A stretch of DNA of 64,000 bases, from positions 252,013 to 316,012 of the IMG/VR virus record IMGVR_UViG_3300021197_001489; one strand, 5' to 3'. A model generated the notes under the pieces. That model was not told the origin of the DNA and searched no databases. It saw nothing but the letters and a program-made list of their open reading frames with translations. Positions 1-64,000 of the stretch are shown one piece after another. Position numbers and translations under genes: made by a program. Positions within the stretch are counted from its first letter, which is position 1; each line of letters starts with the position of its first letter.

Positions 1-2
1 CA

Positions 3-290
3 ATCCCGCTTTTACAGGATCAAAGACTGCTTAACCTAGACTTTAAAATTATTGACTTTTACAAATTAAACAAGTACATTGGCTTTTCTAAAGTAACAGT
101 AGTTACTAACTCAGTTAAGCCAGGGGCCTGGCTATGTAGTAAATCCATCTACGACGACTACATGATGCTTTATCATAGTCAAGAAGAAATGGAAAGAGAA
201 TATCAGGCCTATCGAAGTATCATGATATCACACGACGAGATATCAGTTCCAGAATGGAAATTAATGGTTGACTTTTTGGATAAAAAGTAG
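3..290 (+). CDS. Partial CDS (3' end of a hypothetical protein running in from the left edge)
   Basis: Frame 3 is open from base 3 to TAG at 288-290 (IPLLQDQRLL...VDFLDKK*); not in the ORF track because its start lies outside the window. Confidence 0.6.
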   Translation: MPLLQDQRLLNLDFKIIDFYKLNKYIGFSKVTVVTNSVKPGAWLCSKSIYDDYMMLYHSQEEMEREYQAYRSIMISHDEISVPEWKLMVDFLDKK

Positions 291-336
291 TATTATAGTA
301 GTATGATTTGTTTTTATAACAACCCTCAGGTGGACC

Positions 337-1728
337 ATGATCAAATTCAACAAAGATGCGTTCAAAGCCGACGGCAGCGTAGTTGCAGCAGCAAAGTACA
401 ATGGATTACAGGTGGCCAGTGATTGGATCCGCGATCTTGAAGATGACAACAGTAGATTACACAAAGAAGGTGTAATTGAAAAAGCTCTCATAGCGGCCAG
501 ACTAGGTAGTTCTAGTGCTGAATGTTTTCTCTACAATTGTTATCTTGCATACAATCCCTATTTTACCTATAATGTAAAGCAGGTTCCGGAAACGGAAGGC
601 CTAGAGCATAGAGAAAATCCTTGGGTACAGTTTTGGGGATTGTGTGAAAGTTTGCGCACACGCACACTGACAGGACATAAAGCCCGCGACACTATTAAAA
701 TTATCAGCGAACGCTTTGACAGTGAGCAGTGGAACATGCTGGCACGTCGTGTGCTTATTAAAGATTTACGCTGTGGCATCACTGCAAAAACACTTAACAA
801 AATATTGGGCAACAGCGAATGGAAGATTCCTGTATTTGAAGTACAGCTAGCGACAGACAGCAAAGGTCATCCTAAGAAGATGACTGGCTTGTGCAGGCTT
901 GAGCCCAAGTTGGATGGCGTACGAACTATTGCTGTTGGATATCGCAATGGCACTGTGATGCTGTACAGTCGCAACGGTAAAGAGTTCTCTAACTTCCCTC
1001 ATATTGCGGAGCAAGTGAGAGCATTGGTGCAAAAACACAACTTACGCTATGACTTGGTGCTGGATGGCGAAATTGTTGGCGACAGTTTCCAACAGTTGAT
1101 GAAACATGCACACAGAAAAGATCATGTAGAAAACACTGCGGATTATCATGTTTTTGACATTATGCGCCTTCAAGAGTTAAAAGAAGGACATTGCAATCGC
1201 AATCAACACAATCGTTTGCAAGCACTTGAAGCACTAGTTTCAATGAGCGGCTTACCAAACATACATCTAACAGATGGCTTTACTGTTGATCTTTCTGATG
1301 ATAATGGCCATAAAACAATGACAGAGTATGCTGAAAAATGTGTCGCTGAAGGTTATGAAGGCATTATGATTAAACGCCTGGACGCTCCGTATGAATGTAA
1401 ACGTAGCACATTCTGGATGAAATGGAAACCAGTTATAACAGTAGACTTGGAGGTAATAGATATTGAAGAAGGCACAGGAAGAAACGAAGGGCGTCTTGGT
1501 GCGTTGGTATGCGAAGGTATTGATGATGGTCGTACTATACGGGTTAATGTTGGAAGCGGTTTGTCTGACAGTGATCGTGATAGTTATTGGGCTCGGCGCA
1601 ATGATCTAAAAGGCTACATTGTAGAAATCAAAGCAGATGCTGTTACACAAAATCAAGACGGCACATACAGTTTGCGTTTCCCACGATTTGAAAGATTCAG
1701 AGGCTTTGAACCTGGCGAGAAACTGTAA
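337..1728 (+). CDS. lig: ATP-dependent DNA ligase
   Basis: Motif I EPKLDGVR, LDGEI, EGIMIK, WMKWK and C-terminal OB-domain LRFPRF; RBS AGGTGGA upstream. Confidence 0.95.
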   Translation: MIKFNKDAFKADGSVVAAAKYNGLQVASDWIRDLEDDNSRLHKEGVIEKALIAARLGSSSAECFLYNCYLAYNPYFTYNVKQVPETEGLEHRENPWVQFWGLCESLRTRTLTGHKARDTIKIISERFDSEQWNMLARRVLIKDLRCGITAKTLNKILGNSEWKIPVFEVQLATDSKGHPKKMTGLCRLEPKLDGVRTIAVGYRNGTVMLYSRNGKEFSNFPHIAEQVRALVQKHNLRYDLVLDGEIVGDSFQQLMKHAHRKDHVENTADYHVFDIMRLQELKEGHCNRNQHNRLQALEALVSMSGLPNIHLTDGFTVDLSDDNGHKTMTEYAEKCVAEGYEGIMIKRLDAPYECKRSTFWMKWKPVITVDLEVIDIEEGTGRNEGRLGALVCEGIDDGRTIRVNVGSGLSDSDRDSYWARRNDLKGYIVEIKADAVTQNQDGTYSLRFPRFERFRGFEPGEKL

Positions 1729-1961
1729 TGCATAAAATTTGGTTCGACGTATACGATCGAAATCAATGGTACAACATTATTCGTGAATGCAAAAAATGGT
1801 TTGGCAAAGAATGGCGCGGGCAACGCGGCGTTCGGCGTAAATTGGATATGTTTCATACATTTCATCGTCCTGTTCGCATCTGGTTTTTAGTACCAGATCC
1901 GGCGTTTAAAACCTGGGTAGACTTAAAATATACGCAGTCGGACCAGAAGCAAAATAAGTAA
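1728..1961 (+). CDS. Hypothetical protein
   Basis: 77-aa ORF coupled to the ligase stop (TAATG). Confidence 0.7.
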   Translation: MHKIWFDVYDRNQWYNIIRECKKWFGKEWRGQRGVRRKLDMFHTFHRPVRIWFLVPDPAFKTWVDLKYTQSDQKQNK

Positions 1962-1968
1962 ATACATT

Positions 1969-4215
1969 ATGTTCTTAGCTTTATTAATATTAATTGTAGC
2001 ACTTAGCCTTTCAGGCATTGCTGCCTATTATAGTATAATTGGTTTGGCTGCAATCTTTGCGGCAGCAGTCATTCCAATTATAATTATGGGCGGCATACTG
2101 GAGATTGCTAAACTAACAGTGACAGTGTGGTTGCATCAACATTGGAACCGTGCAAAGTTTTTAATGAAAGCATACTTGGTGTCTGCTGTGGCTGTGCTGA
2201 TGTTTATCACATCAATGGGAATCTTTGGGTTTCTCAGTAAAAGTCATATCGAACAAACTAGTGCAGGTACAGAACAAATTGTACAAGCAGAAGTAATTGA
2301 AAATAAGATTTTAAGAGCGCAAGCAAAGCAACAGCGTTGGACTGATGAAATCGCAAGACTGCAAGCCGGTGAGACTAGTGGCAGAGTTGATGCTTTAATT
2401 GCACGTGAGCGCGAGCGTATCAAGGATGCAAGAGCAAGTCTGGCACCGCAGATTGATGCAGAAAATGCAAAGGTTCCTGGACTTAGAACACAAGCAGAAA
2501 AAGAAGTAGCGCAGCAGAACAAACGTTTGTCAGATGCACAGAGTCGCAGTGCTGAGGCTATAAAAGTTGCACAAGCAGAACTTGATAGACTGGACGCAGA
2601 TGTAAAAGCATACACCAGACAAGGGCAAGCAAAAACAGGCGCATTTGGCGGCACAACAGACATGGTTGCCAAAGGCAATGAATTACGCAAACAACAGCGA
2701 CGCCAACGTGGTAAGCTACAAGGTGATATTGACAAAGCAAAAAGTGCAGAAGTTAGTGTTGCTAGTGCAGTACAACGTGAAATAACAAAGATTAACAATC
2801 GGCTTGCAGATCAAATAAAAGAAGTAGAAGCTCGTATTGCAGATATACGCAAAACTGTAGAGCCTACCATTGCAAGTGCAAATGAAAATATTGCAAAGTA
2901 TACTACACAAGCAGGCAGTTCAAACAAGGACATTGATGTACGCATTGATGAACTAGAGAATCAAATAGATGCATTACAGCCAACTATAGATACACTGCGT
3001 GAAGATAAGTTTGTGTATGAAAAACAATATAGACAGTTTGAAGCTGAAGTAGGACCGATTAAATACATTGCTGAACTTGTGTACGGTGCCGACCCTGATC
3101 AAAACTTGCTAGAAGAAGCAGTACGTTGGGTTATTATTTTAATTGTTGCAGTTTTTGATCCACTAGCAATCATGATGCTACTTGCTGCTACTGAAACGTT
3201 TGGCTGGCGCCGCAAAGACAAGGAGAGTATTGTTGATAACACGAAAACTGAGAGCGTATTGCCGCCTGCGCCGGTTGAGGAAGCACCGTCAGGCGACCAG
3301 CAAACAGAAGAATCACCAGATGCAGCAACTGACCAATCTGGACCAGAGATTGAAGAAACTGGAGAAGCAGATAGCGCAGATAATCAGAACTCTGCGAGGG
3401 TAAAAGTACATGTCGAGCATATTGTATTACCTGCTGCAGAAGATACACCCTCTGAATCAATTATAAAAGTTCCAGACGAGCCACTCTTTCCAGAACACGG
3501 AACGCCTGAAGCAAAAGCCTTTAGCGATGATATTGTTGCAGCCGCAATGGCCAAACAGTTTGGTACCAAGGCTGACGAAACAAAGAAGATTGAAGAAGAA
3601 GTTCAGGATCAAATAATCCTTGAATTTATGCAGCCAGCAGAGGAGCTAGACAATGCCAGCGCGGATTCAGAAGTCACTACAGCAGAGCAAGAAGAGATCA
3701 CAGACCTGGGAGAACCCGGACAAACAGAACCCACAGTTGAGGAAGAAACAATTACAGATACTGAGCTTTTTGCTTGGAAAGACGAAGATGAAGGCGATCC
3801 AGAAAAAAGAGCAAAGCGAATTTGGAAACGACTGAATCCTCAAAGCACACTTAAAGAAGAAGAATACAAATTTTCTCACAAAGTAATTCCTGAAGTTCCG
3901 TGGACTCAGTATATGCGAGCAGACGATTCCGACCTAGACCAGTACACCCGTGCTGACTTTGGAACAAGGTTCCCTACACGTCCGATCAAAGGTGATACGT
4001 TTGTCAGGGTTGATTTTTTGCCAAGTAAACTTTACAAATGGAACGGCAAAAAATGGATTGAAATTGACAAAGAAAACACTGATGCATTTACCTATAACGA
4101 AGAATATATAGCACACCTCATTGAGAAACTTGGTTCTGGTGAATATGACCCTGATCTTTTAAATGATGCAGAACGAGCCCAAATCGAACAACAACTTAAA
4201 AACCAGGAGCTGTAA
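1969..4215 (+). CDS. Membrane-anchored coiled-coil protein with acidic linker
   Basis: Three N-terminal hydrophobic helices, long heptad region, a further TM ([21 protein letters not shown]), acidic linker and compact C-terminal domain; late motif GTAAATA just before ATG. Confidence 0.85.
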
Positions 4216-5423
4216 TGAGTGATGATCTCAGCAATCAATACGAAAATTGCAATTTTTGTAATAAAAGCAAGAACGACGTCAAAAAGCTCATTGTTGGGGA
4301 CAATGTAGCTATTTGTAACGAATGTGTGGATTTATGCGGAGAACTGCTTATTCAGCTAACCAACTCTACAATAAATCCTAAAGAAGACAACGACATAAAC
4401 CCTAGCGAACTCAAGGATTTTCTAGACAAATACGTGGTAGGCCAAGAAAATGCAAAAATTACACTTTCAGTGGCCGTAGCAAATCATTACAAAAGAATCA
4501 ACAACACCAATCCAGACATTGAACTTGACAAAGCTAACGTGTTATTGTTAGGACCAACTGGCTGTGGTAAAACACTGTTGGCAAAAACTGTAGCACGTTA
4601 TCTTGATGTGCCATTCACTGTTGCTGATGCGACATCAATCACGGAAGCAGGATATGTTGGTGACGATGTTGAAACATTGATTTCACGATTGTTAGGCAGC
4701 GCCAATGGTGATGTTGAACGCTGTGAAAAAGGAATTATCTTTCTCGATGAGGTAGATAAAATTGCTCGCAAAAGTGAAAATACTTCAATTACTCGTGATG
4801 TAAGTGGAGAAGGTGTACAACAAGCATTGCTTAAAATGGTTGAAGGTACTGTGTGTCGTGTACCGGTTGCTGGTGCAAATCGCAAGAATCCACAATCAGA
4901 AATGATTGAAGTTGATACCAAAAATATATTGTTTATTGCAGGCGGTGCATTTGTCGGTATCAATGATGTTATCAAACGCAGAGCAGAAGGATCAGGCATT
5001 GGATTTGGTGTTGATGTAAAAACAAATAAAGCTGCTGATCTCAAAGATCTTGAACCTGATGATCTAGTCAAGTATGGCATGATTCCTGAATTTGTAGGAC
5101 GCTTCCCAACATGGGTAGGCTTAACTGAATTAACAGTAGACCAGTTGATTTTTGTGTTAACTGAGATTCGCAATAGTTTAGTAGCACAGTACACCTATTT
5201 GTTTAAGACAGACGGTGTTGCACTGACGTTTAGTGATGCGGCACTGCAAGAAATTGCAAGTACTGCAAGCAAACGGAAAACTGGTGCAAGAAGTTTACAA
5301 GCAGAGCTTGAGCGTATACTGATGCCGCATATGTTTAGCCTAAAAGAATATGCAAAAAGCAAGATAACTGAAGTCAAAATCACCCCCGAACTAGTAAAAA
5401 CTCCACAAAAATTAGCTGCCTAA
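4215..5423 (+). CDS. clpX: ATP-dependent Clp protease ATP-binding subunit ClpX
   Basis: C4 zinc finger (CNFC...CNEC), Walker A GPTGCGKT, Walker [26 protein letters not shown] loop (GIGFG), TGARSL. Confidence 0.97.
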
Positions 5424-5436
5424 ATAAAGAAAAAGG

Positions 5437-5470
5437 TTGACCTTTCTGTTTAATCTGTTATAATGTATAT
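5437..5470 (+). promoter_or_regulatory. Sigma70-like early promoter, ACAGTTAG family
   Basis: TTGACC-N16-TATAAT with TG extension, followed by GTATATAACAGTTAG. Confidence 0.8.
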
Positions 5471-5481
5471 AACAGTTAGGA

Positions 5482-5694
5482 ATGAGTCATATGATGCCAG
5501 TACATTTTATAGGTGTAGCACAAGATCAGTTTGTTAGCGCAGTTCGCGTATTTGGCGAGCCTGATTTTGTACACAAATGGCATGATTATCGCAGTCATGG
5601 AGACATAGACTGGGACAGTGATACAGTTGTTCTAGGCGACAAAGGTCGCACAACCCCTTGCAAATGGAGCTGGCAAGATCATGAACTATACTAA
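5482..5694 (+). CDS. Small hypothetical protein
   Basis: 70-aa ORF directly after the early promoter. Confidence 0.75.
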   Translation: MSHMMPVHFIGVAQDQFVSAVRVFGEPDFVHKWHDYRSHGDIDWDSDTVVLGDKGRTTPCKWSWQDHELY

Positions 5695-8008
5695 AATTAC
5701 ACTTGGACTAATGGCATGTACAGCACTGAGTGCTTGTGGCGGCGGCTCAGGTGGCGGTGGGCCAGTAGTTGGTGGCCCACCTAGTAGTCAATATTATACA
5801 ACACCTGTAGCGCAAGGCACAGTTGATCCGTTGGCAGGTGCTGCTGAAAATGCAGCATTTGTTGGCGACACATTTATCACTGATTTAGATGGTGATGGAG
5901 CTACTGACGACATTGTAATGGCAGGCAGACAAACACAGCCTGTATCAGCAGCAAATATTCGTGATAGCAGACTGAGCGTACACTCGTTTGAGAATGGACA
6001 ATTGGTTGATAAAACTGCACAGTGGTTTTCAGGAACTGACAATGTAATAATGGGCACAGAGCCTGACGTGCAATTTAGAGATTTCTTTAAGACAGGCAAA
6101 CAGGATATGTTTGTATCGCACAGCACTGATATGCAACACTACGGTCCAGCTACATTTTTCCGCAACAATGGCAGCAACTTTACAAAAGTATCAATCCCTA
6201 CAGTAGGTATTTGGTCACATGGCAGTGATGTTGGCGATCTCAACAACGACAGCTATGATGACATTATCATGCTGGACTATGGACCAAACTCAACTATTGC
6301 ACTGAACAATACTGTAGATGGATTTACAACATATGTTGATCCACGTGGTCGTAACGGCCATTTTAAAAGTGGAGGATCAGGTGTTGCCATTGGTAATTTT
6401 ATGAATGATGGCGGCAACAATGAAATTATTGTAAGTGACGGTGCGTGTCCATTGCAGTATCTCAATGTTGTTGGATGCGACAATGCAAATAGAACCAAAA
6501 TGTTCAGTGTGGATTTTACTGGCGGTACGTTAACATACACATTTATTAAAGATCTACCATCAGGCGCAAATGCAGCAAACGTCGATCACCATGTGAGAGT
6601 TGTTAATCATGATTACAACGAAGATGGCAATGCTGATGTGATTGTGTTCTCTCGGACAAGTAGCTCTTGGAGTACAGAACTTAGCGAGATACAGTTTTTG
6701 CAAAATGACGGTAGCGGTAACTTCACTGACACTACAGCAGATACACTGATTGGATATAAAACTGATACAGCTAGTACTTACAAGCCAAAATTCTTTGATA
6801 TCAATGGCGATGGAAAAACTGATATACTGGTAAGTGGTACAGAGTTCGAAGGTAATGGTGGCGGATATAACAGTCATCAGTTTTTGCTAAAAACAGCCGA
6901 TAACAAATATATTGCTGCTCATCAAAATATTCTAAAAAACTTTATGAACGATGTTGAAAGCATTGCAACGGGCAACGTCAGTGGCTCAAGTGTTAACATC
7001 TTTCAAGGTGATGATGGTAACCAGTATCTTGTAACATGGGCTAGCACGTCTAGTGTGAGTAGTGACACAAAACTTACACTGTTTATGAGTCGTCTTGATG
7101 ATAGTGCAACCACTATCAGTGCTGGAACTGCGGTAACTATGTTGCAAAATGCTTGGCCGTACCTAAGTGATGCACAAGCAACACAGGCACTGCTCGATAC
7201 TAGCACAAGTTTTGCTGGTGGCAATATCATTGATATGAACCGTGCGTATCAGCCAATTGGTAACTTGGCAATGGGAGGCTTGGACTTAACTGGCTCAATC
7301 ACAGGCTTTGATATTGGCAACATTACAGGAATGGCAACTGACAGCCTTGGACGCGGTTACGGTATAGATCTTGCCCAGGCAAACATTGTGAACACAGGCA
7401 CTGCTATGTACAACAGTATTGACACAGTGCGCAACGCCTACACTGACGGCGAAGTACACTTTGGTGCAGACAGCGACACACAGCAATGGACAGTGGGCAA
7501 CAGCTATTATAAAAATGGTAACGTAGATGTTAGCATGCACATGACACAGTTGAACAGCAACCCTTGGATTGGTTTTAGCGGTGTATGGGGCGATGTTAAA
7601 AACGCCAGCATCATTGACAATGTTGTTACCTACAAGCAGGACAATGTCACACTAAAAGGCAGTGTAATGCATGTGAGTACAAACTTTACGCCAGGACTGA
7701 TCACAGATGTATCCAAGCAAACAGGTGCATGGGCTGAAGCCAGTTACAGTGACGGCGGGTTCCGTGCAGATGTTGGTGTACATCCTGTTATGTTGTCAGG
7801 GTCGGTAACGGCAAACGTTCCAACCAGCATTGACAATACAGGGACAACACACTATACAAACTACAAGTTTGCTTTGCCTAGTAACATTAATGGTTACATT
7901 CGCAGCCAATACAGCACTCCACTTAAACTAGGCAAGTTGAATGTAGCAGCCGCAGTTAGTCAAACAGGGCAGCAAACTACTAGTGTTGAATATTTCTTTA
8001 AATGGTAA
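5681..8008 (+). CDS. Lipoprotein with FG-GAP/VCBS-like repeats and probable C-terminal beta-barrel
   Basis: Lipobox-like ALSA-C followed by GGGSGGGG; repeated DLDGDG, DLNNDSYDD, DYNEDGNADV, DINGDGKTDI motifs; amphipathic C-terminal strands ending in EYFFKW. Confidence 0.75.
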   Translation: MNYTKITLGLMACTALSACGGGSGGGGPVVGGPPSSQYYTTPVAQGTVDPLAGAAENAAFVGDTFITDLDGDGATDDIVMAGRQTQPVSAANIRDSRLSVHSFENGQLVDKTAQWFSGTDNVIMGTEPDVQFRDFFKTGKQDMFVSHSTDMQHYGPATFFRNNGSNFTKVSIPTVGIWSHGSDVGDLNNDSYDDIIMLDYGPNSTIALNNTVDGFTTYVDPRGRNGHFKSGGSGVAIGNFMNDGGNNEIIVSDGACPLQYLNVVGCDNANRTKMFSVDFTGGTLTYTFIKDLPSGANAANVDHHVRVVNHDYNEDGNADVIVFSRTSSSWSTELSEIQFLQNDGSGNFTDTTADTLIGYKTDTASTYKPKFFDINGDGKTDILVSGTEFEGNGGGYNSHQFLLKTADNKYIAAHQNILKNFMNDVESIATGNVSGSSVNIFQGDDGNQYLVTWASTSSVSSDTKLTLFMSRLDDSATTISAGTAVTMLQNAWPYLSDAQATQALLDTSTSFAGGNIIDMNRAYQPIGNLAMGGLDLTGSITGFDIGNITGMATDSLGRGYGIDLAQANIVNTGTAMYNSIDTVRNAYTDGEVHFGADSDTQQWTVGNSYYKNGNVDVSMHMTQLNSNPWIGFSGVWGDVKNASIIDNVVTYKQDNVTLKGSVMHVSTNFTPGLITDVSKQTGAWAEASYSDGGFRADVGVHPVMLSGSVTANVPTSIDNTGTTHYTNYKFALPSNINGYIRSQYSTPLKLGKLNVAAAVSQTGQQTTSVEYFFKW

Positions 8009-8016
8009 AAAGAAAG

Positions 8017-8047
8017 TTGACAAAGGGGTAGTTTTCCTGTATAAATA
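8017..8047 (+). promoter_or_regulatory. Overlapping sigma70-like and late promoters for hsp20
   Basis: TTGACA-N17-TATAAA; the -10 region also reads TATAAATA (T4 late consensus). Confidence 0.75.
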
Positions 8048-8050
8048 ATA

Positions 8051-8100
8051 TTGTAAGTTGCTTAACAGGACTTACAATTTAAATCTTGCTTTTAAAGGAG
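8051..8100 (+). promoter_or_regulatory. Structured 5' leader with ROSE-like RBS hairpin
   Basis: TTGTAAGT/ACTTACAA stem (8051-8077), then CTTGCT-TTTAA-AGGAG (8085-8100) pairing over the SD. Confidence 0.55.
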
Positions 8101-8107
8101 AAACAAA

Positions 8108-8581
8108 ATGACAAGACTAACCTCACTAGACCTCACACCATTTTATCGTAACGCAGTTGGATTTGATTCACTGTTTGATCGTATGACTGCCAACATTGAT
8201 ATGGCTGCATCAAGTGGTGGGCAAAACTATCCACCCTATGATATCATTCGTACCGGTGACGAAACCTACAGAATTCAAATTGCTGTTGCAGGTTTCCAAC
8301 TAGCTGATATCAAGATCGAACTAGAAAATGGCACATTGAATATTACAGGGCACCAATACAAGCCAGACGTTTCAAAAGAAGACGGCGGGCAGCTTGCTAA
8401 CAATGAAGAGTATCTGCACAGAGGAATTTCAAACAGAAACTTCCATCGATCATTTAATTTAGCAGACTACGTCGAAGTTAAAGGTGCGACCATTAAGGAT
8501 GGGATACTCAAAATTGAACTTGAAAGAGTTATTCCTGAGGTAATGAAACCTAAAACCATTGAAATTAAGCACGAATCCTAA
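8108..8581 (+). CDS. hsp20: Small heat-shock protein (Hsp20/IbpA family)
   Basis: YPPYDI, IAVAGF, YLHRGISNRNFHRSFNLA, GILKIEL, PEVMKPKTI. Confidence 0.95.
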   Translation: MTRLTSLDLTPFYRNAVGFDSLFDRMTANIDMAASSGGQNYPPYDIIRTGDETYRIQIAVAGFQLADIKIELENGTLNITGHQYKPDVSKEDGGQLANNEEYLHRGISNRNFHRSFNLADYVEVKGATIKDGILKIELERVIPEVMKPKTIEIKHES

Positions 8582-8589
8582 AACTTCAG

Positions 8590-8631
8590 ATAAGTACAAG
8601 TATGCAGAGGGTAATCCTCTGCGTACAGTAC
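8590..8631 (+). promoter_or_regulatory. Late-type promoter (ATAAGTA) and 11-bp leader hairpin for clpS
   Basis: ATAAGTA at 8590-8596; GTATGCAGAGG-GTAAT-CCTCTGCGTAC stem-loop at 8600-8626 without a U-tract. Confidence 0.55.
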
Positions 8632-8643
8632 AGAGAGAAAACA

Positions 8644-8949
8644 ATGAGCGAAGCAGAAACAAAAACTAAAGTTAGCATCAATGAGCAACTCAAAGAGCCT
8701 AGTTTGTTTAAACTTATCTACGTCAACGACAACGAAACTGCTATGGAGTTTGTGGTTGAATCATTGGTAGAGATATTTGATTATGCACCTACAACCGCTG
8801 AAAATTTGACTATTCGTGTACACGAAGAAGGTTCAGCTACAGTAGCAGTGTTGCCATTTGAGATGGCCGAACAAAAAGGTATTGAAGTTACAGTAAGTGC
8901 TAGAGGCGCAGGCTACCCACTTCAGGTCAAACTAGAACCAGAAGTTTAG
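8644..8949 (+). CDS. clpS: Clp protease adaptor ClpS
   Basis: KLIYVNDNETAMEFVV, VHEEGSATV, AEQK, YPLQVKLEP; start placed at ATG 8644. Confidence 0.9.
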   Translation: MSEAETKTKVSINEQLKEPSLFKLIYVNDNETAMEFVVESLVEIFDYAPTTAENLTIRVHEEGSATVAVLPFEMAEQKGIEVTVSARGAGYPLQVKLEPEV

Positions 8950-9734
8950 TCGATTACAATACGTTTTGGATAATAAACATGCTTGCACCAATCGGTGCCA
9001 GCTCTTCCCCTGGCATTGTTTGTATATCGTATGCCATTTATAATTGTATCAACATCACTGTGATAATGTCCAAACACCCAAGTATGTACTTTGTGTTCGT
9101 GATCTTCTTCTAAACACCTGGTAAGAAAACTATTACCAGTACAATTTAAACTGTGCGAACCTTCCAATGCTACATCATGTCTAACTAAATTTACATCAGG
9201 AACAAAATGAGATACCAGAACGATATGCTTAATATCAACATGAGTCTGTAACTTTTCGACTGTTTTACACAGAAATCCAGCATCACTCATGGCCATTGCT
9301 TCGATGTTTTGTCCAGCAAACATATCAATGCCATAGCGTTCTTCAAACCAACGTTTGCTATCAGCATAAGAAAGGTCATTATCAAAGTCGAAGTTGGTCC
9401 AACCGTTGGTACCAACAAATGCCACACCATCGATTATCAGTGTGTTATCTTGCAACCAAATAACATCCGGAATGTTTTCTATTTCTTTGTGTAGTGTTTT
9501 ATAACTGTCAGCAAGGTCATGCATTGTCCAACGGTGTTCGTCATTGCCGTCAACATACATTACAACTTTGTAATGATTGGTAAGCTCTTCCAGCACTGGG
9601 CATAAGTCTGCACGTTCTCTGCTGATATCACCAGCAACAACAGCATACAAACTGGTGGCTTTGCCTTCCCAGCTAAACGGTTCATCCCATGTATCAACAT
9701 GTAGATCAGAAATTAAATCGAAGGTTATGTTCAT
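8946..9734 (-). CDS. Calcineurin-like metallophosphoesterase
   Basis: ISDLH, VAGDI, DGNDEH, SHFVP, FGHYH metal-binding motifs. Confidence 0.88.
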   Translation of the reverse strand: MNITFDLISDLHVDTWDEPFSWEGKATSLYAVVAGDISRERADLCPVLEELTNHYKVVMYVDGNDEHRWTMHDLADSYKTLHKEIENIPDVIWLQDNTLIIDGVAFVGTNGWTNFDFDNDLSYADSKRWFEERYGIDMFAGQNIEAMAMSDAGFLCKTVEKLQTHVDIKHIVLVSHFVPDVNLVRHDVALEGSHSLNCTGNSFLTRCLEEDHEHKVHTWVFGHYHSDVDTIINGIRYTNNARGRAGTDWCKHVYYPKRIVID

Positions 9735-9763
9735 ATCATAACTACTTACACAAGGAGACAAGC

Positions 9764-10111
9764 ATGCATATTATTCTTGGCGAAGAAGCCGCTGCACCAA
9801 TGAGAAGCAAGTATACAGTGTTACCACTTGATGATATGAAGGTGGGCGATGCACCTGTATTAACTGCTTATTGCATAGTAGAAAATCTTCCAGTAACTGA
9901 ACTAGAACAACTAGAGCACACAGTAAATTTACACAACAAGTTGGTTGAAAATTACAAAAAACCAGACTTTGGTTTTTGTGAGCAAGCACTGGATCATCTT
10001 AAAGGCAAATGGGGCAAGCAACTTGACAGTTTCTATGATGTTCTAAGCGATCGCATTGGCAAATACAAAGACACAGATTTGTCAAATTGGGATCCAGTAC
10101 TTTACAAATAG
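9764..10111 (+). CDS. Hypothetical protein resembling the helical C-terminal domain of class III adenylate cyclases
   Basis: RBS AAGGAG; H..L..NY...F..C.QAL..L.GKW...LDSFY....RI...WD pattern; the family call is recalled, not searched. Confidence 0.55.
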   Translation: MHIILGEEAAAPMRSKYTVLPLDDMKVGDAPVLTAYCIVENLPVTELEQLEHTVNLHNKLVENYKKPDFGFCEQALDHLKGKWGKQLDSFYDVLSDRIGKYKDTDLSNWDPVLYK

Positions 10112-10120
10112 GAGAATAAC

Positions 10121-10396
10121 ATGTGGGAAATGATTGAACGTATGGCCAGTGATAGACTGTGGATATACACAGCATTAGCGGGCTCAGTATTTGGTGCTGC
10201 ATTTGTAGCATATCTCAGTACCACACGAGTTGGGCTTTGGGCGTATGCAAAGTTTGACCTTGTAATAGATTATCTTGTACAACGTTGGGGATGGACCTGG
10301 TTGCAACAACCAGATGATGCCTGGCGTAAGCGTTATCCTCGTATAACTGCTAAAATCGACGAACTCGAACAGCGTATCAAACAGTTAGAAAAATAA
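10121..10396 (+). CDS. Small membrane protein with C-terminal coiled coil
   Basis: RBS AGGAG; one TM helix; IDELEQRIKQLEK tail. Confidence 0.8.
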   Translation: MWEMIERMASDRLWIYTALAGSVFGAAFVAYLSTTRVGLWAYAKFDLVIDYLVQRWGWTWLQQPDDAWRKRYPRITAKIDELEQRIKQLEK

Positions 10397-10479
10397 TTGT
10401 TTTGGGGCTATAGAGATAAGTAAAGCGAGAATAAAAACTGCTCTTTACTTCTCAATTGTTAACAATAAGGAAAAAATTA

Positions 10480-11319
10480 ATGAAGAAAATTTTAATGGCT
10501 GCCACTGTGGCGGCTCTAATGTCTACCTCTGCACTTGCAGAAATTACTATTGGGGGTGACATGGAATGGTCATTCCAAGACTCAAACGGTACATCAAGTA
10601 GTGCAGTTGATGGCGATATCAACATCAAGCCAAGTATCACTACTGAAGCAGGATTAACAATTGGTGCTGATTTCAATATCAATCAAGACGGCAACGATGA
10701 TGGAGGCAACAGCCTAACTATCTCGGGCGGCTTTGGTAAAGTTGATCTTGGTGACGTTAACTCTGCCACTGATGCAATTGACGACGTAACAGATTGGGGC
10801 AAGGTGCTTACTAACGGTTCGCCAAGTACAGACCATGCAGCAATTCTTTCACTGTCACCATTTGCCGGTGCAAAGATCCACGTTTCGGGTGCTGCTGACA
10901 GCAACTATGGCACAACAGCAGGCGCAGGTTATGCCTATGCCGGTACATATGATATTGGTTCAATTGCAACAGTCGGTTATGGCAAGTTGGAAAACAACAA
11001 CGACTCAAGTGAAACAGTCATGAACGTCAAAGGTTCAATGGGTCCAATTGGCCTTGGCTACGAGAAGCACACTGCTACAACAGCAGCTAAAGTAGACACT
11101 GATACAACATCAATGTCAGCTGCGTTCACAATGGGTGCAACAACAGTTGCACTTGAGTTGATGAATACAGAAAGTGCTGGTACAAAATCAAGTGACGAAA
11201 CTACATATGGTGTTCACCACACAGTTGCACCTGGTTTAGTTGCTTTTGCTGAGTACACTGACGATGATAAAACAGCGTCCGAAGAAACAACAGCAATTGG
11301 TATTGCAATGACATTCTAA
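10480..11319 (+). CDS. Outer-membrane porin (alphaproteobacterial type)
   Basis: Signal peptide MKKILMAATVAALMSTSALA, alternating beta-strands, GFGKVDLGD, terminal AIGIAMTF; own terminator. Confidence 0.88.
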   Translation: MKKILMAATVAALMSTSALAEITIGGDMEWSFQDSNGTSSSAVDGDINIKPSITTEAGLTIGADFNINQDGNDDGGNSLTISGGFGKVDLGDVNSATDAIDDVTDWGKVLTNGSPSTDHAAILSLSPFAGAKIHVSGAADSNYGTTAGAGYAYAGTYDIGSIATVGYGKLENNNDSSETVMNVKGSMGPIGLGYEKHTATTAAKVDTDTTSMSAAFTMGATTVALELMNTESAGTKSSDETTYGVHHTVAPGLVAFAEYTDDDKTASEETTAIGIAMTF

Positions 11320-11343
11320 TTTAGAATAAACTAAACTTTAAAT

Positions 11344-11368
11344 GGGCAGTTACGACTGCCTATTTTTT
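11344..11368 (+). terminator. Rho-independent terminator after porin
   Basis: GGGCAGT-TACG-ACTGCCT followed by ATTTTTT. Confidence 0.85.
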
Positions 11369-11440
11369 ATGGCCATTATATATACACAGTTATCGCAACA
11401 CAGCAAGTTAAATATTTGATTGAATTAGGAGATTAAGTAT

Positions 11441-11671
11441 TTGGTATGGGTTTTAGTTGTGGTTAATTTGTTATCCACAGGTCCAAGTTGGGAGCTCAAA
11501 GGCGTTTTTGAAACCAGCGAGGCATGTCAAGTTTTGCTTGAAAAAATTAAAAAAGATAACGCAGGCGTTAATGGCGAAGACTACCACAACGGTGAGTTTG
11601 CAGTGAACACCACTGCGTTCTGTATACAAACAGACAAAGTGGACAAGGAAGACGTTCCGGACGCAAAATAA
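11441..11671 (+). CDS. Small signal-anchored two-cysteine protein
   Basis: TTG start after AGGAG; hydrophobic N-terminus, FETSEAC and TAFC. Confidence 0.65.
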   Translation: MVWVLVVVNLLSTGPSWELKGVFETSEACQVLLEKIKKDNAGVNGEDYHNGEFAVNTTAFCIQTDKVDKEDVPDAK

Positions 11672-11788
11672 ATTTTACAAAAAAACCATAATACTTACAC
11701 TATGCAGTTAACTTATTAAACAATACTGATTAAATAATTTTGTCCAGGAGCTAGATGATGCCTGTACCTGGCACGGGCGGAGAAAAAA

Positions 11789-12265
11789 ATGATTGCCGAA
11801 GGTTTGGCCGCTATATCACTTGTAAAAGCAAGTGTGGATTTTATCAAGAGCAACATTGATACTGCTAAGGATATCGGTGAGATTGCCGGAGCCGTTGACG
11901 GACTATTCAAGGGACGCGACGAAGTTCAACATGCCCGAAATAAAGCAGGTAAACCGGGCATTGGCGATCAATTTGGTATTAAAAGTGTTGCTCAGGAAGT
12001 CATTGATGCCAAAGTTGCTGAAGAACAACTAGCAGAAATGGCCAGGCTGATTGACATTAGATTTGGTCACGGAACATGGCATGGCATCCTTGCGGAACGT
12101 GCGAAGCGTATACAAGAAGCAAAAGAAGCACGACTTGCAGCCAGACGCAAAGCACAGCGTGAATACAAGGAAATGATGGAACTAGTACAATCAATAATAA
12201 TTTGTATTGTCATTGGTATTGCAGTAATGGCGATTGGCTATGCTGCTTGGCAAGTGTATTCATGA
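11789..12265 (+). CDS. Hypothetical protein with C-terminal TM helix
   Basis: 158-aa ORF with GGAG RBS; helical N-terminus, C-terminal hydrophobic segment. Confidence 0.8.
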   Translation: MIAEGLAAISLVKASVDFIKSNIDTAKDIGEIAGAVDGLFKGRDEVQHARNKAGKPGIGDQFGIKSVAQEVIDAKVAEEQLAEMARLIDIRFGHGTWHGILAERAKRIQEAKEARLAARRKAQREYKEMMELVQSIIICIVIGIAVMAIGYAAWQVYS

Positions 12266-12441
12266 TACACGCATTCATGCTGGTGGTGTTACTTAATGGT
12301 GCCCAGCTACGTTCTGAACCAATGTACTTTATAGACATCGACAGATGCTTGTACTTTGCTGAACGTCTACAAAAGCAAAAAAACTTCTCTGCATATTGCA
12401 AACCAGCTTACGTCCAGCAAGGGCCTACAGTATACCGCTAA
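12262..12441 (+). CDS. Small signal-anchored two-cysteine protein
   Basis: ATGA overlap with upstream stop; MIHAFMLVVLL, FIDIDRC, SAYC. Confidence 0.7.
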   Translation: MIHAFMLVVLLNGAQLRSEPMYFIDIDRCLYFAERLQKQKNFSAYCKPAYVQQGPTVYR

Positions 12442-12473
12442 TAAATACAGTAGGATACTAATAGGAGTACATC

Positions 12474-12953
12474 ATGGCGGAAATAGAGTATGGCGGAATC
12501 AAAGTAGGCGGCAGTAAGCTACTACTGGTATTACCACTTATTGGCACACTTGGCGGCGGCTTGTGGGCAGGCTTTGAATTCTACAAAGACTACACCAACA
12601 TGAAAGAGATCATTGCAAACATTGACACTGATCAAATTGCTAGCCAGCAAAAACTAATTGATCAACAGCTCAGTGATGCGATAGACTATTCACGTGATAT
12701 CAAGAATGGCCTACGTGAAGACATTGTAAGACTTGAACGTATTGTTGACAAAGTAGAAGATGATATGAACAAGTTGGAAGACAAGACACGCACCTATGTT
12801 GACGATGCCGAAAAACGCTTTGATACCAAACGTGATGCACTGTTGAATCAATATGTTGCACAAAAGGACATCTTGATTGACAAGGTCGAGCAACTTAAAA
12901 AGTACATGGATAACAAACTTCAGAGAGCTCTTGACAACCCACTTGCAAAATAA
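12474..12953 (+). CDS. Membrane-anchored coiled-coil protein
   Basis: Late motif ATAAATA and AGGAG RBS upstream; N-terminal TM, heptad-rich remainder. Confidence 0.85.
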   Translation: MAEIEYGGIKVGGSKLLLVLPLIGTLGGGLWAGFEFYKDYTNMKEIIANIDTDQIASQQKLIDQQLSDAIDYSRDIKNGLREDIVRLERIVDKVEDDMNKLEDKTRTYVDDAEKRFDTKRDALLNQYVAQKDILIDKVEQLKKYMDNKLQRALDNPLAK

Positions 12954-12993
12954 AAAAATGTGTAAATACAATTACAAACTGGAGAAGAATGTT

Positions 12994-13551
12994 GTGTTAA
13001 GAATACTATTTGCACTATTATTAACGATGACTGCTGGAACTGCCGTTGCACAAACCACAAGCACGGTTAATACAGACAGTAAAAGTAACAGCACAGTAAA
13101 CACTGAGGCTGATACAAAAACTATTGTGATTTCACCTCCGGGTAGTGCTATATCGCCTAACGTGAGTGCATCAAGCAGTGACTTGTGTACAGTAGGAGTT
13201 GCTGGTGCAGTACAAACACAGATATTGGGTATAAGTTCAGGCGAAACTGTACGAGATCCAAACTGTGAAAGATTAAAGTTATCTAAAACACTTTATGATA
13301 TGGGTATGAAAGTTGCCGCAGTGAGTGTACTTTGTCAAGATGCTAGAGTGCATGATGCTATGAAGATGGCAGGTACACCATGTCCGTATTTAGGTGCAAT
13401 TGGACAGGCCGCACAAGACGAGTGGGACGCCAATCCTCATAACATCCCAGAACCTGTAGTATTGGAGACCAAACAAGATGTTCAAAAAAGAAACGGTGCT
13501 ATCGCTGCTGGCGGCATTAGTATTGGTTTGTTGCTTCTCCTCTTACTCTAA
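12994..13551 (+). CDS. Exported four-cysteine protein with C-terminal membrane anchor
   Basis: GTG start after GGAG and late motif GTAAATA (12962); signal peptide ending AVA-Q; C-terminal AAGGISIGLLLLLLL. Confidence 0.75.
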   Translation: MLRILFALLLTMTAGTAVAQTTSTVNTDSKSNSTVNTEADTKTIVISPPGSAISPNVSASSSDLCTVGVAGAVQTQILGISSGETVRDPNCERLKLSKTLYDMGMKVAAVSVLCQDARVHDAMKMAGTPCPYLGAIGQAAQDEWDANPHNIPEPVVLETKQDVQKRNGAIAAGGISIGLLLLLLL

Positions 13552-15190
13552 CGCCCAGCAATATACCAGTAATAACCTATTACAAAATAATGGCATGGGT
13601 TACAATCACAACTATTTGAGGGCCGAAAACTGGTCAGGTACTTACGGTATAGGCTATTGGGGCGGAAGCACTGCTTCAGGTGGTAACAATCCAAGTATTC
13701 CAAACAGGATGCCAAACAATTCAGGTTTTAATTGGGGAGGTGCAGACAGTACTATTAGTGCAACCATTGCACTTAACACTGCATTACAATTAAGTGGTAT
13801 ACAAGTAGAAGGATTTGAATATGAATGGCGTGTTAAAAACTATAACACAACGTCAAGAACACAAACACAAGTCGATCCCTTTGAAATAACAGTAGATGTT
13901 AAAAAAGCAGATGGATCAATCTTTACATCCTATAATTATCAATATGGTCGAACTGGCTGGCAAGTTTTTTCTGGATCAGAATCATTTGGTGTGCCTCACT
14001 TGCCTGTGTCTTTCTTTGGCGATGTTGTAATATCAGCACAAGCCCAAGATATTGAAAACTATGCAGGACATTACGGTCCTGAATTCAACGTTAGCGCAAG
14101 TTCATTTAAAATGACCTATAGTCTTGATCCTTGTTACAGTAATCCTCTACATTCGGCTACATGCCCTGGTTATGCAACTGCATTTTACAATCAACAATGC
14201 ACTGCTAATCCATTGTACGATTCAGGTTGTACGGGCTATGCTGCCGCTTATTTGACGCAACAATGTACCAGTAATCCGTTGTACAGCACCAGTTGTACAG
14301 GATACACAACAGCATATTACAATCAACAGTGTGCTTTAGATGCACTCTATGATAAAGGTTGCAAAGGATATCAGGCCGCATACACAACACAACAATGTTC
14401 GTTAGATCCATCATACGATCCAAGCTGTACAGGATACGCAACTGCAATTGGAAATCAACAGTGTATTGCAGATCCTACATCAGATCCAAGTTGTCCGGAC
14501 TACTATGTAGAAATGTGTAAAGCAGATGCACTATATGACCAAGGTTGTTCAGGATATTCTACTGCTTACTTTGATCAACAGTGCAGTTTAGATGGACAAT
14601 ATGATCAGAGCTGTCCAGGATATATAGATCTTTCCGGTAATGATGGCGATGTTGCAGTGCTTGATCCTGTTGTTGATGATGTAGTAAATGTAGAAGTGCC
14701 AGTGTTTGTTGTTCCGGAACCAGTTGTTGTGGTTGAGGACACAGCGGTAGAAGAAGAAACAGTAGTAGAAGTTGAGATTGTGGAAGTTGTGATTGACGAT
14801 ACACCACAGGAAATAGTCAGTGACCAAGCCGACTTGATCGAAGAAGAAGTTGTAATGATTGAAAGCGTAAAGAAAATTGATAAAGTTGAAGCAAAAGCAA
14901 AAAAGATAAAAGAAATACGTCAGGAGATTATCGAATCACTTGCAGATAAGATGAGTACTGCGGCCTCGTTTGGAATACAAACTAAAATACAAAGTAGAAT
15001 AATAAAGGTACTAAATTTTGTACAGGATTTTGATGGGTACGGAAACAATGTTATACCTGATGGTCAATTTGAAGAAGAAGTAAATCTCAAGGGCGGCAGG
15101 AATGTGGATCATCAGTTTGCAAGATGGTTTTTAAACGATCCGAACTATGAACGTTTAGAAGCAATGCAATATGAGTTAAAAGGTTACTAA
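13478..15190 (+). CDS. Exported protein with eight cysteine-rich 22-aa repeats
   Basis: Signal peptide, beta-rich N-domain, C-x9-C-x-GY repeats, Val/Glu-rich linker, helical C-terminus. Confidence 0.85.
   Translation: MFKKETVLSLLAALVLVCCFSSYSNAQQYTSNNLLQNNGMGYNHNYLRAENWSGTYGIGYWGGSTASGGNNPSIPNRMPNNSGFNWGGADSTISATIALNTALQLSGIQVEGFEYEWRVKNYNTTSRTQTQVDPFEITVDVKKADGSIFTSYNYQYGRTGWQVFSGSESFGVPHLPVSFFGDVVISAQAQDIENYAGHYGPEFNVSASSFKMTYSLDPCYSNPLHSATCPGYATAFYNQQCTANPLYDSGCTGYAAAYLTQQCTSNPLYSTSCTGYTTAYYNQQCALDALYDKGCKGYQAAYTTQQCSLDPSYDPSCTGYATAIGNQQCIADPTSDPSCPDYYVEMCKADALYDQGCSGYSTAYFDQQCSLDGQYDQSCPGYIDLSGNDGDVAVLDPVVDDVVNVEVPVFVVPEPVVVVEDTAVEEETVVEVEIVEVVIDDTPQEIVSDQADLIEEEVVMIESVKKIDKVEAKAKKIKEIRQEIIESLADKMSTAASFGIQTKIQSRIIKVLNFVQDFDGYGNNVIPDGQFEEEVNLKGGRNVDHQFARWFLNDPNYERLEAMQYELKGY
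14132..14623 (+). repeat. Degenerate 66-nt (22-aa) tandem repeat, 8 units, 16 Cys
   Basis: Units CYSNPLHSATCPGYATAFYNQQ, CTANPLYDSGCTGYAAAYLTQQ ... CSLDGQYDQSCPGY; one unit shortened to 18 aa and the last truncated. Confidence 0.95.
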
Positions 15191-15191
15191 A

Positions 15192-15350
15192 ATGTTCTAT
15201 GTTATAATAATTACAGTTGGAATTCTTTCATACAACTTTGACAATCTATATTTCAAAGACATAGAAACTTGTCGTTATCATAAGGCAAAGTTGGAACAGT
15301 CATTGCTGTTTTATAAGAGAGATACCAAAGTCGAATGTAAACTCAAATGA
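15192..15350 (+). CDS. Small signal-anchored two-cysteine protein (52 aa, not in ORF track)
   Basis: MFYVIIITVGILSYNFDNLYFKDIETCRYHK...KVECKLK*; fills the gap between neighbours exactly. Confidence 0.7.
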   Translation: MFYVIIITVGILSYNFDNLYFKDIETCRYHKAKLEQSLLFYKRDTKVECKLK

Positions 15351-15541
15351 TTGTGTTGGTGATCATATGCTTGTTGGTAGTTTTGCTTGCAACTCTGATA
15401 GGAGGTGTTTATATCTATGAGGATATAGACTGGTACACAGAACCACCGAGAACAGAGATAGAAATTAAAGCACAAGATATTAAAGCAAGAATAGCATGGA
15501 TAAAATTGGATATGGCGGCATTTTTACAAAATACTAGCTAA
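15347..15541 (+). CDS. Small membrane protein
   Basis: ATGA overlap; N-terminal TM helix. Confidence 0.7.
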   Translation: MIVLVIICLLVVLLATLIGGVYIYEDIDWYTEPPRTEIEIKAQDIKARIAWIKLDMAAFLQNTS

Positions 15542-15548
15542 TAAATAG

Positions 15549-16142
15549 ATGATGGAACCATCACAAGAATACTACGACGCAGTTGCCAAAGGCACACACT
15601 TTCAAGAAACTGAAAGTGCTTGGGCAGGTGCTGACAGTAAAAACTATATTGAACAAGTTAAATGCCTTGCAAAGCATCATAAAGCAAAAACACTGCTCGA
15701 CTACGGTTGCGGCAAAGGTGAACAGTACACACTTAAAGCTCCGCCTTTTGACGAGCGTACTGGTTTTAAAAGCTACTACCTATTTGATCCATGTGTGCAA
15801 CGCTACAGCAAACCGCCTCGCAGTAACAGAAAATTTGACGCAATTATCTGTTTACAAGTTATAAGACACATACCCAATAAAGATATTCAATGGCTTAAAG
15901 AGTACTTTGAACGTGCTGCCAAGAAGTTTGTGCTTATTGGCGAGTATGATCCTACCTTTAAACAAAAGCCAAAAAAAGTAACCAATGCTGATTCAGAAAG
16001 TAGAACAATTGACTTTTACCAAGAAGCGTTTGCAGACTGGAACAGTTCAGCAGAACTGTACTTTCATTGGCGAAAACACCAATGTGAAGTGACCAGAAGA
16101 GACAACAATAAGATTATAAATATCACTAACATGGAGAGCTAG
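15549..16142 (+). CDS. Class I SAM-dependent methyltransferase
   Basis: LLDYGCGKG motif I, YYLFDP, FDAIICLQVIRHIP. Confidence 0.85.
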   Translation: MMEPSQEYYDAVAKGTHFQETESAWAGADSKNYIEQVKCLAKHHKAKTLLDYGCGKGEQYTLKAPPFDERTGFKSYYLFDPCVQRYSKPPRSNRKFDAIICLQVIRHIPNKDIQWLKEYFERAAKKFVLIGEYDPTFKQKPKKVTNADSESRTIDFYQEAFADWNSSAELYFHWRKHQCEVTRRDNNKIINITNMES

Positions 16143-16143
16143 A

Positions 16144-16476
16144 ATGGGCGAAGAAGAAATTAAACAAGCAGGGTTTCACCCAGCAGACACCAACGGTGAT
16201 GGAAACGTTACCAATGATGAACATGAAATGTACATGGAATTCAAACGTAAAGAACTTGAAGATCAAGATGCAATGCGCGATGCACAGCGTAAGATGGCAT
16301 GGTTTAGTTTAGCAGGTATGCTCCTATATCCAGCTATTGTGCTAATTGCGGTGCTAGCCGGCATTGACCAAGCAGCAAAAATACTAGGCGATATGGCAGC
16401 CGTTTACTTTGTTTCAGTAGCAGCTATTGTTGCAGCATTCTTTGGTGCGCAAGCATATAACAAACCTAAGAAATAG
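16144..16476 (+). CDS. EF-hand-containing two-TM membrane protein
   Basis: Canonical 12-residue loop DTNGDGNVTNDE, two hydrophobic helices, basic C-terminus (NKPKK). Confidence 0.75.
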   Translation: MGEEEIKQAGFHPADTNGDGNVTNDEHEMYMEFKRKELEDQDAMRDAQRKMAWFSLAGMLLYPAIVLIAVLAGIDQAAKILGDMAAVYFVSVAAIVAAFFGAQAYNKPKK

Positions 16477-17030
16477 TGTACCCCCATCCATACTACTGCT
16501 GGCCAGACTATCCTGGCGTTGAAAACTTTTACTTTGTAAACATTCCAAAAAATTGCAGTACCACAGTGCGCAACTGGGCAGCATGGATTGGAACACGTAA
16601 TGGCAAACTAACCAAGCCTTTTCGTTTTACCATTCTGCGTGATCCGTATGGTAGACTCAAGAGTACATTTGCATATGGACTGAGTCAGCGATACAGTTAC
16701 TTGGAAACGGTTGAAAGCATTGGCAACAAACTGTTAGGAGCCAGCGAGCTTTCTGGAGACTTGCTGACACATTTTATACCGCAGCATGTGTTTCTTGAAC
16801 ATGCGCCAGTTAAACCAGAACATTATTATCACAGTGGGCAGATGCGTGAATTGCGTCAAGAACTAAGCAACCGCAGCGGAATCGATCTTATATGGATACA
16901 TGAGAATCGCAGCAGGTACAGTGCTGAGTTCACTGAGCAGTACAACAACTGGTTTGTAAAAAATCAAACCTGGATCGATGATTACCTTGGCCGAGATGTC
17001 GAATTATATGCTCAACACATTGTCTCTTAG
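16476..17030 (+). CDS. Sulfotransferase family protein (Sulfotransfer_2-like)
   Basis: FVNIPKNCSTT (5'-PSB-like), FTILRDPYGRLKS (3'-PB-like), HFIPQ. Confidence 0.75.
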   Translation: MYPHPYYCWPDYPGVENFYFVNIPKNCSTTVRNWAAWIGTRNGKLTKPFRFTILRDPYGRLKSTFAYGLSQRYSYLETVESIGNKLLGASELSGDLLTHFIPQHVFLEHAPVKPEHYYHSGQMRELRQELSNRSGIDLIWIHENRSRYSAEFTEQYNNWFVKNQTWIDDYLGRDVELYAQHIVS

Positions 17031-18062
17031 CTCTTGGGTTATTGAATCAAAAAATTCATCACTAAAAAACAGCGTTTTGTTTTTGCTGGCTATAGTTTTA
17101 CAGCTATTCCAAATTGATTCCTGTTGATTATCAGGTAAGTTATTGATACGATCCATCTCTTTTATGACCATGAGCATGCGCTTGTCGCAGTCTGATTCTG
17201 TATCATAACTTTCGTCAATAAAGGGTGAGAATGTTTCGAATCCGTAACTGCGCAAATATTTCAGTGTTCCAGCACCATTCAGTATCATAAAAGGATGCCC
17301 GCATGCAATTGGGCGTAGTGTTTTTTCTGTAAGGTGGATGCGACCATCGTATACAGTTTCTAACACAATGCTGCAATTTGTTTTTGCAAAGTCTTCGCAG
17401 TTATATTCAGCACTGCTATTGCTGTTAACAACGGCGTCAGGATCAATACTGCCCAGTTGCTTTCTGTCAACAAACCTAAGCAGTTTTAAAAAATGTTGTC
17501 GGTATTGTCTTGTGCCAGTTGTGCCTCTGGCATACACTAACCAATTAGCCTCTTTGTCTTCTTGCGGTAGTTCAAGACGTTGGTCATACTGAGCATATCT
17601 ATACCAGTCTCGAGCAATTGCTGCATGACTCCACCAATAAGCACATGCAAATAGTCCACTGTCTTCATAGCGTTCTACTTGAGGGCTAGCCAGTTCACTG
17701 TGTAATAATATCCATTTTTCTGTGAAGTTTTGTGGGTGCTGCCATCTTAGATTTAGGTTCTCATAGTTAGATTTTTTAATATCATCGATTTGTGTTGGAA
17801 TAAAGTTACCACTAGCTACAAGTGCGTTGAGGATCTTTTGATCATCACTGTACATGTCAAAATCCAATGGCTCTTGATCGTGACAAATTAGCACAGGAAA
17901 AGCAGCGTATTTTTTACGATATATATCTTCGTTCATTCGATCTACATTGCTTACTAGATTGGCAATATCTTTTTGTCCCCAGGGATAGAAGTATTTGATT
18001 AAAAATTTATTTTCTACCACCTGGGCGACAAAATTGTATAAATTACTAGTAGGAACAGACAT
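17004..18062 (-). CDS. Glycosyltransferase-like protein
   Basis: C-terminal IVLET...LTEKTLRPI..GHPF...G.L.YLRSYGFETF...DESYD block resembling GT10-type TEK motifs; start placed at MSVPTS. Confidence 0.55.
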   Translation of the reverse strand: MSVPTSNLYNFVAQVVENKFLIKYFYPWGQKDIANLVSNVDRMNEDIYRKKYAAFPVLICHDQEPLDFDMYSDDQKILNALVASGNFIPTQIDDIKKSNYENLNLRWQHPQNFTEKWILLHSELASPQVERYEDSGLFACAYWWSHAAIARDWYRYAQYDQRLELPQEDKEANWLVYARGTTGTRQYRQHFLKLLRFVDRKQLGSIDPDAVVNSNSSAEYNCEDFAKTNCSIVLETVYDGRIHLTEKTLRPIACGHPFMILNGAGTLKYLRSYGFETFSPFIDESYDTESDCDKRMLMVIKEMDRINNLPDNQQESIWNSCKTIASKNKTLFFSDEFFDSITQELRDNVLSI

Positions 18063-18078
18063 CTTAGAAAGGTACCTT

Positions 18079-19314
18079 ATGAGAATTGGATTTATTGGGC
18101 TTGGCAAGCTCGGACTTGATTGCGCCGAAGTAATGGCAGAAAAGTATACAGTACATGGCTACGATATTTACCCGCGTACTTCGGACAGTGTAAAAGTTTG
18201 TAGCACTCCCAAAAAGATGATTGACAACAGTGATTGGATTTTTATTGCTGTTCAAACGCCACACACAGAAGGTTATGATGGTAGTGTTCCTAGCTCGCAC
18301 ATGGAACCCAAAGACTTTGGACATGATGCTGTTAAAGATGCTATTAACATGGTAAACGAACTGGCTATCGAACCAAAAAAGATTGTGCTTATTTCAACAG
18401 TGCTTCCTGGAACTACACGACGTGAGTTTTATCCCTTGCTAAACAGTGAGCATCAATTTTTATACAATCCATACTTGATTGCAATGGGCAGTGTAAAGTG
18501 GGACTTTGCTAACCCTGAAATGGTTATGATAGGTACCGAAACAGGTGATCCTACAGAGATGGAAGATCTAATCAATCTGTATCGCCCACTGATGAAAAAC
18601 AATCCACGTTATGTTACAGGTACCTGGGACGAATGCGAAAGTATAAAGATATTTTACAACACATTTATCAGTGCTAAAGTAGGGCTTGTAAACATGATAC
18701 AAGACTTTGCACTAAAGATAGGCAACATAAACGTTGACGTTGTTACAGACGCTCTAGCACAGAGTACAATGCGTATTATGGGTCCGAAGTACATGACAGC
18801 AGGCATGGGAGACTCAGGCGCATGCCATCCACGAGATAACATTGCACTGCGTTGGCTTGCAAAAGAATACGATATCGGTTACGATATGTTTGATACTATT
18901 ATGGGTGCTAGAGAAGTACAAGCAAAGAATCTAGCAGACTTTTTGGTAGAACACGCCGACGGCAAGCCTATTGTGATACACGGGAAAGCATACAAACCTG
19001 ATGTGCCTTTTTGTATCGGAAGTTATAGCACACTGATTGGTTTCTACATTGAAGAGCAAGGATTGCCGGTAAAGTATGTAGATCCAATTGCAGACAATCC
19101 AAAAGACGTAGTTGATAGCATTGACGAAGCATCAATGATATTGTATGCACACAATAGATATATCACATACGGTTATACTGGACAGTATACCAAGGATGAT
19201 ACTTTCTACTGTGACATTCCACCAGGTTCTGTTGTTGTTGATCCATGGAGAAACCTGCCTAAACACAGTAACAGTTACGAAGTAATACATTATGGCAACA
19301 CCAGACCACAATAA
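18079..19314 (+). CDS. UDP-glucose/GDP-mannose dehydrogenase family protein (divergent)
   Basis: GFIGLGKLG Rossmann motif, IAVQTP, STVLPGTT, ESIKIFYNTF, catalytic Cys in GACHPRD, GKAYKPD. Confidence 0.9.
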   Translation: MRIGFIGLGKLGLDCAEVMAEKYTVHGYDIYPRTSDSVKVCSTPKKMIDNSDWIFIAVQTPHTEGYDGSVPSSHMEPKDFGHDAVKDAINMVNELAIEPKKIVLISTVLPGTTRREFYPLLNSEHQFLYNPYLIAMGSVKWDFANPEMVMIGTETGDPTEMEDLINLYRPLMKNNPRYVTGTWDECESIKIFYNTFISAKVGLVNMIQDFALKIGNINVDVVTDALAQSTMRIMGPKYMTAGMGDSGACHPRDNIALRWLAKEYDIGYDMFDTIMGAREVQAKNLADFLVEHADGKPIVIHGKAYKPDVPFCIGSYSTLIGFYIEEQGLPVKYVDPIADNPKDVVDSIDEASMILYAHNRYITYGYTGQYTKDDTFYCDIPPGSVVVDPWRNLPKHSNSYEVIHYGNTRPQ

Positions 19315-19816
19315 AACATGGTGGCAAGGACACAGTGCTCCAGTATGGCAAGGAGCATTTGAAGACCTGCCATACAAAAACGAACCGTTCAATGATCCTG
19401 TAAGTTTAGCAGAATGGCGCAAGCTAGGGTACACACAAACAAAGTTCACCGGCGATATGTATGACATGCGCAATTCTGCACCCGGATGGATGAATGCAAT
19501 TCGCAAAGTATTGCCTTGGAAACATTTTTCATGGAGTGTTTACAGAATGGATCCAGGGTGTTGCTTGCCAACACACGGCGATACATATGCACGTTTCTGT
19601 AAGTTATACAACATCACAGACATGTACACAGTTCACAGAGCAATATTTTTTATGAAAGATTGGGAAAGCGGACACGTCTTTGAAATAGATGGTGTACCGC
19701 AAACACAATGGCGTGCCGGAGACTACTATGTGTGGCGAAATGATACTGAGCATCTAGCAGCCAACGTTGGCAAAACACCTAGATACAGTCTACAGATTAC
19801 TGGAGTTATCGAGTGA
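19292..19816 (+). CDS. 2OG-Fe(II)/cupin-fold oxygenase-like protein
   Basis: LPTHGD (HxD) ... HLAAN and PRYSLQITG. Confidence 0.7.
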   Translation: MATPDHNKTWWQGHSAPVWQGAFEDLPYKNEPFNDPVSLAEWRKLGYTQTKFTGDMYDMRNSAPGWMNAIRKVLPWKHFSWSVYRMDPGCCLPTHGDTYARFCKLYNITDMYTVHRAIFFMKDWESGHVFEIDGVPQTQWRAGDYYVWRNDTEHLAANVGKTPRYSLQITGVIE

Positions 19817-20733
19817 AAATCCACAGTTACAATGAATGGGATCAACTTAGGGAAACCTATGTTGGCATAGCCAACCATGCCAATTGGCCAAGTGATGATC
19901 CAGTGTTCGCCAACGAAAGTGAAAAAACACTGTGGAAAGAAACGCCAGTACCAAGTGGTGCTGTGCCGCAGTGGATCATTGACGAAGCCAATGAAGACCT
20001 AGACAGTTTAGCAGCAATATTAGTTAAGCAAGGTGTTAAAGTCAATCGCCCAACTGATATAAACTTCCAAATGATGGGCGGCATGTACAACTACTGCCCA
20101 CGTGATAGACTATTAATTGCCGGTGACAGAATACTTGATCCGCCAATGATGTATCCGTGTAGAAACATGGAAGTGCTTTGTTACAAAGAAATGACTGAAG
20201 GCAATACAGTTATTGAAATGCCGCGTGATCAAGGCTTAACGCTGGATGCAGCAAACATCTGCAGACTTGGAGATACTTGGTTATATCTTGAAAGCGAAAG
20301 TGGCAATAGAGCAGCATACGAATGGCTGTGCGAAAAGTTTCCAAGTATTAACATCGAACTGGTAAACTTTTATGCAGGAGTACACATTGACAGTACCATT
20401 GTGCCACTGCGTGAAGGATTGCTGCTTGCAAACAGGCCTCGTGTAAAATCAAAACGTTACTTGCCAAAAGTTCTCAAAGATTGGAAAATCATCTATGTTG
20501 ATGACATGGTGCCGCAAAGTTTTCATGAATATCCATATGCCAGTAAATGGATTGGATTGAACATGTTGGCTGTGAATAGCAACACCGTAATAATGGACCC
20601 GGCCCAGACTGACCTTATAAATACTCTGGAGAAGCATAAGTTTAACATTATAACGCACACACTGCGACACAGCAGAACACTGGGCGGCGGACATCACTGT
20701 GTAACACTAGATACCTGGAGAGAAAATGCTTGA
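19813..20733 (+). CDS. Amidinotransferase (glycine/inosamine-phosphate amidinotransferase family)
   Basis: SYNEWDQL, CPRD, DAANI, HIDST, C-terminal TLGGGHHCVTLD with catalytic Cys. Confidence 0.9.
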   Translation: MKIHSYNEWDQLRETYVGIANHANWPSDDPVFANESEKTLWKETPVPSGAVPQWIIDEANEDLDSLAAILVKQGVKVNRPTDINFQMMGGMYNYCPRDRLLIAGDRILDPPMMYPCRNMEVLCYKEMTEGNTVIEMPRDQGLTLDAANICRLGDTWLYLESESGNRAAYEWLCEKFPSINIELVNFYAGVHIDSTIVPLREGLLLANRPRVKSKRYLPKVLKDWKIIYVDDMVPQSFHEYPYASKWIGLNMLAVNSNTVIMDPAQTDLINTLEKHKFNIITHTLRHSRTLGGGHHCVTLDTWRENA

Positions 20734-21976
20734 CGCTAATATATTAAATCAACTTGTCCAAGATGAAATTAAGAAAAATGTCAATGAACAAATAAACACT
20801 GCACTTAGCTCTTCAGAATGGTTACAAGATCTTGAGTCACGAATCGTTGCGCATGTACAGGATCGAATCACTGCTCGTTTTGCCAACATCAGTACTATTC
20901 CAGACCTTGTAAGCACAGTAAGTTCAAGTGTTGAAAAAATGTTCAAAGATGGGCTTGTGCCTAGCCTTGATAACTTGGTGGATAACACACTGCTTGAACA
21001 GGCAGTTGATCAAGCAGTTGAAAATCTAGTAAGAGACACTGTTGAAAATTTAATGTTCAATGAATCATGGATGGTAAAGATTCAAACGCAAATCTCTCGC
21101 GAAATGAGTGATCGTATTTCAAAGACACTCAAACAAGTGAATATCAAAGATGTACTACGTGAAGTAGTAATTGAAAATGCAGGAACACTCACAGCAGATC
21201 TCAACAGAGAACTCACTGTTGAAGATGGATTAGTTATTGTCAAGCGTCATCTTAATGCTGAAAGTGCTAGCTTTGAAGAAGGTATTGTGGTTAAAGGTCC
21301 TGCAAGTTTTACAAAAAGTGTAACAGTAGATGGTGATCTTGCTATCAAAGGACGTATCAATACCAACAACAGAAGTTTTATCGAACTTGCTGAAGTTATT
21401 GAAACAAATGCTTACAACAAACTCAAAGAAGAGTTTCTTGAACTTGCAAGCGATTCAATTATTGATCGAGTTCAAAAAGGTATCGATGTCAAGGCAATAA
21501 ACATTCTTGGTAAACCATTGGTTGACGATGGAGAACTTAGCAGTGGTATTGTTAACAGTAATCTTACCACTGTTGGTACATTAAGTAGTTTACAGGTTGG
21601 TACTTATTTAAGTGCTAATAATCATAGAGTAGGTATCAATACCACCACACCAACCAGTGCGCTAAGTGTTTGGGACAACGAAGTCAGCATTGAAATAGGC
21701 AAACACAGTCAAAATTCAGCACAAATTGGCACAGCAAAAGCACACAGTCTTAGTTTACTAACTAATAATCAACAACAATTAACCATTAACGCAGATGGGC
21801 TAACTTGGGTAAAAGAACTACAGGTTGGGCGTAACAAGATTGCAACAGCTGGTTTAACCCCAGGGCATTCTGGAGCAAAAGGTGATATTGTATTCAATAG
21901 CAACTACAAACAAGGCGAGCCATTTGCCTGGGCATGCTTGGGTGCATATCGCTGGGCGGAGCTAAAGTCAGCCTAA
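20726..21976 (+). CDS. Hypothetical protein, possibly virion fibre-like
   Basis: Helical N-half; beta-rich C-half with RVGINTTTP motif and GDIVFNS...W.C end. Confidence 0.7.
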   Translation: MLDANILNQLVQDEIKKNVNEQINTALSSSEWLQDLESRIVAHVQDRITARFANISTIPDLVSTVSSSVEKMFKDGLVPSLDNLVDNTLLEQAVDQAVENLVRDTVENLMFNESWMVKIQTQISREMSDRISKTLKQVNIKDVLREVVIENAGTLTADLNRELTVEDGLVIVKRHLNAESASFEEGIVVKGPASFTKSVTVDGDLAIKGRINTNNRSFIELAEVIETNAYNKLKEEFLELASDSIIDRVQKGIDVKAINILGKPLVDDGELSSGIVNSNLTTVGTLSSLQVGTYLSANNHRVGINTTTPTSALSVWDNEVSIEIGKHSQNSAQIGTAKAHSLSLLTNNQQQLTINADGLTWVKELQVGRNKIATAGLTPGHSGAKGDIVFNSNYKQGEPFAWACLGAYRWAELKSA

Positions 21977-22524
21977 TGGAAGTTTCTTGGGTACTAAGTG
22001 CTGATTACAGTGATCCAATTGTAAAGCCAGAAACACTCAAAGAGATTGGGTCAACTTGGGGTAGCTGGAAAACCTGGCGCGGGTACAGCACCGACAATGT
22101 GTTGTGTTTCGATGACACAAAGGCACAGGATCTAATTAAACGTGCGTTTCACAGTGTGTGTAACTTTTACATTCCTGAAAAAAGCTACATAACACTTAAC
22201 CGTCCAAGTGGTGTCAAAGTGTTTGATGGTGATTTTCCGGCTGAATTTGAAAATCAAGAAGACGTTATTGCTATGCATCTAGTAAGCCAAAGCGAGTTGG
22301 TACTGCTGTTGGGCTTTGATCTACAAGAAATCACCGATACCGATACTGTTTCAAAACATCTAAAGAAAAACTACGAAGCCGCAGTTCGTGCTGTGATCAA
22401 AAACCACCCTAATACACAGTGGGTATTTGTTGATCATCCTGGCGAAATGGATAAAAGTTTTGAAGAAATAGAAAATATCACTTGCGATACCTATGAAAAT
22501 GTGTTACAATTACTAGGTAACTAA
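21976..22524 (+). CDS. Hypothetical protein
   Basis: TAATG coupling with the upstream gene; 182 aa. Confidence 0.75.
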   Translation: MEVSWVLSADYSDPIVKPETLKEIGSTWGSWKTWRGYSTDNVLCFDDTKAQDLIKRAFHSVCNFYIPEKSYITLNRPSGVKVFDGDFPAEFENQEDVIAMHLVSQSELVLLLGFDLQEITDTDTVSKHLKKNYEAAVRAVIKNHPNTQWVFVDHPGEMDKSFEEIENITCDTYENVLQLLGN

Positions 22525-22542
22525 GACACCTAGGAGAATTAC

Positions 22543-23565
22543 ATGGCTGCTCGCGTAGGCTTTTGCTGCAAGTATCTGCATCCAGATCAGACACAAAAGA
22601 AAAAAGTCCTAATGGAGATCCAGCAACAGCGTACAGAAAAATGTACCACTGTTGCGTGGCTTAAACGGCAGACTCGTGAAGTTGCTGAACAGCGTTTGTA
22701 TGACATCATGCAACACAACATGCAAAGCGCGGCCAACTTGGTTGAGTATGTAGGACGCCTTGAGCCAGGATTGCGAATGGTGCGACTGGGCAGCAATCAA
22801 TTGCCCATGTACACACAGCCAGACTTCAGTTACTTTTGGCAACAACCTGATATCAAAGTTGAATTGGCAAAAGGTTACGCACAAGTAGGCAAACTTGCAC
22901 GACAGTGGGATGTGCGCCTAAGTTTTCACCCTGGACAGTTTTGCGTATTAGCCAGTGACAGTGAAGATATCGTAAATAGAAGCATAGAGGAGTTTGAATA
23001 TCATGTTGACATGGTCAGATGGATGGGCTTCGGCCGTAAATTCCAAGACTTCAAGTGTAATGTCCACATCAGCGGTCGCCAGGGTCCAGCCGGTATCCAA
23101 CGAGTCCTCCCAAGACTATCTCCAGAAGCGCGAAACTGCATTACTATTGAGAATGACGAGATGTCGCACGGTCTCGACGCATCGCTTGAGCTCAGCAAAG
23201 ACGTCGCCCTCGTTCTTGATATACACCACCACTGGGTCCGTACCGGTGAATACATCGAGGCCACCGACGATAGAGTTCTTCGCGTAATTGATAGCTGGCG
23301 CGGTATACGCCCAGCATTGCATTACTCAGTATCACGTGAAGACATACTGGTTGATCACGATCCTAATGTGCGTCCAGATATGGAAAGTTTACTCGCAGCA
23401 GGCTTCAAGAAACAAAAACTTAGAGCGCACAGTGACTTCTACTGGAATCATGCAGTCAACGAATGGGCTGCAACATTTGCCAAAGATTTTGACATACAAT
23501 GTGAGAGCAAGTGCAAGAATCTTGCCAGTCATGCATTCCACAATAACTATATTAAAGGAGACTAA
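22543..23565 (+). CDS. uvsE: UV damage endonuclease
   Basis: RVGFCC, VRLGS, RLSFHPGQF, NVHISG, ITIENDE, LVLDIHHHW, HYSVS, AHSDF, ESKCKNLA. Confidence 0.93.
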   Translation: MAARVGFCCKYLHPDQTQKKKVLMEIQQQRTEKCTTVAWLKRQTREVAEQRLYDIMQHNMQSAANLVEYVGRLEPGLRMVRLGSNQLPMYTQPDFSYFWQQPDIKVELAKGYAQVGKLARQWDVRLSFHPGQFCVLASDSEDIVNRSIEEFEYHVDMVRWMGFGRKFQDFKCNVHISGRQGPAGIQRVLPRLSPEARNCITIENDEMSHGLDASLELSKDVALVLDIHHHWVRTGEYIEATDDRVLRVIDSWRGIRPALHYSVSREDILVDHDPNVRPDMESLLAAGFKKQKLRAHSDFYWNHAVNEWAATFAKDFDIQCESKCKNLASHAFHNNYIKGD

Positions 23566-23566
23566 A

Positions 23567-23758
23567 ATGCGTCAATCAACTGAACATGTGTTTCACAACA
23601 AGTTTACCAGAATTTCAGACCTCATGCATCGCTATCGTGCAGAAGGTGTAAAAGACGGAGGCAGACCAGCAGCAGAGTACCGTGGTGCTCGCAGGAATAC
23701 AGCACGGTTAAGTTATAGAATTGCCAAAAAAGCTGTTAAAGCTGAATATCAAGAATAA
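23567..23758 (+). CDS. Small basic hypothetical protein
   Basis: AAGGAG RBS, ATG at 23567, 63 aa. Confidence 0.7.
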   Translation: MRQSTEHVFHNKFTRISDLMHRYRAEGVKDGGRPAAEYRGARRNTARLSYRIAKKAVKAEYQE

Positions 23759-23960
23759 ACTGATCACTGGGTTTTGTGTTATCATATTCGATGCACTTCA
23801 CCCGCATTAGGCCGTTGCTTAAACCTTTCCACGAACCATCTGTGGTTAGATTAGCGGCGGCTTTTTCACATTTTTGCAACGTATTAAATGTCAAAAACTC
23901 TGGATGCGGTATCCAAACTCCTGGTGCTGCCAATACAAACACCACTAGTGCGTACATCAC
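23736..23960 (-). CDS. Small signal-anchored two-cysteine protein
   Basis: MYALVVFVLAA, FNTLQKC, RVKC. Confidence 0.65.
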   Translation of the reverse strand: MMYALVVFVLAAPGVWIPHPEFLTFNTLQKCEKAAANLTTDGSWKGLSNGLMRVKCIEYDNTKPSDQFILDIQL

Positions 23961-23963
23961 GTG

Positions 23964-24449
23964 TTAGATATTATCTTTGTTTGCAACAATACTTCCGTTG
24001 CCAAACAAATCAACTGCTTTCCAGCTTAGATAAATCTTGTATCCAGGAACCTTTGGATCAGCATCTCGCATTCCTTCTAAGAAAACTTTGTCTGACGCAA
24101 CTTTTGCAGTCTTTACTAGATCGCTATCTTGGGCATCGCCTTTATTCCAACGGTACTGCCTTATAGTTTTGTATAGTAGGTCGTGTATTATAGCTGCTCT
24201 AGCAACGTCAAATGGTGCAATTAACCACCACATCATCCTTGGCACACTTGCTAAGTCAGTAACGAATCCTGATGGCACTGTAATAGTTTCAGTTTTGTTG
24301 TTTTCTCTTTTAACTTTGACACCTACACCCTTGAGTGCATCAATTTCATCTACTGTAAGTGCAGATGTTGTATAAGATAGATCTCTGCCAAGTGTCCACT
24401 TTCTAGGTGGATTAAACTCAGCCATAATTTTATTATTAAATTGTCCCAT
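23964..24449 (-). CDS. DUF1353-like protein
   Basis: ITVPSGFVTDLASVP, AAIIHDLLY, DKVFLEGM. Confidence 0.85.
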   Translation of the reverse strand: MGQFNNKIMAEFNPPRKWTLGRDLSYTTSALTVDEIDALKGVGVKVKRENNKTETITVPSGFVTDLASVPRMMWWLIAPFDVARAAIIHDLLYKTIRQYRWNKGDAQDSDLVKTAKVASDKVFLEGMRDADPKVPGYKIYLSWKAVDLFGNGSIVANKDNI

Positions 24450-24467
24450 GTATAGCTCCTTGTGGTG

Positions 24468-24475
24468 TATTTATA
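24468..24475 (-). promoter_or_regulatory. T4-type late promoter TATAAATA
   Basis: Exact TATAAATA on the minus strand ahead of AAGGAG and the DUF1353 start. Confidence 0.75.
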
Positions 24476-24574
24476 AACCAAAATAGCTATTTCGGTAAAG
24501 CCATTTATAGACTTTTGGTAAAACGATGCTATACTTAAATAGTAAGTAAAACACTTTACCAATTGGAGGCAAAT

Positions 24575-24859
24575 ATGGTAGGGACTTTTATGTTGCTGTT
24601 TAATCTAACAGTAAGCGGACCAAGCGGTGCCGCAGGCGATGAGATCATAAATGTGTACAGCAAAAGATTTGATACACAGATCAAATGCGAACAGTTTTTA
24701 GATGATTATGAATGGCTGATTCGCAGCAAAGGCGTTAGTGCATTTCAAGACATGCTGAAAAAAGGTTACAGTGTAAAACTAAACAGTGTAACCTGTGATA
24801 CACCAGCGGAAGCAGCAAGTGTGTCTAAAGCAATTACTCAAAACATGGGTCGTGGATAA
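24575..24859 (+). CDS. Small signal-anchored two-cysteine protein
   Basis: GGAGG RBS; MVGTFMLLFNL, FDTQIKC, SVTC. Confidence 0.75.
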   Translation: MVGTFMLLFNLTVSGPSGAAGDEIINVYSKRFDTQIKCEQFLDDYEWLIRSKGVSAFQDMLKKGYSVKLNSVTCDTPAEAASVSKAITQNMGRG

Positions 24860-25659
24860 TGAAACGTTTACTACAAACTGTTGCAATGATGTCTTGTTTA
24901 AGCTCGCCAGTTGCAGCTGAGCAGTGGGACGGAACTTGGCCGCCCCCAGAAGTGATTCGCACTGAAGATCTGATTCTTGGCGGACTGCTTATGAACTTTC
25001 TTGATCAGTTCAACGAAGAGAAAAAGTTTGAAAAACAGCGCAGGCAACCAATATACACTGCACCTGATGCAAACAATCTCAATACCAGTGGTATGAACAC
25101 AGCATACAACAGCTACAAACAGCAAGCAAATGCTGGCGATGAACAGATAAAAGGATTGCTTTCTGGTTATCCGCACCGTGCATACAGAGTAAGCATGCGA
25201 AATGCTACCTACAACATGCAGAACCGTGACATGATTGTGAATGTAAACTTTGTTGTAAGTTGGAACCCTAGCTTTTTAGCCGAACTAAACCACACACTGT
25301 TGCAAACTGGCACCAATACTGCTAGTCCAACACACTGGGCATTTGTTAACACTTCGCACAGTCAAGACAGAACGGGCAAGAAATATCGGTTCGATCAAAC
25401 ACGCGGTGACTTGTTGATTAATACACTGTATCGGGCAGGCCCTCAAATACAGGTGCTAGCAGGCGGAAGAAGTCTGGGTTGCTGGGATATTCCTGAGCTT
25501 AGTGGACGTTCAAACAGTGCCACAGGTATGGTACAAACGACCCGTAACGGAGTAACATTTAAGACTTGGATGGAGTTACAGAGCAGTATCAGTTTTGCAG
25601 TGCAAACGCCACCTGATAATGTTCAATTGAGAGTTGTGAACCAGAACTTATGCCTCTAG
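24859..25659 (+). CDS. Exported hypothetical protein
   Basis: Signal peptide MKRLLQTVAMMSCLSSPVAA; TAATG coupling. Confidence 0.8.
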   Translation: MKRLLQTVAMMSCLSSPVAAEQWDGTWPPPEVIRTEDLILGGLLMNFLDQFNEEKKFEKQRRQPIYTAPDANNLNTSGMNTAYNSYKQQANAGDEQIKGLLSGYPHRAYRVSMRNATYNMQNRDMIVNVNFVVSWNPSFLAELNHTLLQTGTNTASPTHWAFVNTSHSQDRTGKKYRFDQTRGDLLINTLYRAGPQIQVLAGGRSLGCWDIPELSGRSNSATGMVQTTRNGVTFKTWMELQSSISFAVQTPPDNVQLRVVNQNLCL

Positions 25660-27191
25660 GTTCTGCGTTCACGGCCTAAGGCCTTGCTATCAAGGTCTCC
25701 ACCACGAGGCTGAGCTTTGACATCACTTGTTTGTGTGCCGGGCTCAGCCTTTTTCACTGGCTGATTATCAGGAATGTCTGTACTAATATCGGCAATCTCT
25801 GTTTCTTCATCAGTTGCGCCATTTTTAAGAACTTTGAATACCAAGTTGCCTTTGCCTTGCGTACTCATATAACTCTTAGCAGCACTCATTAACACACCAC
25901 TGACAGTTTTGCTTGGATACACACACTGGAATGGTTTTACATTAATAGTATCTTCGGTGTTTGTGCTAAGTGTGTACATCTGTACCAATGCACTGTGATT
26001 CAGTATATCACTGGCTGCTTCACTGAAGTTGGTATCGTCATTTACTATATCGCATATAGGATATGCAATTGCACTTAGCATATGTTCAATTGGAATAATT
26101 CTAGTCATGTCACGTGCTTTGCGTCCATTGTATAGTTCTTGAAGTTTGTCACTTTTAAGCACACTCATTACGTCATCATCTGGACCTAGGCCTTTTAGTT
26201 CTTTGACTTGCGTTTTTTCATCAGGGGTAATAAATCCAAATGCAATACCAAGATTCAATGGTCCATCAGTGTGACCACCATTTTTGATTATTTCCATTAT
26301 GCTAATCGCTTCTTGATATTTTTCTACTAGACGTTTGCCTTCTGGAGCCTCGCGTAAATCTTGCACACTTTTAAGCAAGTTGATAACACTGGCCATTGCT
26401 CCTGCTTGAGCTTTTGAAGATATTTTTATTTGCTTCCCATCTGGATTGATTAGCAAACTGTCAAACAATCCATCTGTGGTACCGGCATTGAAACTGATAA
26501 CACAACTACTATAGCCTGATCCACTGAAGAAAATATCTTCAGCTTCAGCAGCATTGCCGTCTGTGTTCTTGCCCAGGATCAATGCCATTGGCTGAAGCAT
26601 TTCACAAAAGTAATTTGAAAATGCTTCTGGATTCATATTGCCTCTTGGGATCTCCATTGGAAAGTCATTGGCCATAAAGTAATCTGTAGCAGCAACTTCG
26701 TCTGAATCTTCGCCAAACTTGGCAACAATCTGTTTGCGTATACTGTCTGGTGTTTGACTTTGTAAATCTGTGAGTATTTCAGTTGGCTTGTAACCCGAGT
26801 TTTCTTTGACAGCAGCTTTGCTTTGGTACTTGAAGCCACCAGGTAAATCGTTAGGGAATCTGTTTAGTGATCTGTTTGGATTAATCTTTTGAAACCATCT
26901 ACCAACTACAAAGTCCTTGCCTGCTGCGTCTACAAAACGTGCCAGTCCAAATGCTTTGTTTGAACCTTGACTGTTTGCCCATTGTATCTCTGTGTCAGAA
27001 ATCCCCAACTGTGCAGTCAAATCCAGCAGTGCAGCGTTCATTGCGTCTGCGTCCTCATAACCGTCTTTTTCTGGAAAAAAGTCTAAACTTTGAAAGGTTA
27101 ATACGTCACCTTCAGGATTAGCAAATTTTTCGCCCGGTTTACGGTTCGCTAGACCCACTCCTTCAGCAATGATTTCTACATATTCTCTCAT
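25656..27191 (-). CDS. Hypothetical protein with possible PD-(D/E)xK-like motif
   Basis: 511 aa; GAGG RBS and ATAAGTA motif upstream; GLFDSLLINPDGKQIKISSK segment. Confidence 0.75.
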   Translation of the reverse strand: MREYVEIIAEGVGLANRKPGEKFANPEGDVLTFQSLDFFPEKDGYEDADAMNAALLDLTAQLGISDTEIQWANSQGSNKAFGLARFVDAAGKDFVVGRWFQKINPNRSLNRFPNDLPGGFKYQSKAAVKENSGYKPTEILTDLQSQTPDSIRKQIVAKFGEDSDEVAATDYFMANDFPMEIPRGNMNPEAFSNYFCEMLQPMALILGKNTDGNAAEAEDIFFSGSGYSSCVISFNAGTTDGLFDSLLINPDGKQIKISSKAQAGAMASVINLLKSVQDLREAPEGKRLVEKYQEAISIMEIIKNGGHTDGPLNLGIAFGFITPDEKTQVKELKGLGPDDDVMSVLKSDKLQELYNGRKARDMTRIIPIEHMLSAIAYPICDIVNDDTNFSEAASDILNHSALVQMYTLSTNTEDTINVKPFQCVYPSKTVSGVLMSAAKSYMSTQGKGNLVFKVLKNGATDEETEIADISTDIPDNQPVKKAEPGTQTSDVKAQPRGGDLDSKALGRERRT

Positions 27192-27261
27192 GGATACCTC
27201 AATTTTCTTAGTGTCGTATTACTTATCAAAAAACTCGTTATAATGCATAGATCTCCGACTC

Positions 27262-27296
27262 TAAATAATATACTGGCCGAGCAGTTATAGGTCAGT
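27262..27296 (+). promoter_or_regulatory. Late promoter TAAATA plus leader hairpin
   Basis: TAAATA 27262-27267; ACTGGCC/GGTCAGT stem 27272-27296; AGGAGG RBS follows. Confidence 0.6.
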
Positions 27297-27317
27297 TTAA
27301 CAAAAGGAGGTTTCCAA

Positions 27318-27551
27318 ATGGATATCTTAAAATCAATCCAAGGATGGGCAAGTGCTCTAACAGAAGTGGCAGTATCGTTACTTGCTTTAGGCATTACACT
27401 TGAAGTCTTAGTAGGCGGAAAGAATGTACCATTCTGGCCAGACATTACAATTATAGGTAATGTAACTGACATCATCACAGCATTGTCAGCCCAGGGACTA
27501 GTAGGTCTAGTTGCTGTTTGGGTACTATATTCAATTTACAACAAAAAGTAA
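27318..27551 (+). CDS. Small two-TM membrane protein
   Basis: Strong AGGAGG RBS; two hydrophobic helices. Confidence 0.85.
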   Translation: MDILKSIQGWASALTEVAVSLLALGITLEVLVGGKNVPFWPDITIIGNVTDIITALSAQGLVGLVAVWVLYSIYNKK

Positions 27552-27574
27552 TCTATTATAGCTACTCTCTTAAG

Positions 27575-27623
27575 GAGTAGTGAGACCTATTCTTGCGGAT
27601 CCGGTTTCACTACTCTTTTTTTT
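27575..27623 (+). terminator. Rho-independent terminator between convergent units
   Basis: GAGTAGTGAGACC/GGTTTCACTACTC 13-bp stem followed by T8. Confidence 0.8.
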
Positions 27624-27624
27624 A

Positions 27625-27795
27625 TTAACGGCAACTGAATCCGTTTACTTCTGCAGTTAAACGCTTCTCAAGTTCTGCTACTGTGTAACTTGCTTCACGG
27701 TACTTTAGTGGCTGTCCCATCGGGACGCCGGCCCACGAGCCAGTTTTTGCATTTGTAAAGTTCATTTTAAAAATATTCTTAAGCAGTTTAGTCAT
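27625..27795 (-). CDS. Small protein (56 aa, not in ORF track)
   Basis: GGAG RBS; MTKLLKNIFKMNFTNAKTGSWAGVPMGQPLKYREA...FSCR*. Confidence 0.7.
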   Translation of the reverse strand: MTKLLKNIFKMNFTNAKTGSWAGVPMGQPLKYREASYTVAELEKRLTAEVNGFSCR

Positions 27796-27847
27796 TGTTT
27801 TTCTCCATGATAATTTTTTGCAATCTGCTGATTGTTTTCGGATTCAT
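27788..27847 (-). CDS. 19-aa micropeptide
   Basis: GGAG RBS; MNPKTISRLQKIIMEKNND*; overlaps the upstream stop and the downstream start. Confidence 0.45.
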   Translation of the reverse strand: MNPKTISRLQKIIMEKNND

Positions 27848-28017
27848 TTTGTATCTCCCATCATTAAATTTCTTGCTTCTTGGTAATAACCCATTTGTGC
27901 TAGTGCGCTTGCAGCTCTTGCTCTGCCTATACTTTCAGTTATTTCCATACATTTTTCCAGTGTGTTTTCTACTGCATCACAAAATGTGCAGTATGTTTGT
28001 GTTAATACATGTGCCAT
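27844..28017 (-). CDS. Small protein (57 aa), DUF1127-like by inference
   Basis: MAHVLTQTYCTFC...ESIGRARAASALAQMGYYQEARNLMM; TAATG coupling. Confidence 0.7.
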   Translation of the reverse strand: MAHVLTQTYCTFCDAVENTLEKCMEITESIGRARAASALAQMGYYQEARNLMMGDTK

Positions 28018-28193
28018 TAATAATTAATTCCTTTAATTGGTGTTTTGCCTGTTGACATTAGGTGTTGGTATGCCCATTCCCAGTCAGCGCCATATTCTGT
28101 TTTTGCCCAGCATAACATTTGCTGGTCATATTGTTGTCTATTGCGTGATCCAAAAACCACACGTAGACTTGCAAATAACTTTTCAGTCATCAT
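28017..28193 (-). CDS. Small protein (58 aa, not in ORF track)
   Basis: AAGGAG RBS; MMTEKLFASLRVVFGSR...WAKTEYGADWEWAYQHL...*. Confidence 0.75.
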   Translation of the reverse strand: MMTEKLFASLRVVFGSRNRQQYDQQMLCWAKTEYGADWEWAYQHLMSTGKTPIKGINY

Positions 28194-28195
28194 CT

Positions 28196-28350
28196 TTCTC
28201 CTTGATGTAATTTTTGCTTGAGGAAAGCAATACCGCGGTCTTTTCCGCCGTCAGTAGTCTTTGCTACCGTCATCTGCTTTTAAGGCGCGAGCCGCCCTAG
28301 TCTTTCCCAGTGCCACTCATTTTTTCGGAGCTGAGGTCGCTCTTTTAATA
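28196..28350 (-). ncRNA. Candidate structured cis-regulatory leader RNA
   Basis: Non-coding ~155 nt between late motif TAAATA (28355-28360) and the RBS; three hairpins with G-NAAAGA-C loops plus a TTGCTT/AAGCAA hairpin. Confidence 0.55.
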
Positions 28351-28397
28351 AACTTATTTATCGAATAGTACAGCGATGCTTACGTTTTTTCGCGGTT

Positions 28398-28416
28398 CTG
28401 CGTTAAAATAACGCAG
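28398..28416. other. Inverted repeat between divergent promoters
   Basis: CTGCGTT-AAAAT-AACGCAG. Confidence 0.5.
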
Positions 28417-28444
28417 GTTTTTGCAACCAAAAGGCATTTTCTGG

Positions 28445-28496
28445 TTGACCTTTGATCTATATGTGTTATACTGTATGTACAGTTAGAAACAAGGAG
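28445..28496 (+). promoter_or_regulatory. Early promoter-RBS cassette copy 1
   Basis: TTGACC-N16-TATACT; TGTTATACTGTATGTACAGTTAGAAACAAGGAG at 28464-28496. Confidence 0.88.
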
Positions 28497-28502
28497 AAGC
28501 AA

Positions 28503-28751
28503 ATGATTAATTATATTGGTGCAAAAAACGGCGGTATTGAAATGTCAGACAGCAACAGTGTTGTTGGATTTTCTGATACTGCACAAGGCATTGCAAATAT
28601 CATTTGCAAATACGGCTTGGATCGCAATGTGTATGGTAGTTCAACCATGGACTTTGCTGACGAAGAAGGCTTTGATCACTATGATGGCGCAAAGAATCTA
28701 TGGGATCAAGCAGTTGATATCTATAACTGGAACGTAAACAAAGTAGCATAA
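28503..28751 (+). CDS. Early hypothetical protein
   Basis: ATG after the cassette RBS; 82 aa. Confidence 0.8.
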   Translation: MINYIGAKNGGIEMSDSNSVVGFSDTAQGIANIICKYGLDRNVYGSSTMDFADEEGFDHYDGAKNLWDQAVDIYNWNVNKVA

Positions 28752-28760
28752 GGAGTCGAT

Positions 28761-28853
28761 ATGTTTGTTGAATATATGGTTACCATGATTGGCGGTTCAG
28801 CATTGATTTGTTCGCTTGATTATTTCACCGGAGCATTTGGAGTGATAGTATGA
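28761..28853 (+). CDS. 30-aa hydrophobic peptide
   Basis: AAGGAG RBS; MFVEYMVTMIGGSALICSLDYFTGAFGVIV*. Confidence 0.6.
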   Translation: MFVEYMVTMIGGSALICSLDYFTGAFGVIV

Positions 28854-29026
28854 ATGAAATTCTAAAAGATATCGAAACACTTTCTGTAATCAAAGAAGCA
28901 GTCCAACTAGGTGCTGACAAGGAACAGATTATCAAAGTGTTGGAAAGCAGTATCCGCTGTAAAGAATTTGAAATTGCAAATTTTGAACATCAGCTAGAGA
29001 TGGAGTTTGAAAATGGGTCGCACTAG
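28850..29026 (+). CDS. Small helical protein (58 aa)
   Basis: ATGA overlap; MNEILKDIETLSVIKEAV...*. Confidence 0.7.
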   Translation: MNEILKDIETLSVIKEAVQLGADKEQIIKVLESSIRCKEFEIANFEHQLEMEFENGSH

Positions 29027-29231
29027 ACAGGAATGCATTGAGCAGTTGGAAGAACTGGAAACCTGGATGGATGAAATGTTTTCGCAGGTTGAGCGCAAAG
29101 TTGAATGGTCAATGAGTGACTACATGAACAGTGAAGATGCAAAGTCACTGTGTTCTCCGTTTTACTCAGGATTGAATCACTTGGGCATGAAGATTACTGA
29201 ACTACGCCAGCAAGTGCAAGTAAATGGATAG
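29013..29231 (+). CDS. Hypothetical protein
   Basis: GGAG RBS, contiguous in the early operon. Confidence 0.7.
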   Translation: MGRTRQECIEQLEELETWMDEMFSQVERKVEWSMSDYMNSEDAKSLCSPFYSGLNHLGMKITELRQQVQVNG

Positions 29232-29451
29232 TGTGCTAAAATGGGTTGCCACTAGTATACTGTGTGTAGGCAGTTACATTGTGAGTGCGCATCCCGAAGC
29301 ATACCCACTGGGTCCACTTGTGTTGTTCACTGGTGGACTTGTGTGGCTTGTGGTTAGTGTAATGTGGCGTGAACGTGCGCTTATTATCACCAATGGTGTT
29401 ATGTGCAGCATTACTGTATTTGGATTGGCCAAATACTACGGTTACATTTAA
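29224..29451 (+). CDS. Small three-TM membrane protein
   Basis: Three hydrophobic helices, YPLGP turn. Confidence 0.75.
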   Translation: MDSVLKWVATSILCVGSYIVSAHPEAYPLGPLVLFTGGLVWLVVSVMWRERALIITNGVMCSITVFGLAKYYGYI

Positions 29452-29461
29452 CCAAAAACAA

Positions 29462-29490
29462 TTGACGAGCTCTTCGATGTACTGTAAACT
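29462..29490 (+). promoter_or_regulatory. Sigma70-like promoter
   Basis: TTGACG-N17-TAAACT. Confidence 0.6.
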
Positions 29491-29496
29491 GTATAC

Positions 29497-29604
29497 ATTG
29501 TTCGAAATAGGCTTTCTAGTAGATCGGACATTGAGTCGCTGTCAATTCCCAAAGACACCTCAAGGAGGGCATGCTGCGGGAGTGTGCCTTCCTTCTTTGG
29601 GAAT
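29497..29604 (+). ncRNA. Candidate small RNA or structured leader with a 24-bp hairpin
   Basis: ATTCCCAAAG/CTTTGGGAAT (10 bp) plus AAGGAGGGCATGCT/AGTGTGCCTTCCTT (14 bp with G-U pairs), 7-nt bulge and GCGGG loop at 29545-29604. Confidence 0.5.
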
Positions 29605-29630
29605 AAGTATTTAAAATAAAGGAATAGTAA

Positions 29631-29969
29631 ATGGAATATACATTGTTTGAAACCATAGCAATCACTGGATTGGTGTTTACTTTGTACCTTCTGTACAAAT
29701 GGTATCGCCATGCAGTACAACGTAACAAACATGCCGAAGCAGCCTTCAAAGAATTTGTTGAGCGCATTGTGCTTTGTAAAGTTGAGCATGAAGACGGTGT
29801 ATTTTATCTTTACAATGGCTTGAACAACGAATTTGTTACACAAGGTAAAACCAGTGCAGAAATTGAAAAGTTTATTAACAGCCACGACAACAAGTTTTTT
29901 ATGAACTGGGGTTTTGATGAAGAAATTGTTGAACAAGTTAAACGCATGGAAGCAGAATTTATTAAATGA
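29631..29969 (+). CDS. Hypothetical membrane-anchored protein
   Basis: AAGGA RBS; N-terminal TM. Confidence 0.8.
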   Translation: MEYTLFETIAITGLVFTLYLLYKWYRHAVQRNKHAEAAFKEFVERIVLCKVEHEDGVFYLYNGLNNEFVTQGKTSAEIEKFINSHDNKFFMNWGFDEEIVEQVKRMEAEFIK

Positions 29970-30649
29970 TATTGTGTGTTGGTGATAGTTTTACCTATGG
30001 AAATGAGCTAGACGATCGCAATGACGCTTGGCCAAGTGTGCTTGATTCTATAACAGATTGTGCAGTTGTTCGTGTTGCCCGTCCAGGTGCAACCAATAGC
30101 TGGATTGCCAATAAAGTTGTGCAAAAAAGCATAGCATTAAAACCAGAAACAGTTATTGTTGCCTGGTCTAGCTCTGACCGATACGAGTTTTTTCTCAAAG
30201 AAGGTCATGAAAGTGAATGCTTCAACATAAATGACGGTAACAATATACCTTTTATTAAACAGTTATACTCAGAATATCACAATAGGACTGGCAAGTTTAT
30301 TGAATGGATTTTCCAAGCAATACTTGTACAAAACTTTTTAGAAAATTGTGGGATAAAATACCTGTTTGTAAATGCATTTGCAATTGATGATATAATCGAG
30401 CAGAACAAAGGTAATCCTTATTTCAAAGAAATATTTTCCTATTTAAACACAGAACATTTTGTTGGCTGGCCCAATGAAAATTTTATCACCTGGACCGCTG
30501 GTTTGCCATTGGGTCCAAAAGGTCATTTTCTAGAACAAGGACACCGAGTGGTTGCAGAAAAACTGCATTACCATCTTGGAGATATGCTAAAAGGAGAACA
30601 ATATGCAAAGAGAAAGTCACTGGCAATACATGAAGCGTCGGATGCGTGA
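29966..30649 (+). CDS. SGNH/GDSL-like hydrolase
   Basis: Block I VGDSFTYG, ARPGATN, C-terminal GHFLEQGH. Confidence 0.75.
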   Translation: MILCVGDSFTYGNELDDRNDAWPSVLDSITDCAVVRVARPGATNSWIANKVVQKSIALKPETVIVAWSSSDRYEFFLKEGHESECFNINDGNNIPFIKQLYSEYHNRTGKFIEWIFQAILVQNFLENCGIKYLFVNAFAIDDIIEQNKGNPYFKEIFSYLNTEHFVGWPNENFITWTAGLPLGPKGHFLEQGHRVVAEKLHYHLGDMLKGEQYAKRKSLAIHEASDA

Positions 30650-30797
30650 AGACACTGATAAACAGGGAATCTGTCCTGTAATGTCTCCGTGGGAAGCAGC
30701 AAGACGTATTCGCGCAATGGACCAACGTATTATAGAATTGGAGAATGCAGTTGCAGAGCTATGCGGAAGACAGCCTGAAAACAACAATAAAGACTGA
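30603..30797 (+). CDS. Small coiled-coil protein
   Basis: AGGAG RBS inside the upstream gene; RIIELENAVAEL. Confidence 0.7.
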   Translation: MQRESHWQYMKRRMREDTDKQGICPVMSPWEAARRIRAMDQRIIELENAVAELCGRQPENNNKD

Positions 30798-30816
30798 TTT
30801 AGCATTTCAGTTAACT

Positions 30817-30927
30817 ATGATATTGGCAAGTTGTATGATTGTGTTTACAACCACTAGTCTGGGTATGATTATTGGCGGCGGCAGCTGTCTTTATGCATTC
30901 CTTGCTTTTATTTTTGCGCCAAGATGA
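30817..30927 (+). CDS. Small hydrophobic peptide
   Basis: Fills the gap; hydrophobic; start uncertain. Confidence 0.4.
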   Translation: MILASCMIVFTTTSLGMIIGGGSCLYAFLAFIFAPR

Positions 30928-31100
30928 TGAACGATTTAAAACCCTATGATTATGTAGTTGTTTCAGTGACTGCGTGGATGATAATGAACCATGTAAAAGT
31001 CATACTGATGTACGGACAAAATGGCTTGTTGACTGGCGCAGTAGGTATTTGGTTGTTTTGGACTATATTTAATTTGTATTCTAATTGGAGGGCGCGATAG
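30924..31100 (+). CDS. Small two-TM protein (58 aa, not in ORF track)
   Basis: ATGA overlap; MMNDLKPYDYVVVSVTAW...FNLYSNWRAR*. Confidence 0.65.
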   Translation: MMNDLKPYDYVVVSVTAWMIMNHVKVILMYGQNGLLTGAVGIWLFWTIFNLYSNWRAR

Positions 31101-31537
31101 TGTTTGATTTATTTAAAAAAAGCAAACCAGCAGGCTTGTACTTTGCCTACGGTGCTAACATGTGCAAACGCAGTATGAGGCACCGTTGCCCAAATGCTAA
31201 ACCAGTAAAAGCATTTTATTTGATTGGTTGGCGCTTGATGTTTAGCAACCATGCTACCATTGTTCCTGCAGCTCATAGCGCAGTGCCTGGATGTTTGTGG
31301 AGCATTACAGAAGACTGTGAAAAATCACTGGATGGTTTTGAGGGCTTTCCAGGGTATTATAGCAAAATTTGGTTGACACAACACGGTGAATCATTTATGG
31401 TATATGAAATGAACCCGCCACTGAATCCCAAGTATACACCAGATAACAGTTATGTTAATCTATTACAAGAAGGCTACAACGACTGGGATCTTGATCCACA
31501 GTACCTGGATGACGCATTATACTATGAGCTCGGATAA
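31100..31537 (+). CDS. Gamma-glutamylcyclotransferase (GGCT/AIG2-like) protein
   Basis: YFAYGANM, WRLMF, GCLW, LDGFEGFP, Y...LQEGY. Confidence 0.85.
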   Translation: MFDLFKKSKPAGLYFAYGANMCKRSMRHRCPNAKPVKAFYLIGWRLMFSNHATIVPAAHSAVPGCLWSITEDCEKSLDGFEGFPGYYSKIWLTQHGESFMVYEMNPPLNPKYTPDNSYVNLLQEGYNDWDLDPQYLDDALYYELG

Positions 31538-31775
31538 CACACTGTACAGTGAGTACATGAATCTTATTAAAACTGGAGAAGGTTTTTCGCATGCTATTGC
31601 CATTGAACGCAACAGCGGCGAAGTTGATTCGGTGATTTTGTGGTGCAAAACAAACTTTGAAGACACTTGGCGTTGGCAAATTTGTCGCAGTAGTTCGCCA
31701 AGGCAACCTGGGCACTACACATTTTTCTTTAATAATAATTCAGATTACATGGCTTTTGTGTTAAAATATGGTTGA
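31524..31775 (+). CDS. Hypothetical protein
   Basis: 83 aa; WC...F...WRW and F.FNNNSDYMAFVLKYG pattern. Confidence 0.75.
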   Translation: MSSDNTLYSEYMNLIKTGEGFSHAIAIERNSGEVDSVILWCKTNFEDTWRWQICRSSSPRQPGHYTFFFNNNSDYMAFVLKYG

Positions 31776-31823
31776 CCTTTTTGTAAATATCGGTTATACT
31801 ATATATAACAGTTAGAAAAAAGG
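31772..31823 (+). promoter_or_regulatory. Early promoter, ACAGTTAG family
   Basis: TTGACC-N17-TATACT then ATATATAACAGTTAGAAAAAAGGAG. Confidence 0.85.
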
Positions 31824-31831
31824 AGAATGAT

Positions 31832-32038
31832 ATGGGAATGAGCTCATATGTTATGGATTGCGAAGAACAATTTATTGAAGCAGTAAGTGTTCGAATTGGG
31901 GACTGCGAACAGATTGAAGAACTTTATGAAGCACTAGTTAAAGATCGCTGCTTTCTTTATCTTAAGCATATGTGCGGTGCCGAACGCCAAGAATTAATTA
32001 GTGAACTTTGGGAAGAGTTTTGGTCTCGCTATGTCTAA
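31832..32038 (+). CDS. Small acidic early protein
   Basis: Directly after the promoter and RBS. Confidence 0.8.
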   Translation: MGMSSYVMDCEEQFIEAVSVRIGDCEQIEELYEALVKDRCFLYLKHMCGAERQELISELWEEFWSRYV

Positions 32039-32204
32039 GCACACCAAATATAAACATCCAGGAGGAGATAGTCCAGTGCAGTATGAAGCAAATTCACCAT
32101 TGATGCAGGAAATGAAAAAACCGCCATTAAAATTTGTCAAAAATCAAAGTTATGGACTGAAAGCAATTAAGCGTAACACGCAGATTAGAAATCAATCACG
32201 CTAA
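32031..32204 (+). CDS. Small basic hypothetical protein
   Basis: Overlaps upstream stop; 57 aa. Confidence 0.6.
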   Translation: MSKHTKYKHPGGDSPVQYEANSPLMQEMKKPPLKFVKNQSYGLKAIKRNTQIRNQSR

Positions 32205-32939
32205 GTTAAACACTGTGTCTGGGTTGCTGTTTGCTAGTATTTCTCTAGTACGTTCTGTTTTAAGTCCAGTCATCTGTAGCACTGCTCTTGGATGACTGCT
32301 TGCATTTGCTGTACAGTGTGGCACATTACTCCAATCAAACACATGCACTTCGCCCGCACGCCATTTATCATATATGCAATTGCCATACATATAAAAATGT
32401 CCTGGCTTCCAATCATCTAGCATAATAGTGATACGCACTATACGCTCTGGGTCTTCTGGACAACGATCCCACAGTTTGTCAATGTGCATGTTAAACATCT
32501 GACCAGTCATCTGTATGTGTGCTTGCCACTTGACTAAACTAACACCATCACTGGTTAGCTGAAAGTAGTCCATCATTTTGTAAAGAGTTGGATAGTCTGA
32601 CCAGTCTGCAAAACTATTTTTATTGGTAAGCATTATGCCTTTTGGATCACCGCCTGCTTGTGCAATGTCGTACTCTTCTTGGGACAGCATGTCAGGATCT
32701 TTTTGCTTTTGAGCAAAATGTTTGCGAGTTGCCCAGTTTACAGGATGTGTTGCTTGTACAAGTCTATCACGTTCCTCACGCCAGTCTCCTTCAAATCTGC
32801 CAATTACGTTAAACCAATCGCCTGGACGATCCTCTACAGTGTCATCAAAATGATATTCACTGTGCCTAACAGTCCAATCCCAGCTGCTAGGATATAAATC
32901 TGGATTGTCTAGTTTTGTATTTTTATTCCAGTCTCTCAT
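32196..32939 (-). CDS. 2OG-Fe(II)/cupin-fold oxygenase-like protein
   Basis: FNMHID (HxD), LDDWKPGH, WRAGE, PHCTAN, PRAVLQMTG. Confidence 0.7.
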   Translation of the reverse strand: MRDWNKNTKLDNPDLYPSSWDWTVRHSEYHFDDTVEDRPGDWFNVIGRFEGDWREERDRLVQATHPVNWATRKHFAQKQKDPDMLSQEEYDIAQAGGDPKGIMLTNKNSFADWSDYPTLYKMMDYFQLTSDGVSLVKWQAHIQMTGQMFNMHIDKLWDRCPEDPERIVRITIMLDDWKPGHFYMYGNCIYDKWRAGEVHVFDWSNVPHCTANASSHPRAVLQMTGLKTERTREILANSNPDTVFNLA

Positions 32940-33313
32940 TATATGTCTCCTGCTGCTCGCAATACGTCTCGCATGTCTGTTGCACTGATATTGTGTACTG
33001 TTTCTCCTAAGTTGTGTTTGGTAAAACTATAGCCAACATCACGTCCGTAACTGATATCAACGATGTTAGGTGCTTTCCATACAATATAATGTTCAGTGTA
33101 ATTGTATCCTGCTGCTTGCAAACCGTCTCTTATGCCGTGCCATACCTGCTCGTAATCAAATGGATTATCATTATCAATAGGCATTTCTCGGACCATTATT
33201 AGTACCTGTCCAGTTTTTTCTAATGCCTTAGCAAACAGTGCGGTGTGTCCATCATGCCATGGTTGAAACCTGCCAAGCATCTGTGTTGTGGGTTTGTTCC
33301 AATCAAACATCAC
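32939..33313 (-). CDS. HIGH-superfamily nucleotidyltransferase (cytidylyltransferase/ATP-sulfurylase-like)
   Basis: GRFQPWHDGH and C-terminal NISATDMR. Confidence 0.8.
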   Translation of the reverse strand: MMFDWNKPTTQMLGRFQPWHDGHTALFAKALEKTGQVLIMVREMPIDNDNPFDYEQVWHGIRDGLQAAGYNYTEHYIVWKAPNIVDISYGRDVGYSFTKHNLGETVHNISATDMRDVLRAAGDI

Positions 33314-33498
33314 ATTGACTCAATGTGCTTGATTGTATCGATGCGTATAGTAACTTGCCTGTGCAAATCATCTACAATTGCGTGAACGTCTTTATCTTTA
33401 CCGGGGCCTGCTTTAATTAATGCAGACTTTTGCTCAGTAATAAGTGCTAGTATTTCTTTTCTAAGTGCTTCAATTGCAACCTCTTGCCACATTTCCAT
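33310..33498 (-). CDS. Small helical protein
   Basis: 62 aa, coupled on both sides. Confidence 0.7.
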   Translation of the reverse strand: MEMWQEVAIEALRKEILALITEQKSALIKAGPGKDKDVHAIVDDLHRQVTIRIDTIKHIESM

Positions 33499-33941
33499 TA
33501 TAGTCTCTCCGTAGGTTTGTTTTGTTGTTTAAGCATGTAATTGGTGACAACCTTTGAAAGTTCTGTGTGCGTATCTTTAAACCAGGATGATACGTGATAG
33601 TCGTAATAGTCTGGTTTTACAAATATGACATTTGTATCTTCGTATTGACTTTTTTTGATAGTATCCATCCACACTGTATAGTCAGCGTTAAACCAATCCC
33701 TAGCGAGCTGTGTGGGACAAACAAAATCTGCAACTGCAATTTTTCCTGCCATTACTACGCCATCTGCTAGATGACACATTCGCAAAGTTTGACGTAATCT
33801 TCCTTTTATACTGAAGTCCCAGTCATCGTATTGTGTTCGAACAGTATCTGCATTAAGCCATACGCCGCCTATCAGCTCGGCAAAAGGCTTAGCCAGTGTG
33901 CTTTTGCCGCTGCCCGGTAATCCACATATCAATATTTTCAT
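33498..33941 (-). CDS. Adenylylsulfate (APS) kinase-like P-loop kinase
   Basis: ILICGLPGSGKSTLA, LNADTVR, FS..GR.RQ, VADFVCP. Confidence 0.8.
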   Translation of the reverse strand: MKILICGLPGSGKSTLAKPFAELIGGVWLNADTVRTQYDDWDFSIKGRLRQTLRMCHLADGVVMAGKIAVADFVCPTQLARDWFNADYTVWMDTIKKSQYEDTNVIFVKPDYYDYHVSSWFKDTHTELSKVVTNYMLKQQNKPTERL

Positions 33942-33959
33942 ATTCAGGCATATCCTTTG

Positions 33960-34637
33960 TTAGAATTTAGTATCTTTTTCAACATGCGGCTTACTTCCAT
34001 CAATCATTGTACCTATGTCGTTTCTACGTCTGTCAAGCCAACTGTTTTCTACATAGTGTACATACTTTGCATTTGGATCTTTGTTTAGTATGTAATGCAG
34101 TTTTTCATTGCTGTAGTCAACTGGAATATCAAGTACACTATCTAAACTTTTTACATATTGATGTCTAAACATGTAAAGCAATTCAACACTTAGAAAAGTG
34201 TGCTTGTATTCCATTAAGTCATCAATCTTATTTAAGTAGTTGTGTAAACTTTCTACACCTCTTTTACGCAGTTGATTTTGTGCAGTAATGTTTTGGTCTC
34301 TGCCAATAATACCAACTTGTAAGTTGCCTTTTTCATTTAACCTGCGCAATACTTCTGCATAGTCAGGATACTTTGTTTGCCTTACGCCATTACTATGATC
34401 TTTATCAACATAAGGACCACTAACACTTAGCACATAGTTTTCATGCTCTGTCCAGTCATAGGCGTCAATGTGTTCAGGCGTGTTCCAAATATCTTTGTAT
34501 GGAGCATTATCATGGTTTACCCAGTACTCACGCAACAGTTGATCCCAGCCATGCACATTGCTGTGCATGGATAAGACTTTGCTGAACACATGGTTACCAG
34601 TGCCTTGTGGGCCACTTATAACTAGTATGTTTGCCAT
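33960..34637 (-). CDS. Sulfotransferase-like P-loop protein
   Basis: ILVISGPQGTGNHVFSKVL N-terminal loop, IIGRD motif. Confidence 0.5.
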   Translation of the reverse strand: MANILVISGPQGTGNHVFSKVLSMHSNVHGWDQLLREYWVNHDNAPYKDIWNTPEHIDAYDWTEHENYVLSVSGPYVDKDHSNGVRQTKYPDYAEVLRRLNEKGNLQVGIIGRDQNITAQNQLRKRGVESLHNYLNKIDDLMEYKHTFLSVELLYMFRHQYVKSLDSVLDIPVDYSNEKLHYILNKDPNAKYVHYVENSWLDRRRNDIGTMIDGSKPHVEKDTKF

Positions 34638-35695
34638 TATTTTACCAACTCTGGCTTGAAGATTGATTTAAGACCAAATGCTTCTGTGTTGAACTTTACC
34701 AGTGTTTGCAGTGCATCAGCAGTTACAAACTTCATCAGTGTGTTTACTTGTGCATTGCCTGCATCACCTAGCATCCACTCATAGTTGCCAACTTTCTTTT
34801 GAATCTTCTTGATTGACTCAGGATTGGTTGACACCTTTTCAAGTGCTGCCACAAGTTTTGCTCTATTAGGATTGCCTTTGTTTACCCACAATGCTTTTTG
34901 TAATCCATCTCGGAAACTTTTTACCAGCTTGTATGCATCTGCTAGATCGCCTTTTGGGTCTGCTTTGTACAGGGCAGAAAATTGTGTTTCCATTTGAATG
35001 CCTGGATAGTTTGGATCATCTGCGTGGGTACCGTCTGGCTGTAGAATGCCATGATGGAACCATAAACGTGCTTCACCTTTGTCAATTACTGGCTGTACAT
35101 GCTTTTTGAATGAAGCAGGATTTTCACGAGTGCCATTGAGTTCGCCACGCTTGAATGCAAGACGTCTTTCGTTGCCCTTCATTCCTTTAATCCAGTTTAC
35201 CTTTTCGTTGAAGCAACCAACGTATGCTTCTGTGCTAGGTAAATTACCACACTTTAGCAGTGTCATTGCGATACCTTCAGGAACTTTACCGCCGCCTCCT
35301 GAGAAACTTGTTCTGTCAGCATTGGGATTATGATCGCCATGTACTGCTGTAATAATGTTAAGGTTCATTAGTCCAACTGAATCATAGTCAGCATAGTTGT
35401 AATCCACTGCTTCTTGTAAGAAACTTACACCGTTGCCGCCGTTGGATACCATAATAGTTTTGTCATCAAAACGCAGTTCATTGTGGAACTTGTTAAAGCC
35501 TGGAATATCCCTTGCACCACGGATGTGCTTGAGAATAATTTTTTCATCCAAGTATTTTTCCATCTCAGTGGCCACAATCTGTGCCCACTGACTTGTACCG
35601 CCGCCTGGCTTCTGTGGTACAATCATTGTGTAATCAGCAACTGCTGATGTTGTAAAACCTAGCATCAGTGCTAGTGATAATAAAAGTTTACGCAT
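34637..35695 (-). CDS. tctC: Tripartite tricarboxylate transporter substrate-binding protein (TctC/Bug-like)
   Basis: Signal peptide, MIVPQKPGGGTSQWAQ, adjacent to tctA. Confidence 0.8.
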   Translation of the reverse strand: MRKLLLSLALMLGFTTSAVADYTMIVPQKPGGGTSQWAQIVATEMEKYLDEKIILKHIRGARDIPGFNKFHNELRFDDKTIMVSNGGNGVSFLQEAVDYNYADYDSVGLMNLNIITAVHGDHNPNADRTSFSGGGGKVPEGIAMTLLKCGNLPSTEAYVGCFNEKVNWIKGMKGNERRLAFKRGELNGTRENPASFKKHVQPVIDKGEARLWFHHGILQPDGTHADDPNYPGIQMETQFSALYKADPKGDLADAYKLVKSFRDGLQKALWVNKGNPNRAKLVAALEKVSTNPESIKKIQKKVGNYEWMLGDAGNAQVNTLMKFVTADALQTLVKFNTEAFGLKSIFKPELVK

Positions 35696-37127
35696 AATCT
35701 ATTCTTCCTTTTCTCATAATGCTGTATACAAATATTCCAATAATACACACAATTAGTGACATGAATATTGGACGTGTGATTAATGTTTCCACAGTGTAAA
35801 GTCCTGTGATCTGAAATGTTAATCCTTCAACTTTTTCTGCCAGTATGTAACCGATTAACATAGCAGGTCTGCTAAACTTGTAGTGTCGCATTGTAAATCC
35901 TATTACAGAAAATACTGCTAACATTGCAAGGTCTTCCCAACCGCCTGTGTACTGCATTGAAGTAAAAATAATCAATCCTAGTAGCACAGGAAAATAATAT
36001 TTGTATGGAACTGCGGCCAGTTTACTAATTGGCTTGATTAAAACCATACAAATCAGTGCAACTACAACTGTGGCACCTAAAAAGCCAAATGTCATACTTG
36101 CAAATAATTCTGTGTCTTCTGCAATATCTGGCGTGCCCAGTTCGATGCCCAAGTACATAAACAGGCTCATCAATATAGCTGCAAACTTTGCACCTGGTAT
36201 GCCAAATATAACTGTGGTAATCATTGATGTTGCCTTTTGTGCATTGTTAGCACCCTCAGGTCCTATCACACCCTTGATGTTGCCATTGCCAAACTTTTCT
36301 TTGGGATTACTGGCAACTGCTTGTCCATACGCCATCCAGTCTGCCATTTGCCCACCTAGTCCAGGCAACAAGCCAATGAACGCACCTATAAAGCCACCGC
36401 GCAAAGCAAGCCATCTGTTCTCCCAACTTGCTTTCATGCCTGCCCATAGCTCACCATCGCGTATTTCACTGTCAGCAGTGCTGTGCTTTAAAAACAGCCC
36501 TCGTGTTAGTTCAGGAACAGCAAACAGTCCTGCGGCAACTGCCATTATCTGTATACCATCTTCTAAGTAGAACCAATATTGTGCGCCGAATCTGGCTGCA
36601 TTATTATCTGGGTTGACACCTACCATGCCTACAAAGATTCCAAAAGCAATAGCAAGGATGGTGCGGAACCAAAACTGGTTGGTTAAAAATCCCACAGTGA
36701 CAAATGCCATTAAAACAAAAGCCCACAGTTCAGGCACACCCAGTATATAGATTAAATTGGTATACCATGGCAACAATAAAAATACCAAACACCCCCAAAG
36801 CAAACCGTTTACAGTTGATGTTGTTACTGCGGCACTGATAGCATAGCCTGCTCTGCCACGTTGGGCTAGTGGAAAGCCATCAACCATGGTAGCGGCTGCA
36901 CTGTTAGCACCGGGTATGCCTAGCAGTATTGCAGTGAAACTGTCACCTGTTGTGCTTGCAGCAACTACTGCCATAAGGAATATTACTCCCATATATGGCT
37001 CGTGTGCAAAGTAGCTAATAAATCCAAACAGTGCAACCAAACCTGTTGTTGCCCCTGCACTGGGAATAATGCCTATAATTAGGCCATAAAATACTCCGCC
37101 GAGCAGATATGTAATCATCTCGATCAT
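35688..37127 (-). CDS. tctA: Tripartite tricarboxylate transporter permease TctA
   Basis: GIPGANSAAATMVDGFPLAQRGRAG, GLLPGLG, GPEGANNA, GIPG, FSRPAMLIG; about 12 TM segments. Confidence 0.93.
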   Translation of the reverse strand: MIEMITYLLGGVFYGLIIGIIPSAGATTGLVALFGFISYFAHEPYMGVIFLMAVVAASTTGDSFTAILLGIPGANSAAATMVDGFPLAQRGRAGYAISAAVTTSTVNGLLWGCLVFLLLPWYTNLIYILGVPELWAFVLMAFVTVGFLTNQFWFRTILAIAFGIFVGMVGVNPDNNAARFGAQYWFYLEDGIQIMAVAAGLFAVPELTRGLFLKHSTADSEIRDGELWAGMKASWENRWLALRGGFIGAFIGLLPGLGGQMADWMAYGQAVASNPKEKFGNGNIKGVIGPEGANNAQKATSMITTVIFGIPGAKFAAILMSLFMYLGIELGTPDIAEDTELFASMTFGFLGATVVVALICMVLIKPISKLAAVPYKYYFPVLLGLIIFTSMQYTGGWEDLAMLAVFSVIGFTMRHYKFSRPAMLIGYILAEKVEGLTFQITGLYTVETLITRPIFMSLIVCIIGIFVYSIMRKGRIDYA

Positions 37128-37174
37128 ACCGAATCCACCGCCAAAAAGCAGTGCCTTTAAAAAGTTAGGGGGTA

Positions 37175-37213
37175 TTACAAGCGAACTCTTTTACATTCAG
37201 GCGTTGCTTGTAA
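37175..37213 (-). promoter_or_regulatory. Intergenic hairpin ahead of tctA
   Basis: TTACAAGC/GCTTGTAA 8-bp stem extended by AAC/GTT in the only ~95-nt gap of the operon. Confidence 0.45.
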
Positions 37214-37223
37214 GTGTATGCTT

Positions 37224-37904
37224 TTACTTAGTACGCCAAACAAAGTACAGTCGATTTTTATGACTGTCAGTTCTAATATCCAGTATGTCGACGCCAAGTT
37301 GATCGGCACAGTTTACAATAAAGTTAGCGTCCCAAGGATAAAAACTAATCCATGTTGACTCATCTCTATCATGTGGCAAACCTGGATTAGCACGGAAAAA
37401 TATTACTGCGCCTGGATTGCATAAACTTACTGCATGTTCAAGTTCAGCAAATATTTTTGAAGTTGATCCAAAGTTGATTGAACCCAATGCCATCATTGCG
37501 TCATACTTTTCACCTGGATGGTAGTCTAACAACTTAACACAAATATCAGCTGAATCGTTATATGGATCAATGCCAATGAGATTGTGTATTTTTCCTTTAA
37601 ACTCGTGATATCCGCAACCAATGTCTAGCACCTTACGTGGCCTTAGTTGGTTTACTTCGTCAATCAATGCAGGTCCTGAATATTTAAATCTTTTAATATG
37701 TCCTTGCCATACATTGCGAAAGTAATTGTCCAAGACTAGATCATCAATCTTGTCTACTAATTCACCAATGTTGGTATAACTTACGTCTTCAACGTCTACA
37801 TTGAATGTACCACGAATTGCTTGCCGTAGCGTTTCTGGCTTGCGCAGTAGCTTGGGTGAAACATGTATCATGTTTTCCAGTTTATTGAGTATTTTGTGAT
37901 TCAT
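37224..37904 (-). CDS. Class I SAM-dependent methyltransferase
   Basis: VLDIGCG, IGIDP, YDAMMALGS. Confidence 0.85.
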   Translation of the reverse strand: MNHKILNKLENMIHVSPKLLRKPETLRQAIRGTFNVDVEDVSYTNIGELVDKIDDLVLDNYFRNVWQGHIKRFKYSGPALIDEVNQLRPRKVLDIGCGYHEFKGKIHNLIGIDPYNDSADICVKLLDYHPGEKYDAMMALGSINFGSTSKIFAELEHAVSLCNPGAVIFFRANPGLPHDRDESTWISFYPWDANFIVNCADQLGVDILDIRTDSHKNRLYFVWRTK

Positions 37905-38769
37905 TTTTTAGTTTCCATTGTTTGTAAAAATAGTCTGCATATATTTTGTTTGCTGCTTGGTTATGATGATAACCGTCACGATTGCAGTAGAGATCTTTGT
38001 AAAGCTCGTATTCGTGTAAAAAATTACCTGGCATATCTGGATGAGGCTCCACGCCTTTGATAAATTCTGCATATGTTGGACAACCTTCGAATCGCAGATT
38101 ATTGTAAGAACTTTCTACGGTGTACTTCAATCTATTCTGATCAACAACGGCTACGTGGTCTGCATAATACTGTGGAGGATATGGCAGTTTATATATTCCC
38201 AATTTATTCAAGTCTTTTCTCCAGTTTGTCAACGCTTCGCCTGATTGTGCTTCATATGCATCTGTTAAACGGTGTGTTGCAAAATATAGAATCTTTTGAT
38301 TATCTTCTACAGGGTATTGAATAAAATCTTCGCCGTGCAATTTACGATGAAGAAAAACTGACATACGTTCTGCGGTAAACACAGTATACATAACAAAAGT
38401 ATTTTTTACATCAAATAAAGTACAAGCTCTTTCTGCTACCAGCTTTATGGTATCATTGGCGGCGCTATTCATACCCAGATTAATTGTGGGAATATCAAAA
38501 TGTTCTGCCAATTGGCTACACCAACTGTGTTCTATCGGCCCGCCAACGTTGACAACAACACTATCTCCTATGCAGATGTTTACAGGCTTGCCAAGAAATT
38601 GTGTATATTCTGGTCCTCTAAAACCCCAACTGTTAAACTGATATTCAAAGTCAGGATACGCATGCCACTCTTCTCTTGTGCGGTTGCACCCATCTGGGTT
38701 ATCCATACTAAATGTTTTAGCTGTAAGGTTGGCCTTACCAACAAAATATTGAAAATCATCAATCAACAT
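37882..38769 (-). CDS. SGNH-like protein
   Basis: FNSWGFRG, CIGDS, INLG, C-terminal DGYHHN. Confidence 0.6.
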   Translation of the reverse strand: MLIDDFQYFVGKANLTAKTFSMDNPDGCNRTREEWHAYPDFEYQFNSWGFRGPEYTQFLGKPVNICIGDSVVVNVGGPIEHSWCSQLAEHFDIPTINLGMNSAANDTIKLVAERACTLFDVKNTFVMYTVFTAERMSVFLHRKLHGEDFIQYPVEDNQKILYFATHRLTDAYEAQSGEALTNWRKDLNKLGIYKLPYPPQYYADHVAVVDQNRLKYTVESSYNNLRFEGCPTYAEFIKGVEPHPDMPGNFLHEYELYKDLYCNRDGYHHNQAANKIYADYFYKQWKLKNESQNTQ

Positions 38770-39337
38770 CAGGTCTGTGTGTTCCTACAAAAATATCATT
38801 ATGCTTGTGATGTTGTTTCCATTGTACACTATTCTTCTGTGCAAAGTCAAGTATCAATTTGTTCTGTTCTTGAATACGGTAAGACATTAAATAATCACTT
38901 TCGTACCAGTCATAGTTTGGATATGTAATATCAAAACCGCCTGCTTGCTTCCACCAAAGGAAACTTGGCCAGTCTGGTCTGTAAATCAATTGTATCCAAG
39001 CAAGTGGATAGGCATCTTGTATTTGTTCAAAGTAGTAGGGCCACTCATGACTCATTAACAGTTTGCATCCACTATTTTCAGTGTAGGGAGCATCTAAGTT
39101 GCTGCGATTTAGACTGCAATCAAACTCCATGCCGGTGCCATAATATGCTTCAGTGTGTCCTATTTTGGAATGGTGTTGGTATGCGCGATGTGCTGCACGG
39201 TCAGTGCAGTTGTAGTTGTTAGAGCTTTTGATTTCTTTAGCAATACCACTCCAGCGACTGCCCGGCACGCCTGTAAAAAAGATGTACTCCGGTAATGTCA
39301 TTTTGGTATAAGTATCCTGTCTATATTTCGAGGACAA
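38759..39337 (-). CDS. Sulfotransferase-like P-loop protein
   Basis: IFFTGVPGSRWSG N-terminal loop, KSH-like MSHEW, LIYRP. Confidence 0.5.
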   Translation of the reverse strand: MSSKYRQDTYTKMTLPEYIFFTGVPGSRWSGIAKEIKSSNNYNCTDRAAHRAYQHHSKIGHTEAYYGTGMEFDCSLNRSNLDAPYTENSGCKLLMSHEWPYYFEQIQDAYPLAWIQLIYRPDWPSFLWWKQAGGFDITYPNYDWYESDYLMSYRIQEQNKLILDFAQKNSVQWKQHHKHNDIFVGTHRPDVD

Positions 39338-39930
39338 ACTGCAACCACTTTGTAATTGTATTCAGTTTCTAATAGTGTAATCGCAATGTCTTGATTGCGA
39401 AAACCAGGTTGTGCTTCGCATACTATTAATGGTTTATACGTTCGAATAGTTTTATCTGCACCTTTGATTATGTCGTATTCGAATCCATCAGTATCTATTT
39501 TAATATAATCTACATCATTGATATTAAAATCATCCAATGGGTATGTTTTTTCATTATAATCTGGATTACCGAAGAAGCTGTCGGTTCGTGGGTATTCACA
39601 TATGGTATTGCCCACACAACATCTAAAGTAAGTTACCTTGTCTTTTCTGATATTACGTGGAAATAGTTTACGAACCCTAGGATCAAATCCATACACATGC
39701 CCAAAGTGTTCTTGCAAATACCGTGTGTATTCTCCGTCTCTACAACCAATATCTACTGCATTTCTAAAATGTTTTATATAAGGTTGACTCAATAACCATG
39801 TTAGTTTGCAGTGGTGATTGGGAAACTCCTGTATACCATCTGGGCTATGAAAGAAGTCTCTTGCATACCATTCGCTTTCAAAAATGTAAGACTCTGGCAT
39901 AAATGTAGTAGGCTCAATTGGATAGTGCAT
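39298..39930 (-). CDS. FkbM-family methyltransferase
   Basis: AVDIGCRDG, YGFDP, YIKIDTDGFEYDIIKGA, KPLIVCE. Confidence 0.88.
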   Translation of the reverse strand: MHYPIEPTTFMPESYIFESEWYARDFFHSPDGIQEFPNHHCKLTWLLSQPYIKHFRNAVDIGCRDGEYTRYLQEHFGHVYGFDPRVRKLFPRNIRKDKVTYFRCCVGNTICEYPRTDSFFGNPDYNEKTYPLDDFNINDVDYIKIDTDGFEYDIIKGADKTIRTYKPLIVCEAQPGFRNQDIAITLLETEYNYKVVAVCPRNIDRILIPK

Positions 39931-39991
39931 GATATTATTAATTATCTATGCATTTTTCAGCGGAAAAATAAAGCCAAATGGCATTATTCGG

Positions 39992-40043
39992 TTGACCATT
40001 AGGATATATGTGTTATACTGTATGTACAGTTAGAAACAAGGAG
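39992..40043 (+). promoter_or_regulatory. Early promoter-RBS cassette copy 2
   Basis: TTGACC-N16-TATACT; identical 33-mer at 40011-40043. Confidence 0.88.
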
Positions 40044-40049
40044 TAGAAC

Positions 40050-40274
40050 ATGTCAAAGATGGCTTCAAATGCAAAGTTCAAGCAGTTTGTTACAAACCTT
40101 AGTGTTGAAGATCAGCACACTGTGATCGAGCGTCAGAGTCGTTTGCTTCCTGCATTTATCATGCAAGAAGTTGCCAGTACTAACAATCCAAAAGTTATTC
40201 GCAAGTTGGAGAGCCGCCTGAAGCAGGTTCGCTTGATGATGAGTTCATTGATTGCAAATGGGAGTGTAGTATAA
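40050..40274 (+). CDS. Early hypothetical protein
   Basis: Follows cassette RBS. Confidence 0.8.
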   Translation: MSKMASNAKFKQFVTNLSVEDQHTVIERQSRLLPAFIMQEVASTNNPKVIRKLESRLKQVRLMMSSLIANGSVV

Positions 40275-40441
40275 TGGTTAAGTTTAGAATCGTTACTAAG
40301 TTTAAAAATGGTCAGTTGGCTGAAACTGTTCGCGGCACTGAAGAGGGCATGCAAAACGCAGTTGAGGCAATTAGAGCAGACGATCAAGTTGAGGGCGTTA
40401 ATGTGTTTGAAGAAGTTTGTATTATACGAGATTTTGTATAA
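40274..40441 (+). CDS. Small protein (55 aa, not in ORF track)
   Basis: GGAG RBS, TAATG coupling on both ends; MVKFRIVTKF...IIRDFV*. Confidence 0.75.
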   Translation: MVKFRIVTKFKNGQLAETVRGTEEGMQNAVEAIRADDQVEGVNVFEEVCIIRDFV

Positions 40442-40737
40442 TGGAAAAAGGCAACATAGTTTGGCTTGAAGGCAAAAGCCGCCACGGCAAGAACCGTATT
40501 GACCAGCATGGCAATCCTTGGACTGTTAATGCAAAAGGCAAGTTTAGTGGCAATGACGCAGTGCGTATGCGCAGTGAACGTGAAACATTCAACATCGGGC
40601 AAGGTCGTAAAATACACGACGAACGCTGGGTGTTCTTGAAAGACGATCCTAACTTTTGGGTCAAATGTGATGCAGACGCCATGGAGCGTTTGTGCGATGC
40701 TAACATTCCTACAGATTGGTTGACAAAAGATGTTTAG
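40441..40737 (+). CDS. Hypothetical protein
   Basis: MEKGNIVWLEGKSRHGKNRI...; coupled start. Confidence 0.8.
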   Translation: MEKGNIVWLEGKSRHGKNRIDQHGNPWTVNAKGKFSGNDAVRMRSERETFNIGQGRKIHDERWVFLKDDPNFWVKCDADAMERLCDANIPTDWLTKDV

Positions 40738-40864
40738 AAAAATATTGGATTGGTATGAAAGACACGATGGTTTGGAAATACTGGTAATGGCATTTTGTAT
40801 GAGTGTATTTGCATTGGTTATATATACATTCCTTGCAGAAGTAGTTTCGAGGATAGTAGGATGA
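40730..40864 (+). CDS. Small membrane peptide (44 aa)
   Basis: MFRKILDWYERHDGLEILVMAFCMSVFALVIYTFLAEV...*. Confidence 0.6.
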   Translation: MFRKILDWYERHDGLEILVMAFCMSVFALVIYTFLAEVVSRIVG

Positions 40865-41349
40865 TAAAAGAAGCGTTATTGGGAATCACTGTTGCGTTTA
40901 CTTCACCAGCAGAACATACCTGCCTTGCTAAAAATATCTATTTTGAAGCTCGCAATCAAAGTATTTCTGGCATGATTGCTGTTAGCCATGTTGTGCTCAA
41001 CAGGGTAAAGCATGAGCGTTTTCCTAACACAATCTGCGAAGTTGTAAAGCAAGGTGTTATGAGTCGTTGGTGGAAGAAAACAATGAATCGAGATGTGCCT
41101 GTGAAAAACATGTGCCAGTTTAGTTGGTTCTGCGATGGACTCAGTGATGCACCAAAAGAACGTGCTGCATGGGAACGTGCGTGGGAAGTTGCACAAGATG
41201 CACATAGTTTGCACTTTATGGATGTTGACCTCAGTGACAACAGCATGTGGTATCATGCTAAAAGTGTTAAGCCACAATGGCGCAGTGATTTTGATTATGT
41301 GGGGCAAATCGACGACCACTTGTTCTATCGGCAGAAAACGGTCAAATAA
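40861..41349 (+). CDS. SleB-like cell wall hydrolase (Hydrolase_2)
   Basis: CLAKNIYFEARNQ, VVLNRV, FPNTICEVV, CQFSWFCDG, YHA..VKPQW, IDDHLFY. Confidence 0.92.
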   Translation: MIKEALLGITVAFTSPAEHTCLAKNIYFEARNQSISGMIAVSHVVLNRVKHERFPNTICEVVKQGVMSRWWKKTMNRDVPVKNMCQFSWFCDGLSDAPKERAAWERAWEVAQDAHSLHFMDVDLSDNSMWYHAKSVKPQWRSDFDYVGQIDDHLFYRQKTVK

Positions 41350-41352
41350 AGG

Positions 41353-41380
41353 TTGACATTGTGTGCGCTTCTGCTACAAT
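41353..41380 (+). promoter_or_regulatory. Sigma70-like early promoter
   Basis: TTGACA-N16-TACAAT. Confidence 0.75.
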
Positions 41381-41437
41381 GTGTGCATGTTGTTGGAAAG
41401 AGTTCAGCAACAAAACAAAAAACGGAGAATGTTTAAT

Positions 41438-41713
41438 ATGACTACAAGTAACGTAACTACCAAGCAGGACAAGGTCCTCACTGCACTTATGGCTGGCGAG
41501 CAGCTTACTGGCAAGCAAATTTCAGCACGTTTTGGTGTTGGCAATGCCCGTGCAACTGTATCAGCTCTACGCATGAAAGGCTTTGCCATTTATGCTAACG
41601 AGTCAACAGATACAAAAGGTCGCGTAAAGATCAAGTATCGTATTGGTCGCCCAAGCCGCGCTGTTGTTGCTGCTGGTTATAAGGCACTTGCTGCTGCTTC
41701 ACGTGCAGCCTAA
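41438..41713 (+). CDS. Small basic helix-turn-helix DNA-binding protein
   Basis: LTGKQISARFGVGNARATVSALRMKG; GGAG RBS; own promoter and terminator. Confidence 0.8.
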   Translation: MTTSNVTTKQDKVLTALMAGEQLTGKQISARFGVGNARATVSALRMKGFAIYANESTDTKGRVKIKYRIGRPSRAVVAAGYKALAAASRAA

Positions 41714-41734
41714 TCTACTTTAGACTGCATTTGG

Positions 41735-41763
41735 GAAAGCCACCTTCGGGTGGCTTTCTTTTT
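41735..41763 (+). terminator. Rho-independent terminator with UUCG loop
   Basis: GAAAGCCACC-TTCG-GGTGGCTTTC-TTTTT. Confidence 0.93.
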
Positions 41764-41775
41764 ATAAGTAGTAGT

Positions 41776-43662
41776 ATGAAGAACGTATATCTGGCACAAA
41801 TGAGCTTGGAATTGCCAGGATCGAACTATTATTATTTTCCATACAGTATTGGAGTGGTTTGGGCATACGCAACTACACAACCTGATATAAATGAAAACTA
41901 TCAATTGTGTAATATTTTTAGCGTAAAAGAGCCAATCGACCGTTTAATGGAAAAAATTGTTGATCCAGGAATACTTGGACTTTCAAGTTATACATGGAAC
42001 ACCATGTACAACGAGGAACTTGCACGACGTGTCAAAGAAAAGTATCCTGAATGCACAGTGATAATTGGTGGGCCAAATACGCCTAACAACAGCGAAGGGT
42101 ATTTTGAAACCCGCCCTTATGTAGATTTTATAACACATCAAGAAGGCGAGGGGTCATTTACTGGATTACTTCGGCATCTTGTGGGCAAGCAGGAACTGAT
42201 GGAAATTGCTGGGATCAGCATCAATAACAACGGCAAAACTGTAATGACCGGGCCAAGTCAACGTGTGGCTCTCGACGATGTACCATCCCCATATCTCATG
42301 GGCCTGTTTGACAACATCAAAACTGAACACCCGAACTTGATATTTAATGGTGTGCTCGAGACCAATAGAGGATGTCCGTTTATGTGTACATTCTGTGACT
42401 GGGGCGGCACAACATTTTCAAAACTAAAACGTTTTGGCATGCAACGCATAGCTGACGAAATTGACTGGATGGGTCGCAACAAGATTGAAATGGTTGTAAA
42501 CAGTGATGCCAACTTTGGTATACTCAAAGAACGCGATGTACTCATTGCAGATATGTTGATTGAGACCAAACAAAAGTACGGCTTTCCTGTACTGTTTGAT
42601 ACAAACTGGAGCAAGAACGCAACAACACAACTAGTCGACATTGCTGTCAAACTTATGGAAGCGCAGATGATGAGACGCTTTACCATGGCATTGCAAAGCA
42701 CTAACCAAGACGTCTTAAAGAATATTAAACGTGTAAATCTCAAAGAAGAAGCAATGACTCGTGTTGCAGAAACTGCCTTTAGCAATGGCATGAGCGTTAA
42801 CACCGAATTAATTATTGGCCTGCCTGGTGAAACATGGGAGTCATGGACTTCTGGTTTGTGTCATCTATTAAGTAGGGATATTATTGTTGAAGCGTATCCT
42901 GTGACTATATTGATGAACAGTGAAATGGGCCAGGATGACTATATTGACAAACATGGTATCACATCAACAACACTAAAAAGTTTTTTCTCTAAGTATGTTG
43001 ATGAATGGCAAATCATGCTTACTGGAACAAACACATTGCCCGAAGCACAGATGAAAAAATTATGGTTATGGACTTGGCTTACATCAATGATGGATGCAAA
43101 TGGATATACACAGGTTGTATCGCGCTATCTCAACAAACGTCACGGCGTGCCATTTGAAAAGTTCTACGAGCGGCTGCTGGACTATGGACTTGAAACACCC
43201 GATAGTGCGTTTCATCCTTGGTTGCACAAGTGGCAAGACTATGCTGAACAACTGGAGTTCAACATGTTTCTAGCCGGACTAACTTATTCACCTGTGATGC
43301 AAGACCTTGGACTGCACAAACGACAGCAAACCTATCAGGACATTTACGCTGTAGCACAGGAATTTGCTCCGCAAGATACACTGTTGCAGGATGTTATGAT
43401 AGCGCAAGAGAGGCAACAAACCATATTCAATCACGAAGAAACAACCAAAATTACACTGAACGCCAATGTGTTTGAATACTCGTTGGGCAAAGAAGAATTA
43501 GATATTGCGCCAACAAGCTATGTATTCCACAGGGCATATCCGCCAAAAGGCACAAATCCTAGCTGGGTTGAGTGGTATAACAGTACTAGAAAAAACAAAA
43601 AGTGGCAGGCTAGGGTAGAAAAAATCACAAAAAAAGCAACTCTTTTTCACGAAAACGGTTGA
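41776..43662 (+). CDS. B12-binding-domain radical SAM protein
   Basis: N-terminal PYSIG, LSSYTWN, IIGGP, EGE; ETNRGCPFMCTFCDW; DANFG; ELIIGLPGET. Confidence 0.9.
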   Translation: MKNVYLAQMSLELPGSNYYYFPYSIGVVWAYATTQPDINENYQLCNIFSVKEPIDRLMEKIVDPGILGLSSYTWNTMYNEELARRVKEKYPECTVIIGGPNTPNNSEGYFETRPYVDFITHQEGEGSFTGLLRHLVGKQELMEIAGISINNNGKTVMTGPSQRVALDDVPSPYLMGLFDNIKTEHPNLIFNGVLETNRGCPFMCTFCDWGGTTFSKLKRFGMQRIADEIDWMGRNKIEMVVNSDANFGILKERDVLIADMLIETKQKYGFPVLFDTNWSKNATTQLVDIAVKLMEAQMMRRFTMALQSTNQDVLKNIKRVNLKEEAMTRVAETAFSNGMSVNTELIIGLPGETWESWTSGLCHLLSRDIIVEAYPVTILMNSEMGQDDYIDKHGITSTTLKSFFSKYVDEWQIMLTGTNTLPEAQMKKLWLWTWLTSMMDANGYTQVVSRYLNKRHGVPFEKFYERLLDYGLETPDSAFHPWLHKWQDYAEQLEFNMFLAGLTYSPVMQDLGLHKRQQTYQDIYAVAQEFAPQDTLLQDVMIAQERQQTIFNHEETTKITLNANVFEYSLGKEELDIAPTSYVFHRAYPPKGTNPSWVEWYNSTRKNKKWQARVEKITKKATLFHENG

Positions 43663-43710
43663 CATAAGCTATAAACCTGTTATACTGTATGTACAGTTAG
43701 AAACAAGGAG
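43659..43710 (+). promoter_or_regulatory. Early promoter-RBS cassette copy 3
   Basis: TTGACA-N16-TATACT; identical 33-mer at 43678-43710. Confidence 0.88.
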
Positions 43711-44091
43711 ATGCTTATGCCACAGATTTTTACAGTTTATCAGATCGTTATTGACAAAGACCTTAGTGATCTTATCAACAAAGAAGGTCACGGTTGTCAT
43801 GTAAAGAGCCTGGCTCGCATGCAAGCAATGCTGGAAGGCGATGTGCGTCTTGGTGTAATGCATGATTGTTACACAAAGGTAGCAGAAGTTGTTGCTGATG
43901 ATTTGGAGCATGTGTTTGAAGTTGGTAACATTGGTCCTGAGGACCGTATTACACGCCTTGAAAAGATGACCAGCATCAGCGTTGGAGACATTATTGCAGA
44001 TGCAGATGGCGTCTGTAGTGTAGTTAACAATGTTGGATTTACTCCACTTGCACCGTCATTCCACAAAATGGTATTGAAGGAGGCAGCATAA
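43711..44091 (+). CDS. Early hypothetical protein
   Basis: Follows cassette; DLEHVFEVGN, SISVGDII motif; ATG at 43717 is an alternative start. Confidence 0.8.
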   Translation: MLMPQIFTVYQIVIDKDLSDLINKEGHGCHVKSLARMQAMLEGDVRLGVMHDCYTKVAEVVADDLEHVFEVGNIGPEDRITRLEKMTSISVGDIIADADGVCSVVNNVGFTPLAPSFHKMVLKEAA

Positions 44092-44252
44092 TGTATGAAG
44101 TATTTCTATGTGGAGTAGGCACTATTCCTAATCGCAAGTTTCGCACTGTAGAAGATGCAGTTAAGCATGCGAAAAAACTTAACAGAGACGCGCAAATCTT
44201 TAAAGTGCGCGAGGCTTTTACTCCTGTCAAATGGGTTTTCGCGAGGCGCTAA
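44091..44252 (+). CDS. Small basic protein (53 aa, not in ORF track)
   Basis: AAGGAGG RBS, TAATG coupling; MYEVFLCGVG...VFARR*. Confidence 0.75.
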   Translation: MYEVFLCGVGTIPNRKFRTVEDAVKHAKKLNRDAQIFKVREAFTPVKWVFARR

Positions 44253-44443
44253 TGGGACATCCAGCAGAAAGCATCAACACCAAGGACCACTGGGCAGTTG
44301 GCTTTGAGTGGCCAGTTGTTGGGAGCAAGGGCGATTTATACACAGTTGAAATGACACATTATGGTTTTGAGTGTGATTGTCCTGCATACAGAAAGTGCAA
44401 GCATATCAAAAGCATTGAGGAGAGGTTTAATGACCAAGACTGA
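44252..44443 (+). CDS. SWIM-type zinc-finger protein
   Basis: GSKGDLYTV, CDCPAYRKCKHI (CxC-CxH). Confidence 0.8.
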   Translation: MGHPAESINTKDHWAVGFEWPVVGSKGDLYTVEMTHYGFECDCPAYRKCKHIKSIEERFNDQD

Positions 44444-45074
44444 TCCGGTGGCGTTTAGCGCAGAAGATATTTGGGGTGCGGCTGCACATGCAACTCGCGT
44501 CAACGAGGGCTATTTGAAAGAAGATGAATACAACTGGAACACTGCTCGGTTAACCAAACATGCAAACAGAGATGTTGCCAAGAAAGCACTGGCTGAAAGC
44601 ACTATCACAGAGGCTGATCGCAAGGAGGGCATGGAGGCACGGCACTTCTTGCACAGCCGACTAACAATGAAGGCGCTGTCCAAGCGACTCACAGATTTTG
44701 AAGCAGGACTTGCCAAAGCAGTGGCATTAGACGAGTTTATTGTGCCGCAAGACAGAATGATGATTGGCATTGTTAACAGTCAAATAGTCAGCTATCATCG
44801 CCAGCTTCAAGAAGAATCAATGACCAAGGATGCAGTGTGGGGATATGTAGCAGAAGTTGGCCTGCGTGTTGACTTAAAAGTGACACCGACTGCACGTTTT
44901 TGGATTGACAGATACGACACTTTCCGTTATAATAGTATTACAAAAGACGGATATAAAGCCAGCTTCTACTACAGAGAAAGACTTGAAGTAGGCAATACAG
45001 TGGAAGTTCGCGGCACTGTTAAGAAACATGCGGACAATACAACATATCTTAATCGCGTAAAGATTGAAGGGTAG
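44430..45074 (+). CDS. Hypothetical protein with C-terminal OB-fold-like domain
   Basis: C-terminal VEVRGTVKKH...TYLNRVKI. Confidence 0.75.
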   Translation: MTKTDPVAFSAEDIWGAAAHATRVNEGYLKEDEYNWNTARLTKHANRDVAKKALAESTITEADRKEGMEARHFLHSRLTMKALSKRLTDFEAGLAKAVALDEFIVPQDRMMIGIVNSQIVSYHRQLQEESMTKDAVWGYVAEVGLRVDLKVTPTARFWIDRYDTFRYNSITKDGYKASFYYRERLEVGNTVEVRGTVKKHADNTTYLNRVKIEG

Positions 45075-45080
45075 AATAAA

Positions 45081-45461
45081 ATGGAAAAGAAGTTTACAGT
45101 TGCAGGTACTGCTACACAGCATGGTATTACCAAAGTGCGTTTTGCAAACGACTATGTAAGTCGTTACAAGATCCTAATCAAGAATGGCTGTGACCCAATT
45201 AACCTTGTTGAGTTGCCGGAGCCAATGACCAAAATGGAGGCTCTCAAGTATATGGACAGCCTCAAGTGGGACGGTGACGATGGCTATGCAGTTAGTGCAA
45301 AGCTCTATGAGAAGATGAAGGAAATCAAAAAAGGCGAGTACAAGAAAGAAATTTCTATTGCTGAGATCCGTTCACGCAAGGTGGATGTGACTCCTGCGGA
45401 TATTCTTGAGCAGACTGGCTTTGTTGATGTTGATTGCAGTGAGCTTGAGTTAGAGGACTAA
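45081..45461 (+). CDS. Hypothetical protein
   Basis: KVRFAND..SR.KIL.KNG...INLVELP.PMTK.EA block. Confidence 0.8.
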   Translation: MEKKFTVAGTATQHGITKVRFANDYVSRYKILIKNGCDPINLVELPEPMTKMEALKYMDSLKWDGDDGYAVSAKLYEKMKEIKKGEYKKEISIAEIRSRKVDVTPADILEQTGFVDVDCSELELED

Positions 45462-45463
45462 GC

Positions 45464-45793
45464 ATGGCACAGGCACTGAGTTTTTGTAAAGGTTGCATGA
45501 CTGATGCTGCGTGGGCACCAGGCGGACTTTGTCCAACCTGTATGTTGCGCGAGCAAATAGAAAAAAGTCAGCAGCCGCAAACTGCAGGATACACTTATAA
45601 CCCAGACGTTGAACCTCCAATGAATTTACTTGGGCAGTTTCTTGGTATGATTGCTGGTTGGGGACTAACAGTTGGGTTATTTATATGGGTATTTAAAGAT
45701 GACACATACTGGAACTGTGTACTGGACGCTTTGATGCTGCCATTTTGGGCTCTGTTCTATTTGGCTTCTTTTATACTTCATATATTCACGTAA
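45464..45793 (+). CDS. Zinc-ribbon membrane protein
   Basis: CKGC...CPTC then two TM helices. Confidence 0.75.
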   Translation: MAQALSFCKGCMTDAAWAPGGLCPTCMLREQIEKSQQPQTAGYTYNPDVEPPMNLLGQFLGMIAGWGLTVGLFIWVFKDDTYWNCVLDALMLPFWALFYLASFILHIFT

Positions 45794-45799
45794 ACTACA

Positions 45800-46114
45800 G
45801 TGTCATATGACGTGCAACTAAATATTCTTGATATGTTCAATAGCAAAGAAGAACTTGACGATCTCTTTGGAAATGACGAAGGCGTAGCGGCAATGGTAAT
45901 TGCCCTGTGTGCTACAATGTATGACAATGGGATTAGAGTAATACACATTGGAGGACTCATGCGTATGCTGGGTGTGCCCAATAAGGATGCTCAAAAACAT
46001 GATCACGAATGTTTTGAGTTAGGTGATAACTTCTATGAACAAATTGAAGAAATGGGCTTTGAACGAATCGATGAACATGCACTGCATCTCAATGTCAATC
46101 AAACTGTGCATTAA
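45800..46114 (+). CDS. Hypothetical protein
   Basis: 104-aa ORF, contiguous in the operon. Confidence 0.75.
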   Translation: MSYDVQLNILDMFNSKEELDDLFGNDEGVAAMVIALCATMYDNGIRVIHIGGLMRMLGVPNKDAQKHDHECFELGDNFYEQIEEMGFERIDEHALHLNVNQTVH

Positions 46115-46136
46115 TTTTAAAACTTAGGAGAATACA

Positions 46137-46313
46137 ATGTCATCTCATGATACACTCGTAGAACAAATGGAAGCATACTTGGCTGAAAATGCCAAGTTCA
46201 CTGATAAAAAAGTTAAAGCAGCGGCTACTCGTGCCAGAGGTGCTTTGCAGGCAATTGGCAAAGCTGTCAAAGAGCGCCGCAAAGAAATTATCGAAGAGAA
46301 GAATGCTCTCTAA
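46137..46313 (+). CDS. Histone H1-like (Hc1-family) small basic protein (58 aa, not in ORF track)
   Basis: AGGAG RBS; KKVKAAATRARGALQAIGKAVKERRKEI. Confidence 0.75.
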   Translation: MSSHDTLVEQMEAYLAENAKFTDKKVKAAATRARGALQAIGKAVKERRKEIIEEKNAL

Positions 46314-46343
46314 AACCTAACTATCAATTTACAAGGAACAGTC

Positions 46344-46700
46344 ATGGATAACGATTATATTACGTTAATTGATCATACTGCGTTAGGTGAGGACGATTTA
46401 ACACCCTATAGTATAAATGTTCCTTGTAACTTGATCGATGAGGACAATATTTTTTCAATGAATCACGAAGTAAGTGGAAAAATGGTCATAAATGGCAAAG
46501 ATGCCGACATTGAAATTAATGGTGTTAGCATCACTGAAACACTGAGTGGTATCCAAGAAAGACTGGCTATCCTGCAACCCAACCCAGAACTAGAAAAAGA
46601 ATTTTTAGAGCTGGCCAAAATTAGAAAACAATATACCAAACTTGAAAAAACATTGCTTGAAAAGAAAGCAGTGTGGGACGCTCTCGGAAGGGATGATTAA
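46344..46700 (+). CDS. Hypothetical protein
   Basis: AAGGA RBS; [15 protein letters not shown] and coiled-coil end. Confidence 0.75.
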
Positions 46701-47020
46701 TGACATATGTAGTCACTGAGGCCTGCATTAAGTGCAAGCATCAAGACTGTGTCGAAGTATGCCCTGTAGATTGTTTCTATGAAGGCCCAAACTTTCTCAC
46801 AATTGACCCTGATGAGTGTATTGACTGTGCAGTTTGTGTGCCAGAATGTCCTGTTGATGCAATTGTACCTGATTCAGAATCTGACCAATTTTGGCTTGAT
46901 CTTAATGCTGAACTGGCTATACTGTGGAAAGACAACAACATCACTGAAGTTGGCGAAGTTCCTGCAGATGCAGCCGAATGGAAAGACGTCAAGCTAAAAT
47001 TGCACCTGCTAGAACGATAA
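46700..47020 (+). CDS. fdxA: 7Fe-type ferredoxin
   Basis: [50 protein letters not shown]. Confidence 0.95.
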
Positions 47021-47025
47021 TTTGG

Positions 47026-47062
47026 TTGACTTTGTCGCACACTATGTTATACTGTATACAGT
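47026..47062 (+). promoter_or_regulatory. Early promoter with perfect palindrome
   Basis: TTGACT-N16-TATACT; ACTGTATACAGT palindrome at 47051-47062. Confidence 0.8.
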
Positions 47063-47086
47063 GAAATTAGACGGAGCAGCTATCAA

Positions 47087-47470
47087 ATGACTATGCATTT
47101 AGTGAGAGGCATGTCCAGCCTCAAAACACAAGGTCATAAACACACAGGTTTGACACAGCGAGACAGAGACGCCAAAGTCGCACATGATAAATGGTTGCGC
47201 GAGCGTGGATTGCATCCTACACAACTCAAAGCAAAACTTCCGCATAATGCAAAAGGCAAACGCTTAGGTGTAGGTACGATGCCTGACTATAGCTCAAGGC
47301 AAGAAACTGTGCCCACTAGTGATCGTATTATGGCTACTGCAACCAAGAAGCATGAGAATACATATACAGGTAACGAGATTGCAGGCATTGGATTGTTACA
47401 CAAAAGTAATCTTGTTCCTGTGCGCAAGGACAGTAACGACGCAAAAGAAATTGCTAGAATGAGGAGATAA
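47087..47470 (+). CDS. Basic hypothetical protein
   Basis: MHLVRGM start, YTG..IAGI..LHKSNLVPV...AKEIARMRR end. Confidence 0.85.
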   Translation: MTMHLVRGMSSLKTQGHKHTGLTQRDRDAKVAHDKWLRERGLHPTQLKAKLPHNAKGKRLGVGTMPDYSSRQETVPTSDRIMATATKKHENTYTGNEIAGIGLLHKSNLVPVRKDSNDAKEIARMRR

Positions 47471-47472
47471 CA

Positions 47473-47646
47473 GTGGCACTTGGCAGCGTTGGACAGAATC
47501 TATTACACGCTCTGCAATGGGAAATATATGACTTTAGGGTAGCAGACGCTAAGGAGCAATGGGATCTAGACCAAGATGAAGCAGCGGCTGTTGAAAAGTG
47601 GATGGTTAATCGTATCGAACAACTTAGGAAACAGAGGGACGAATGA
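47473..47646 (+). CDS. Small protein (57 aa)
   Basis: GAGGAG RBS, GTG start. Confidence 0.65.
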   Translation: MALGSVGQNLLHALQWEIYDFRVADAKEQWDLDQDEAAAVEKWMVNRIEQLRKQRDE

Positions 47647-47810
47647 AACATTTGGTGGTTGATACTGTAAACAAAGTAACACAAACAACTCGTTTATATA
47701 CCTATGACATTGACGAGCCGCAACAGGTCACACAGTTGCTGGAAAAACACAACAACAATAATGAATTTGTTGCTGCTTACAAGGTGATTGAGCATGAAGC
47801 GAGTGTATAG
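47643..47810 (+). CDS. Small protein (55 aa)
   Basis: ATGA overlap; GAGG RBS. Confidence 0.65.
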   Translation: MKHLVVDTVNKVTQTTRLYTYDIDEPQQVTQLLEKHNNNNEFVAAYKVIEHEASV

Positions 47811-48099
47811 TGTAACCATTAATGGTGCTAACGATTGTGTGTGTATGACTGAGTCAGAAGCATCATTTGTTACTTTGAAGTTTGCTGAAAAATTAAAAAT
47901 GTATGACATGACTGCACGTCACGGAATGAAGCCTGAACACTTGCACAAATTACAACGCTATGAAGATGCATTGTTGCCTCATAACTGTGTGCGAGTTGGC
48001 GCAAAGCCTATCTACACCAAGGGCATTGGTCCAGGACAATTTGGCGGCTCTGCACAAGTGATGTGGGAATTTCAAGACCTAATGGAGATGAAAATATGA
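47794..48099 (+). CDS. Hypothetical protein
   Basis: Contiguous in the operon. Confidence 0.7.
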   Translation: MKRVYSVTINGANDCVCMTESEASFVTLKFAEKLKMYDMTARHGMKPEHLHKLQRYEDALLPHNCVRVGAKPIYTKGIGPGQFGGSAQVMWEFQDLMEMKI

Positions 48100-48374
48100 C
48101 TAAGTATACACAACAAATTGAGCAAGACGGCGTAAAGGCTGCATTGATCAATGGAATTATTGAAGTTGCATTTACCAAAGCAGATGGTAGTTTGCGCAAA
48201 ATGAATGCTACACTGTTAGAAAGTGTAGTTCCTAAAGCAAACAAGGAGGACCCTCTAAGCACCAAAGCAGTGCGCAAAGTCTCACCAGAAGTTTGCGTAA
48301 TTTGGGATGTTGATGCCAACTGTTGGAAAAGTTTCCGCTGGGATCGACTGAAAACTGTAGAGGAGAAAACTTGA
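48096..48374 (+). CDS. WYL_2/DUF2693-like small SH3-fold protein
   Basis: VAFTKADGSLRKMNATL and WDVDANCWKSFRWD. Confidence 0.75.
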   Translation: MTKYTQQIEQDGVKAALINGIIEVAFTKADGSLRKMNATLLESVVPKANKEDPLSTKAVRKVSPEVCVIWDVDANCWKSFRWDRLKTVEEKT

Positions 48375-48589
48375 GTAAAGAAGGACTTGTTACTTTTGAA
48401 GGTAAGGTAACTGAATTGCTACGTGGTGGTATGTTTCGCGTAATTATCGAAGGTAATGGCCACGAACTTATAGCACAATTAAACGGTCGAATGCGCATGC
48501 ACAAAATCAAAGTGCTGTCTGGCGATACTGTGGAATTAGAAGTATCGCCATATGATCTTTCTAAAGGCCGTATTACCCGGCGTCGGTAA
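48371..48589 (+). CDS. infA: Translation initiation factor IF-1
   Basis: TTG start after AGGAG; EGKVTELL..GMFRV, GRMRMHKIKVLSGDTV.LEVSPYDLSKGRI. Confidence 0.93.
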   Translation: MSKEGLVTFEGKVTELLRGGMFRVIIEGNGHELIAQLNGRMRMHKIKVLSGDTVELEVSPYDLSKGRITRRR

Positions 48590-48619
48590 ATATTCCTGTA
48601 ACAACAACAAGGAACTCCT

Positions 48620-49078
48620 GTGCTATCAAAATTAGATTTCAAACAAATAGTAAACATTCTTGGCGACGATCCAGTTCGACCACACCTCAATGGCAAATTT
48701 CGCTGCACCAAGGGTCGCGAAGTGTACGCACTCTATGAAGATCAATTTGCTGAACAAGCACCAGTTCTTCACAAAGGGCCACTGGCAGTAATTTGTGTAG
48801 CCTACACCAACGAAGTTCCAATCACTGAACAGGAACTTGAACAGTACAGTGATCCTAACGGAAACATTGCAGTGTTTTACACAGTGTGGAGTTACAACCG
48901 CGGCGCAGGACGACAGATTGTTCTGGATGTTGCAAGTTATTTGAAACGTGAGCGCAGCGTAACACGCTGGGTGACTCTTAGCCCACTTACAGAAATGGCA
49001 GAACGTTTCCATTTACGCAACGGCGCCACACTGCTCGCACGTGGAGCGGAGTGCCAAAACTTTGAATACATGGTATGA
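48620..49078 (+). CDS. GNAT-fold-like protein
   Basis: IAVFYTVWSY..GAG..I and VTLSP, reminiscent of the malonyl-CoA decarboxylase/GNAT fold; family call tentative. Confidence 0.55.
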   Translation: MLSKLDFKQIVNILGDDPVRPHLNGKFRCTKGREVYALYEDQFAEQAPVLHKGPLAVICVAYTNEVPITEQELEQYSDPNGNIAVFYTVWSYNRGAGRQIVLDVASYLKRERSVTRWVTLSPLTEMAERFHLRNGATLLARGAECQNFEYMV

Positions 49079-49785
49079 TTCTTCCAATTACAGAAGTTGA
49101 ACACTACACTGATCAACTGTTTCGTATCAAGCTAGAAAGACCGCAATCGTATAGATTTAATGCAGGTGAGTTTACCATGATTGGGCTGTCTAAAGGCGAT
49201 ATTAGTCGCGCATACAGCTTCACTAGCGGCCCTGGCGATGATTACCTAGAGTTTTACAGCATCAAAGTACTTAATGGCCCGCTTACAGGACGTTTACAGC
49301 ATGTGAAACCTGGCGATACGTTAGAAGTTGGAGACAAACCCACAGGAAGTCTTACACTTGCAAATATTGAACTTGGCGGCAATTTATGGTTGTTAGCAAC
49401 AGGCACAGGCATTGCGCCTTTTATCAGCATCCTGCGTGACCCTGCAACATATGATTGTTTTGACAGCGTAACAGTAGTTTGGAGTGTGCGCACAGAACCA
49501 GAGCTGGATGCGTATCAAGACTTTATTAACGAAATGCCTGTGCGTTTTATACCTGTGATTACACAGGCAGGCAATACGTGGAGAGGTCTAGACACCCGCA
49601 TAACAAACTTGCTAGATTGGAAATGCATATTAGTAGACCGTGATCCTGCTCTAAACAAAGTGATGATTTGTGGCAGTCTTGACTTCAACAATGATGTAAA
49701 AACACGTCTGACTGATTGGGGTTGGAGCGAAGGGAATCGCAAAAGTGCAGGCACATTTGTGGTTGAACGTGCATTTGTTGGATAA
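49075..49785 (+). CDS. fpr: Ferredoxin-NADP+ reductase (bacterial Fpr type)
   Basis: FNAGEFTMIGL, RAYSF, GPLTGRL, LATGTGIAPF, MICGS, E.AFV end. Confidence 0.92.
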   Translation: MILPITEVEHYTDQLFRIKLERPQSYRFNAGEFTMIGLSKGDISRAYSFTSGPGDDYLEFYSIKVLNGPLTGRLQHVKPGDTLEVGDKPTGSLTLANIELGGNLWLLATGTGIAPFISILRDPATYDCFDSVTVVWSVRTEPELDAYQDFINEMPVRFIPVITQAGNTWRGLDTRITNLLDWKCILVDRDPALNKVMICGSLDFNNDVKTRLTDWGWSEGNRKSAGTFVVERAFVG

Positions 49786-49792
49786 GTACAAT

Positions 49793-50347
49793 ATGCAAGA
49801 AGATATCAGAAACCTTATACAATTAACCGAAGCCAAAGAAGAAAAACTTGCGGCTGATCCGTTACCATATAGCAGTGGTGATCTAGAACCTGTACTGTCA
49901 AAAGACAACGTCGATTATCACTACAATGTGCTAACCAAAGGCTATGTAAATCGCTACAACAAAGGCGAAGGTGATCCGAAGTTTAATTATGGTGGAGCAA
50001 AACTGCACAATCTTTTCTGGACACAACTACAACCACCTAAAGGATCAAACCGTCCTAAAGGGACGATTAAAGAGTTCATCGACAAGCATCATGAAGACTA
50101 TGACAATTTCAAAAAAGAAATGCTTGCTGCGGCTATGAGCATACAAGGTTCGGGTTGGGTATATCTTGCCAAAAACGGCAGTATAAAAACTACACCCAAT
50201 CAGTCATACAAAACTGATATACTGTTGCCAATTGATATGTGGGAACACAGTTTTATGGATTATATTCCAGCAAAAGATGCTAAGAAAAAATACATTGAAA
50301 ACATGATGAAGATTGTTAACTGGGATGTTATTAACGGGAGACTATGA
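49793..50347 (+). CDS. sod: Fe/Mn superoxide dismutase with short N-terminal extension
   Basis: LPY..DLEP, YHY....GY, LHNLFW, QGSGWVYL, DMWEH; ATAAGTA motif at 49782. Confidence 0.9.
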   Translation: MQEDIRNLIQLTEAKEEKLAADPLPYSSGDLEPVLSKDNVDYHYNVLTKGYVNRYNKGEGDPKFNYGGAKLHNLFWTQLQPPKGSNRPKGTIKEFIDKHHEDYDNFKKEMLAAAMSIQGSGWVYLAKNGSIKTTPNQSYKTDILLPIDMWEHSFMDYIPAKDAKKKYIENMMKIVNWDVINGRL

Positions 50348-50514
50348 TGATTAAAAAATTTATTACAAGCAGACTTGACGAGCGCACTAGTTGGGACGGC
50401 GCGGCACTTATTGCAATTGGTGTAATTATACTGATTGCAGGACCGTTTGCCAAACTTGCAGCTTATGCAGCTATAGCTTATGGAGCATGGACAATATGGA
50501 AAAAAGAACAGTAA
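50344..50514 (+). CDS. Small two-TM protein (56 aa, not in ORF track)
   Basis: GGAG RBS; RLDERTSWDGAALIAIGVIILIAGP...IWKKEQ*. Confidence 0.75.
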   Translation: MMIKKFITSRLDERTSWDGAALIAIGVIILIAGPFAKLAAYAAIAYGAWTIWKKEQ

Positions 50515-50999
50515 AACTTGCACTGGTTGCAATCTTATGTTTTGGTCTTGGAATACTGGCAACCTGGATTGGTTGCTCAATTTGGGACAAACACAGCCAC
50601 AGGATAACTTGGGAGTACCCAATTACCAAAATTAATGGAGAAACTCCTCCGGGCAAAATGCAGCCATTGGTAAACACTGAAACCATGCTTGATACAACAC
50701 AAAGCGACGGTATGCGTTTGGTAGTGATGAAAGGCACACGACTTGCAGGAACTAGAGTTGCAATACATGTGCATCAATACGGTGGTCACACCTGTGTACT
50801 CGAAGGAACCATAACTGATTTTGTTGAAGGTAAACCAAACGGCGTTTATCCAGCAGGCACCTGTTATTATATGCCAGCAAATACTCCAATGAGTGCTGCC
50901 AATCTTGGAACAGAAGATGCATTATTAATTGATACATTTGTTCTTCCGTTTGATGTTCCAACGATTACAATAATGGAGCCAGGGTATGACACAGAATAA
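50496..50999 (+). CDS. Membrane-anchored cupin protein
   Basis: N-terminal TM; HVHQYGG..CVLEG, YPAG.CYYMP, MSAAN. Confidence 0.8.
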   Translation: MEKRTVKLALVAILCFGLGILATWIGCSIWDKHSHRITWEYPITKINGETPPGKMQPLVNTETMLDTTQSDGMRLVVMKGTRLAGTRVAIHVHQYGGHTCVLEGTITDFVEGKPNGVYPAGTCYYMPANTPMSAANLGTEDALLIDTFVLPFDVPTITIMEPGYDTE

Positions 51000-51144
51000 A
51001 CCGGCAATGGCTCCTAAAGAGCCAGGGCAAAAACCCAAGAATAAATGGGACTACAGTAAAGAATACAGCGAGCGTGACTGGATGCGAACTGTAGGCTACG
51101 GAACGCCAGATGGAAAGTATTTCAAAGATGATAACGATCACTGA
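50986..51144 (+). CDS. Small protein (52 aa)
   Basis: GGAG RBS; bridges the cupin and iscA genes. Confidence 0.55.
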   Translation: MTQNKPAMAPKEPGQKPKNKWDYSKEYSERDWMRTVGYGTPDGKYFKDDNDH

Positions 51145-51433
51145 AGAAGCAAAACAGTATTTGGATAAAGTACGCAACGACGACTACGTTACACTTGGTG
51201 TAAAGGGTGGTGGCTGTTCAGGCTTTACCTATGTGTGGGACTTTAAAAACAACTGGCCAGATGTAAACTGGAGTGAGCCATACGCAGATGCACTGGTGTT
51301 AGACCCAATGGCAGAAATGTTTGTAGCAGGTTGTACCATAGACTACAAAAATGAACTAGGTGGTAGTTATCTTACAGTAATCAACCCAAATGCAACTGCA
51401 ACCTGTGGCTGCGGGGAGAGCTTTGCTGCTTAA
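51128..51433 (+). CDS. iscA: Fe-S cluster assembly A-type carrier (IscA/HesB)
   Basis: ITITEEA, GVKGGGCSGFTY, IDY, NPNATATCGCGESF. Confidence 0.93.
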   Translation: MITITEEAKQYLDKVRNDDYVTLGVKGGGCSGFTYVWDFKNNWPDVNWSEPYADALVLDPMAEMFVAGCTIDYKNELGGSYLTVINPNATATCGCGESFAA

Positions 51434-51436
51434 TCC

Positions 51437-51443
51437 ATAAATA
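51437..51443 (+). promoter_or_regulatory. Late promoter ATAAATA at the start of the structural cluster
   Basis: ATAAATA 24 nt before ATG 51467; the same motif occurs at 12441, 15541, 52390 and 61177. Confidence 0.7.
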
Positions 51444-51466
51444 CACAAGTATTAAAGGATTGATAG

Positions 51467-51928
51467 ATGGCACAACAAATAATCGACTTAGGAACTTCGG
51501 CAAACGCAGGCGACGGTGATAATCTTCGCAGTGCAATGGATAAAACCAACGATAACTTCACTGAAGTTTACACTGCTGGTCCAGTTGGTTCAAACATTTC
51601 AATCACAAACAACTCAATTTCAAGCACCAACACAAATGGCAACATTACACTAGCCACAGATGGCACTGGTGTTATTCAAGTTGCTAACGATATTGTACCT
51701 GATGTTAACAACACACGCTGGATTGGTAGTGCTAATGTACGTCCATTAGGAGCATACATCGGAACTGCTGGAGTAATAAGTTCAGGACCATTGACTCTTC
51801 CTACATTTGCAGACAATACCGCAAGAGATGCTGCAATTACGCAACCAGCCGCGGGTATGATAATCTTTAATACAACAGGCACAAAGTTCCAAGGATACAC
51901 AGGCAGTGCTTGGGTTGACTTAAACTAG
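51467..51928 (+). CDS. Baseplate/fibre-attachment structural protein
   Basis: gp9/gp10-like N-terminus IDLGTSANAGDGDNLRSAMDKTNDNFTEVY; AAGMIIFN...FQGY..AW. Confidence 0.75.
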   Translation: MAQQIIDLGTSANAGDGDNLRSAMDKTNDNFTEVYTAGPVGSNISITNNSISSTNTNGNITLATDGTGVIQVANDIVPDVNNTRWIGSANVRPLGAYIGTAGVISSGPLTLPTFADNTARDAAITQPAAGMIIFNTTGTKFQGYTGSAWVDLN

Positions 51929-51941
51929 TAAAGGATAAGCA

Positions 51942-52370
51942 ATGGGATTCATAAAAGATACAGACGGTATTGCCAGATCACGTAAAGCAGATAAAGACAT
52001 TACCTATAGATATGCCGATGCAGATGTAAACACATTTTTAGGTGGCGGTACTGCAGGTAGTATTGTTACAGCTGGAGGAATCACTGGTGGCATACAAACC
52101 ATAAGTGGTCCAGGTGCAATCAACCTCACAACATTATACACTGAACTTACAACAACTGGTGCAGATGCATTCTCACTTGCAAATGGTGCCGCAGGGCAGA
52201 TTAAAATAATCACCTTGCTTGTAGACGGCGGTAACGCAACAATCACTCCAACTACATTTTCAAACGGCACATCAATCACAATGGACGCCGCAAATGATTC
52301 AGTTACAATGATCTATGGTACCAACGGTTGGCAGATAATTGCCGCACAAGCAATAACTGTTAATGCATAA
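51942..52370 (+). CDS. Putative virion structural protein
   Basis: G/T/A-rich beta domain shared with the C-terminus of 58454..59362. Confidence 0.75.
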   Translation: MGFIKDTDGIARSRKADKDITYRYADADVNTFLGGGTAGSIVTAGGITGGIQTISGPGAINLTTLYTELTTTGADAFSLANGAAGQIKIITLLVDGGNATITPTTFSNGTSITMDAANDSVTMIYGTNGWQIIAAQAITVNA

Positions 52371-52423
52371 ACTTTAGTTTACAATTGCCATAAATACTCA
52401 TAACAGCAAGTTAGAGGTTCAGT

Positions 52424-54574
52424 ATGGCAAGACAAGTAATTAATGTAGGCGCAACCGCAAATGACGGCACCGGAGACGGTCTCCGTACTGCCTATATCAA
52501 GTGTAACGATAACTTTCAAGAACTGTATCAAACCTCAACAACTCCTATACAGATTGTCAACGGCACTTCAAACGTAGCAGTTACTGAAAATGCCAATGTC
52601 ACGGTATCAATTGCTGGCAGTGCCAATGTTGTAAACTTTGCTGGCAGCATAACAGAATTTACCGGTAATGCTTCTATCAGTGGCGACCTGTCTATTGGTA
52701 ACAGTGTAACTGTTACACAGGACGTTACAATAAGTGATCAACTTATTATTGTAGGCACCCTGGGCAGCAATATGATTCCTGACGGTAACGGCACTAGAGA
52801 CTTAGGGTCAAATGCAGCAAAATGGAAGGACCTATATCTAAGCGGTACCAGTACCGTCCTTGGAAATATAACGTCATCAGCAAACATAGCTGGTGCTAAT
52901 ATTATTGCATCACAAGATGTTATAATTGCCGGGCAACATGTCACAACTGGAAATGTAACAGCTGGGAACATAATCACTGCTGGTGTTGTCACTGCAACAG
53001 GTAATGTCACCGGTGGAAACTTGGTTACAGGCGGTTCTGTAGCAGCAACTGGAGATATTAGCGGCGCAGCTATTACAGCAACAGGCAACTTTAGTGCATT
53101 AAATATTACTGCAACAGGCAGTGCAAACATAACTGCTGGCGGCTTTTTTGTAGGTGATGGTGGATTTTTATCCAACGTCACTGCCGCGTCAAACGTTGCA
53201 GTAACTCAAATTGCCAACGGAACATCAGTTGTAGGCATAAGTTCATCAGGTGGTAACGTTGAACTTACATCAGGTGGTGTATTAACATTCCAATCAAACG
53301 GCACAAACTTAGACGTACTTCGACCACTCACAGTAACTGGTAACGTAACTGCTACTGGAAACACAAGCGGCGGTAACTTAATTACAGCTGGTAGAGTTGT
53401 TAGTACAGGAAACATAGTATCAAGTGGTAATATCAGTGCTGTAAACTTCTTAGGTAACGGTAGTTTCTTAACGGGCGTTGCATCAACTGCTATAACAAAC
53501 GGCACATCAAATGTCACAGTTGCAAGTGGCGCTGCTACAACAGTTGGAGTTGCTGGCACTACTAGGCTTACTGTAAGTGCAACTGGCGCCGCTGTAGCAG
53601 GACTAATAACTGCAACTGGCAATATTACTGCTACAGGTAATGTAGCAGGCGGAAACGTAGTAACTGGTGGTTTAATAACTGCAACAGGCAATATCACTGC
53701 TACAGGTAATGTAGCAGGTGGAAACCTAGTAACTGGTGGTGCAGTAATTGCTACCGGGGCAGTAACTGGTGCAACACTTGCCGGTGACGGATCAGCATTA
53801 ACTGCACTAAATGGAACCAATATAGCAAGTGGTACAGTTGCAGCCGCTAGAGTGGCAACACTCAACCAAAATACAACTGGTAGTGCAGCCACACTCACAA
53901 CCGCAAGAGCAATTGCACTAACAGGTGACGTAACTGGTACTGCCGACTTTGATGGTAGTGCAGGCATTAGTATTGCGGCTACTATTGCAGCTAACTCAGT
54001 TGCACTTGGCACAGACACAACAGGTAATTATGTTGCTACAGGTGCAGTTAGCGGTGTTGGTCTTAGTGGTAGTTCAAGTAGTGAAGGTGGTACATTTACT
54101 GTAACATCAAATGCTACAAATCTTAACACAGCCTCAACTATTGTTGCAAGAGATGCCTCAGGTAACTTTGTTGCTGGCACAATAACTGCACTTGCAACTT
54201 CAGCACAATATGCTGACATTGCAGAGATGTATAGCAGTGATCACCCACACGAACCCGGCACAGTGCTAGAGTTTGGCGGTGCAGCAGAAGTAACCCGTAG
54301 CAGTCAAGACGCTTCGCCAAGAGTAGCAGGAGTAGTGAGTACCAAGCCAGCACACTTGATGAACAACGAACAAGATGGTGTTGCAGTTGCATTGGTAGGG
54401 CGCGTACCAACACATGTTGTTGGTCCTGTGCGCAAAGGTGACATGATGGTTGCCACAGCAAATGGCAGAGCAAGAGCCGAGGCTAATCCAGCAATGGGAA
54501 CTGTGATTGGCAAAGCACTGGAAAATTTTGATGATGCTCAAGGGACAATTGAAGTAGTAGTAGGAAGGTTCTAA
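52424..54574 (+). CDS. Tail fibre protein
   Basis: gp9/gp10-like N-terminus, TATGN[IV] repeats, C-terminal YADIAE...PGTV...G..VAL.GRVP...G.VIGKALE chaperone-like domain. Confidence 0.85.
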   Translation: MARQVINVGATANDGTGDGLRTAYIKCNDNFQELYQTSTTPIQIVNGTSNVAVTENANVTVSIAGSANVVNFAGSITEFTGNASISGDLSIGNSVTVTQDVTISDQLIIVGTLGSNMIPDGNGTRDLGSNAAKWKDLYLSGTSTVLGNITSSANIAGANIIASQDVIIAGQHVTTGNVTAGNIITAGVVTATGNVTGGNLVTGGSVAATGDISGAAITATGNFSALNITATGSANITAGGFFVGDGGFLSNVTAASNVAVTQIANGTSVVGISSSGGNVELTSGGVLTFQSNGTNLDVLRPLTVTGNVTATGNTSGGNLITAGRVVSTGNIVSSGNISAVNFLGNGSFLTGVASTAITNGTSNVTVASGAATTVGVAGTTRLTVSATGAAVAGLITATGNITATGNVAGGNVVTGGLITATGNITATGNVAGGNLVTGGAVIATGAVTGATLAGDGSALTALNGTNIASGTVAAARVATLNQNTTGSAATLTTARAIALTGDVTGTADFDGSAGISIAATIAANSVALGTDTTGNYVATGAVSGVGLSGSSSSEGGTFTVTSNATNLNTASTIVARDASGNFVAGTITALATSAQYADIAEMYSSDHPHEPGTVLEFGGAAEVTRSSQDASPRVAGVVSTKPAHLMNNEQDGVAVALVGRVPTHVVGPVRKGDMMVATANGRARAEANPAMGTVIGKALENFDDAQGTIEVVVGRF
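53604..53740 (+). repeat. Two-copy 69-nt (23-aa) tandem repeat in the tail fibre
   Basis: LITATGNITATGNVAGGNVVTGG / LITATGNITATGNVAGGNLVTGG, units starting at 53604 and 53673. Confidence 0.9.
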
Positions 54575-57500
54575 ATGGCACAACCAGTTTGGGTAACACC
54601 TGCAGGAGACCTCGGAACTATTGCCGAAAGTTTGTTCTTCCAAGTACCAATTGAAGCAACTGACTCAGATGGCTCAACAGTAAAGTACAGTTTGATAGCT
54701 GGCAAACTTCCTGAAGGTATTCAAGTAACAGAAAACGGTAGCATTGAAGGTGTACCGCTGGCATATGCTAGAGTCAAGGGTGTACCAACTGAAGTTTCTG
54801 AAAACGTAACATCAACATTTGCAGTCCGAGCTACTAGTACAGTTGATAGTCAAATTAACGACAGAACATTTGAGTTAACTGTTACTGGTCAAGATATTCC
54901 AACATTTACTACACCAGCTGGGTCGCTAGGCACATTTTTTGACAGTGATATAATTAATATTACAATTGGGTTTACTGATCAAGATCCTAACGATACTGTG
55001 GTAATCACAGTTGACAACGGAGAATTACCACCCGGATTAACTATCAATCCTACAACTGGTGTGATATCAGGATATATAGTGCCAGTAAGCAATTTGCCTG
55101 ATGATGCTACTTCAGGATTTGATGCTAGTGAATGGGATTTGTATCCGTTTGATTTTTCTACTCGCAGTATAAACAAAACCTATGAATTTACACTGAGCAT
55201 TACAGATGGTAAAGATCAAAATTTAAGAACGTTTTCAATGTATGTGGGCAGTCGCGACAGTTTAACCGCAGACACCACAGACTTTACAGCAGACAGTGAA
55301 GTGTTGACAGCAGATCTGTCGCCACAGCGTACTCCACTTATTACAAATTTCCCAGCAGCGGATCCACCATATGCAGCAGGATTTATTGGCCTGTTTAGAC
55401 ATGACAATTTCTTTGCATACCAAATTCTAGGATTGGATCTTGATGGAGACGCATTTGAATTTGAAATTGCATTAGGAGATTCAAGTGACATTCCCCCTGG
55501 ATTGGTATTTGATAGATTCACAGGTTGGCTAACTGGCTTCTTCCCAGATCAAGGTGCAACAGAAAAAGACTACAGTTTTGCTATCACCATTTACAAAAAA
55601 GACAACAACGCAGTTGTAAGCGAACCTTATAACTATACGATGTCGGTTATAGGCAGTATTGAAAGTTCAGTTACTTGGCTGACCGGCACATTGATTCCAG
55701 ACAGAGATGTGAATGATCCAATATACAGTCTTGGCACAATAGACAACGGCGAAACCAGCATGCTGGCTGTTAAAGCAACCAATCCAAGTGGGCGTTTTTT
55801 ACAATTTAAACTAAAAGCTGGCAGCTATCCAAGCACACCAGGGCAGTACAACTTGCTACCACAAGGGTTGCAACTTTTGGCTAGCGGTGAAATTGCCGGA
55901 CGTGTAAGTTTTAATACCTTTGCAATTGATGGAGGAACAACCACATTTGACAAAAATACCACAACAAGGCTTGAGAACGCTGAAACCACATTTGATAAAG
56001 CCTTTGACTTCACTGTGGTTGCATATAGCAGTGATGGCCTGGTCAGTGTAAGCAGAAAGTTCCGTATCACAGTTGACAGAGCATACAACTCACCATATAA
56101 TGGATTATATATCAAAGCCATGCCGGATCAAGCAGATAGAAATTTTGTAAACAGCCTTTTACAAGACACAGATATCATTCCTCCTAGTCGTGTATATCGT
56201 CCTGATGATCCCTATTTTGGTGTGGCTAAAGATGTGGTATACAATCATGCATACAGTTTAGACACTGCTACACTTGACGAATACTTACTTGCATTAAGCA
56301 AAAACCATTTTCGCAAAAAGATTATTCTTGGACCTATTAAAACAGCACAAGCACTCAATCCCGACGGGTCTGTTGAATACGAAGTTGTTTACAGCGACAT
56401 TGTTGACACAGGAGTGAATAGTTTAGGACAAAGTCCAGCACAAAGTATCACACTTCCTTATCCTGCAACAGTGTACAGCGAAACAGCCACTGAAGCACGA
56501 CAATTGTTTGAAGACAACTTCACCAACGGCAACGTTGCAGATGCAAATGTAACTGCACTGGATCAAATGAGTGTTGCTTACTTGGAAGAGTCAAGAGACC
56601 TAAACATGTTGGCAAACATTGCAAGTCAGATGGCAAAAGATTGGATAGCTGATGGACAACCTGGAGACCCTGCTCCAATATGGACTGGCGATAAGTATAT
56701 TCCAAATCCCAAAGTAAACGATGTGTTCAACTGGACTCCCAGTAACCAATGTCCTGTAAACATGGAAGAGCCGCTTAGATATGACAAATTTAAAACACAG
56801 TTAGCAGCTCTAACAGCCAATGACATAATATGGTGTGATTACACAGTTGAAGTGGATGATAAAGCTGATCCTGAAGGTAAGAAGAAGAAAACTGTTCGCA
56901 GTATTGCTCCTTTTGGATGGCTAATCGAATACGGTGATACTGCGTACATTGTGATGCGTGGTACACAAAATGAATATGATGGCAAGATCGACACCATGGC
57001 AGCCAAAGTTATCAATCCAATTGCTGGATTTGGCAAAGGCAAAACACACAACGGATTTACTATTGCTTACAAAGGGCTTGGTCCAAAAGGCGAAGAGCGT
57101 CCTGCAGATGTCCCAGGTATCAGTTTGTTTGATGCACTAAACAACACCACTAAAACAAAAATCAAAATTGGCGGACACAGCCTTGGCAGTGCAATCAGCA
57201 CACTTATAACCAATTATGCACAAACTTTTAACAAGTTTGACCGCATTGAAGGATATGTAAGCGCATCACCAACAGTGGGCAATCAAAAATACGCCGACTA
57301 TTTCAATGCTCTTCAAGACAAAGACGGCAACATGCTGGGCAACACTTTCTACAGACTCACAAACAAAAATGATATTGTGCCAATGATACCTGGATCATGG
57401 TTACAATATATAGCAGTAGCACAAGAAGTGTTATTTGATGCTCCTTACACTGATCCTGATAACCTTGTAAAAACTGCAAAAAATCATCAGATTTGTTGTT

Positions 57501-58441
57501 GCTATGCGTATGCACTTAAACATCCACTGGATGTATTCAATCCTAGCAATGAAGATTCATCATGCAAGTTCCCTGTTGGACCGGCAAGTCCGGATTATTT
57601 CTCACTGGAACAACATCTTGACAGTTTGATATTGTATTACGGTTCGTGGGTAGATAACCCTGATGGCACAGTTTCCACCACTTTCACTACTGTATACCCA
57701 AACAGTTTGATCAATATGAGAGATCAAGTGATTGATGTAGTAGGACAACAAAGTACAGTACTTCCGCTGTGGATGACCACAAAGCAAACAGACGGCAGAG
57801 TGTTAGGATTTACCAAGGCATGGGTAATTTGCTATGCACAACCTGGTGAAAGTGACCGAATCAGTTACAACATACGCACACAGTTTGGCGAAATATTAAA
57901 CAGAGTAGACTTCATCAGTGATAGATATATCCTGGACAATCAACTAACTGCCGCTTGGGTACCAAACGAAGACTCAACAGACGGCGGCAACTGGAATCCA
58001 AGTCCACCACTTAGCACAACGTTTGATGTCGACTTTTACGTTGACTGGACTGCAATATCAACTGCTATACTTGGAATTGCTGTTGGCCTCACCAATAATT
58101 TAAGTCCAGTTGCAAATGCTGTTACGAGTGGATTTGCCAACGGCGACTTCAACGAAAGTGGTGTTATTACTGCCGCAGATGCACTTGATGCGGCCAAATT
58201 CGGAGCTGATACGTTAGAAGATGGTACTGCAAAAACACGCATCCAAACTATTTTTGAGCCAGCACTAAGACTTGCACGGACTAACGACCCAACAACGTAT
58301 AATGAATATTTTGTTGGTGCAGGAAACACAACCACATTTGATGGCAACAGTTTGAGGTTTACTAGCCCTGTGGATGTTTACGGCAAGACGGACAAGTATG
58401 ATAAATACCTCGTATTCCCCAAGACGAATATTTTAGGATAA
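54575..58441 (+). CDS. Baseplate wedge-like structural protein with inserted class-3 lipase domain
   Basis: Ig/cadherin-like W.TPAG.LG repeats with GxLPxGL; internal IVMRGT, HNGF, GGHSLG, NxNDIVP, NH; wedge-like C-terminus. Confidence 0.8.
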   Translation: MAQPVWVTPAGDLGTIAESLFFQVPIEATDSDGSTVKYSLIAGKLPEGIQVTENGSIEGVPLAYARVKGVPTEVSENVTSTFAVRATSTVDSQINDRTFELTVTGQDIPTFTTPAGSLGTFFDSDIINITIGFTDQDPNDTVVITVDNGELPPGLTINPTTGVISGYIVPVSNLPDDATSGFDASEWDLYPFDFSTRSINKTYEFTLSITDGKDQNLRTFSMYVGSRDSLTADTTDFTADSEVLTADLSPQRTPLITNFPAADPPYAAGFIGLFRHDNFFAYQILGLDLDGDAFEFEIALGDSSDIPPGLVFDRFTGWLTGFFPDQGATEKDYSFAITIYKKDNNAVVSEPYNYTMSVIGSIESSVTWLTGTLIPDRDVNDPIYSLGTIDNGETSMLAVKATNPSGRFLQFKLKAGSYPSTPGQYNLLPQGLQLLASGEIAGRVSFNTFAIDGGTTTFDKNTTTRLENAETTFDKAFDFTVVAYSSDGLVSVSRKFRITVDRAYNSPYNGLYIKAMPDQADRNFVNSLLQDTDIIPPSRVYRPDDPYFGVAKDVVYNHAYSLDTATLDEYLLALSKNHFRKKIILGPIKTAQALNPDGSVEYEVVYSDIVDTGVNSLGQSPAQSITLPYPATVYSETATEARQLFEDNFTNGNVADANVTALDQMSVAYLEESRDLNMLANIASQMAKDWIADGQPGDPAPIWTGDKYIPNPKVNDVFNWTPSNQCPVNMEEPLRYDKFKTQLAALTANDIIWCDYTVEVDDKADPEGKKKKTVRSIAPFGWLIEYGDTAYIVMRGTQNEYDGKIDTMAAKVINPIAGFGKGKTHNGFTIAYKGLGPKGEERPADVPGISLFDALNNTTKTKIKIGGHSLGSAISTLITNYAQTFNKFDRIEGYVSASPTVGNQKYADYFNALQDKDGNMLGNTFYRLTNKNDIVPMIPGSWLQYIAVAQEVLFDAPYTDPDNLVKTAKNHQICCCYAYALKHPLDVFNPSNEDSSCKFPVGPASPDYFSLEQHLDSLILYYGSWVDNPDGTVSTTFTTVYPNSLINMRDQVIDVVGQQSTVLPLWMTTKQTDGRVLGFTKAWVICYAQPGESDRISYNIRTQFGEILNRVDFISDRYILDNQLTAAWVPNEDSTDGGNWNPSPPLSTTFDVDFYVDWTAISTAILGIAVGLTNNLSPVANAVTSGFANGDFNESGVITAADALDAAKFGADTLEDGTAKTRIQTIFEPALRLARTNDPTTYNEYFVGAGNTTTFDGNSLRFTSPVDVYGKTDKYDKYLVFPKTNILG

Positions 58442-58453
58442 AAAGAGAGAAAC

Positions 58454-59362
58454 ATGGCAAGCAACATCAACCCCAACAATATCGATACCACCTACCCTAT
58501 TGCTGGGCAGGATAACGACAGCCAGGGCTTTCGTGATAACTTTACAAACGTCAAAACAAACTTTGAATATGCAGAGACTGAAATTGATGATTTGCAAGCA
58601 AAAGGTATCTTCAAAAGTGCGCTGACCGGCACAACATTAGACAACGACATGGCAGGCGGACTAATCAAAAACGCAAAAACACAAGGTTTTCGCGGGACAC
58701 GCATTGCACTTGGTGCAGTAACTGGTTCAACAGCAATTGATTATAGTGCAGGACAGTGGTATACTGTTACTACATCTGGATCAATTACACTGGCATTTAG
58801 TAATATTCCAGCAAGCGGCAACGCAAGTTGGTTTAATGTTCGAATCAATGTTGCCAACATTGCACACACTGTTACACTTCCAGCCACAGTTGGAGCAAGT
58901 GGTTCTGCACAGAGTGTAGCCGGCATCCAAGGCATCAGTTCAAATGTAATTACATTTAACGAAACTGGCACCTATGAGTTTGAATTCCACACAGATGACG
59001 GTGGAACAACAATTTACCTAAGTGAACTAACACGCCCACGCAACAGACTGATGAATCCAATACAGCTTGCAGGCAGTGAAGATTTAGCCGCATCTGGTGC
59101 AGCCAGTTTAGCAAAGACTACCAGTTACTTTACAACAGGCGGTGCAGAAACAAGCACACTAGCCGCAGGTGTTGAAGGACAAGTTAAAGTCCTTGCTATG
59201 CTAGGCGATGGCGGTGATATGGTAACCACAGTGACTAATGCAGGATGGAAAGCATCAGGCACAGGTATTATTACATTCAGCGACATTGGCGAAGCAGTAA
59301 CACTTATGTATATCAATAGCAAATGGTTTTGCATTGGTAACAACGGCGCTGCGTTTGGATAA
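58454..59362 (+). CDS. Putative baseplate/virion structural protein
   Basis: MASNINPNNIDTTYPIAGQDNDSQGFRDNF N-terminus; beta-rich domains; lies in the structural cluster. Confidence 0.8.
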   Translation: MASNINPNNIDTTYPIAGQDNDSQGFRDNFTNVKTNFEYAETEIDDLQAKGIFKSALTGTTLDNDMAGGLIKNAKTQGFRGTRIALGAVTGSTAIDYSAGQWYTVTTSGSITLAFSNIPASGNASWFNVRINVANIAHTVTLPATVGASGSAQSVAGIQGISSNVITFNETGTYEFEFHTDDGGTTIYLSELTRPRNRLMNPIQLAGSEDLAASGAASLAKTTSYFTTGGAETSTLAAGVEGQVKVLAMLGDGGDMVTTVTNAGWKASGTGIITFSDIGEAVTLMYINSKWFCIGNNGAAFG

Positions 59363-59377
59363 CGGTAAATTAAATTA

Positions 59378-59425
59378 TTGACATACTGACTCCTCTACGC
59401 TATAATTAGTAAAGTGTAGAGGAGT
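59378..59425 (+). promoter_or_regulatory. Sigma70 promoter nested in an RBS-sequestering hairpin
   Basis: TTGACA-N17-TATAAT; ACTCCTCTACGC (59389-59400) pairs with GTGTAGAGGAGT (59414-59425). Confidence 0.75.
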
Positions 59426-59429
59426 TTTT

Positions 59430-59840
59430 ATGACACAAGTAGATTTAAATCGTTACAAAGAATTTGTTCAAACAGTAACAAGCGAACAAAGCAATGATAC
59501 AATAGCAATGCATCTGGCAATGACTGAACTAGAAGCAGTTAGTGGTGTTAACATGGCACTGTTGTTGACTGGTGCAGTTGGACTTAGTGCTGAAGGTGGC
59601 GAGTTTATGGAAATTGTAAAGAAGTGCATCTTTCAAGGCAAACCCATGGATGAAGATACGCAGTTCCATGCAAAACGTGAATTGGGAGACATCATGTGGT
59701 ACTGGATTAACAGTTGCCGCGCACTCAACATTGATCCCAATGATGTTATTGAAGAAAATGTACGCAAATTAGAAAAACGCTATCCCGGCGGAAGTTTTGA
59801 TGTGCATTACTCAGAGAACAGACAAGCAGGCGATCTCTAG
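59430..59840 (+). CDS. mazG: MazG-like nucleotide pyrophosphohydrolase
   Basis: GLSAEGGEFMEIVKK, ELGDIMWY, NVRKLEKRYPGG.F. Confidence 0.9.
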   Translation: MTQVDLNRYKEFVQTVTSEQSNDTIAMHLAMTELEAVSGVNMALLLTGAVGLSAEGGEFMEIVKKCIFQGKPMDEDTQFHAKRELGDIMWYWINSCRALNIDPNDVIEENVRKLEKRYPGGSFDVHYSENRQAGDL

Positions 59841-60064
59841 TGGAACATCCGTTAATTGGTAACATTGACGAGCTGTCCGAAAGTGACATCATTGACAAAA
59901 TTACTGAACTTAACAAAAAGTATTACGCAAGTATGAGACTGGGCAACTCCCACTTAACCAATCAAGTAGGAATGGCACTTGAAACATACCGCAACAAACT
60001 GTCGGAAAAGCAGCGTAAGCGCAGTGCCGGCGACGATTTTGAGGATAAAATAAACATATCATGA
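59840..60064 (+). CDS. Small helical hypothetical protein
   Basis: GTG start overlapping the mazG stop. Confidence 0.75.
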   Translation: MEHPLIGNIDELSESDIIDKITELNKKYYASMRLGNSHLTNQVGMALETYRNKLSEKQRKRSAGDDFEDKINIS

Positions 60065-60705
60065 GCTATGTACGGTTAGGGTTCAACCCACAATTTTATG
60101 CAGCAGTTCACACACCCGACGGTATTATTATGAACAGCTATCATGTAGACATGCAAATGGTAACTGTAAGCAATAACAGTTATGATCAAAACATTGCATT
60201 AGCTCGGGTAAAGTATATCATATTTGAACAATTCTGTAACAGCATTTTCATTGACCAAACAGAAACAGACGCAATTGCTGCATACGAAGCAGCAGGGATG
60301 CAGTGCGTTGGCTTTCCTACCGAACCGGTTGATCAAATTGTAGGTCTTGCGTTATACTTAAAGTTAAATGCAGTTATTGAAGATGTAATACAAATATCAG
60401 ATTTGAACTTGCACAGTGACGCCGGCGGCGGTATCACATATCTGCATCACGATGACGAAGAGATAGGACCGTTTGACGACGAAGGGTGGTGGCACGGCAG
60501 TCATCCAACCTGTGCTATTGGAAAACAAAAAGGCAAAGTGGTAACACTAAATGATACAACTTGGAAAAATGTTGATCTAGAATGGGACGACGAAGACGAT
60601 GATGAACCAGAAGTAGAAGTTGAAATCATTGTTGACGGACATATATTTCCAGAAGAATCAGTTACAGAAAATGTTGTAGAATTCAAACCCAATGATAAAA
60701 AATAA
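60061..60705 (+). CDS. Hypothetical protein with acidic tail
   Basis: 214 aa, contiguous in the operon. Confidence 0.8.
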   Translation: MSYVRLGFNPQFYAAVHTPDGIIMNSYHVDMQMVTVSNNSYDQNIALARVKYIIFEQFCNSIFIDQTETDAIAAYEAAGMQCVGFPTEPVDQIVGLALYLKLNAVIEDVIQISDLNLHSDAGGGITYLHHDDEEIGPFDDEGWWHGSHPTCAIGKQKGKVVTLNDTTWKNVDLEWDDEDDDEPEVEVEIIVDGHIFPEESVTENVVEFKPNDKK

Positions 60706-61180
60706 GTTTGGCGAACAAGTATATAATATAGAAGATGTAGTGGATCTCATAATGAGCGATCAAAACATCTCTGGTATCACTGTGGATCAAACAGTAACAA
60801 CACCTGTTGGTGTTGATGTAGAGTTTTGCACACAAACTGTTGAAGATATCAATGTACAAGAATACGACAAGCGCAATCAACAAAACTGGTTGATGCCTGA
60901 TGAATACAAACAGTTAGACATTGCAGCACACATTATTGATTGCTGCAAGACTGATGCTGAACTACAACGTGCAGCACAAGAATTGTTGTTGTTCCAAGAA
61001 CGTGACTTGTTTAACTTGTTACGGTATCTCAAGTATCTAGTAGACACAATGAAATCCAATAGCATCATTTGGGGTGTTGGTCGAGGATCCAGTGTGGCCA
61101 GTTATGTGTTATACTTGCTAGGGGTACACAGAGTTAACAGCATGTACTATGATTTAGACCCCACCGAATTCCTTAGATAA
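60692..61180 (+). CDS. dnaE: Stand-alone fragment of DNA polymerase III alpha
   Basis: R...EL..F...L...L.Y...LVD......WGVGRGSSVASYVLYLLGVHRVN...YDL...EFLR*, matching the DnaE GRGS region. Confidence 0.8.
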   Translation: MIKNKFGEQVYNIEDVVDLIMSDQNISGITVDQTVTTPVGVDVEFCTQTVEDINVQEYDKRNQQNWLMPDEYKQLDIAAHIIDCCKTDAELQRAAQELLLFQERDLFNLLRYLKYLVDTMKSNSIIWGVGRGSSVASYVLYLLGVHRVNSMYYDLDPTEFLR

Positions 61181-61211
61181 ATATAAAGTACGCATAGAAT
61201 AGGAGTGTTAC

Positions 61212-61679
61212 ATGGCACCAAAACGCACATATCGAACATCGCAAGGCAAGGCGGTTGACCTCGGCGCATTGTTGTTGCAAAATGAAAATGTCAGAGCAGT
61301 TGGCAATATGGGCGTAAATGCCCGCGGTGACAGAATTGACAACAAAGGCAAAGTTGTTGATAGCAAAGTACAGCAGACCAAACGTCAGTACAACAAACAG
61401 ATCGGGCCAGTTGACGAGGTTCCACCAACAAGCCGCCGGGCAGTTGAAGATGTTATGCCAGCGCCAGTTGACAATAGTGCTTCTAAAAAACCAAAGGCCA
61501 AGAAGCCTAAAGTTTCTAAAGCAACGCCAGTTGTAGATGAATCTGTAATTGGTGTGTCGCCGCCATTACCTGCTGGCGGACTTGCTGATGCTATTGCACG
61601 AGCCAGAACTGTTAAACAAGAACAAGCAAAAACCCCAAGACAACTTGCACAAGAAAAAGCTGGAGTGAGAAAAATATAA
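61212..61679 (+). CDS. Basic late hypothetical protein
   Basis: ATAAATA (61177) and AGGAG upstream; AVGNMGVNARGD motif. Confidence 0.8.
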   Translation: MAPKRTYRTSQGKAVDLGALLLQNENVRAVGNMGVNARGDRIDNKGKVVDSKVQQTKRQYNKQIGPVDEVPPTSRRAVEDVMPAPVDNSASKKPKAKKPKVSKATPVVDESVIGVSPPLPAGGLADAIARARTVKQEQAKTPRQLAQEKAGVRKI

Positions 61680-62101
61680 TGGCCAATACACAAAACATTA
61701 ATGCAGTCAAAATCAGTCGTAACGGATTTAAACCTCTACACAGTGATGTCATTGTGGAAGACATGATATTCGGCGAGCGTAGTTTACAAAGCGGTATTAT
61801 TCTGCTCAACGATGATGGACAAGGTCATGGCATTCGTCCACGCTGGGGCAAAGTGTATGCAGTTGGTCCAGAGCAAACTGATGTTGTTCCTGGGCAGTAT
61901 GTAATGGTTGCACATGGACGCTGGAGTCGCGGATACAAGATTCAAGACGATGATGGTGAAACTGTAATCCGCAAAGTTGATCCCAAAGATATGCTCATGG
62001 TCAGTGACGAAGACCCAGGCAATGACGATACACTTAGCGATGCAGTCAGCATTGGCACAAACAGCATGCCAGAATCGAGCAAATTCTACAAAGGCGAATA
62101 G
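61679..62101 (+). CDS. groES: Co-chaperonin GroES
   Basis: FKPLHSDVIV, mobile loop SGIILL, GKVYAVGP, V.PGQYVMV. Confidence 0.88.
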   Translation: MANTQNINAVKISRNGFKPLHSDVIVEDMIFGERSLQSGIILLNDDGQGHGIRPRWGKVYAVGPEQTDVVPGQYVMVAHGRWSRGYKIQDDDGETVIRKVDPKDMLMVSDEDPGNDDTLSDAVSIGTNSMPESSKFYKGE

Positions 62102-62110
62102 CCTTTCTCA

Positions 62111-62139
62111 TTGACATCTCACTGTACATCTGTTATACT
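62111..62139 (+). promoter_or_regulatory. Sigma70-like promoter
   Basis: TTGACA-N17-TATACT with TG extension. Confidence 0.8.
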
Positions 62140-62161
62140 CTAAACAATGATAGGAGTAGTT

Positions 62162-62278
62162 ATGACAGACATATTATTAATAGGATTAGTGGTAGTGTAT
62201 CTTGTGCTAACAGGCATGCAGATGTACAACCTTAGAGAACTGCGTCAAACAATTGAAAAATATATTACAAGAGATTAA
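62162..62278 (+). CDS. 38-aa membrane peptide
   Basis: AGGAG RBS; MTDILLIGLVVVYLVLTGMQ...*. Confidence 0.65.
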   Translation: MTDILLIGLVVVYLVLTGMQMYNLRELRQTIEKYITRD

Positions 62279-62324
62279 ACACTACTTGGCATGGTACAAA
62301 CAACTACGCAAGCAGTACGGAGTC

Positions 62325-62354
62325 TTGACATCCTTAGGGGCTTTCCTATATAAT
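62325..62354 (+). promoter_or_regulatory. Sigma70-like promoter for the clamp loader
   Basis: TTGACA-N18-TATAAT. Confidence 0.7.
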
Positions 62355-62386
62355 GCCAAGCACTACAACTTAGATGGAAGTTACAA

Positions 62387-63304
62387 ATGAAACAATTGTG
62401 GACTGAAAAGTATCGCCCTAAAGACATTGACGGCTATGTGTTTCGCGACAATGAACAAAAGTCACAGGTAAAAAGTTGGATTGATTCAGGTGCTATTCCG
62501 CACTTGTTGTTTAGTGGTGCGCCTGGTGTTGGCAAAACAACACTGGCAAAGATCTTGATCAATCAGTTGGAAATTGACAGCTATGATGTGTTAGAAATTA
62601 ACGCATCAAGAGAAAATTCCATTGACACTATTCGTGACAAGATCACAGGCTTTGTGCAAACCATGCCATTTGGTGATTTCAAGGTTGTACTACTGGATGA
62701 GGCTGATTATATCTCACCAAACGGACAAGCAGCATTGCGTGGTGTGATGGAAACGTATCATGCAAGTGCTAGGTTTATACTGACTTGCAACTATCCCAAC
62801 AGAGTAATTCCTGCACTGCATTCACGTTGCCAAGGCTTCCACATTGAACGTGTTGACCTAACAGAGTTTACTGCAAGAGTTGCAACTGTGTTGGTAGAAG
62901 AAGGTGTTGAATTTGATCTTGACACACTGGACACTTATGTAAGAAGCACATATCCAGATTTGCGTAAATGCTTAAATCTGTGTCAAATGAATTCGCAGGA
63001 TAGTAAACTGGCCAAGCCCAAGGGTGATGAAGGTGCAAGTGCAGACTGGCGCATCAGTGCAGTTGAACTGTTTAAAGCAGGCAAAATCATTGAAGCAAGG
63101 AAGTTAATGTGCAGCACAGTGCGTCCAGAAGAAATGGAAGATGTGTTTCGCTGGATGTATGACAACTTGGAACTGTTTTCGGACTCACAAGAAGGACAAG
63201 ACAGTGCTATTGTGATTATTAAAAATGGCTTGGTCAATCACAGTTTTGTGGCAGATCCTGAGATCAATCTAAGTGCAACAATGGTAGAACTAGCGCAGAT
63301 TTAG
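62387..63304 (+). CDS. Sliding-clamp loader subunit (RFC-small/T4 gp44-like)
   Basis: WTEKYRP, GAPGVGKTT, LEINAS, LLDEAD, FILTCNY, SRC motif. Confidence 0.93.
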   Translation: MKQLWTEKYRPKDIDGYVFRDNEQKSQVKSWIDSGAIPHLLFSGAPGVGKTTLAKILINQLEIDSYDVLEINASRENSIDTIRDKITGFVQTMPFGDFKVVLLDEADYISPNGQAALRGVMETYHASARFILTCNYPNRVIPALHSRCQGFHIERVDLTEFTARVATVLVEEGVEFDLDTLDTYVRSTYPDLRKCLNLCQMNSQDSKLAKPKGDEGASADWRISAVELFKAGKIIEARKLMCSTVRPEEMEDVFRWMYDNLELFSDSQEGQDSAIVIIKNGLVNHSFVADPEINLSATMVELAQI

Positions 63305-63305
63305 G

Positions 63306-63334
63306 TTGACAACTGCTCTTGTATATGTTATAAT
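63306..63334 (+). promoter_or_regulatory. Sigma70-like promoter
   Basis: TTGACA-N17-TATAAT with TG extension. Confidence 0.82.
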
Positions 63335-63362
63335 AAAGCATAATAAGAAAACAGGAGCATAA

Positions 63363-63950
63363 ATGAAATATCAAAAAACAATACTCACAGATGTCGATGG
63401 CGTACTATTAGACTGGGAGTGGGCCTTTAACGTCTGGATGCAAGAACACGGATTCGAACTTACTGATGGTTATCAGTATGAATACGATATGTCTCTACGC
63501 TATGGTATTAGCAAGGAGCAAGTTCGCAAACTGATACGCACCTTTAATGAAAGTGCTGCGATAGGCTTCCTCCCGGTCTTGCGTGATGCCATGTACTGGG
63601 TCAAAAGACTGCACGAGCAACATGGTTTTACATTTCACTGTATTACCAGTCTCAGCCTTGACCAAAATGCAGGCAAACTGCGTGAAATGAATCTTCAAAA
63701 AATGTTTGGTAAAACTGCTTTTTCTAAAGTTCTGTGCTTGGACACAGGCGCAGACAAGCATGATGCACTTCGTGAGTACAATAACTCAGGATGTTGGTGG
63801 ATTGAAGACAAACCAGAAAACGCGGATGTTGGACTTGAGTATGGATTGAAGCCATTACTTATGGAACACGGTCACAACATGATGGCTGATGTTCACTATC
63901 CCATTGTAAAGAATTGGGAAGATATCTACAGACTTGTAACAAAACTTTAA
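63363..63950 (+). CDS. HAD-superfamily 5'(3')-deoxyribonucleotidase-like protein
   Basis: ILTDVDGVL, CITS, GADK, WIEDK. Confidence 0.88.
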   Translation: MKYQKTILTDVDGVLLDWEWAFNVWMQEHGFELTDGYQYEYDMSLRYGISKEQVRKLIRTFNESAAIGFLPVLRDAMYWVKRLHEQHGFTFHCITSLSLDQNAGKLREMNLQKMFGKTAFSKVLCLDTGADKHDALREYNNSGCWWIEDKPENADVGLEYGLKPLLMEHGHNMMADVHYPIVKNWEDIYRLVTKL

Positions 63951-64000
63951 TATTCTATCTAACGCTCTTTTGTAAATAATAGTCTAATGTGAGCGACGGG

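What the first reader, a model, noticed from the sequence alone, without database searches (positions are those of the whole stretch)
59378..59432. Promoter-in-a-hairpin switch that hides the mazG RBS only in read-through transcripts
Seen: a 12-bp stem ACTCCTCTACGC/GTGTAGAGGAGT whose right arm is the SD and whose 13-nt loop is the -10 box (TATAAT, overlapping ATAATTA). RNA from this promoter lacks the left arm, leaving the RBS free. RNA reading through from the baseplate operon, where no terminator is seen, folds and blocks it. Known: T4 uses this logic for e, soc, 49 and I-TevI, blocking late genes on early RNA. Inference: here the polarity appears reversed, silencing mazG and perhaps the coupled dnaE-fragment operon on late RNA.
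Basis: partly seen in the sequence, partly recalled or inferred. Interest (0 to 1): 0.6.

Follow-up and report, generated by a model that had tools for sequence, protein, structure and literature searches.

The report
Promoter nested inside a terminator hairpin
A marine jumbo phage packs a transcription terminator, a host-type promoter and the next gene's ribosome-binding site into one 52-base hairpin cassette; this is a compact variant of the promoter-terminator cassettes known from T4-like phages, not a new kind of switch.

Summary
Window 59378-59432 holds a perfect TTGACA-17-TATAAT promoter. A 12-14 bp stem (59388-59401 / 59413-59426) carries the -10 box in its loop and the AGGAG ribosome-binding site in its 3' arm. 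The stem is followed by five T and the mazG ATG at 59430.

It lies 27 nt after the stop of the last tail-fibre gene, where this genome's other terminators lie.

Seventeen distinct versions sit at the same place in related 300-350 kb phages. All keep the -10 in the loop and the stem by compensatory changes, and all but one keep the T-run. A strong ribosome-binding site in the 3' arm is found in only some lineages, and the downstream gene differs, because mazG is an insertion.

Best reading: a composite terminator-promoter. Upstream transcripts fold the hairpin and stop. Promoter-born transcripts start in the 3' arm and cannot fold it. Hiding the ribosome-binding site on leaked read-through RNA is physically likely but secondary.

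The closest known systems are the PeSL cassettes of T4-like phages and the T4 e/soc/49/I-TevI hairpins. No RNA data could test any of this.

The parts
58454..59362 (+). Last gene (302 aa) of a tightly packed tail-fibre/baseplate-periphery operon; stop TAA at 59360-59362
   Evidence: ORF list. The neighbours carry a T4 gp9/gp10 N-terminal motif and tail-fibre PHROGs. 37 homologous loci come from 300-350 kb phage contigs.
59363..59377 (+). A/T-rich stretch between the stop codon and the -35 box (UP-element-like)
   Evidence: Sequence. The same feature is described for PeSL cassettes (PMC2839356).
59378..59383 (+). -35 hexamer TTGACA
   Evidence: The first five bases, TTGAC, are invariant in all 17 aligned cassettes.
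59388..59401 (+). 5' arm of the hairpin, lying in the promoter spacer (core 59389-59400)
   Evidence: RNAfold; covariation.
59401..59406 (+). -10 hexamer TATAAT, in the hairpin loop
   Evidence: The -10 lies in the loop in all 17 cassettes.
59413..59414 (+). Predicted transcription start (7th-8th nt after the -10); inferred, not mapped
   Evidence: Standard sigma-70 spacing applied. In relatives the same rule puts the start in the loop or within the first 7 nt of the 3' arm.
59413..59426 (+). 3' arm of the hairpin (core 59414-59425); holds the Shine-Dalgarno AGAGGAG at 59418-59424
   Evidence: The duplex with the anti-SD is -8.6 kcal/mol, 4-5 nt before the ATG.
59425..59429 (+). T5 run: U-tract of the terminator-like signal and at the same time the SD-ATG spacer
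   Evidence: Only 8 of 189 SD-bearing ORFs of the genome have TTTT within 12 nt before the start.
59430..59840 (+). MazG-like pyrophosphatase gene (136 aa), an insertion at the 3' edge of the cassette
   Evidence: phrog_229, E 3.8e-46. It is absent from L082/L083, which have a near-identical cassette.
59840..60064 (+). Conserved 74-aa gene, the ancestral first gene behind the cassette. Its GTG start overlaps the mazG TAG by one base.
   Evidence: Alignment A2; sequence.

Best explanation
The cassette is a composite intrinsic terminator and sigma-70-type promoter at the border between the late tail-fibre operon and the replication-gene module.

RNA polymerase arriving from upstream transcribes both arms. 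The RNA folds into the 12-14 bp hairpin just as the U-tract is in the hybrid, and most transcripts end at about the mazG start codon.

Host RNA polymerase that binds the nested promoter starts at about 59413/59414, at the first base of the 3' arm. Its RNA lacks the 5' arm, so it cannot form the terminator. It also carries a free Shine-Dalgarno on a 17-nt leader, so mazG and the coupled genes behind it are made.

Because the 3' arm is also the Shine-Dalgarno, any transcript that leaks through the rather weak terminator has its ribosome-binding site locked. This gives a second, probably secondary, layer of insulation.

Shown: the sequence anatomy, its conservation and its covariation. Inferred: the start site, termination, and the translational block.
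For: 1. Hairpin and T5 sit 27 nt after the stop codon. The genome's other 13 hairpin+T-run signals on the + strand nearly all begin 9-49 nt after a stop.
2. A d'Aubenton-Carafa-type terminator score is positive for 15 of 17 distinct cassettes (window 5.2). Canonical terminators of the genome mostly score 15-48, so the composite form looks like a weaker terminator.
3. The T-run stays flush with the stem in 16 of 17 cassettes, while the distance from stem to ATG varies from 5 to 10 nt. T-runs before start codons are otherwise rare, 8 of 189.
4. Stems differ completely between lineages yet stay paired. 92% of cells are paired and 6 of 9 pairs changed on both sides. The covariation score is 0.513 against 0.261 in shuffles (0 of 500 as high) and at most 0.16 when the partner is slid.
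5. There are 21 G-U pairs against 2 A-C, and the + strand fold is the more stable in 14 of 17. The structure is therefore selected in + strand RNA, not as a DNA palindrome.
6. The -10 is in the loop and the predicted start is in the loop or the 3' arm in all 17.
7. In L087 the hairpin is decayed and the T-run is absent, while promoter and SD stay.
8. The closest cultured relative, PA5oct, depends on host RNA polymerase and has sigma-70-like promoters and intrinsic terminators (PMC7318152). It has a terminator hairpin with the -35 at its apex at a comparable junction.
9. PeSL cassettes of T4-like phages have been shown to act both as promoter and as terminator (PMC2839356).
Against: - No RNA ends are mapped. 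Metatranscriptome contigs do not cover 59171-59504.
- The window's loop is 13 nt and its terminator score is only marginally positive. L082 scores -0.9 and L105/L106 have no proper T-run (-27.1), so termination may be weak or absent in some lineages.
- L110 has a 9-bp stem with the -10 in the loop and the AUG in the 3' arm but no T-run. That fits a translational lock better than a terminator.
- The host, and hence its polymerase and terminator requirements, is unknown.
Confidence: 0.65

Rival explanations
1. One reading: the hairpin is mainly a translational lock. Late transcripts read through the cassette into mazG and the replication genes, and the hairpin hides the ribosome-binding site, so that only promoter-born RNA is translated. 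This is T4 e/soc/49/I-TevI logic with early and late exchanged.
For: - The SD lies wholly in the 3' arm. The translation-initiation region is 0.12 unpaired in long RNA against 0.41 in short RNA.
- The short leader is unstructured.
- Occlusion by sequence upstream of the start is 0.87, above the 99th percentile of permuted promoter/leader pairs.
- L110 has an AUG-hiding stem without a T-run.
- Sister lineages use a leaderless layout, with the -10 exactly 6 nt before the ATG. That too would confine translation to promoter-born RNA.
- The terminator score is weak, so leakage is plausible.
Against: - The T-run flush with the stem is conserved and is not needed for a lock.
- In the G+C-rich-stem lineages the SD is weak (-4.2 kcal/mol, 9-10 nt from the ATG) and the long/short difference is small.
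- The same layout of hairpin, T-run and ATG, with the SD in the 3' arm, occurs at genome 146626-146674 without a sigma-70 promoter. An SD in the arm therefore does not imply a switch.
- There is no genome-wide trend (p = 0.43).
- No benefit of silencing MazG or the 74-aa gene late in infection is evident.
Confidence: 0.2
2. The inverted repeat is a DNA operator. A dimeric phage or host regulator binds the two arms flanking the -10 box and represses or times the promoter. The RNA fold is incidental.
For: - The arms flank the -10 symmetrically.
- Another promoter family of this genome carries a short palindrome over the -10 and start that is too tight for an RNA hairpin.
Against: - Arm sequences are entirely different between lineages, while complementarity is kept.
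- G-U pairs that work only in + strand RNA outnumber A-C by 21 to 2.
- The arms are 12 bp long and 13 bp apart, which is unlike usual operators.
- The cassette is single-copy in the genome.
Confidence: 0.05
3. The hairpin serves only as a 3'-end stabiliser or processing site for the upstream late mRNA, or it is kept as a recombination hotspot for gene shuffling. It has no termination role and no translational role.
For: - Different genes (mazG; another small ORF in L099/L100) are inserted exactly at the 3' edge of the cassette. This recalls PeSL-mediated shuffling.
- Stable 3' hairpins protect mRNAs; this is general knowledge.
Against: - A 3' stabiliser still needs an end to be made, and the T-run provides it by termination.
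- The cassette is not repeated in the genome, so it offers no partner for homologous exchange.
- The strict placing of the -10 in the loop across lineages is not explained.
Confidence: 0.08

Closest known systems
PeSL (promoter-early stem-loop) composite promoter-terminator cassettes of T4-like phages RB49, phi1, PST and nt-1 (Arbiol et al. 2010, PMC2839356; Comeau et al. 2014, PMC4122927)
   Same: - An intergenic cassette between a stop codon and the next ATG.
- An A/T-rich lead-in and a strong sigma-70-like -35/-10.
- A stable stem-loop that overlaps the promoter. Overlap with the -10 is one of the two commonest PeSL layouts.
- A stem-loop read as a terminator for upstream transcription, an SD and ATG at the 3' end, and gene insertions at the cassette border.
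   Different: - Here the phage is a marine relative of PA5oct-like jumbo phages, not a T4-like phage.
- This cassette is single-copy by sequence rather than a repeated ~100-bp motif.
- The SD is inside the 3' arm and the U-tract doubles as the SD-ATG spacer. Terminator, promoter and ribosome-binding site are therefore nested in 52 nt, and leaked transcripts are also translationally locked.
Inhibitory hairpins at T4 genes e, soc, 49 and I-TevI, each with a late promoter inside the hairpin region (reviewed in PMC3014915)
   Same: The SD and/or AUG is sequestered in long transcripts. A promoter inside the region that encodes the 5' strand gives short transcripts that lack the 5' arm and are well translated.
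   Different: - In T4 the internal promoter is a late (gp55) promoter and the silenced RNA is early or middle. Here the internal promoter is sigma-70-type and the upstream genes are structural.
- The T4 hairpins are not described as terminators. Here a U-tract follows the stem, so most long RNA probably ends there.
Composite terminator-promoter of Pseudomonas phage PA5oct between gp199 and gp198 (seen here in L119:3748-3800; not described as such in PMC7318152)
   Same: A relative (clamp loader 57% identical) that uses host RNA polymerase. A terminator hairpin and U-run are interlocked with a sigma-70 promoter directly after a structural gene.
   Different: In PA5oct the -35 box, not the -10, sits at the hairpin apex and the U-run lies in the spacer. 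The SD is outside that hairpin.

Membership tests
PeSL composite promoter-terminator cassette | Intergenic, from the upstream stop codon through an A/T-rich stretch to the SD and ATG of the next gene | tested here: met
   Stop at 59360-59362, A/T-rich 59363-59377, ATG at 59430.
PeSL composite promoter-terminator cassette | Strong sigma-70-like -35 and -10 boxes | tested here: met
   12 of 12 match with a 17-bp spacer. The promoter is conserved in 17 cassettes. Activity was not measured.
PeSL composite promoter-terminator cassette | Stable stem-loop overlapping or adjoining the promoter | tested here: met
   dG about -20 kcal/mol, z about -6 to -6.8; covariation.
PeSL composite promoter-terminator cassette | The stem-loop terminates upstream transcription | not testable with these tools
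   Only sequence signs are available: T5 after the stem, typical position, score 5.2. RNA contigs do not cover the site.
PeSL composite promoter-terminator cassette | Many conserved copies in hyperplastic regions that can recombine with each other | tested here: not met
   The covariance model R1 finds only this copy in the window and the loci. In the genome the next hit is weak (24 bits) and lacks a promoter. A different repeated promoter family does exist in the genome.
PeSL composite promoter-terminator cassette | Host phage is a T4-like myovirus | tested here: not met
   The best cultured relative is PA5oct (Arenbergviridae), with 57% identity in the clamp loader. The T4 late motif TATAAATA is not enriched, 8 on + against 6 on -.
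T4 e/soc/49/I-TevI-type translational lock with an internal promoter | SD and/or AUG paired in the long transcript | tested here: met
   In silico only. The SD at 59418-59424 lies in the 3' arm; unpaired probability is 0.12 in long RNA against 0.41 in short RNA.
T4 e/soc/49/I-TevI-type translational lock with an internal promoter | The promoter lies so that its transcripts lack the 5' arm | tested here: met
   By the standard spacing rule the start is at 59413/59414. The short RNA is unstructured. The start was not mapped.
T4 e/soc/49/I-TevI-type translational lock with an internal promoter | Long transcripts actually extend through the gene, i.e. the hairpin is not a terminator | tested here: inconclusive
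   A U-tract follows the stem. The terminator score is weakly positive. There is no RNA coverage.
T4 e/soc/49/I-TevI-type translational lock with an internal promoter | Measured difference in translation between long and short leaders | not testable with these tools
   This needs reporter fusions or toeprinting.
Canonical intrinsic (factor-independent) terminator | G+C-containing stem, short loop (3-8 nt), U-tract of 7-9 nt directly after the stem | tested here: inconclusive
   Stem and U5(AU) are present, but the loop is 13 nt in the window (6-9 nt in many relatives) and the score is low. The simple scanner with loop at most 8 nt missed it.

The most novel reading that the evidence does not exclude
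The cassette is a selected two-layer insulator. One 52-nt element encodes terminator, promoter, ribosome-binding site and a translational lock, so the first gene of the replication module can be expressed only from its own promoter. Sister lineages reach the same end differently, with a leaderless layout in which the -10 lies exactly 6 nt before the ATG. This would make promoter-autonomous translation a conserved design rule at this module border in a clade of marine jumbo phages.
Probability: 0.3. Interest if true: 0.55.

Novelty: new variant of a known kind. Interest (0 to 1): 0.4.

Why it matters
If the reading holds, it shows how far phage regulatory signals can be nested. Four signals (terminator stem, -10 box, ribosome-binding site, and a U-tract that doubles as spacer) share one hairpin, and the promoter escapes its own terminator by starting inside it.

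It extends composite promoter-terminator cassettes from T4-like phages to an uncultured clade of marine 300-350 kb phages.

It gives annotators a rule: in these genomes an apparent 'missing terminator' may be hidden around a promoter.

The cassette would also be a compact, portable insulator part for synthetic biology. None of this changes basic understanding, because each principle is already known.

Tried and rejected
- Megablast of 58400-60800 against cultured phages found no match. tblastn of the 302-aa protein found none either.
- RNA evidence: six metatranscriptomes hold small parts of the stretch. Their contigs cover 58322-59081 and 60875-61351 but nothing across 59171-59504, so starts, ends and read-through cannot be read.
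- The idea that masking of ribosome-binding sites by promoter-proximal sequence is a general design of this genome was rejected. Native pairs average 0.336 against 0.314 for permuted pairs (p = 0.43). The look-alikes at 62111 and 63306 fall in the chance range.
- Search for more copies: model R1 finds none in the window or in 26 loci, and only a weak promoter-less hit in the genome.
- T4-type late promoter TATAAATA: not enriched.
- A conserved loop motif of the second hairpin element as a candidate promoter class: not enriched, 12 on + against 19 on -.
- Rfam: nothing within 58800-60200.
- mazG loci of other phages (L002-L040) mostly lack any such cassette. L008 has a different composite with the -10 in the 5' arm and a separate SD.
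- The supplementary promoter and terminator tables of the PA5oct paper are not held.
- My first terminator scoring let the stem eat into the T-run and was replaced (one search replaced). The score uses modern energies with an old formula and is only a rough guide.
- The MAFFT alignment of the second element shifts register for distant members, so its covariation count is weak. The single-sequence folds are the better evidence.

Full report
**What is there.** The window is the last 64 kb of a 316-kb virus record from marine metagenomes, with 41% G+C. One search shows this layout:
- The stop codon of a 302-aa gene lies at 59360-59362, followed by 15 A/T-rich bases.
- TTGACA is at 59378-59383, then a 17-bp spacer, then TATAAT at 59401-59406.
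- The last 12 bases of the spacer (59389-59400) are complementary to 59414-59425, giving 11 Watson-Crick pairs and one G-U.
- The 13-nt loop holds the -10 box.
- The 3' arm holds AGAGGAG (59418-59424). It is followed by five T and then the ATG of a MazG-like gene at 59430 (phrog_229, E 3.8e-46).

It left out two things: the perfect -35 box, and the T-run that abuts the stem.

**Is it more than chance?**
- The 88-nt region folds at -27 kcal/mol, z -5.95.
- The window has five perfect 12/12 promoters against 0.08 expected, all on the coding strand.
- Genome-wide there are 37 sites with at least 11 of 12 matches on the + strand and 7 on the - strand.
- Among those 37, this promoter has by far the most stable overlapping hairpin, -21.4 against -12.2 kcal/mol for the next.

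**Relatives.** Homologues of the upstream 302-aa gene occur in 37 viral contigs, many of 300-350 kb.
- In 31 loci a sigma-70-type promoter follows the stop codon of that gene. Six loci (L113-L118) have another fibre gene there instead.
- Seventeen distinct cassettes show the same layout as the window: -35, a 17-18 bp spacer whose 3' part is the 5' arm, the -10 in the loop, the 3' arm, then the ATG 5-10 nt on. All but L105/L106 have a T-run after the stem.
- Stem sequences fall into several unrelated types, some pyrimidine-rich with an AGGAG-type 3' arm and some G+C-rich. Pairing is nevertheless kept: 92% of cells are paired and 6 of 9 consensus pairs changed on both sides. The covariation score is 0.513, against 0.261 in shuffles (0 of 500 as high) and at most 0.16 when the partner is slid.
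- G-U pairs outnumber A-C mismatches by 21 to 2, and the + strand fold is the more stable in 14 of 17. The structure is thus selected in + strand RNA. This argues against a protein operator on double-stranded DNA.

**What the hairpin most likely does.** A stem followed directly by a U-run is the mark of an intrinsic terminator.
- This genome has about 13 other such signals on the + strand, nearly all beginning 9-49 nt after an ORF stop. The hairpin studied here begins 27 nt after one.
- The upstream genes, 51110-59362, are packed with gaps of 0-54 nt. They carry T4 gp9/gp10 N-terminal motifs and tail-fibre families, and one is a 1288-aa protein with Ig-like and class-3 lipase domains. No other terminator-like site closes this operon. 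The simple scanner missed the present one only because it allows loops of at most 8 nt.
- A d'Aubenton-Carafa-type score is positive for 15 of 17 cassettes (3.0-18.8; window 5.2). It is lower than for most of the genome's canonical terminators (15-48), because the loop must house the -10 hexamer.
- The T-run stays flush with the stem while the distance to the ATG varies. T-runs before start codons are otherwise rare: 8 of 189 ORFs that have a Shine-Dalgarno.
- In L087 the hairpin is decayed and the T-run is absent, while promoter and Shine-Dalgarno remain.

**Why the promoter escapes its own terminator.** Under the usual sigma-70 rule, the start is the 7th nt after the -10.
- In the window this puts it at 59413/59414, the first base of the 3' arm.
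- In the relatives it lies in the loop or within the first 7 nt of the 3' arm.
- Promoter-born RNA therefore lacks the 5' arm. The 68-nt RNA from 59413 has no significant structure (dG -5.7, z +0.8).

**The translational lock.** In the window's lineage the Shine-Dalgarno is strong (-8.6 kcal/mol with the anti-SD, 4-5 nt before the ATG) and lies wholly in the 3' arm.
- The mean unpaired probability of positions -15 to +3 is 0.12 in long RNA and 0.41 in short RNA.

Three results make this look secondary:
1. In the G+C-rich-stem lineages the best Shine-Dalgarno is weak (-4.2 kcal/mol, 9-10 nt from the ATG), and the long/short difference is small.
2. A second element, at genome 146626-146674, has the same layout of hairpin, T5 and ATG with the Shine-Dalgarno in the 3' arm, but no good sigma-70 promoter. 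It is conserved in about 30 distinct relatives.
3. A permutation test over 29 strong promoters shows no general masking of ribosome-binding sites by sequence upstream of the start. Native pairs average 0.336 and permuted pairs 0.314 (p = 0.43). The present cassette, at 0.87, is an outlier.

In favour of the lock:
- L110 has a 9-bp stem with the -10 in the loop and the AUG in the 3' arm, but no T-run.
- Four lineages (L088/96/97, L110, L111/108, L112) place the -10 exactly 6 nt before the ATG, with no Shine-Dalgarno. This leaderless layout would also confine translation to promoter-born RNA.

**It is not about mazG.**
- L082/L083, whose upstream protein is 82% identical, carry a near-identical cassette that drives a 74-aa gene directly.
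- In the window that gene is 59840-60064. It starts with a GTG that overlaps the mazG stop by one base.
- L099/L100 have another small ORF in the same slot.

MazG is thus an insertion at the 3' edge of a cassette that marks the module border. The genes behind it are a 214-aa protein, a 162-aa DNA-polymerase fragment (phrog_11127) and, further on, the clamp loader. They carry further consensus promoters and look like a replication module.

**Comparison with what is known.**
- PeSL cassettes of T4-like phages. These combine a strong sigma-70-like promoter with a stem-loop that often overlaps the -10, and they were shown to act as promoter and as terminator (PMC2839356, PMC4122927). The present cassette meets the anatomical criteria. 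It is not a repeated motif in the genome, and the phage is not T4-like.
- PA5oct. The nearest cultured relative is Pseudomonas phage PA5oct, 57% identical in the clamp loader. PA5oct depends on host RNA polymerase and has sigma-70-like promoters and intrinsic terminators (PMC7318152). It too has an interlocked terminator-promoter after a structural gene, with the -35 at the hairpin apex.
- What is particular here is the degree of nesting: the Shine-Dalgarno is in the 3' arm and the U-tract serves as the spacer.

**Limits.** Nothing is mapped at the RNA level.
- Six marine or aquatic metatranscriptomes hold parts of the stretch, but no contig covers 59171-59504. Contigs cannot show RNA ends anyway.
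- The host is unknown.
- The terminator score is a rough heuristic.
- Rfam has nothing in this region.

**Verdict.** The best reading is a composite terminator-promoter with a built-in, probably secondary, translational lock (confidence about 0.65). It is a new, more compact variant of a known kind, and of moderate interest.

Noticed in passing
window 5437, 28478, 40025, 43659-43700 (also genome 12714, 59031, 70501, 71237, 73298, 172929, 212210): A repeated promoter-plus-leader cassette of about 60 nt, in at least 8 near-identical copies on the + strand. Each has a -35, an extended -10, a conserved start region ending in TACAGTTAG, then the SD about 25 nt before an ATG. It contains a tight palindrome (ACTGTA, 2 nt, TACAGT) over the -10 and start, which looks more like an operator than an RNA hairpin. 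This repeat family is the better PeSL analogue as far as copy number goes.
   Followed up: partly
genome 146626-146674 (outside the window; locus L121:1501-1549): A second element of hairpin, T5 and ATG, with the Shine-Dalgarno (GAGGG) in the 3' arm but no good sigma-70 promoter. It lies 23 nt after a 224-aa gene. It is conserved with changed stems in about 30 distinct related contigs, and the loop and start of the 3' arm are strikingly conserved.
   Followed up: partly
L088:3908-3960, L110:3925-3965, L111:3925-3962, L112:3876-3916: In four related lineages the conserved 74-aa gene is served by a promoter whose -10 lies exactly 6 nt before the ATG, with no Shine-Dalgarno. This predicts leaderless mRNA. 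[quoted passage not shown]
   Followed up: partly
window 59430-59842: mazG is an insertion between the cassette and the conserved 74-aa gene. The 74-aa gene has switched from ATG to a GTG that overlaps the mazG TAG by one base, which suggests translational coupling.
   Followed up: yes
window 56073-56101, 54939-54966 and 44905-44933: Perfect or near-perfect sigma-70 consensus promoters lie inside long ORFs on the coding strand, two of them in the 1288-aa tail-module gene. Their function is unknown.
   Followed up: no
window 49075-50999: Three host-like metabolic genes lie just upstream of the tail-fibre operon: an FNR-like oxidoreductase, an Fe/Mn superoxide dismutase and a cupin protein.
   Followed up: no
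window 54575-58441: A 1288-aa protein in the tail-fibre module carries a class-3 lipase domain (E 3e-16) and Ig-like domains. It may be a virion-borne esterase or lipase.
   Followed up: no
L119:3748-3800 (Pseudomonas phage PA5oct, between gp199 and gp198): A 12-bp terminator hairpin with the -35 TTGACA at its apex, then T7, then TATAAT. This is an interlocked terminator-promoter in a cultured relative for which RNA-seq exists.
   Followed up: partly
L008:2920-3003: Upstream of another phage's mazG lies a sigma-70 promoter whose -10 is in the 5' arm of an 11-bp terminator hairpin with a U-run. A 7-bp outer helix pairs the -35 region with the downstream SD.
   Followed up: no
window 63306-63365: The promoter behind the clamp-loader gene has a 9-bp pairing between its spacer and the SD of the next gene, with no T-run. 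By the permutation test this lies within the chance range.
   Followed up: yes

What the first reader, a model, noticed from the sequence alone, without database searches (positions are those of the whole stretch)
60692..61180. DnaE fragment that stops immediately before the catalytic aspartates
Seen: a cleanly started and stopped 162-aa ORF with the GRGS motif, ending EFLR*. Known: in DnaE the equivalent FERFL is followed within ~10 residues by the catalytic PDxDxD. No intein or frameshifted continuation is evident downstream. Inference: a naturally split, intein-free C-family polymerase whose other chain is encoded elsewhere, used alongside an RFC/gp44-type clamp loader rather than DnaX.
Basis: partly seen in the sequence, partly recalled or inferred. 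Interest (0 to 1): 0.6.

Follow-up and report, generated by a model that had tools for sequence, protein, structure and literature searches.

The report
N-half of split mini Pol III
This 162-residue gene is the N-terminal half of a miniature, two-gene version of the bacterial replicative polymerase's catalytic core, carried by a large clade of T4-related jumbo phages; the split was predicted by computation in 2021, so this is a new marine member of a known but biochemically untested oddity.

Summary
The ORF at 60692..61180 (+) is real: 162 aa, GRGS motif, ending EFLR*. It matches the DnaE palm (PF07733 positions 24-94) and, end to end, a short phage family (phrog_11127).

The predicted missing half exists. 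It is a 186-aa ORF about 91 kb upstream, outside the window, that begins MSADVDIDF and keeps the third Asp and the finger motifs (phrog_11778).

- The two genes co-occur in 95 and 96 isolated phage records, and in all ten genomes checked individually.
- Both are under strong purifying selection (dN/dS about 0.1).
- All 62 relatives of the N-piece stop at the same position.
- A complex prediction (0.90 against a best control of 0.01) pairs the strand before GRGS with the DxD strand.
- A rare natural fusion (375-376 aa) joins the two halves in the predicted order.

The pair lacks the PHP domain, the thumb, most of the fingers and all C-terminal domains, so DNA polymerase activity is inferred, not shown. 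The genome also encodes a family B polymerase and a 564-aa single-chain DnaE-like gene without a PHP domain. No link to the clamp loader is shown.

Iyer et al. 2021 (PMC7824862) already described this split minimal Pol III alpha in group 2.2 jumbo phages. This is a new member of a known kind.

The parts
60692..61180 (+). N-piece: the N-terminal (NTP-binding) subunit of the split minimal Pol III alpha-like enzyme, 162 aa
   Evidence: ORF confirmed. PF07733 positions 24-94, E 1.1e-7. phrog_11127 matched end to end, E 7.7e-43. dN/dS median 0.11. Predicted to bind the C-piece, score 0.90 against best control 0.01.
61073..61093 (+). G128-V-G-R-G-S-S134, the Gly-Ser (NTP-binding) motif of the Pol beta-type palm
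   Evidence: G128, G130, R131, G132, S133 and S134 are invariant in 18 diverse homologues. The motif aligns with E. coli alpha GPGRGSG. Residues 123-136 lie in the predicted interface against C-piece residues 2-10.
61166..61180 (+). E-F-L-R plus the TAA stop: the conserved break point, in the loop before the catalytic DxD strand
   Evidence: E159, F160 and L161 are invariant. The stop is at the same position in 62 of 62 IMG/VR relatives. It aligns with E. coli ...ERFL392.
61212..61679 (+). 155-aa K/R-rich ORF of unknown function (phrog_14844), always the next gene after the N-piece. It may be a partner or may only reflect conserved core gene order.
   Evidence: A homologue lies downstream in 61 of 61 IMG/VR loci with enough sequence, starting 15-49 nt after the N-piece stop in all but one. 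The gene order is also conserved in PA5oct, Phosso and 121Q. Role untested.
61679..62101 (+). GroES/gp31-like co-chaperonin, part of the conserved gene order (context only)
   Evidence: PF00166, E 2e-4. phrog_931, E 5e-10. Present in 61 of 62 loci.
62387..63304 (+). gp44/RFC-type clamp-loader ATPase (context only; no link to the mini Pol III is shown)
   Evidence: phrog_168, E 1.7e-77. AAA and DNA_pol3_delta2 domains.

Best explanation
The ORF encodes one of two subunits of a heterodimeric, minimal Pol III alpha-type (Pol beta-fold) nucleotidyltransferase. The N-piece supplies an N-terminal extension, the helices before the palm, the first palm strand, the Gly-Ser NTP-binding loop and the following helices up to ...EFL. 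The C-piece is 186 aa and lies at G000:C1:221183-221743, about 91 kb upstream and outside the window. It supplies the DxD strand at its very N-terminus, the third catalytic Asp (KxD) and remnants of the fingers (IIRPGK, FKKSH..Y). The two chains associate non-covalently, without an intein: the N-piece strand before GRGS pairs with the C-piece DVDIDF strand to complete the palm sheet and a composite active site. Shown here: homology of each piece, order along DnaE, co-occurrence, purifying selection, a conserved break point and a natural fusion. Predicted: the assembly. Inferred: that the dimer polymerises DNA, most likely as a low-processivity auxiliary (repair or gap-filling) enzyme beside the phage's family B replicase, as Iyer et al. 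2021 suggested.
For: Homology and order. The N-piece matches PF07733 positions 24-94 and phrog_11127. The C-piece matches phrog_11778 end to end, E 3.7e-56. On the full-length DnaE profile phrog_405 the N-piece falls at 389-431 and the C-piece at 572-681. On E. coli alpha the N-piece covers 344-392, and the C-piece covers 403-423, 535-558 (KFD555), 616-641 and 749-766.
Conserved residues. GxGRGSS and EFL are invariant in the N-piece. D4, D6, D8, K65, D67, IIRPGK and FKKxH..Y are invariant in the C-piece.
Break point. 62 of 62 N-pieces stop after EFL[RK] or EFLHD, and all 80 C-pieces carry M(S)ADVDIDF at or near the start.
Co-occurrence. The pieces occur in 95 and 96 phage records with near-identical genus tallies. 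Both pieces are present in PA5oct, 121Q, Phosso, five near-complete IMG/VR contigs, a 328-kb contig and this genome.
Selection. Median dN/dS is 0.11 for the N-piece and 0.10 for the C-piece.
Assembly. The complex prediction scores 0.90 in three runs against a best control of 0.01, a mark reached by 58 of 80 solved complexes and 2 of 110 mismatched pairs. The runs agree in at least 95% of contacts and the partner pLDDT is at least 89. N-piece residues 127-128 touch C-piece residues 7-9. N-piece pLDDT is 90 with its partner and 61-64 with unrelated partners.
Natural fusion. P0161, P0271 and P0272 (375-376 aa) join the N-piece and C-piece in that order through an 11-residue linker.
Fold. The top 15 PDB matches of the C-piece model are all Pol III alpha.
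Context. Both genes lie in replication modules.
Prior description. Iyer et al. 2021, PMC7824862.
Against: No biochemical evidence exists for assembly or for any activity. The pair lacks the PHP domain. It lacks the thumb: about 22 residues separate DxD from the KH..G strand, against about 105 in E. coli. It lacks the finger stretch between RPG and KSH: 27 residues against about 115. It also lacks everything after about E. coli residue 776. From memory, the deleted finger stretch holds dNTP-contacting motifs of DnaE, so templated synthesis is uncertain. In the HMMER alignment the invariant E159 aligns with E. coli R390. Matches to solved structures are weak (sequence E about 0.02; Foldseek E 6e-3 or weaker). 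The complex score may partly reflect the model's memory of the single-chain DnaE fold, and my own alignments were used. Transcription is not proven: RNA-library contigs of relatives cover the gene, but DNA carry-over is possible.
Confidence: 0.8

Rival explanations
1. The two chains do assemble, but the enzyme is not a templated DNA polymerase. It would be a different Pol beta-fold nucleotidyltransferase, for example one that adds nucleotides without a template, tails primers, or modifies or signals with nucleotides.
For: The thumb, most of the fingers and all DNA- and clamp-binding C-terminal domains are absent. PF17657 matches only positions 52-82 of 166. The phage already has a family B replicase, and in this genome a complete 564-aa DnaE-like enzyme as well.
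Against: It keeps DnaE-specific finger motifs (IIRPGK, FKKSH..Y) as invariant residues, which a non-polymerase transferase would not be expected to need. Both genes sit among helicase, primase, topoisomerase and clamp-loader genes.
Confidence: 0.3
2. The ORF is a truncated, decaying remnant of a DnaE gene (a pseudogene), as the CBB genome paper implied by calling its 172-aa homologue 'truncated'.
For: It is about one seventh the length of a bacterial DnaE and lacks the catalytic aspartates.
Against: The stop is at the same position in 62 of 62 relatives. dN/dS is 0.11. Gene order is conserved from marine phages to PA5oct, 121Q and Phosso. It co-occurs strictly with the complementary piece.
Confidence: 0.02
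3. The N-piece is a stand-alone regulator or decoy that acts on another polymerase (the 564-aa DnaE-like protein or the host's Pol III alpha) and is not half of an enzyme.
For: The 564-aa protein has its own copy of the same segment: 26% identity over 69 aa, N-piece 93-161 against 28-93. A fragment carrying only the GS loop could in principle compete for partners.
Against: PA5oct, 121Q, Phosso and five near-complete IMG/VR genomes have the N-piece but no second PF07733 gene. The N-piece tracks the C-piece instead. A natural N+C fusion exists. The predicted interface completes a palm sheet.
Confidence: 0.05
4. The halves are joined covalently, either by a split intein (as in cyanobacterial DnaE) or by recoding (frameshift or read-through) into a downstream continuation.
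For: Split inteins are known in DnaE and in polymerase genes of related phages, for example the split PolB with an intein in MIJ3.
Against: There is no room for intein halves: nothing follows EFLR, and only M-S-A precedes DVDIDF. The genes lie tens of kb to over 200 kb apart in the genomes examined. The downstream ORF is unrelated. The stop is conserved.
Confidence: 0.01

Closest known systems
[quoted passage not shown]
   Same: It has the same architecture: an N-terminal NTP-binding unit and a C-terminal Mg2+/template-binding unit, encoded by distant genes, in T4-related jumbo phages that also carry a family B polymerase. The same families are found in the phages that paper names, 121Q and Atu_ph07.
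   Different: This copy is from an uncultured marine jumbo phage. Its genome also carries a complete single-chain DnaE-like gene without a PHP domain, whereas the paper states that phages with the split version lack other Pol III domains. The fused lineage, the selection figures and the complex prediction are additions made here.
Bacterial DnaE / Pol III alpha (E. coli 2HNH, Taq 2HPI/3E0D)
   Same: It shares the Pol beta-type palm with the GS loop, DxD, a third Asp after Lys, and the RPG and KSH finger motifs, all in the same order. The top structural matches of the C-piece model are all Pol III alpha.
   Different: It is two chains totalling about 350 aa, not one chain of about 1160 aa. It has no PHP domain, no thumb, a much reduced finger domain, and no beta-binding, HhH, OB or tau-binding domains.
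Single-chain phage DnaE-like polymerases without a PHP domain (phrog_405 / phrog_11165; here the 564-aa ORF at G000:C1:228311-230005)
   Same: They are phage-encoded and PHP-less, and they have the same palm motifs.
   Different: They are one chain with a full palm (PF07733 positions 16-260) and full fingers (PF17657 positions 20-158). They are only distantly related to the split pieces (26% identity over 69 aa).
Intein-split DnaE of cyanobacteria (DnaE-n / DnaE-c with a split intein)
   Same: A C-family polymerase is encoded by two distant genes.
   Different: There the halves are ligated by protein trans-splicing, at a different site, to give a full-length DnaE (general knowledge; cited). 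Here no intein sequence is present.
Split family B polymerases of T4-related phages (for example the split PolB with an intein in MIJ3/PA5oct-like phages; PMC6892783)
   Same: A phage polymerase is encoded in separate genes, within the same phage clade.
   Different: These belong to a different polymerase family. Their pieces are adjacent and in that case interrupted by an intein and a homing endonuclease.

Membership tests
Split minimal Pol III alpha of group 2.2 jumbo phages (Iyer et al. 2021) | Stand-alone N-terminal unit with the NTP-binding GS motif that ends before the catalytic DxD | tested here: met
   162 aa, GRGS at residues 130-133, ends EFLR*. phrog_11127 matched end to end.
Split minimal Pol III alpha of group 2.2 jumbo phages (Iyer et al. 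2021) | Separate C-terminal unit carrying the Mg2+-binding Asp residues and the template-binding remnant | tested here: met
   186-aa ORF at G000:C1:221183-221743 starting MSADVDIDF. D4, D6, D8, K65, D67, IIRPGK and FKKxH are invariant. phrog_11778, E 3.7e-56.
Split minimal Pol III alpha of group 2.2 jumbo phages (Iyer et al. 2021) | The two genes are distantly located in the genome | tested here: met
   About 91 kb apart in this genome and in a 328-kb relative. About 31 kb apart in 121Q, 44 kb in PA5oct and 224 kb in Phosso.
Split minimal Pol III alpha of group 2.2 jumbo phages (Iyer et al. 2021) | Host genome is a T4-related jumbo phage with a classic family B polymerase | tested here: met
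   316-kb record. PolB frame of 888 aa. UvsW-like helicase, DnaG-type primase and DnaB/gp41-type helicase. gp44-type clamp loader and GroES-like gene.
Split minimal Pol III alpha of group 2.2 jumbo phages (Iyer et al. 2021) | No other Pol III domains in the genome (as stated in the paper) | tested here: not met
   A 564-aa DnaE-like ORF with a full palm and fingers is present and is common in marine relatives. It is absent from PA5oct, 121Q, Phosso and five other contigs. This is a descriptive generalisation, not a defining trait.
C-family replicative DNA polymerase (DnaE/PolC) | PHP domain at the N-terminus | tested here: not met
   No PF02811 match anywhere in the genome at E <= 10, while the control genomes score 14 of 14.
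C-family replicative DNA polymerase (DnaE/PolC) | Pol beta-type palm with the GS motif and three catalytic Asp | tested here: met
   Present, but divided between two chains. All the motifs are invariant and map to E. coli 344-392, about 401-405 and K553-x-D555.
C-family replicative DNA polymerase (DnaE/PolC) | Thumb and complete finger domains | tested here: not met
   About 22 residues where E. coli has about 105 (the thumb). 27 residues between RPG and KSH where E. coli has about 115. PF17657 is matched only at positions 52-82 of 166 and below the cut-off.
C-family replicative DNA polymerase (DnaE/PolC) | Clamp-binding, HhH and OB C-terminal domains | tested here: not met
   The C-piece ends at about E. 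coli residue 776. No further domain appears in Pfam.
C-family replicative DNA polymerase (DnaE/PolC) | Template-directed DNA synthesis | not testable with these tools
   Needs biochemistry. No report was found.
Intein-split DnaE | Split-intein halves flanking the break | tested here: not met
   The N-piece ends at EFLR*. The C-piece has three residues before DVDIDF.

The most novel reading that the evidence does not exclude
The two chains form the smallest active C-family DNA polymerase known: about 350 aa, non-covalently assembled, with no PHP domain, thumb or clamp-binding region. In this marine lineage it would work beside both a family B replicase and a separate, laterally spreading DnaE without a PHP domain. 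That would make three polymerase systems with divided labour in one phage. The always-adjacent 155-aa basic protein might act as a DNA-binding third subunit that replaces the missing thumb and C-terminal domains.
Probability: 0.3. Interest if true: 0.6.

Novelty: new member of a known kind. Interest (0 to 1): 0.35.

Why it matters
If the pair is active, it defines the minimal catalytic core of the bacterial replicase family. It would also show that a Pol beta-type palm can be built from two polypeptides. Iyer et al. proposed it as a model of the ancestral enzyme. The family is very abundant in marine viromes (thousands of sequence clusters), yet it is annotated inconsistently as 'DNA polymerase III alpha', 'truncated', 'membrane protein' or 'hypothetical'. 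Recognising the pair corrects those annotations. The natural fusion offers a convenient single-chain construct for biochemistry. For this scan, the finding is a correct rediscovery and not a new system.

Tried and rejected
(1) Simple complementation by the strongest second DnaE hit. The 564-aa ORF turned out to have its own GS segment and DxD, so it is a separate complete enzyme and not the partner.
(2) The pseudogene, decoy, intein and recoding readings were rejected (see the rival explanations).
(3) A single-chain model of the fused protein P0161 with a deep alignment. MAFFT twice placed the N-pieces on the C-half (A3 and A4), so the fold was not run.
(4) The Foldseek search of the C-piece model gave only weak E-values (6e-3 or weaker), although all 15 top hits were Pol III alpha. 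Profile searches against PDB sequences were also weak (E about 0.02) but in the same order as DnaE.
(5) A search for a gp45-type clamp (PF09116) found nothing. This says little, because such clamps diverge quickly.
(6) The literature was searched for experimental follow-up and none was found.
(7) RNA evidence. Only assembled contigs of about 91%-identical relatives in two metatranscriptome runs from one study cover the gene, which does not prove transcription.

No alternative genetic code was used. The costly exhaustive protein search was used once, to ask whether unsplit relatives exist.

Full report
**Observation.** The window is G000:C1:252013-316012 of a 316,012-bp IMG/VR phage record estimated at 91% complete. 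It overlaps the stop of the upstream 214-aa ORF by 14 nt. It passes Pfam's cut-off for the DnaE palm family PF07733 (32.3 bits against 23.9, E 1.1e-7, residues 91-161, profile positions 24-94 of 260). It also matches a short phage family, phrog_11127 (171 positions), from end to end at E 7.7e-43. So the short form is itself a recognised family.

**First lead, and why it was wrong.** A search of the whole genome with PF07733 found a second, much stronger match. This is a 564-aa ORF at G000:C1:228311-230005 (-) with a full palm (positions 16-260) and fingers (PF17657 positions 20-158), and no PHP domain anywhere in the genome. That protein has its own copy of the segment the N-piece carries (26% identity over 69 aa; N-piece 93-161 against 28-93), followed directly by its own DxDxD. 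It is therefore a complete enzyme and not the missing half. The genome also has an 888-aa family B polymerase frame and no family A polymerase.

**The complementary piece.** A sub-threshold finger-domain hit lies in a 186-aa ORF at G000:C1:221183-221743 (+), about 91 kb upstream of the N-piece and outside the window.
- It begins M-S-A-D-V-D-I-D-F and continues through G-Y-F-K-L-D-L-L, I-I-R-P-G-K and F-K-K-S-H-A-I-S-Y-A.
- It matches phrog_11778 (197 positions) end to end at E 3.7e-56.
- On the full-length DnaE profile phrog_405 the N-piece maps to 389-431 and the C-piece to 572-681.
- Family profiles map onto E. coli Pol III alpha in the same order. The N-piece covers 344-392 (ending ...ERFL). 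The C-piece covers 403-423, 535-558 (its K65-x-D67 on K553-F-D555), 616-641 (RPG) and 749-766 (NKSH).
- These PDB matches are individually weak (E about 0.02) but consistent with each other.
- The break therefore falls in the loop between the helix ending ERFL and the catalytic strand.

**What is missing.** Relative to DnaE the pair lacks:
- the PHP domain;
- the thumb, with about 22 residues where E. coli has about 105;
- the finger stretch between RPG and KSH, with 27 residues against about 115;
- everything beyond about residue 776, which includes the clamp-binding, HhH and OB domains.

**Is it one unit?**
- *Co-occurrence.* tblastn finds the N-piece in 95 phage records and the C-piece in 96, with near-identical genus tallies.
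- *Genomes checked individually.* PA5oct, 121Q, Phosso, five near-complete IMG/VR contigs and a 328-kb contig each have both pieces. PA5oct, 121Q, Phosso and the five contigs have no other PF07733 gene.
- *Spacing.* The genes are always far apart, from about 31 kb to about 224 kb.
- *Break point.* All 62 IMG/VR N-pieces stop after EFL[RK] (one after EFLHD). All 80 C-pieces carry M(S)ADVDIDF at or near the start.
- *Invariant residues.* GxGRGSS and EFL are invariant in the N-piece. D4, D6, D8, H33, G36, K65, D67, IIRPGK and FKKxH..Y are invariant in the C-piece.
- *Selection.* Nei-Gojobori dN/dS over pairs with 0.1 < dS < 1.5 has a median of 0.11 for the N-piece (88 pairs) and 0.10 for the C-piece (1601 pairs).

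**Predicted assembly.** The complex prediction supports binding but does not show it.
- The score is 0.90 in each of three runs, against a best control of 0.01. In the tool's calibration this mark was reached by 58 of 80 solved complexes and 2 of 110 mismatched pairs. Those counts hold only roughly here, because my own alignments were used.
- The runs agree in at least 95% of contacts, and the partner pLDDT is at least 89.
- The lowest-error contacts put N-piece residues 127-128, the strand just before GRGS, against C-piece residues 7-9, the DVDIDF strand. That is the sheet pairing of a Pol beta-type palm.
- A second interface joins N-piece residues 59-68, which include the invariant W66, M68 and P69, to C-piece residues 39-42 and 61-64.
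- N-piece pLDDT falls from 90 to 61-64 when its partner is replaced by an unrelated protein.
- The pass may owe something to the model's memory of single-chain DnaE.
- The C-piece modelled alone (pLDDT 80) finds only Pol III alpha chains among its top 15 PDB matches, at weak E-values.

**A natural fusion.**
- The exhaustive profile search was used once, because the 'split' reading depends on whether unsplit relatives exist. It found 498 representatives at E <= 0.001. Among the best 150, the full-length ones are almost all about 185-215 aa and start at the DxD motif.
- One exception, P0161 (375 aa), carries the C-piece at residues 190-373. Its residues 10-181 match the N-piece profile (hhalign probability 99.4%, E 1.3e-21), and an 11-residue linker joins ...EFIKD to DFDID.
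- Two more clusters, P0271 and P0272 (376 aa, 78-81% identical), come from other assemblies.
- In a 106-tip tree the fused forms are one clade (SH-aLRT 100). That clade is nested in a clade of 12 (SH-aLRT 98) whose other nine members are stand-alone C-pieces, ten nodes from the midpoint root. The fusion therefore looks secondary, but the root is only a midpoint root.
- The fused gene sits at the C-piece locus: its downstream 315-aa gene is homologous to the gene that follows the C-piece here and in 121Q.

**Context.** The N-piece lies in the order MazG ... N-piece, 155-aa ORF, GroES-like gene, gp44-type clamp loader, phosphatase. This order is conserved in PA5oct, Phosso and 121Q. The 155-aa ORF follows the N-piece in 61 of 61 informative IMG/VR loci. 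The C-piece lies between a UvsW-like helicase and the DnaG-type primase and gp41-type helicase, both here and in 121Q and PA5oct. Both genes are thus in replication modules. No gp45-type clamp was detected with PF09116, and nothing ties the mini-enzyme to the clamp loader beyond proximity.

**Presence in nature.** All 8000 scored clusters (at 90% identity) have E <= 0.001, and the 120 listed are 157-162 aa, many from Tara and other marine sources. The window's stretch is held near-identically by seawater metagenomes from several studies. Two marine metatranscriptome runs from one study hold contigs of relatives about 91% identical. One 827-nt contig spans 60874-61470, across the stop and into the next ORF. 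This is compatible with transcription but does not prove it.

[quoted passage not shown] They suggested it may cooperate with the family B enzyme in synthesis of one strand or in repair. The CBB genome paper had earlier noted a 'truncated' 172-aa Pol III alpha. I found no experimental follow-up.

**Verdict.** The finding is a correct rediscovery and a new, marine member of that kind. The additions made here are the selection figures, the strict break-point conservation, the predicted interface, the fused lineage, and the co-resident 564-aa DnaE-like gene. That gene has 329 IMG/VR relatives. It is 93% identical on a contig where the split pieces are only 71-72% identical, and it is absent from other relatives. 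Its presence contradicts the paper's generalisation that such phages have no other Pol III domains.

**Confidence.** I put 0.8 on the N-piece being one subunit of a two-chain Pol III alpha-type nucleotidyltransferase with a composite active site. I put about 0.45 on that enzyme being a template-directed DNA polymerase, because the thumb and much of the finger domain are missing.

Noticed in passing
outside the window: G000:C1:228311-230005 (-) = L001:493-2187: A 564-aa single-chain DnaE-like polymerase without a PHP domain (full palm and fingers), on the opposite strand right after the gp41/DnaB-type helicase gene. It has 329 IMG/VR relatives and is 93-100% identical on contigs where the split pieces are only 71-94% identical. 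It is absent from G001-G005, PA5oct, 121Q and Phosso. The pattern suggests a laterally spreading accessory gene.
   Followed up: partly
window 61212-61679 (+): A 155-aa K/R-rich ORF (phrog_14844, function unknown) follows the N-piece in 61 of 61 informative IMG/VR loci, starting 15-49 nt after its stop in all but one, and also in PA5oct, 121Q and Phosso. It could be a third partner or only conserved gene order.
   Followed up: partly
L167:1066-2193 and L251:519-1649 (metagenome contigs): A small lineage (P0161, P0271, P0272; 375-376 aa) carries the N- and C-pieces fused in one ORF through an 11-residue linker, at the C-piece locus. The tree suggests a secondary fusion.
   Followed up: yes
window 54575-58441 (+): A 1288-aa ORF combining He_PIG Ig-like repeats (E 2e-13) with an embedded class 3 lipase domain (PF01764, E 3e-16, residues 791-940, GHSLG elbow). 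It is possibly a virion or tail-fibre-associated esterase.
   Followed up: partly
window 60061-60705 (+): A 214-aa acidic-tailed ORF with no Pfam match overlaps the N-piece start by 14 nt (possible translational coupling). Homologues lie upstream of the N-piece in only 24 of 62 loci.
   Followed up: partly
window 59430-59840 (+), 61679-62101 (+), 63363-63950 (+): A MazG-like pyrophosphatase, a GroES/gp31-like co-chaperonin and a phosphatase-like gene (phrog_420, function unknown; its counterparts in 121Q and Phosso are annotated as phosphatases) flank the locus in an order conserved from marine phages to 121Q, PA5oct and Phosso.
   Followed up: partly
whole genome G000: No gp45-type sliding clamp was found with PF09116 although a gp44-type clamp loader is present (window 62387-63304). 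The clamp may be too divergent for the model.
   Followed up: partly
public phage records: Annotation of the two pieces is inconsistent. The N-piece is variously called 'DNA polymerase III alpha', 'DNA polymerase' or 'hypothetical'. The C-piece is called 'hypothetical', 'putative membrane protein' or 'DNA polymerase'.
   Followed up: no
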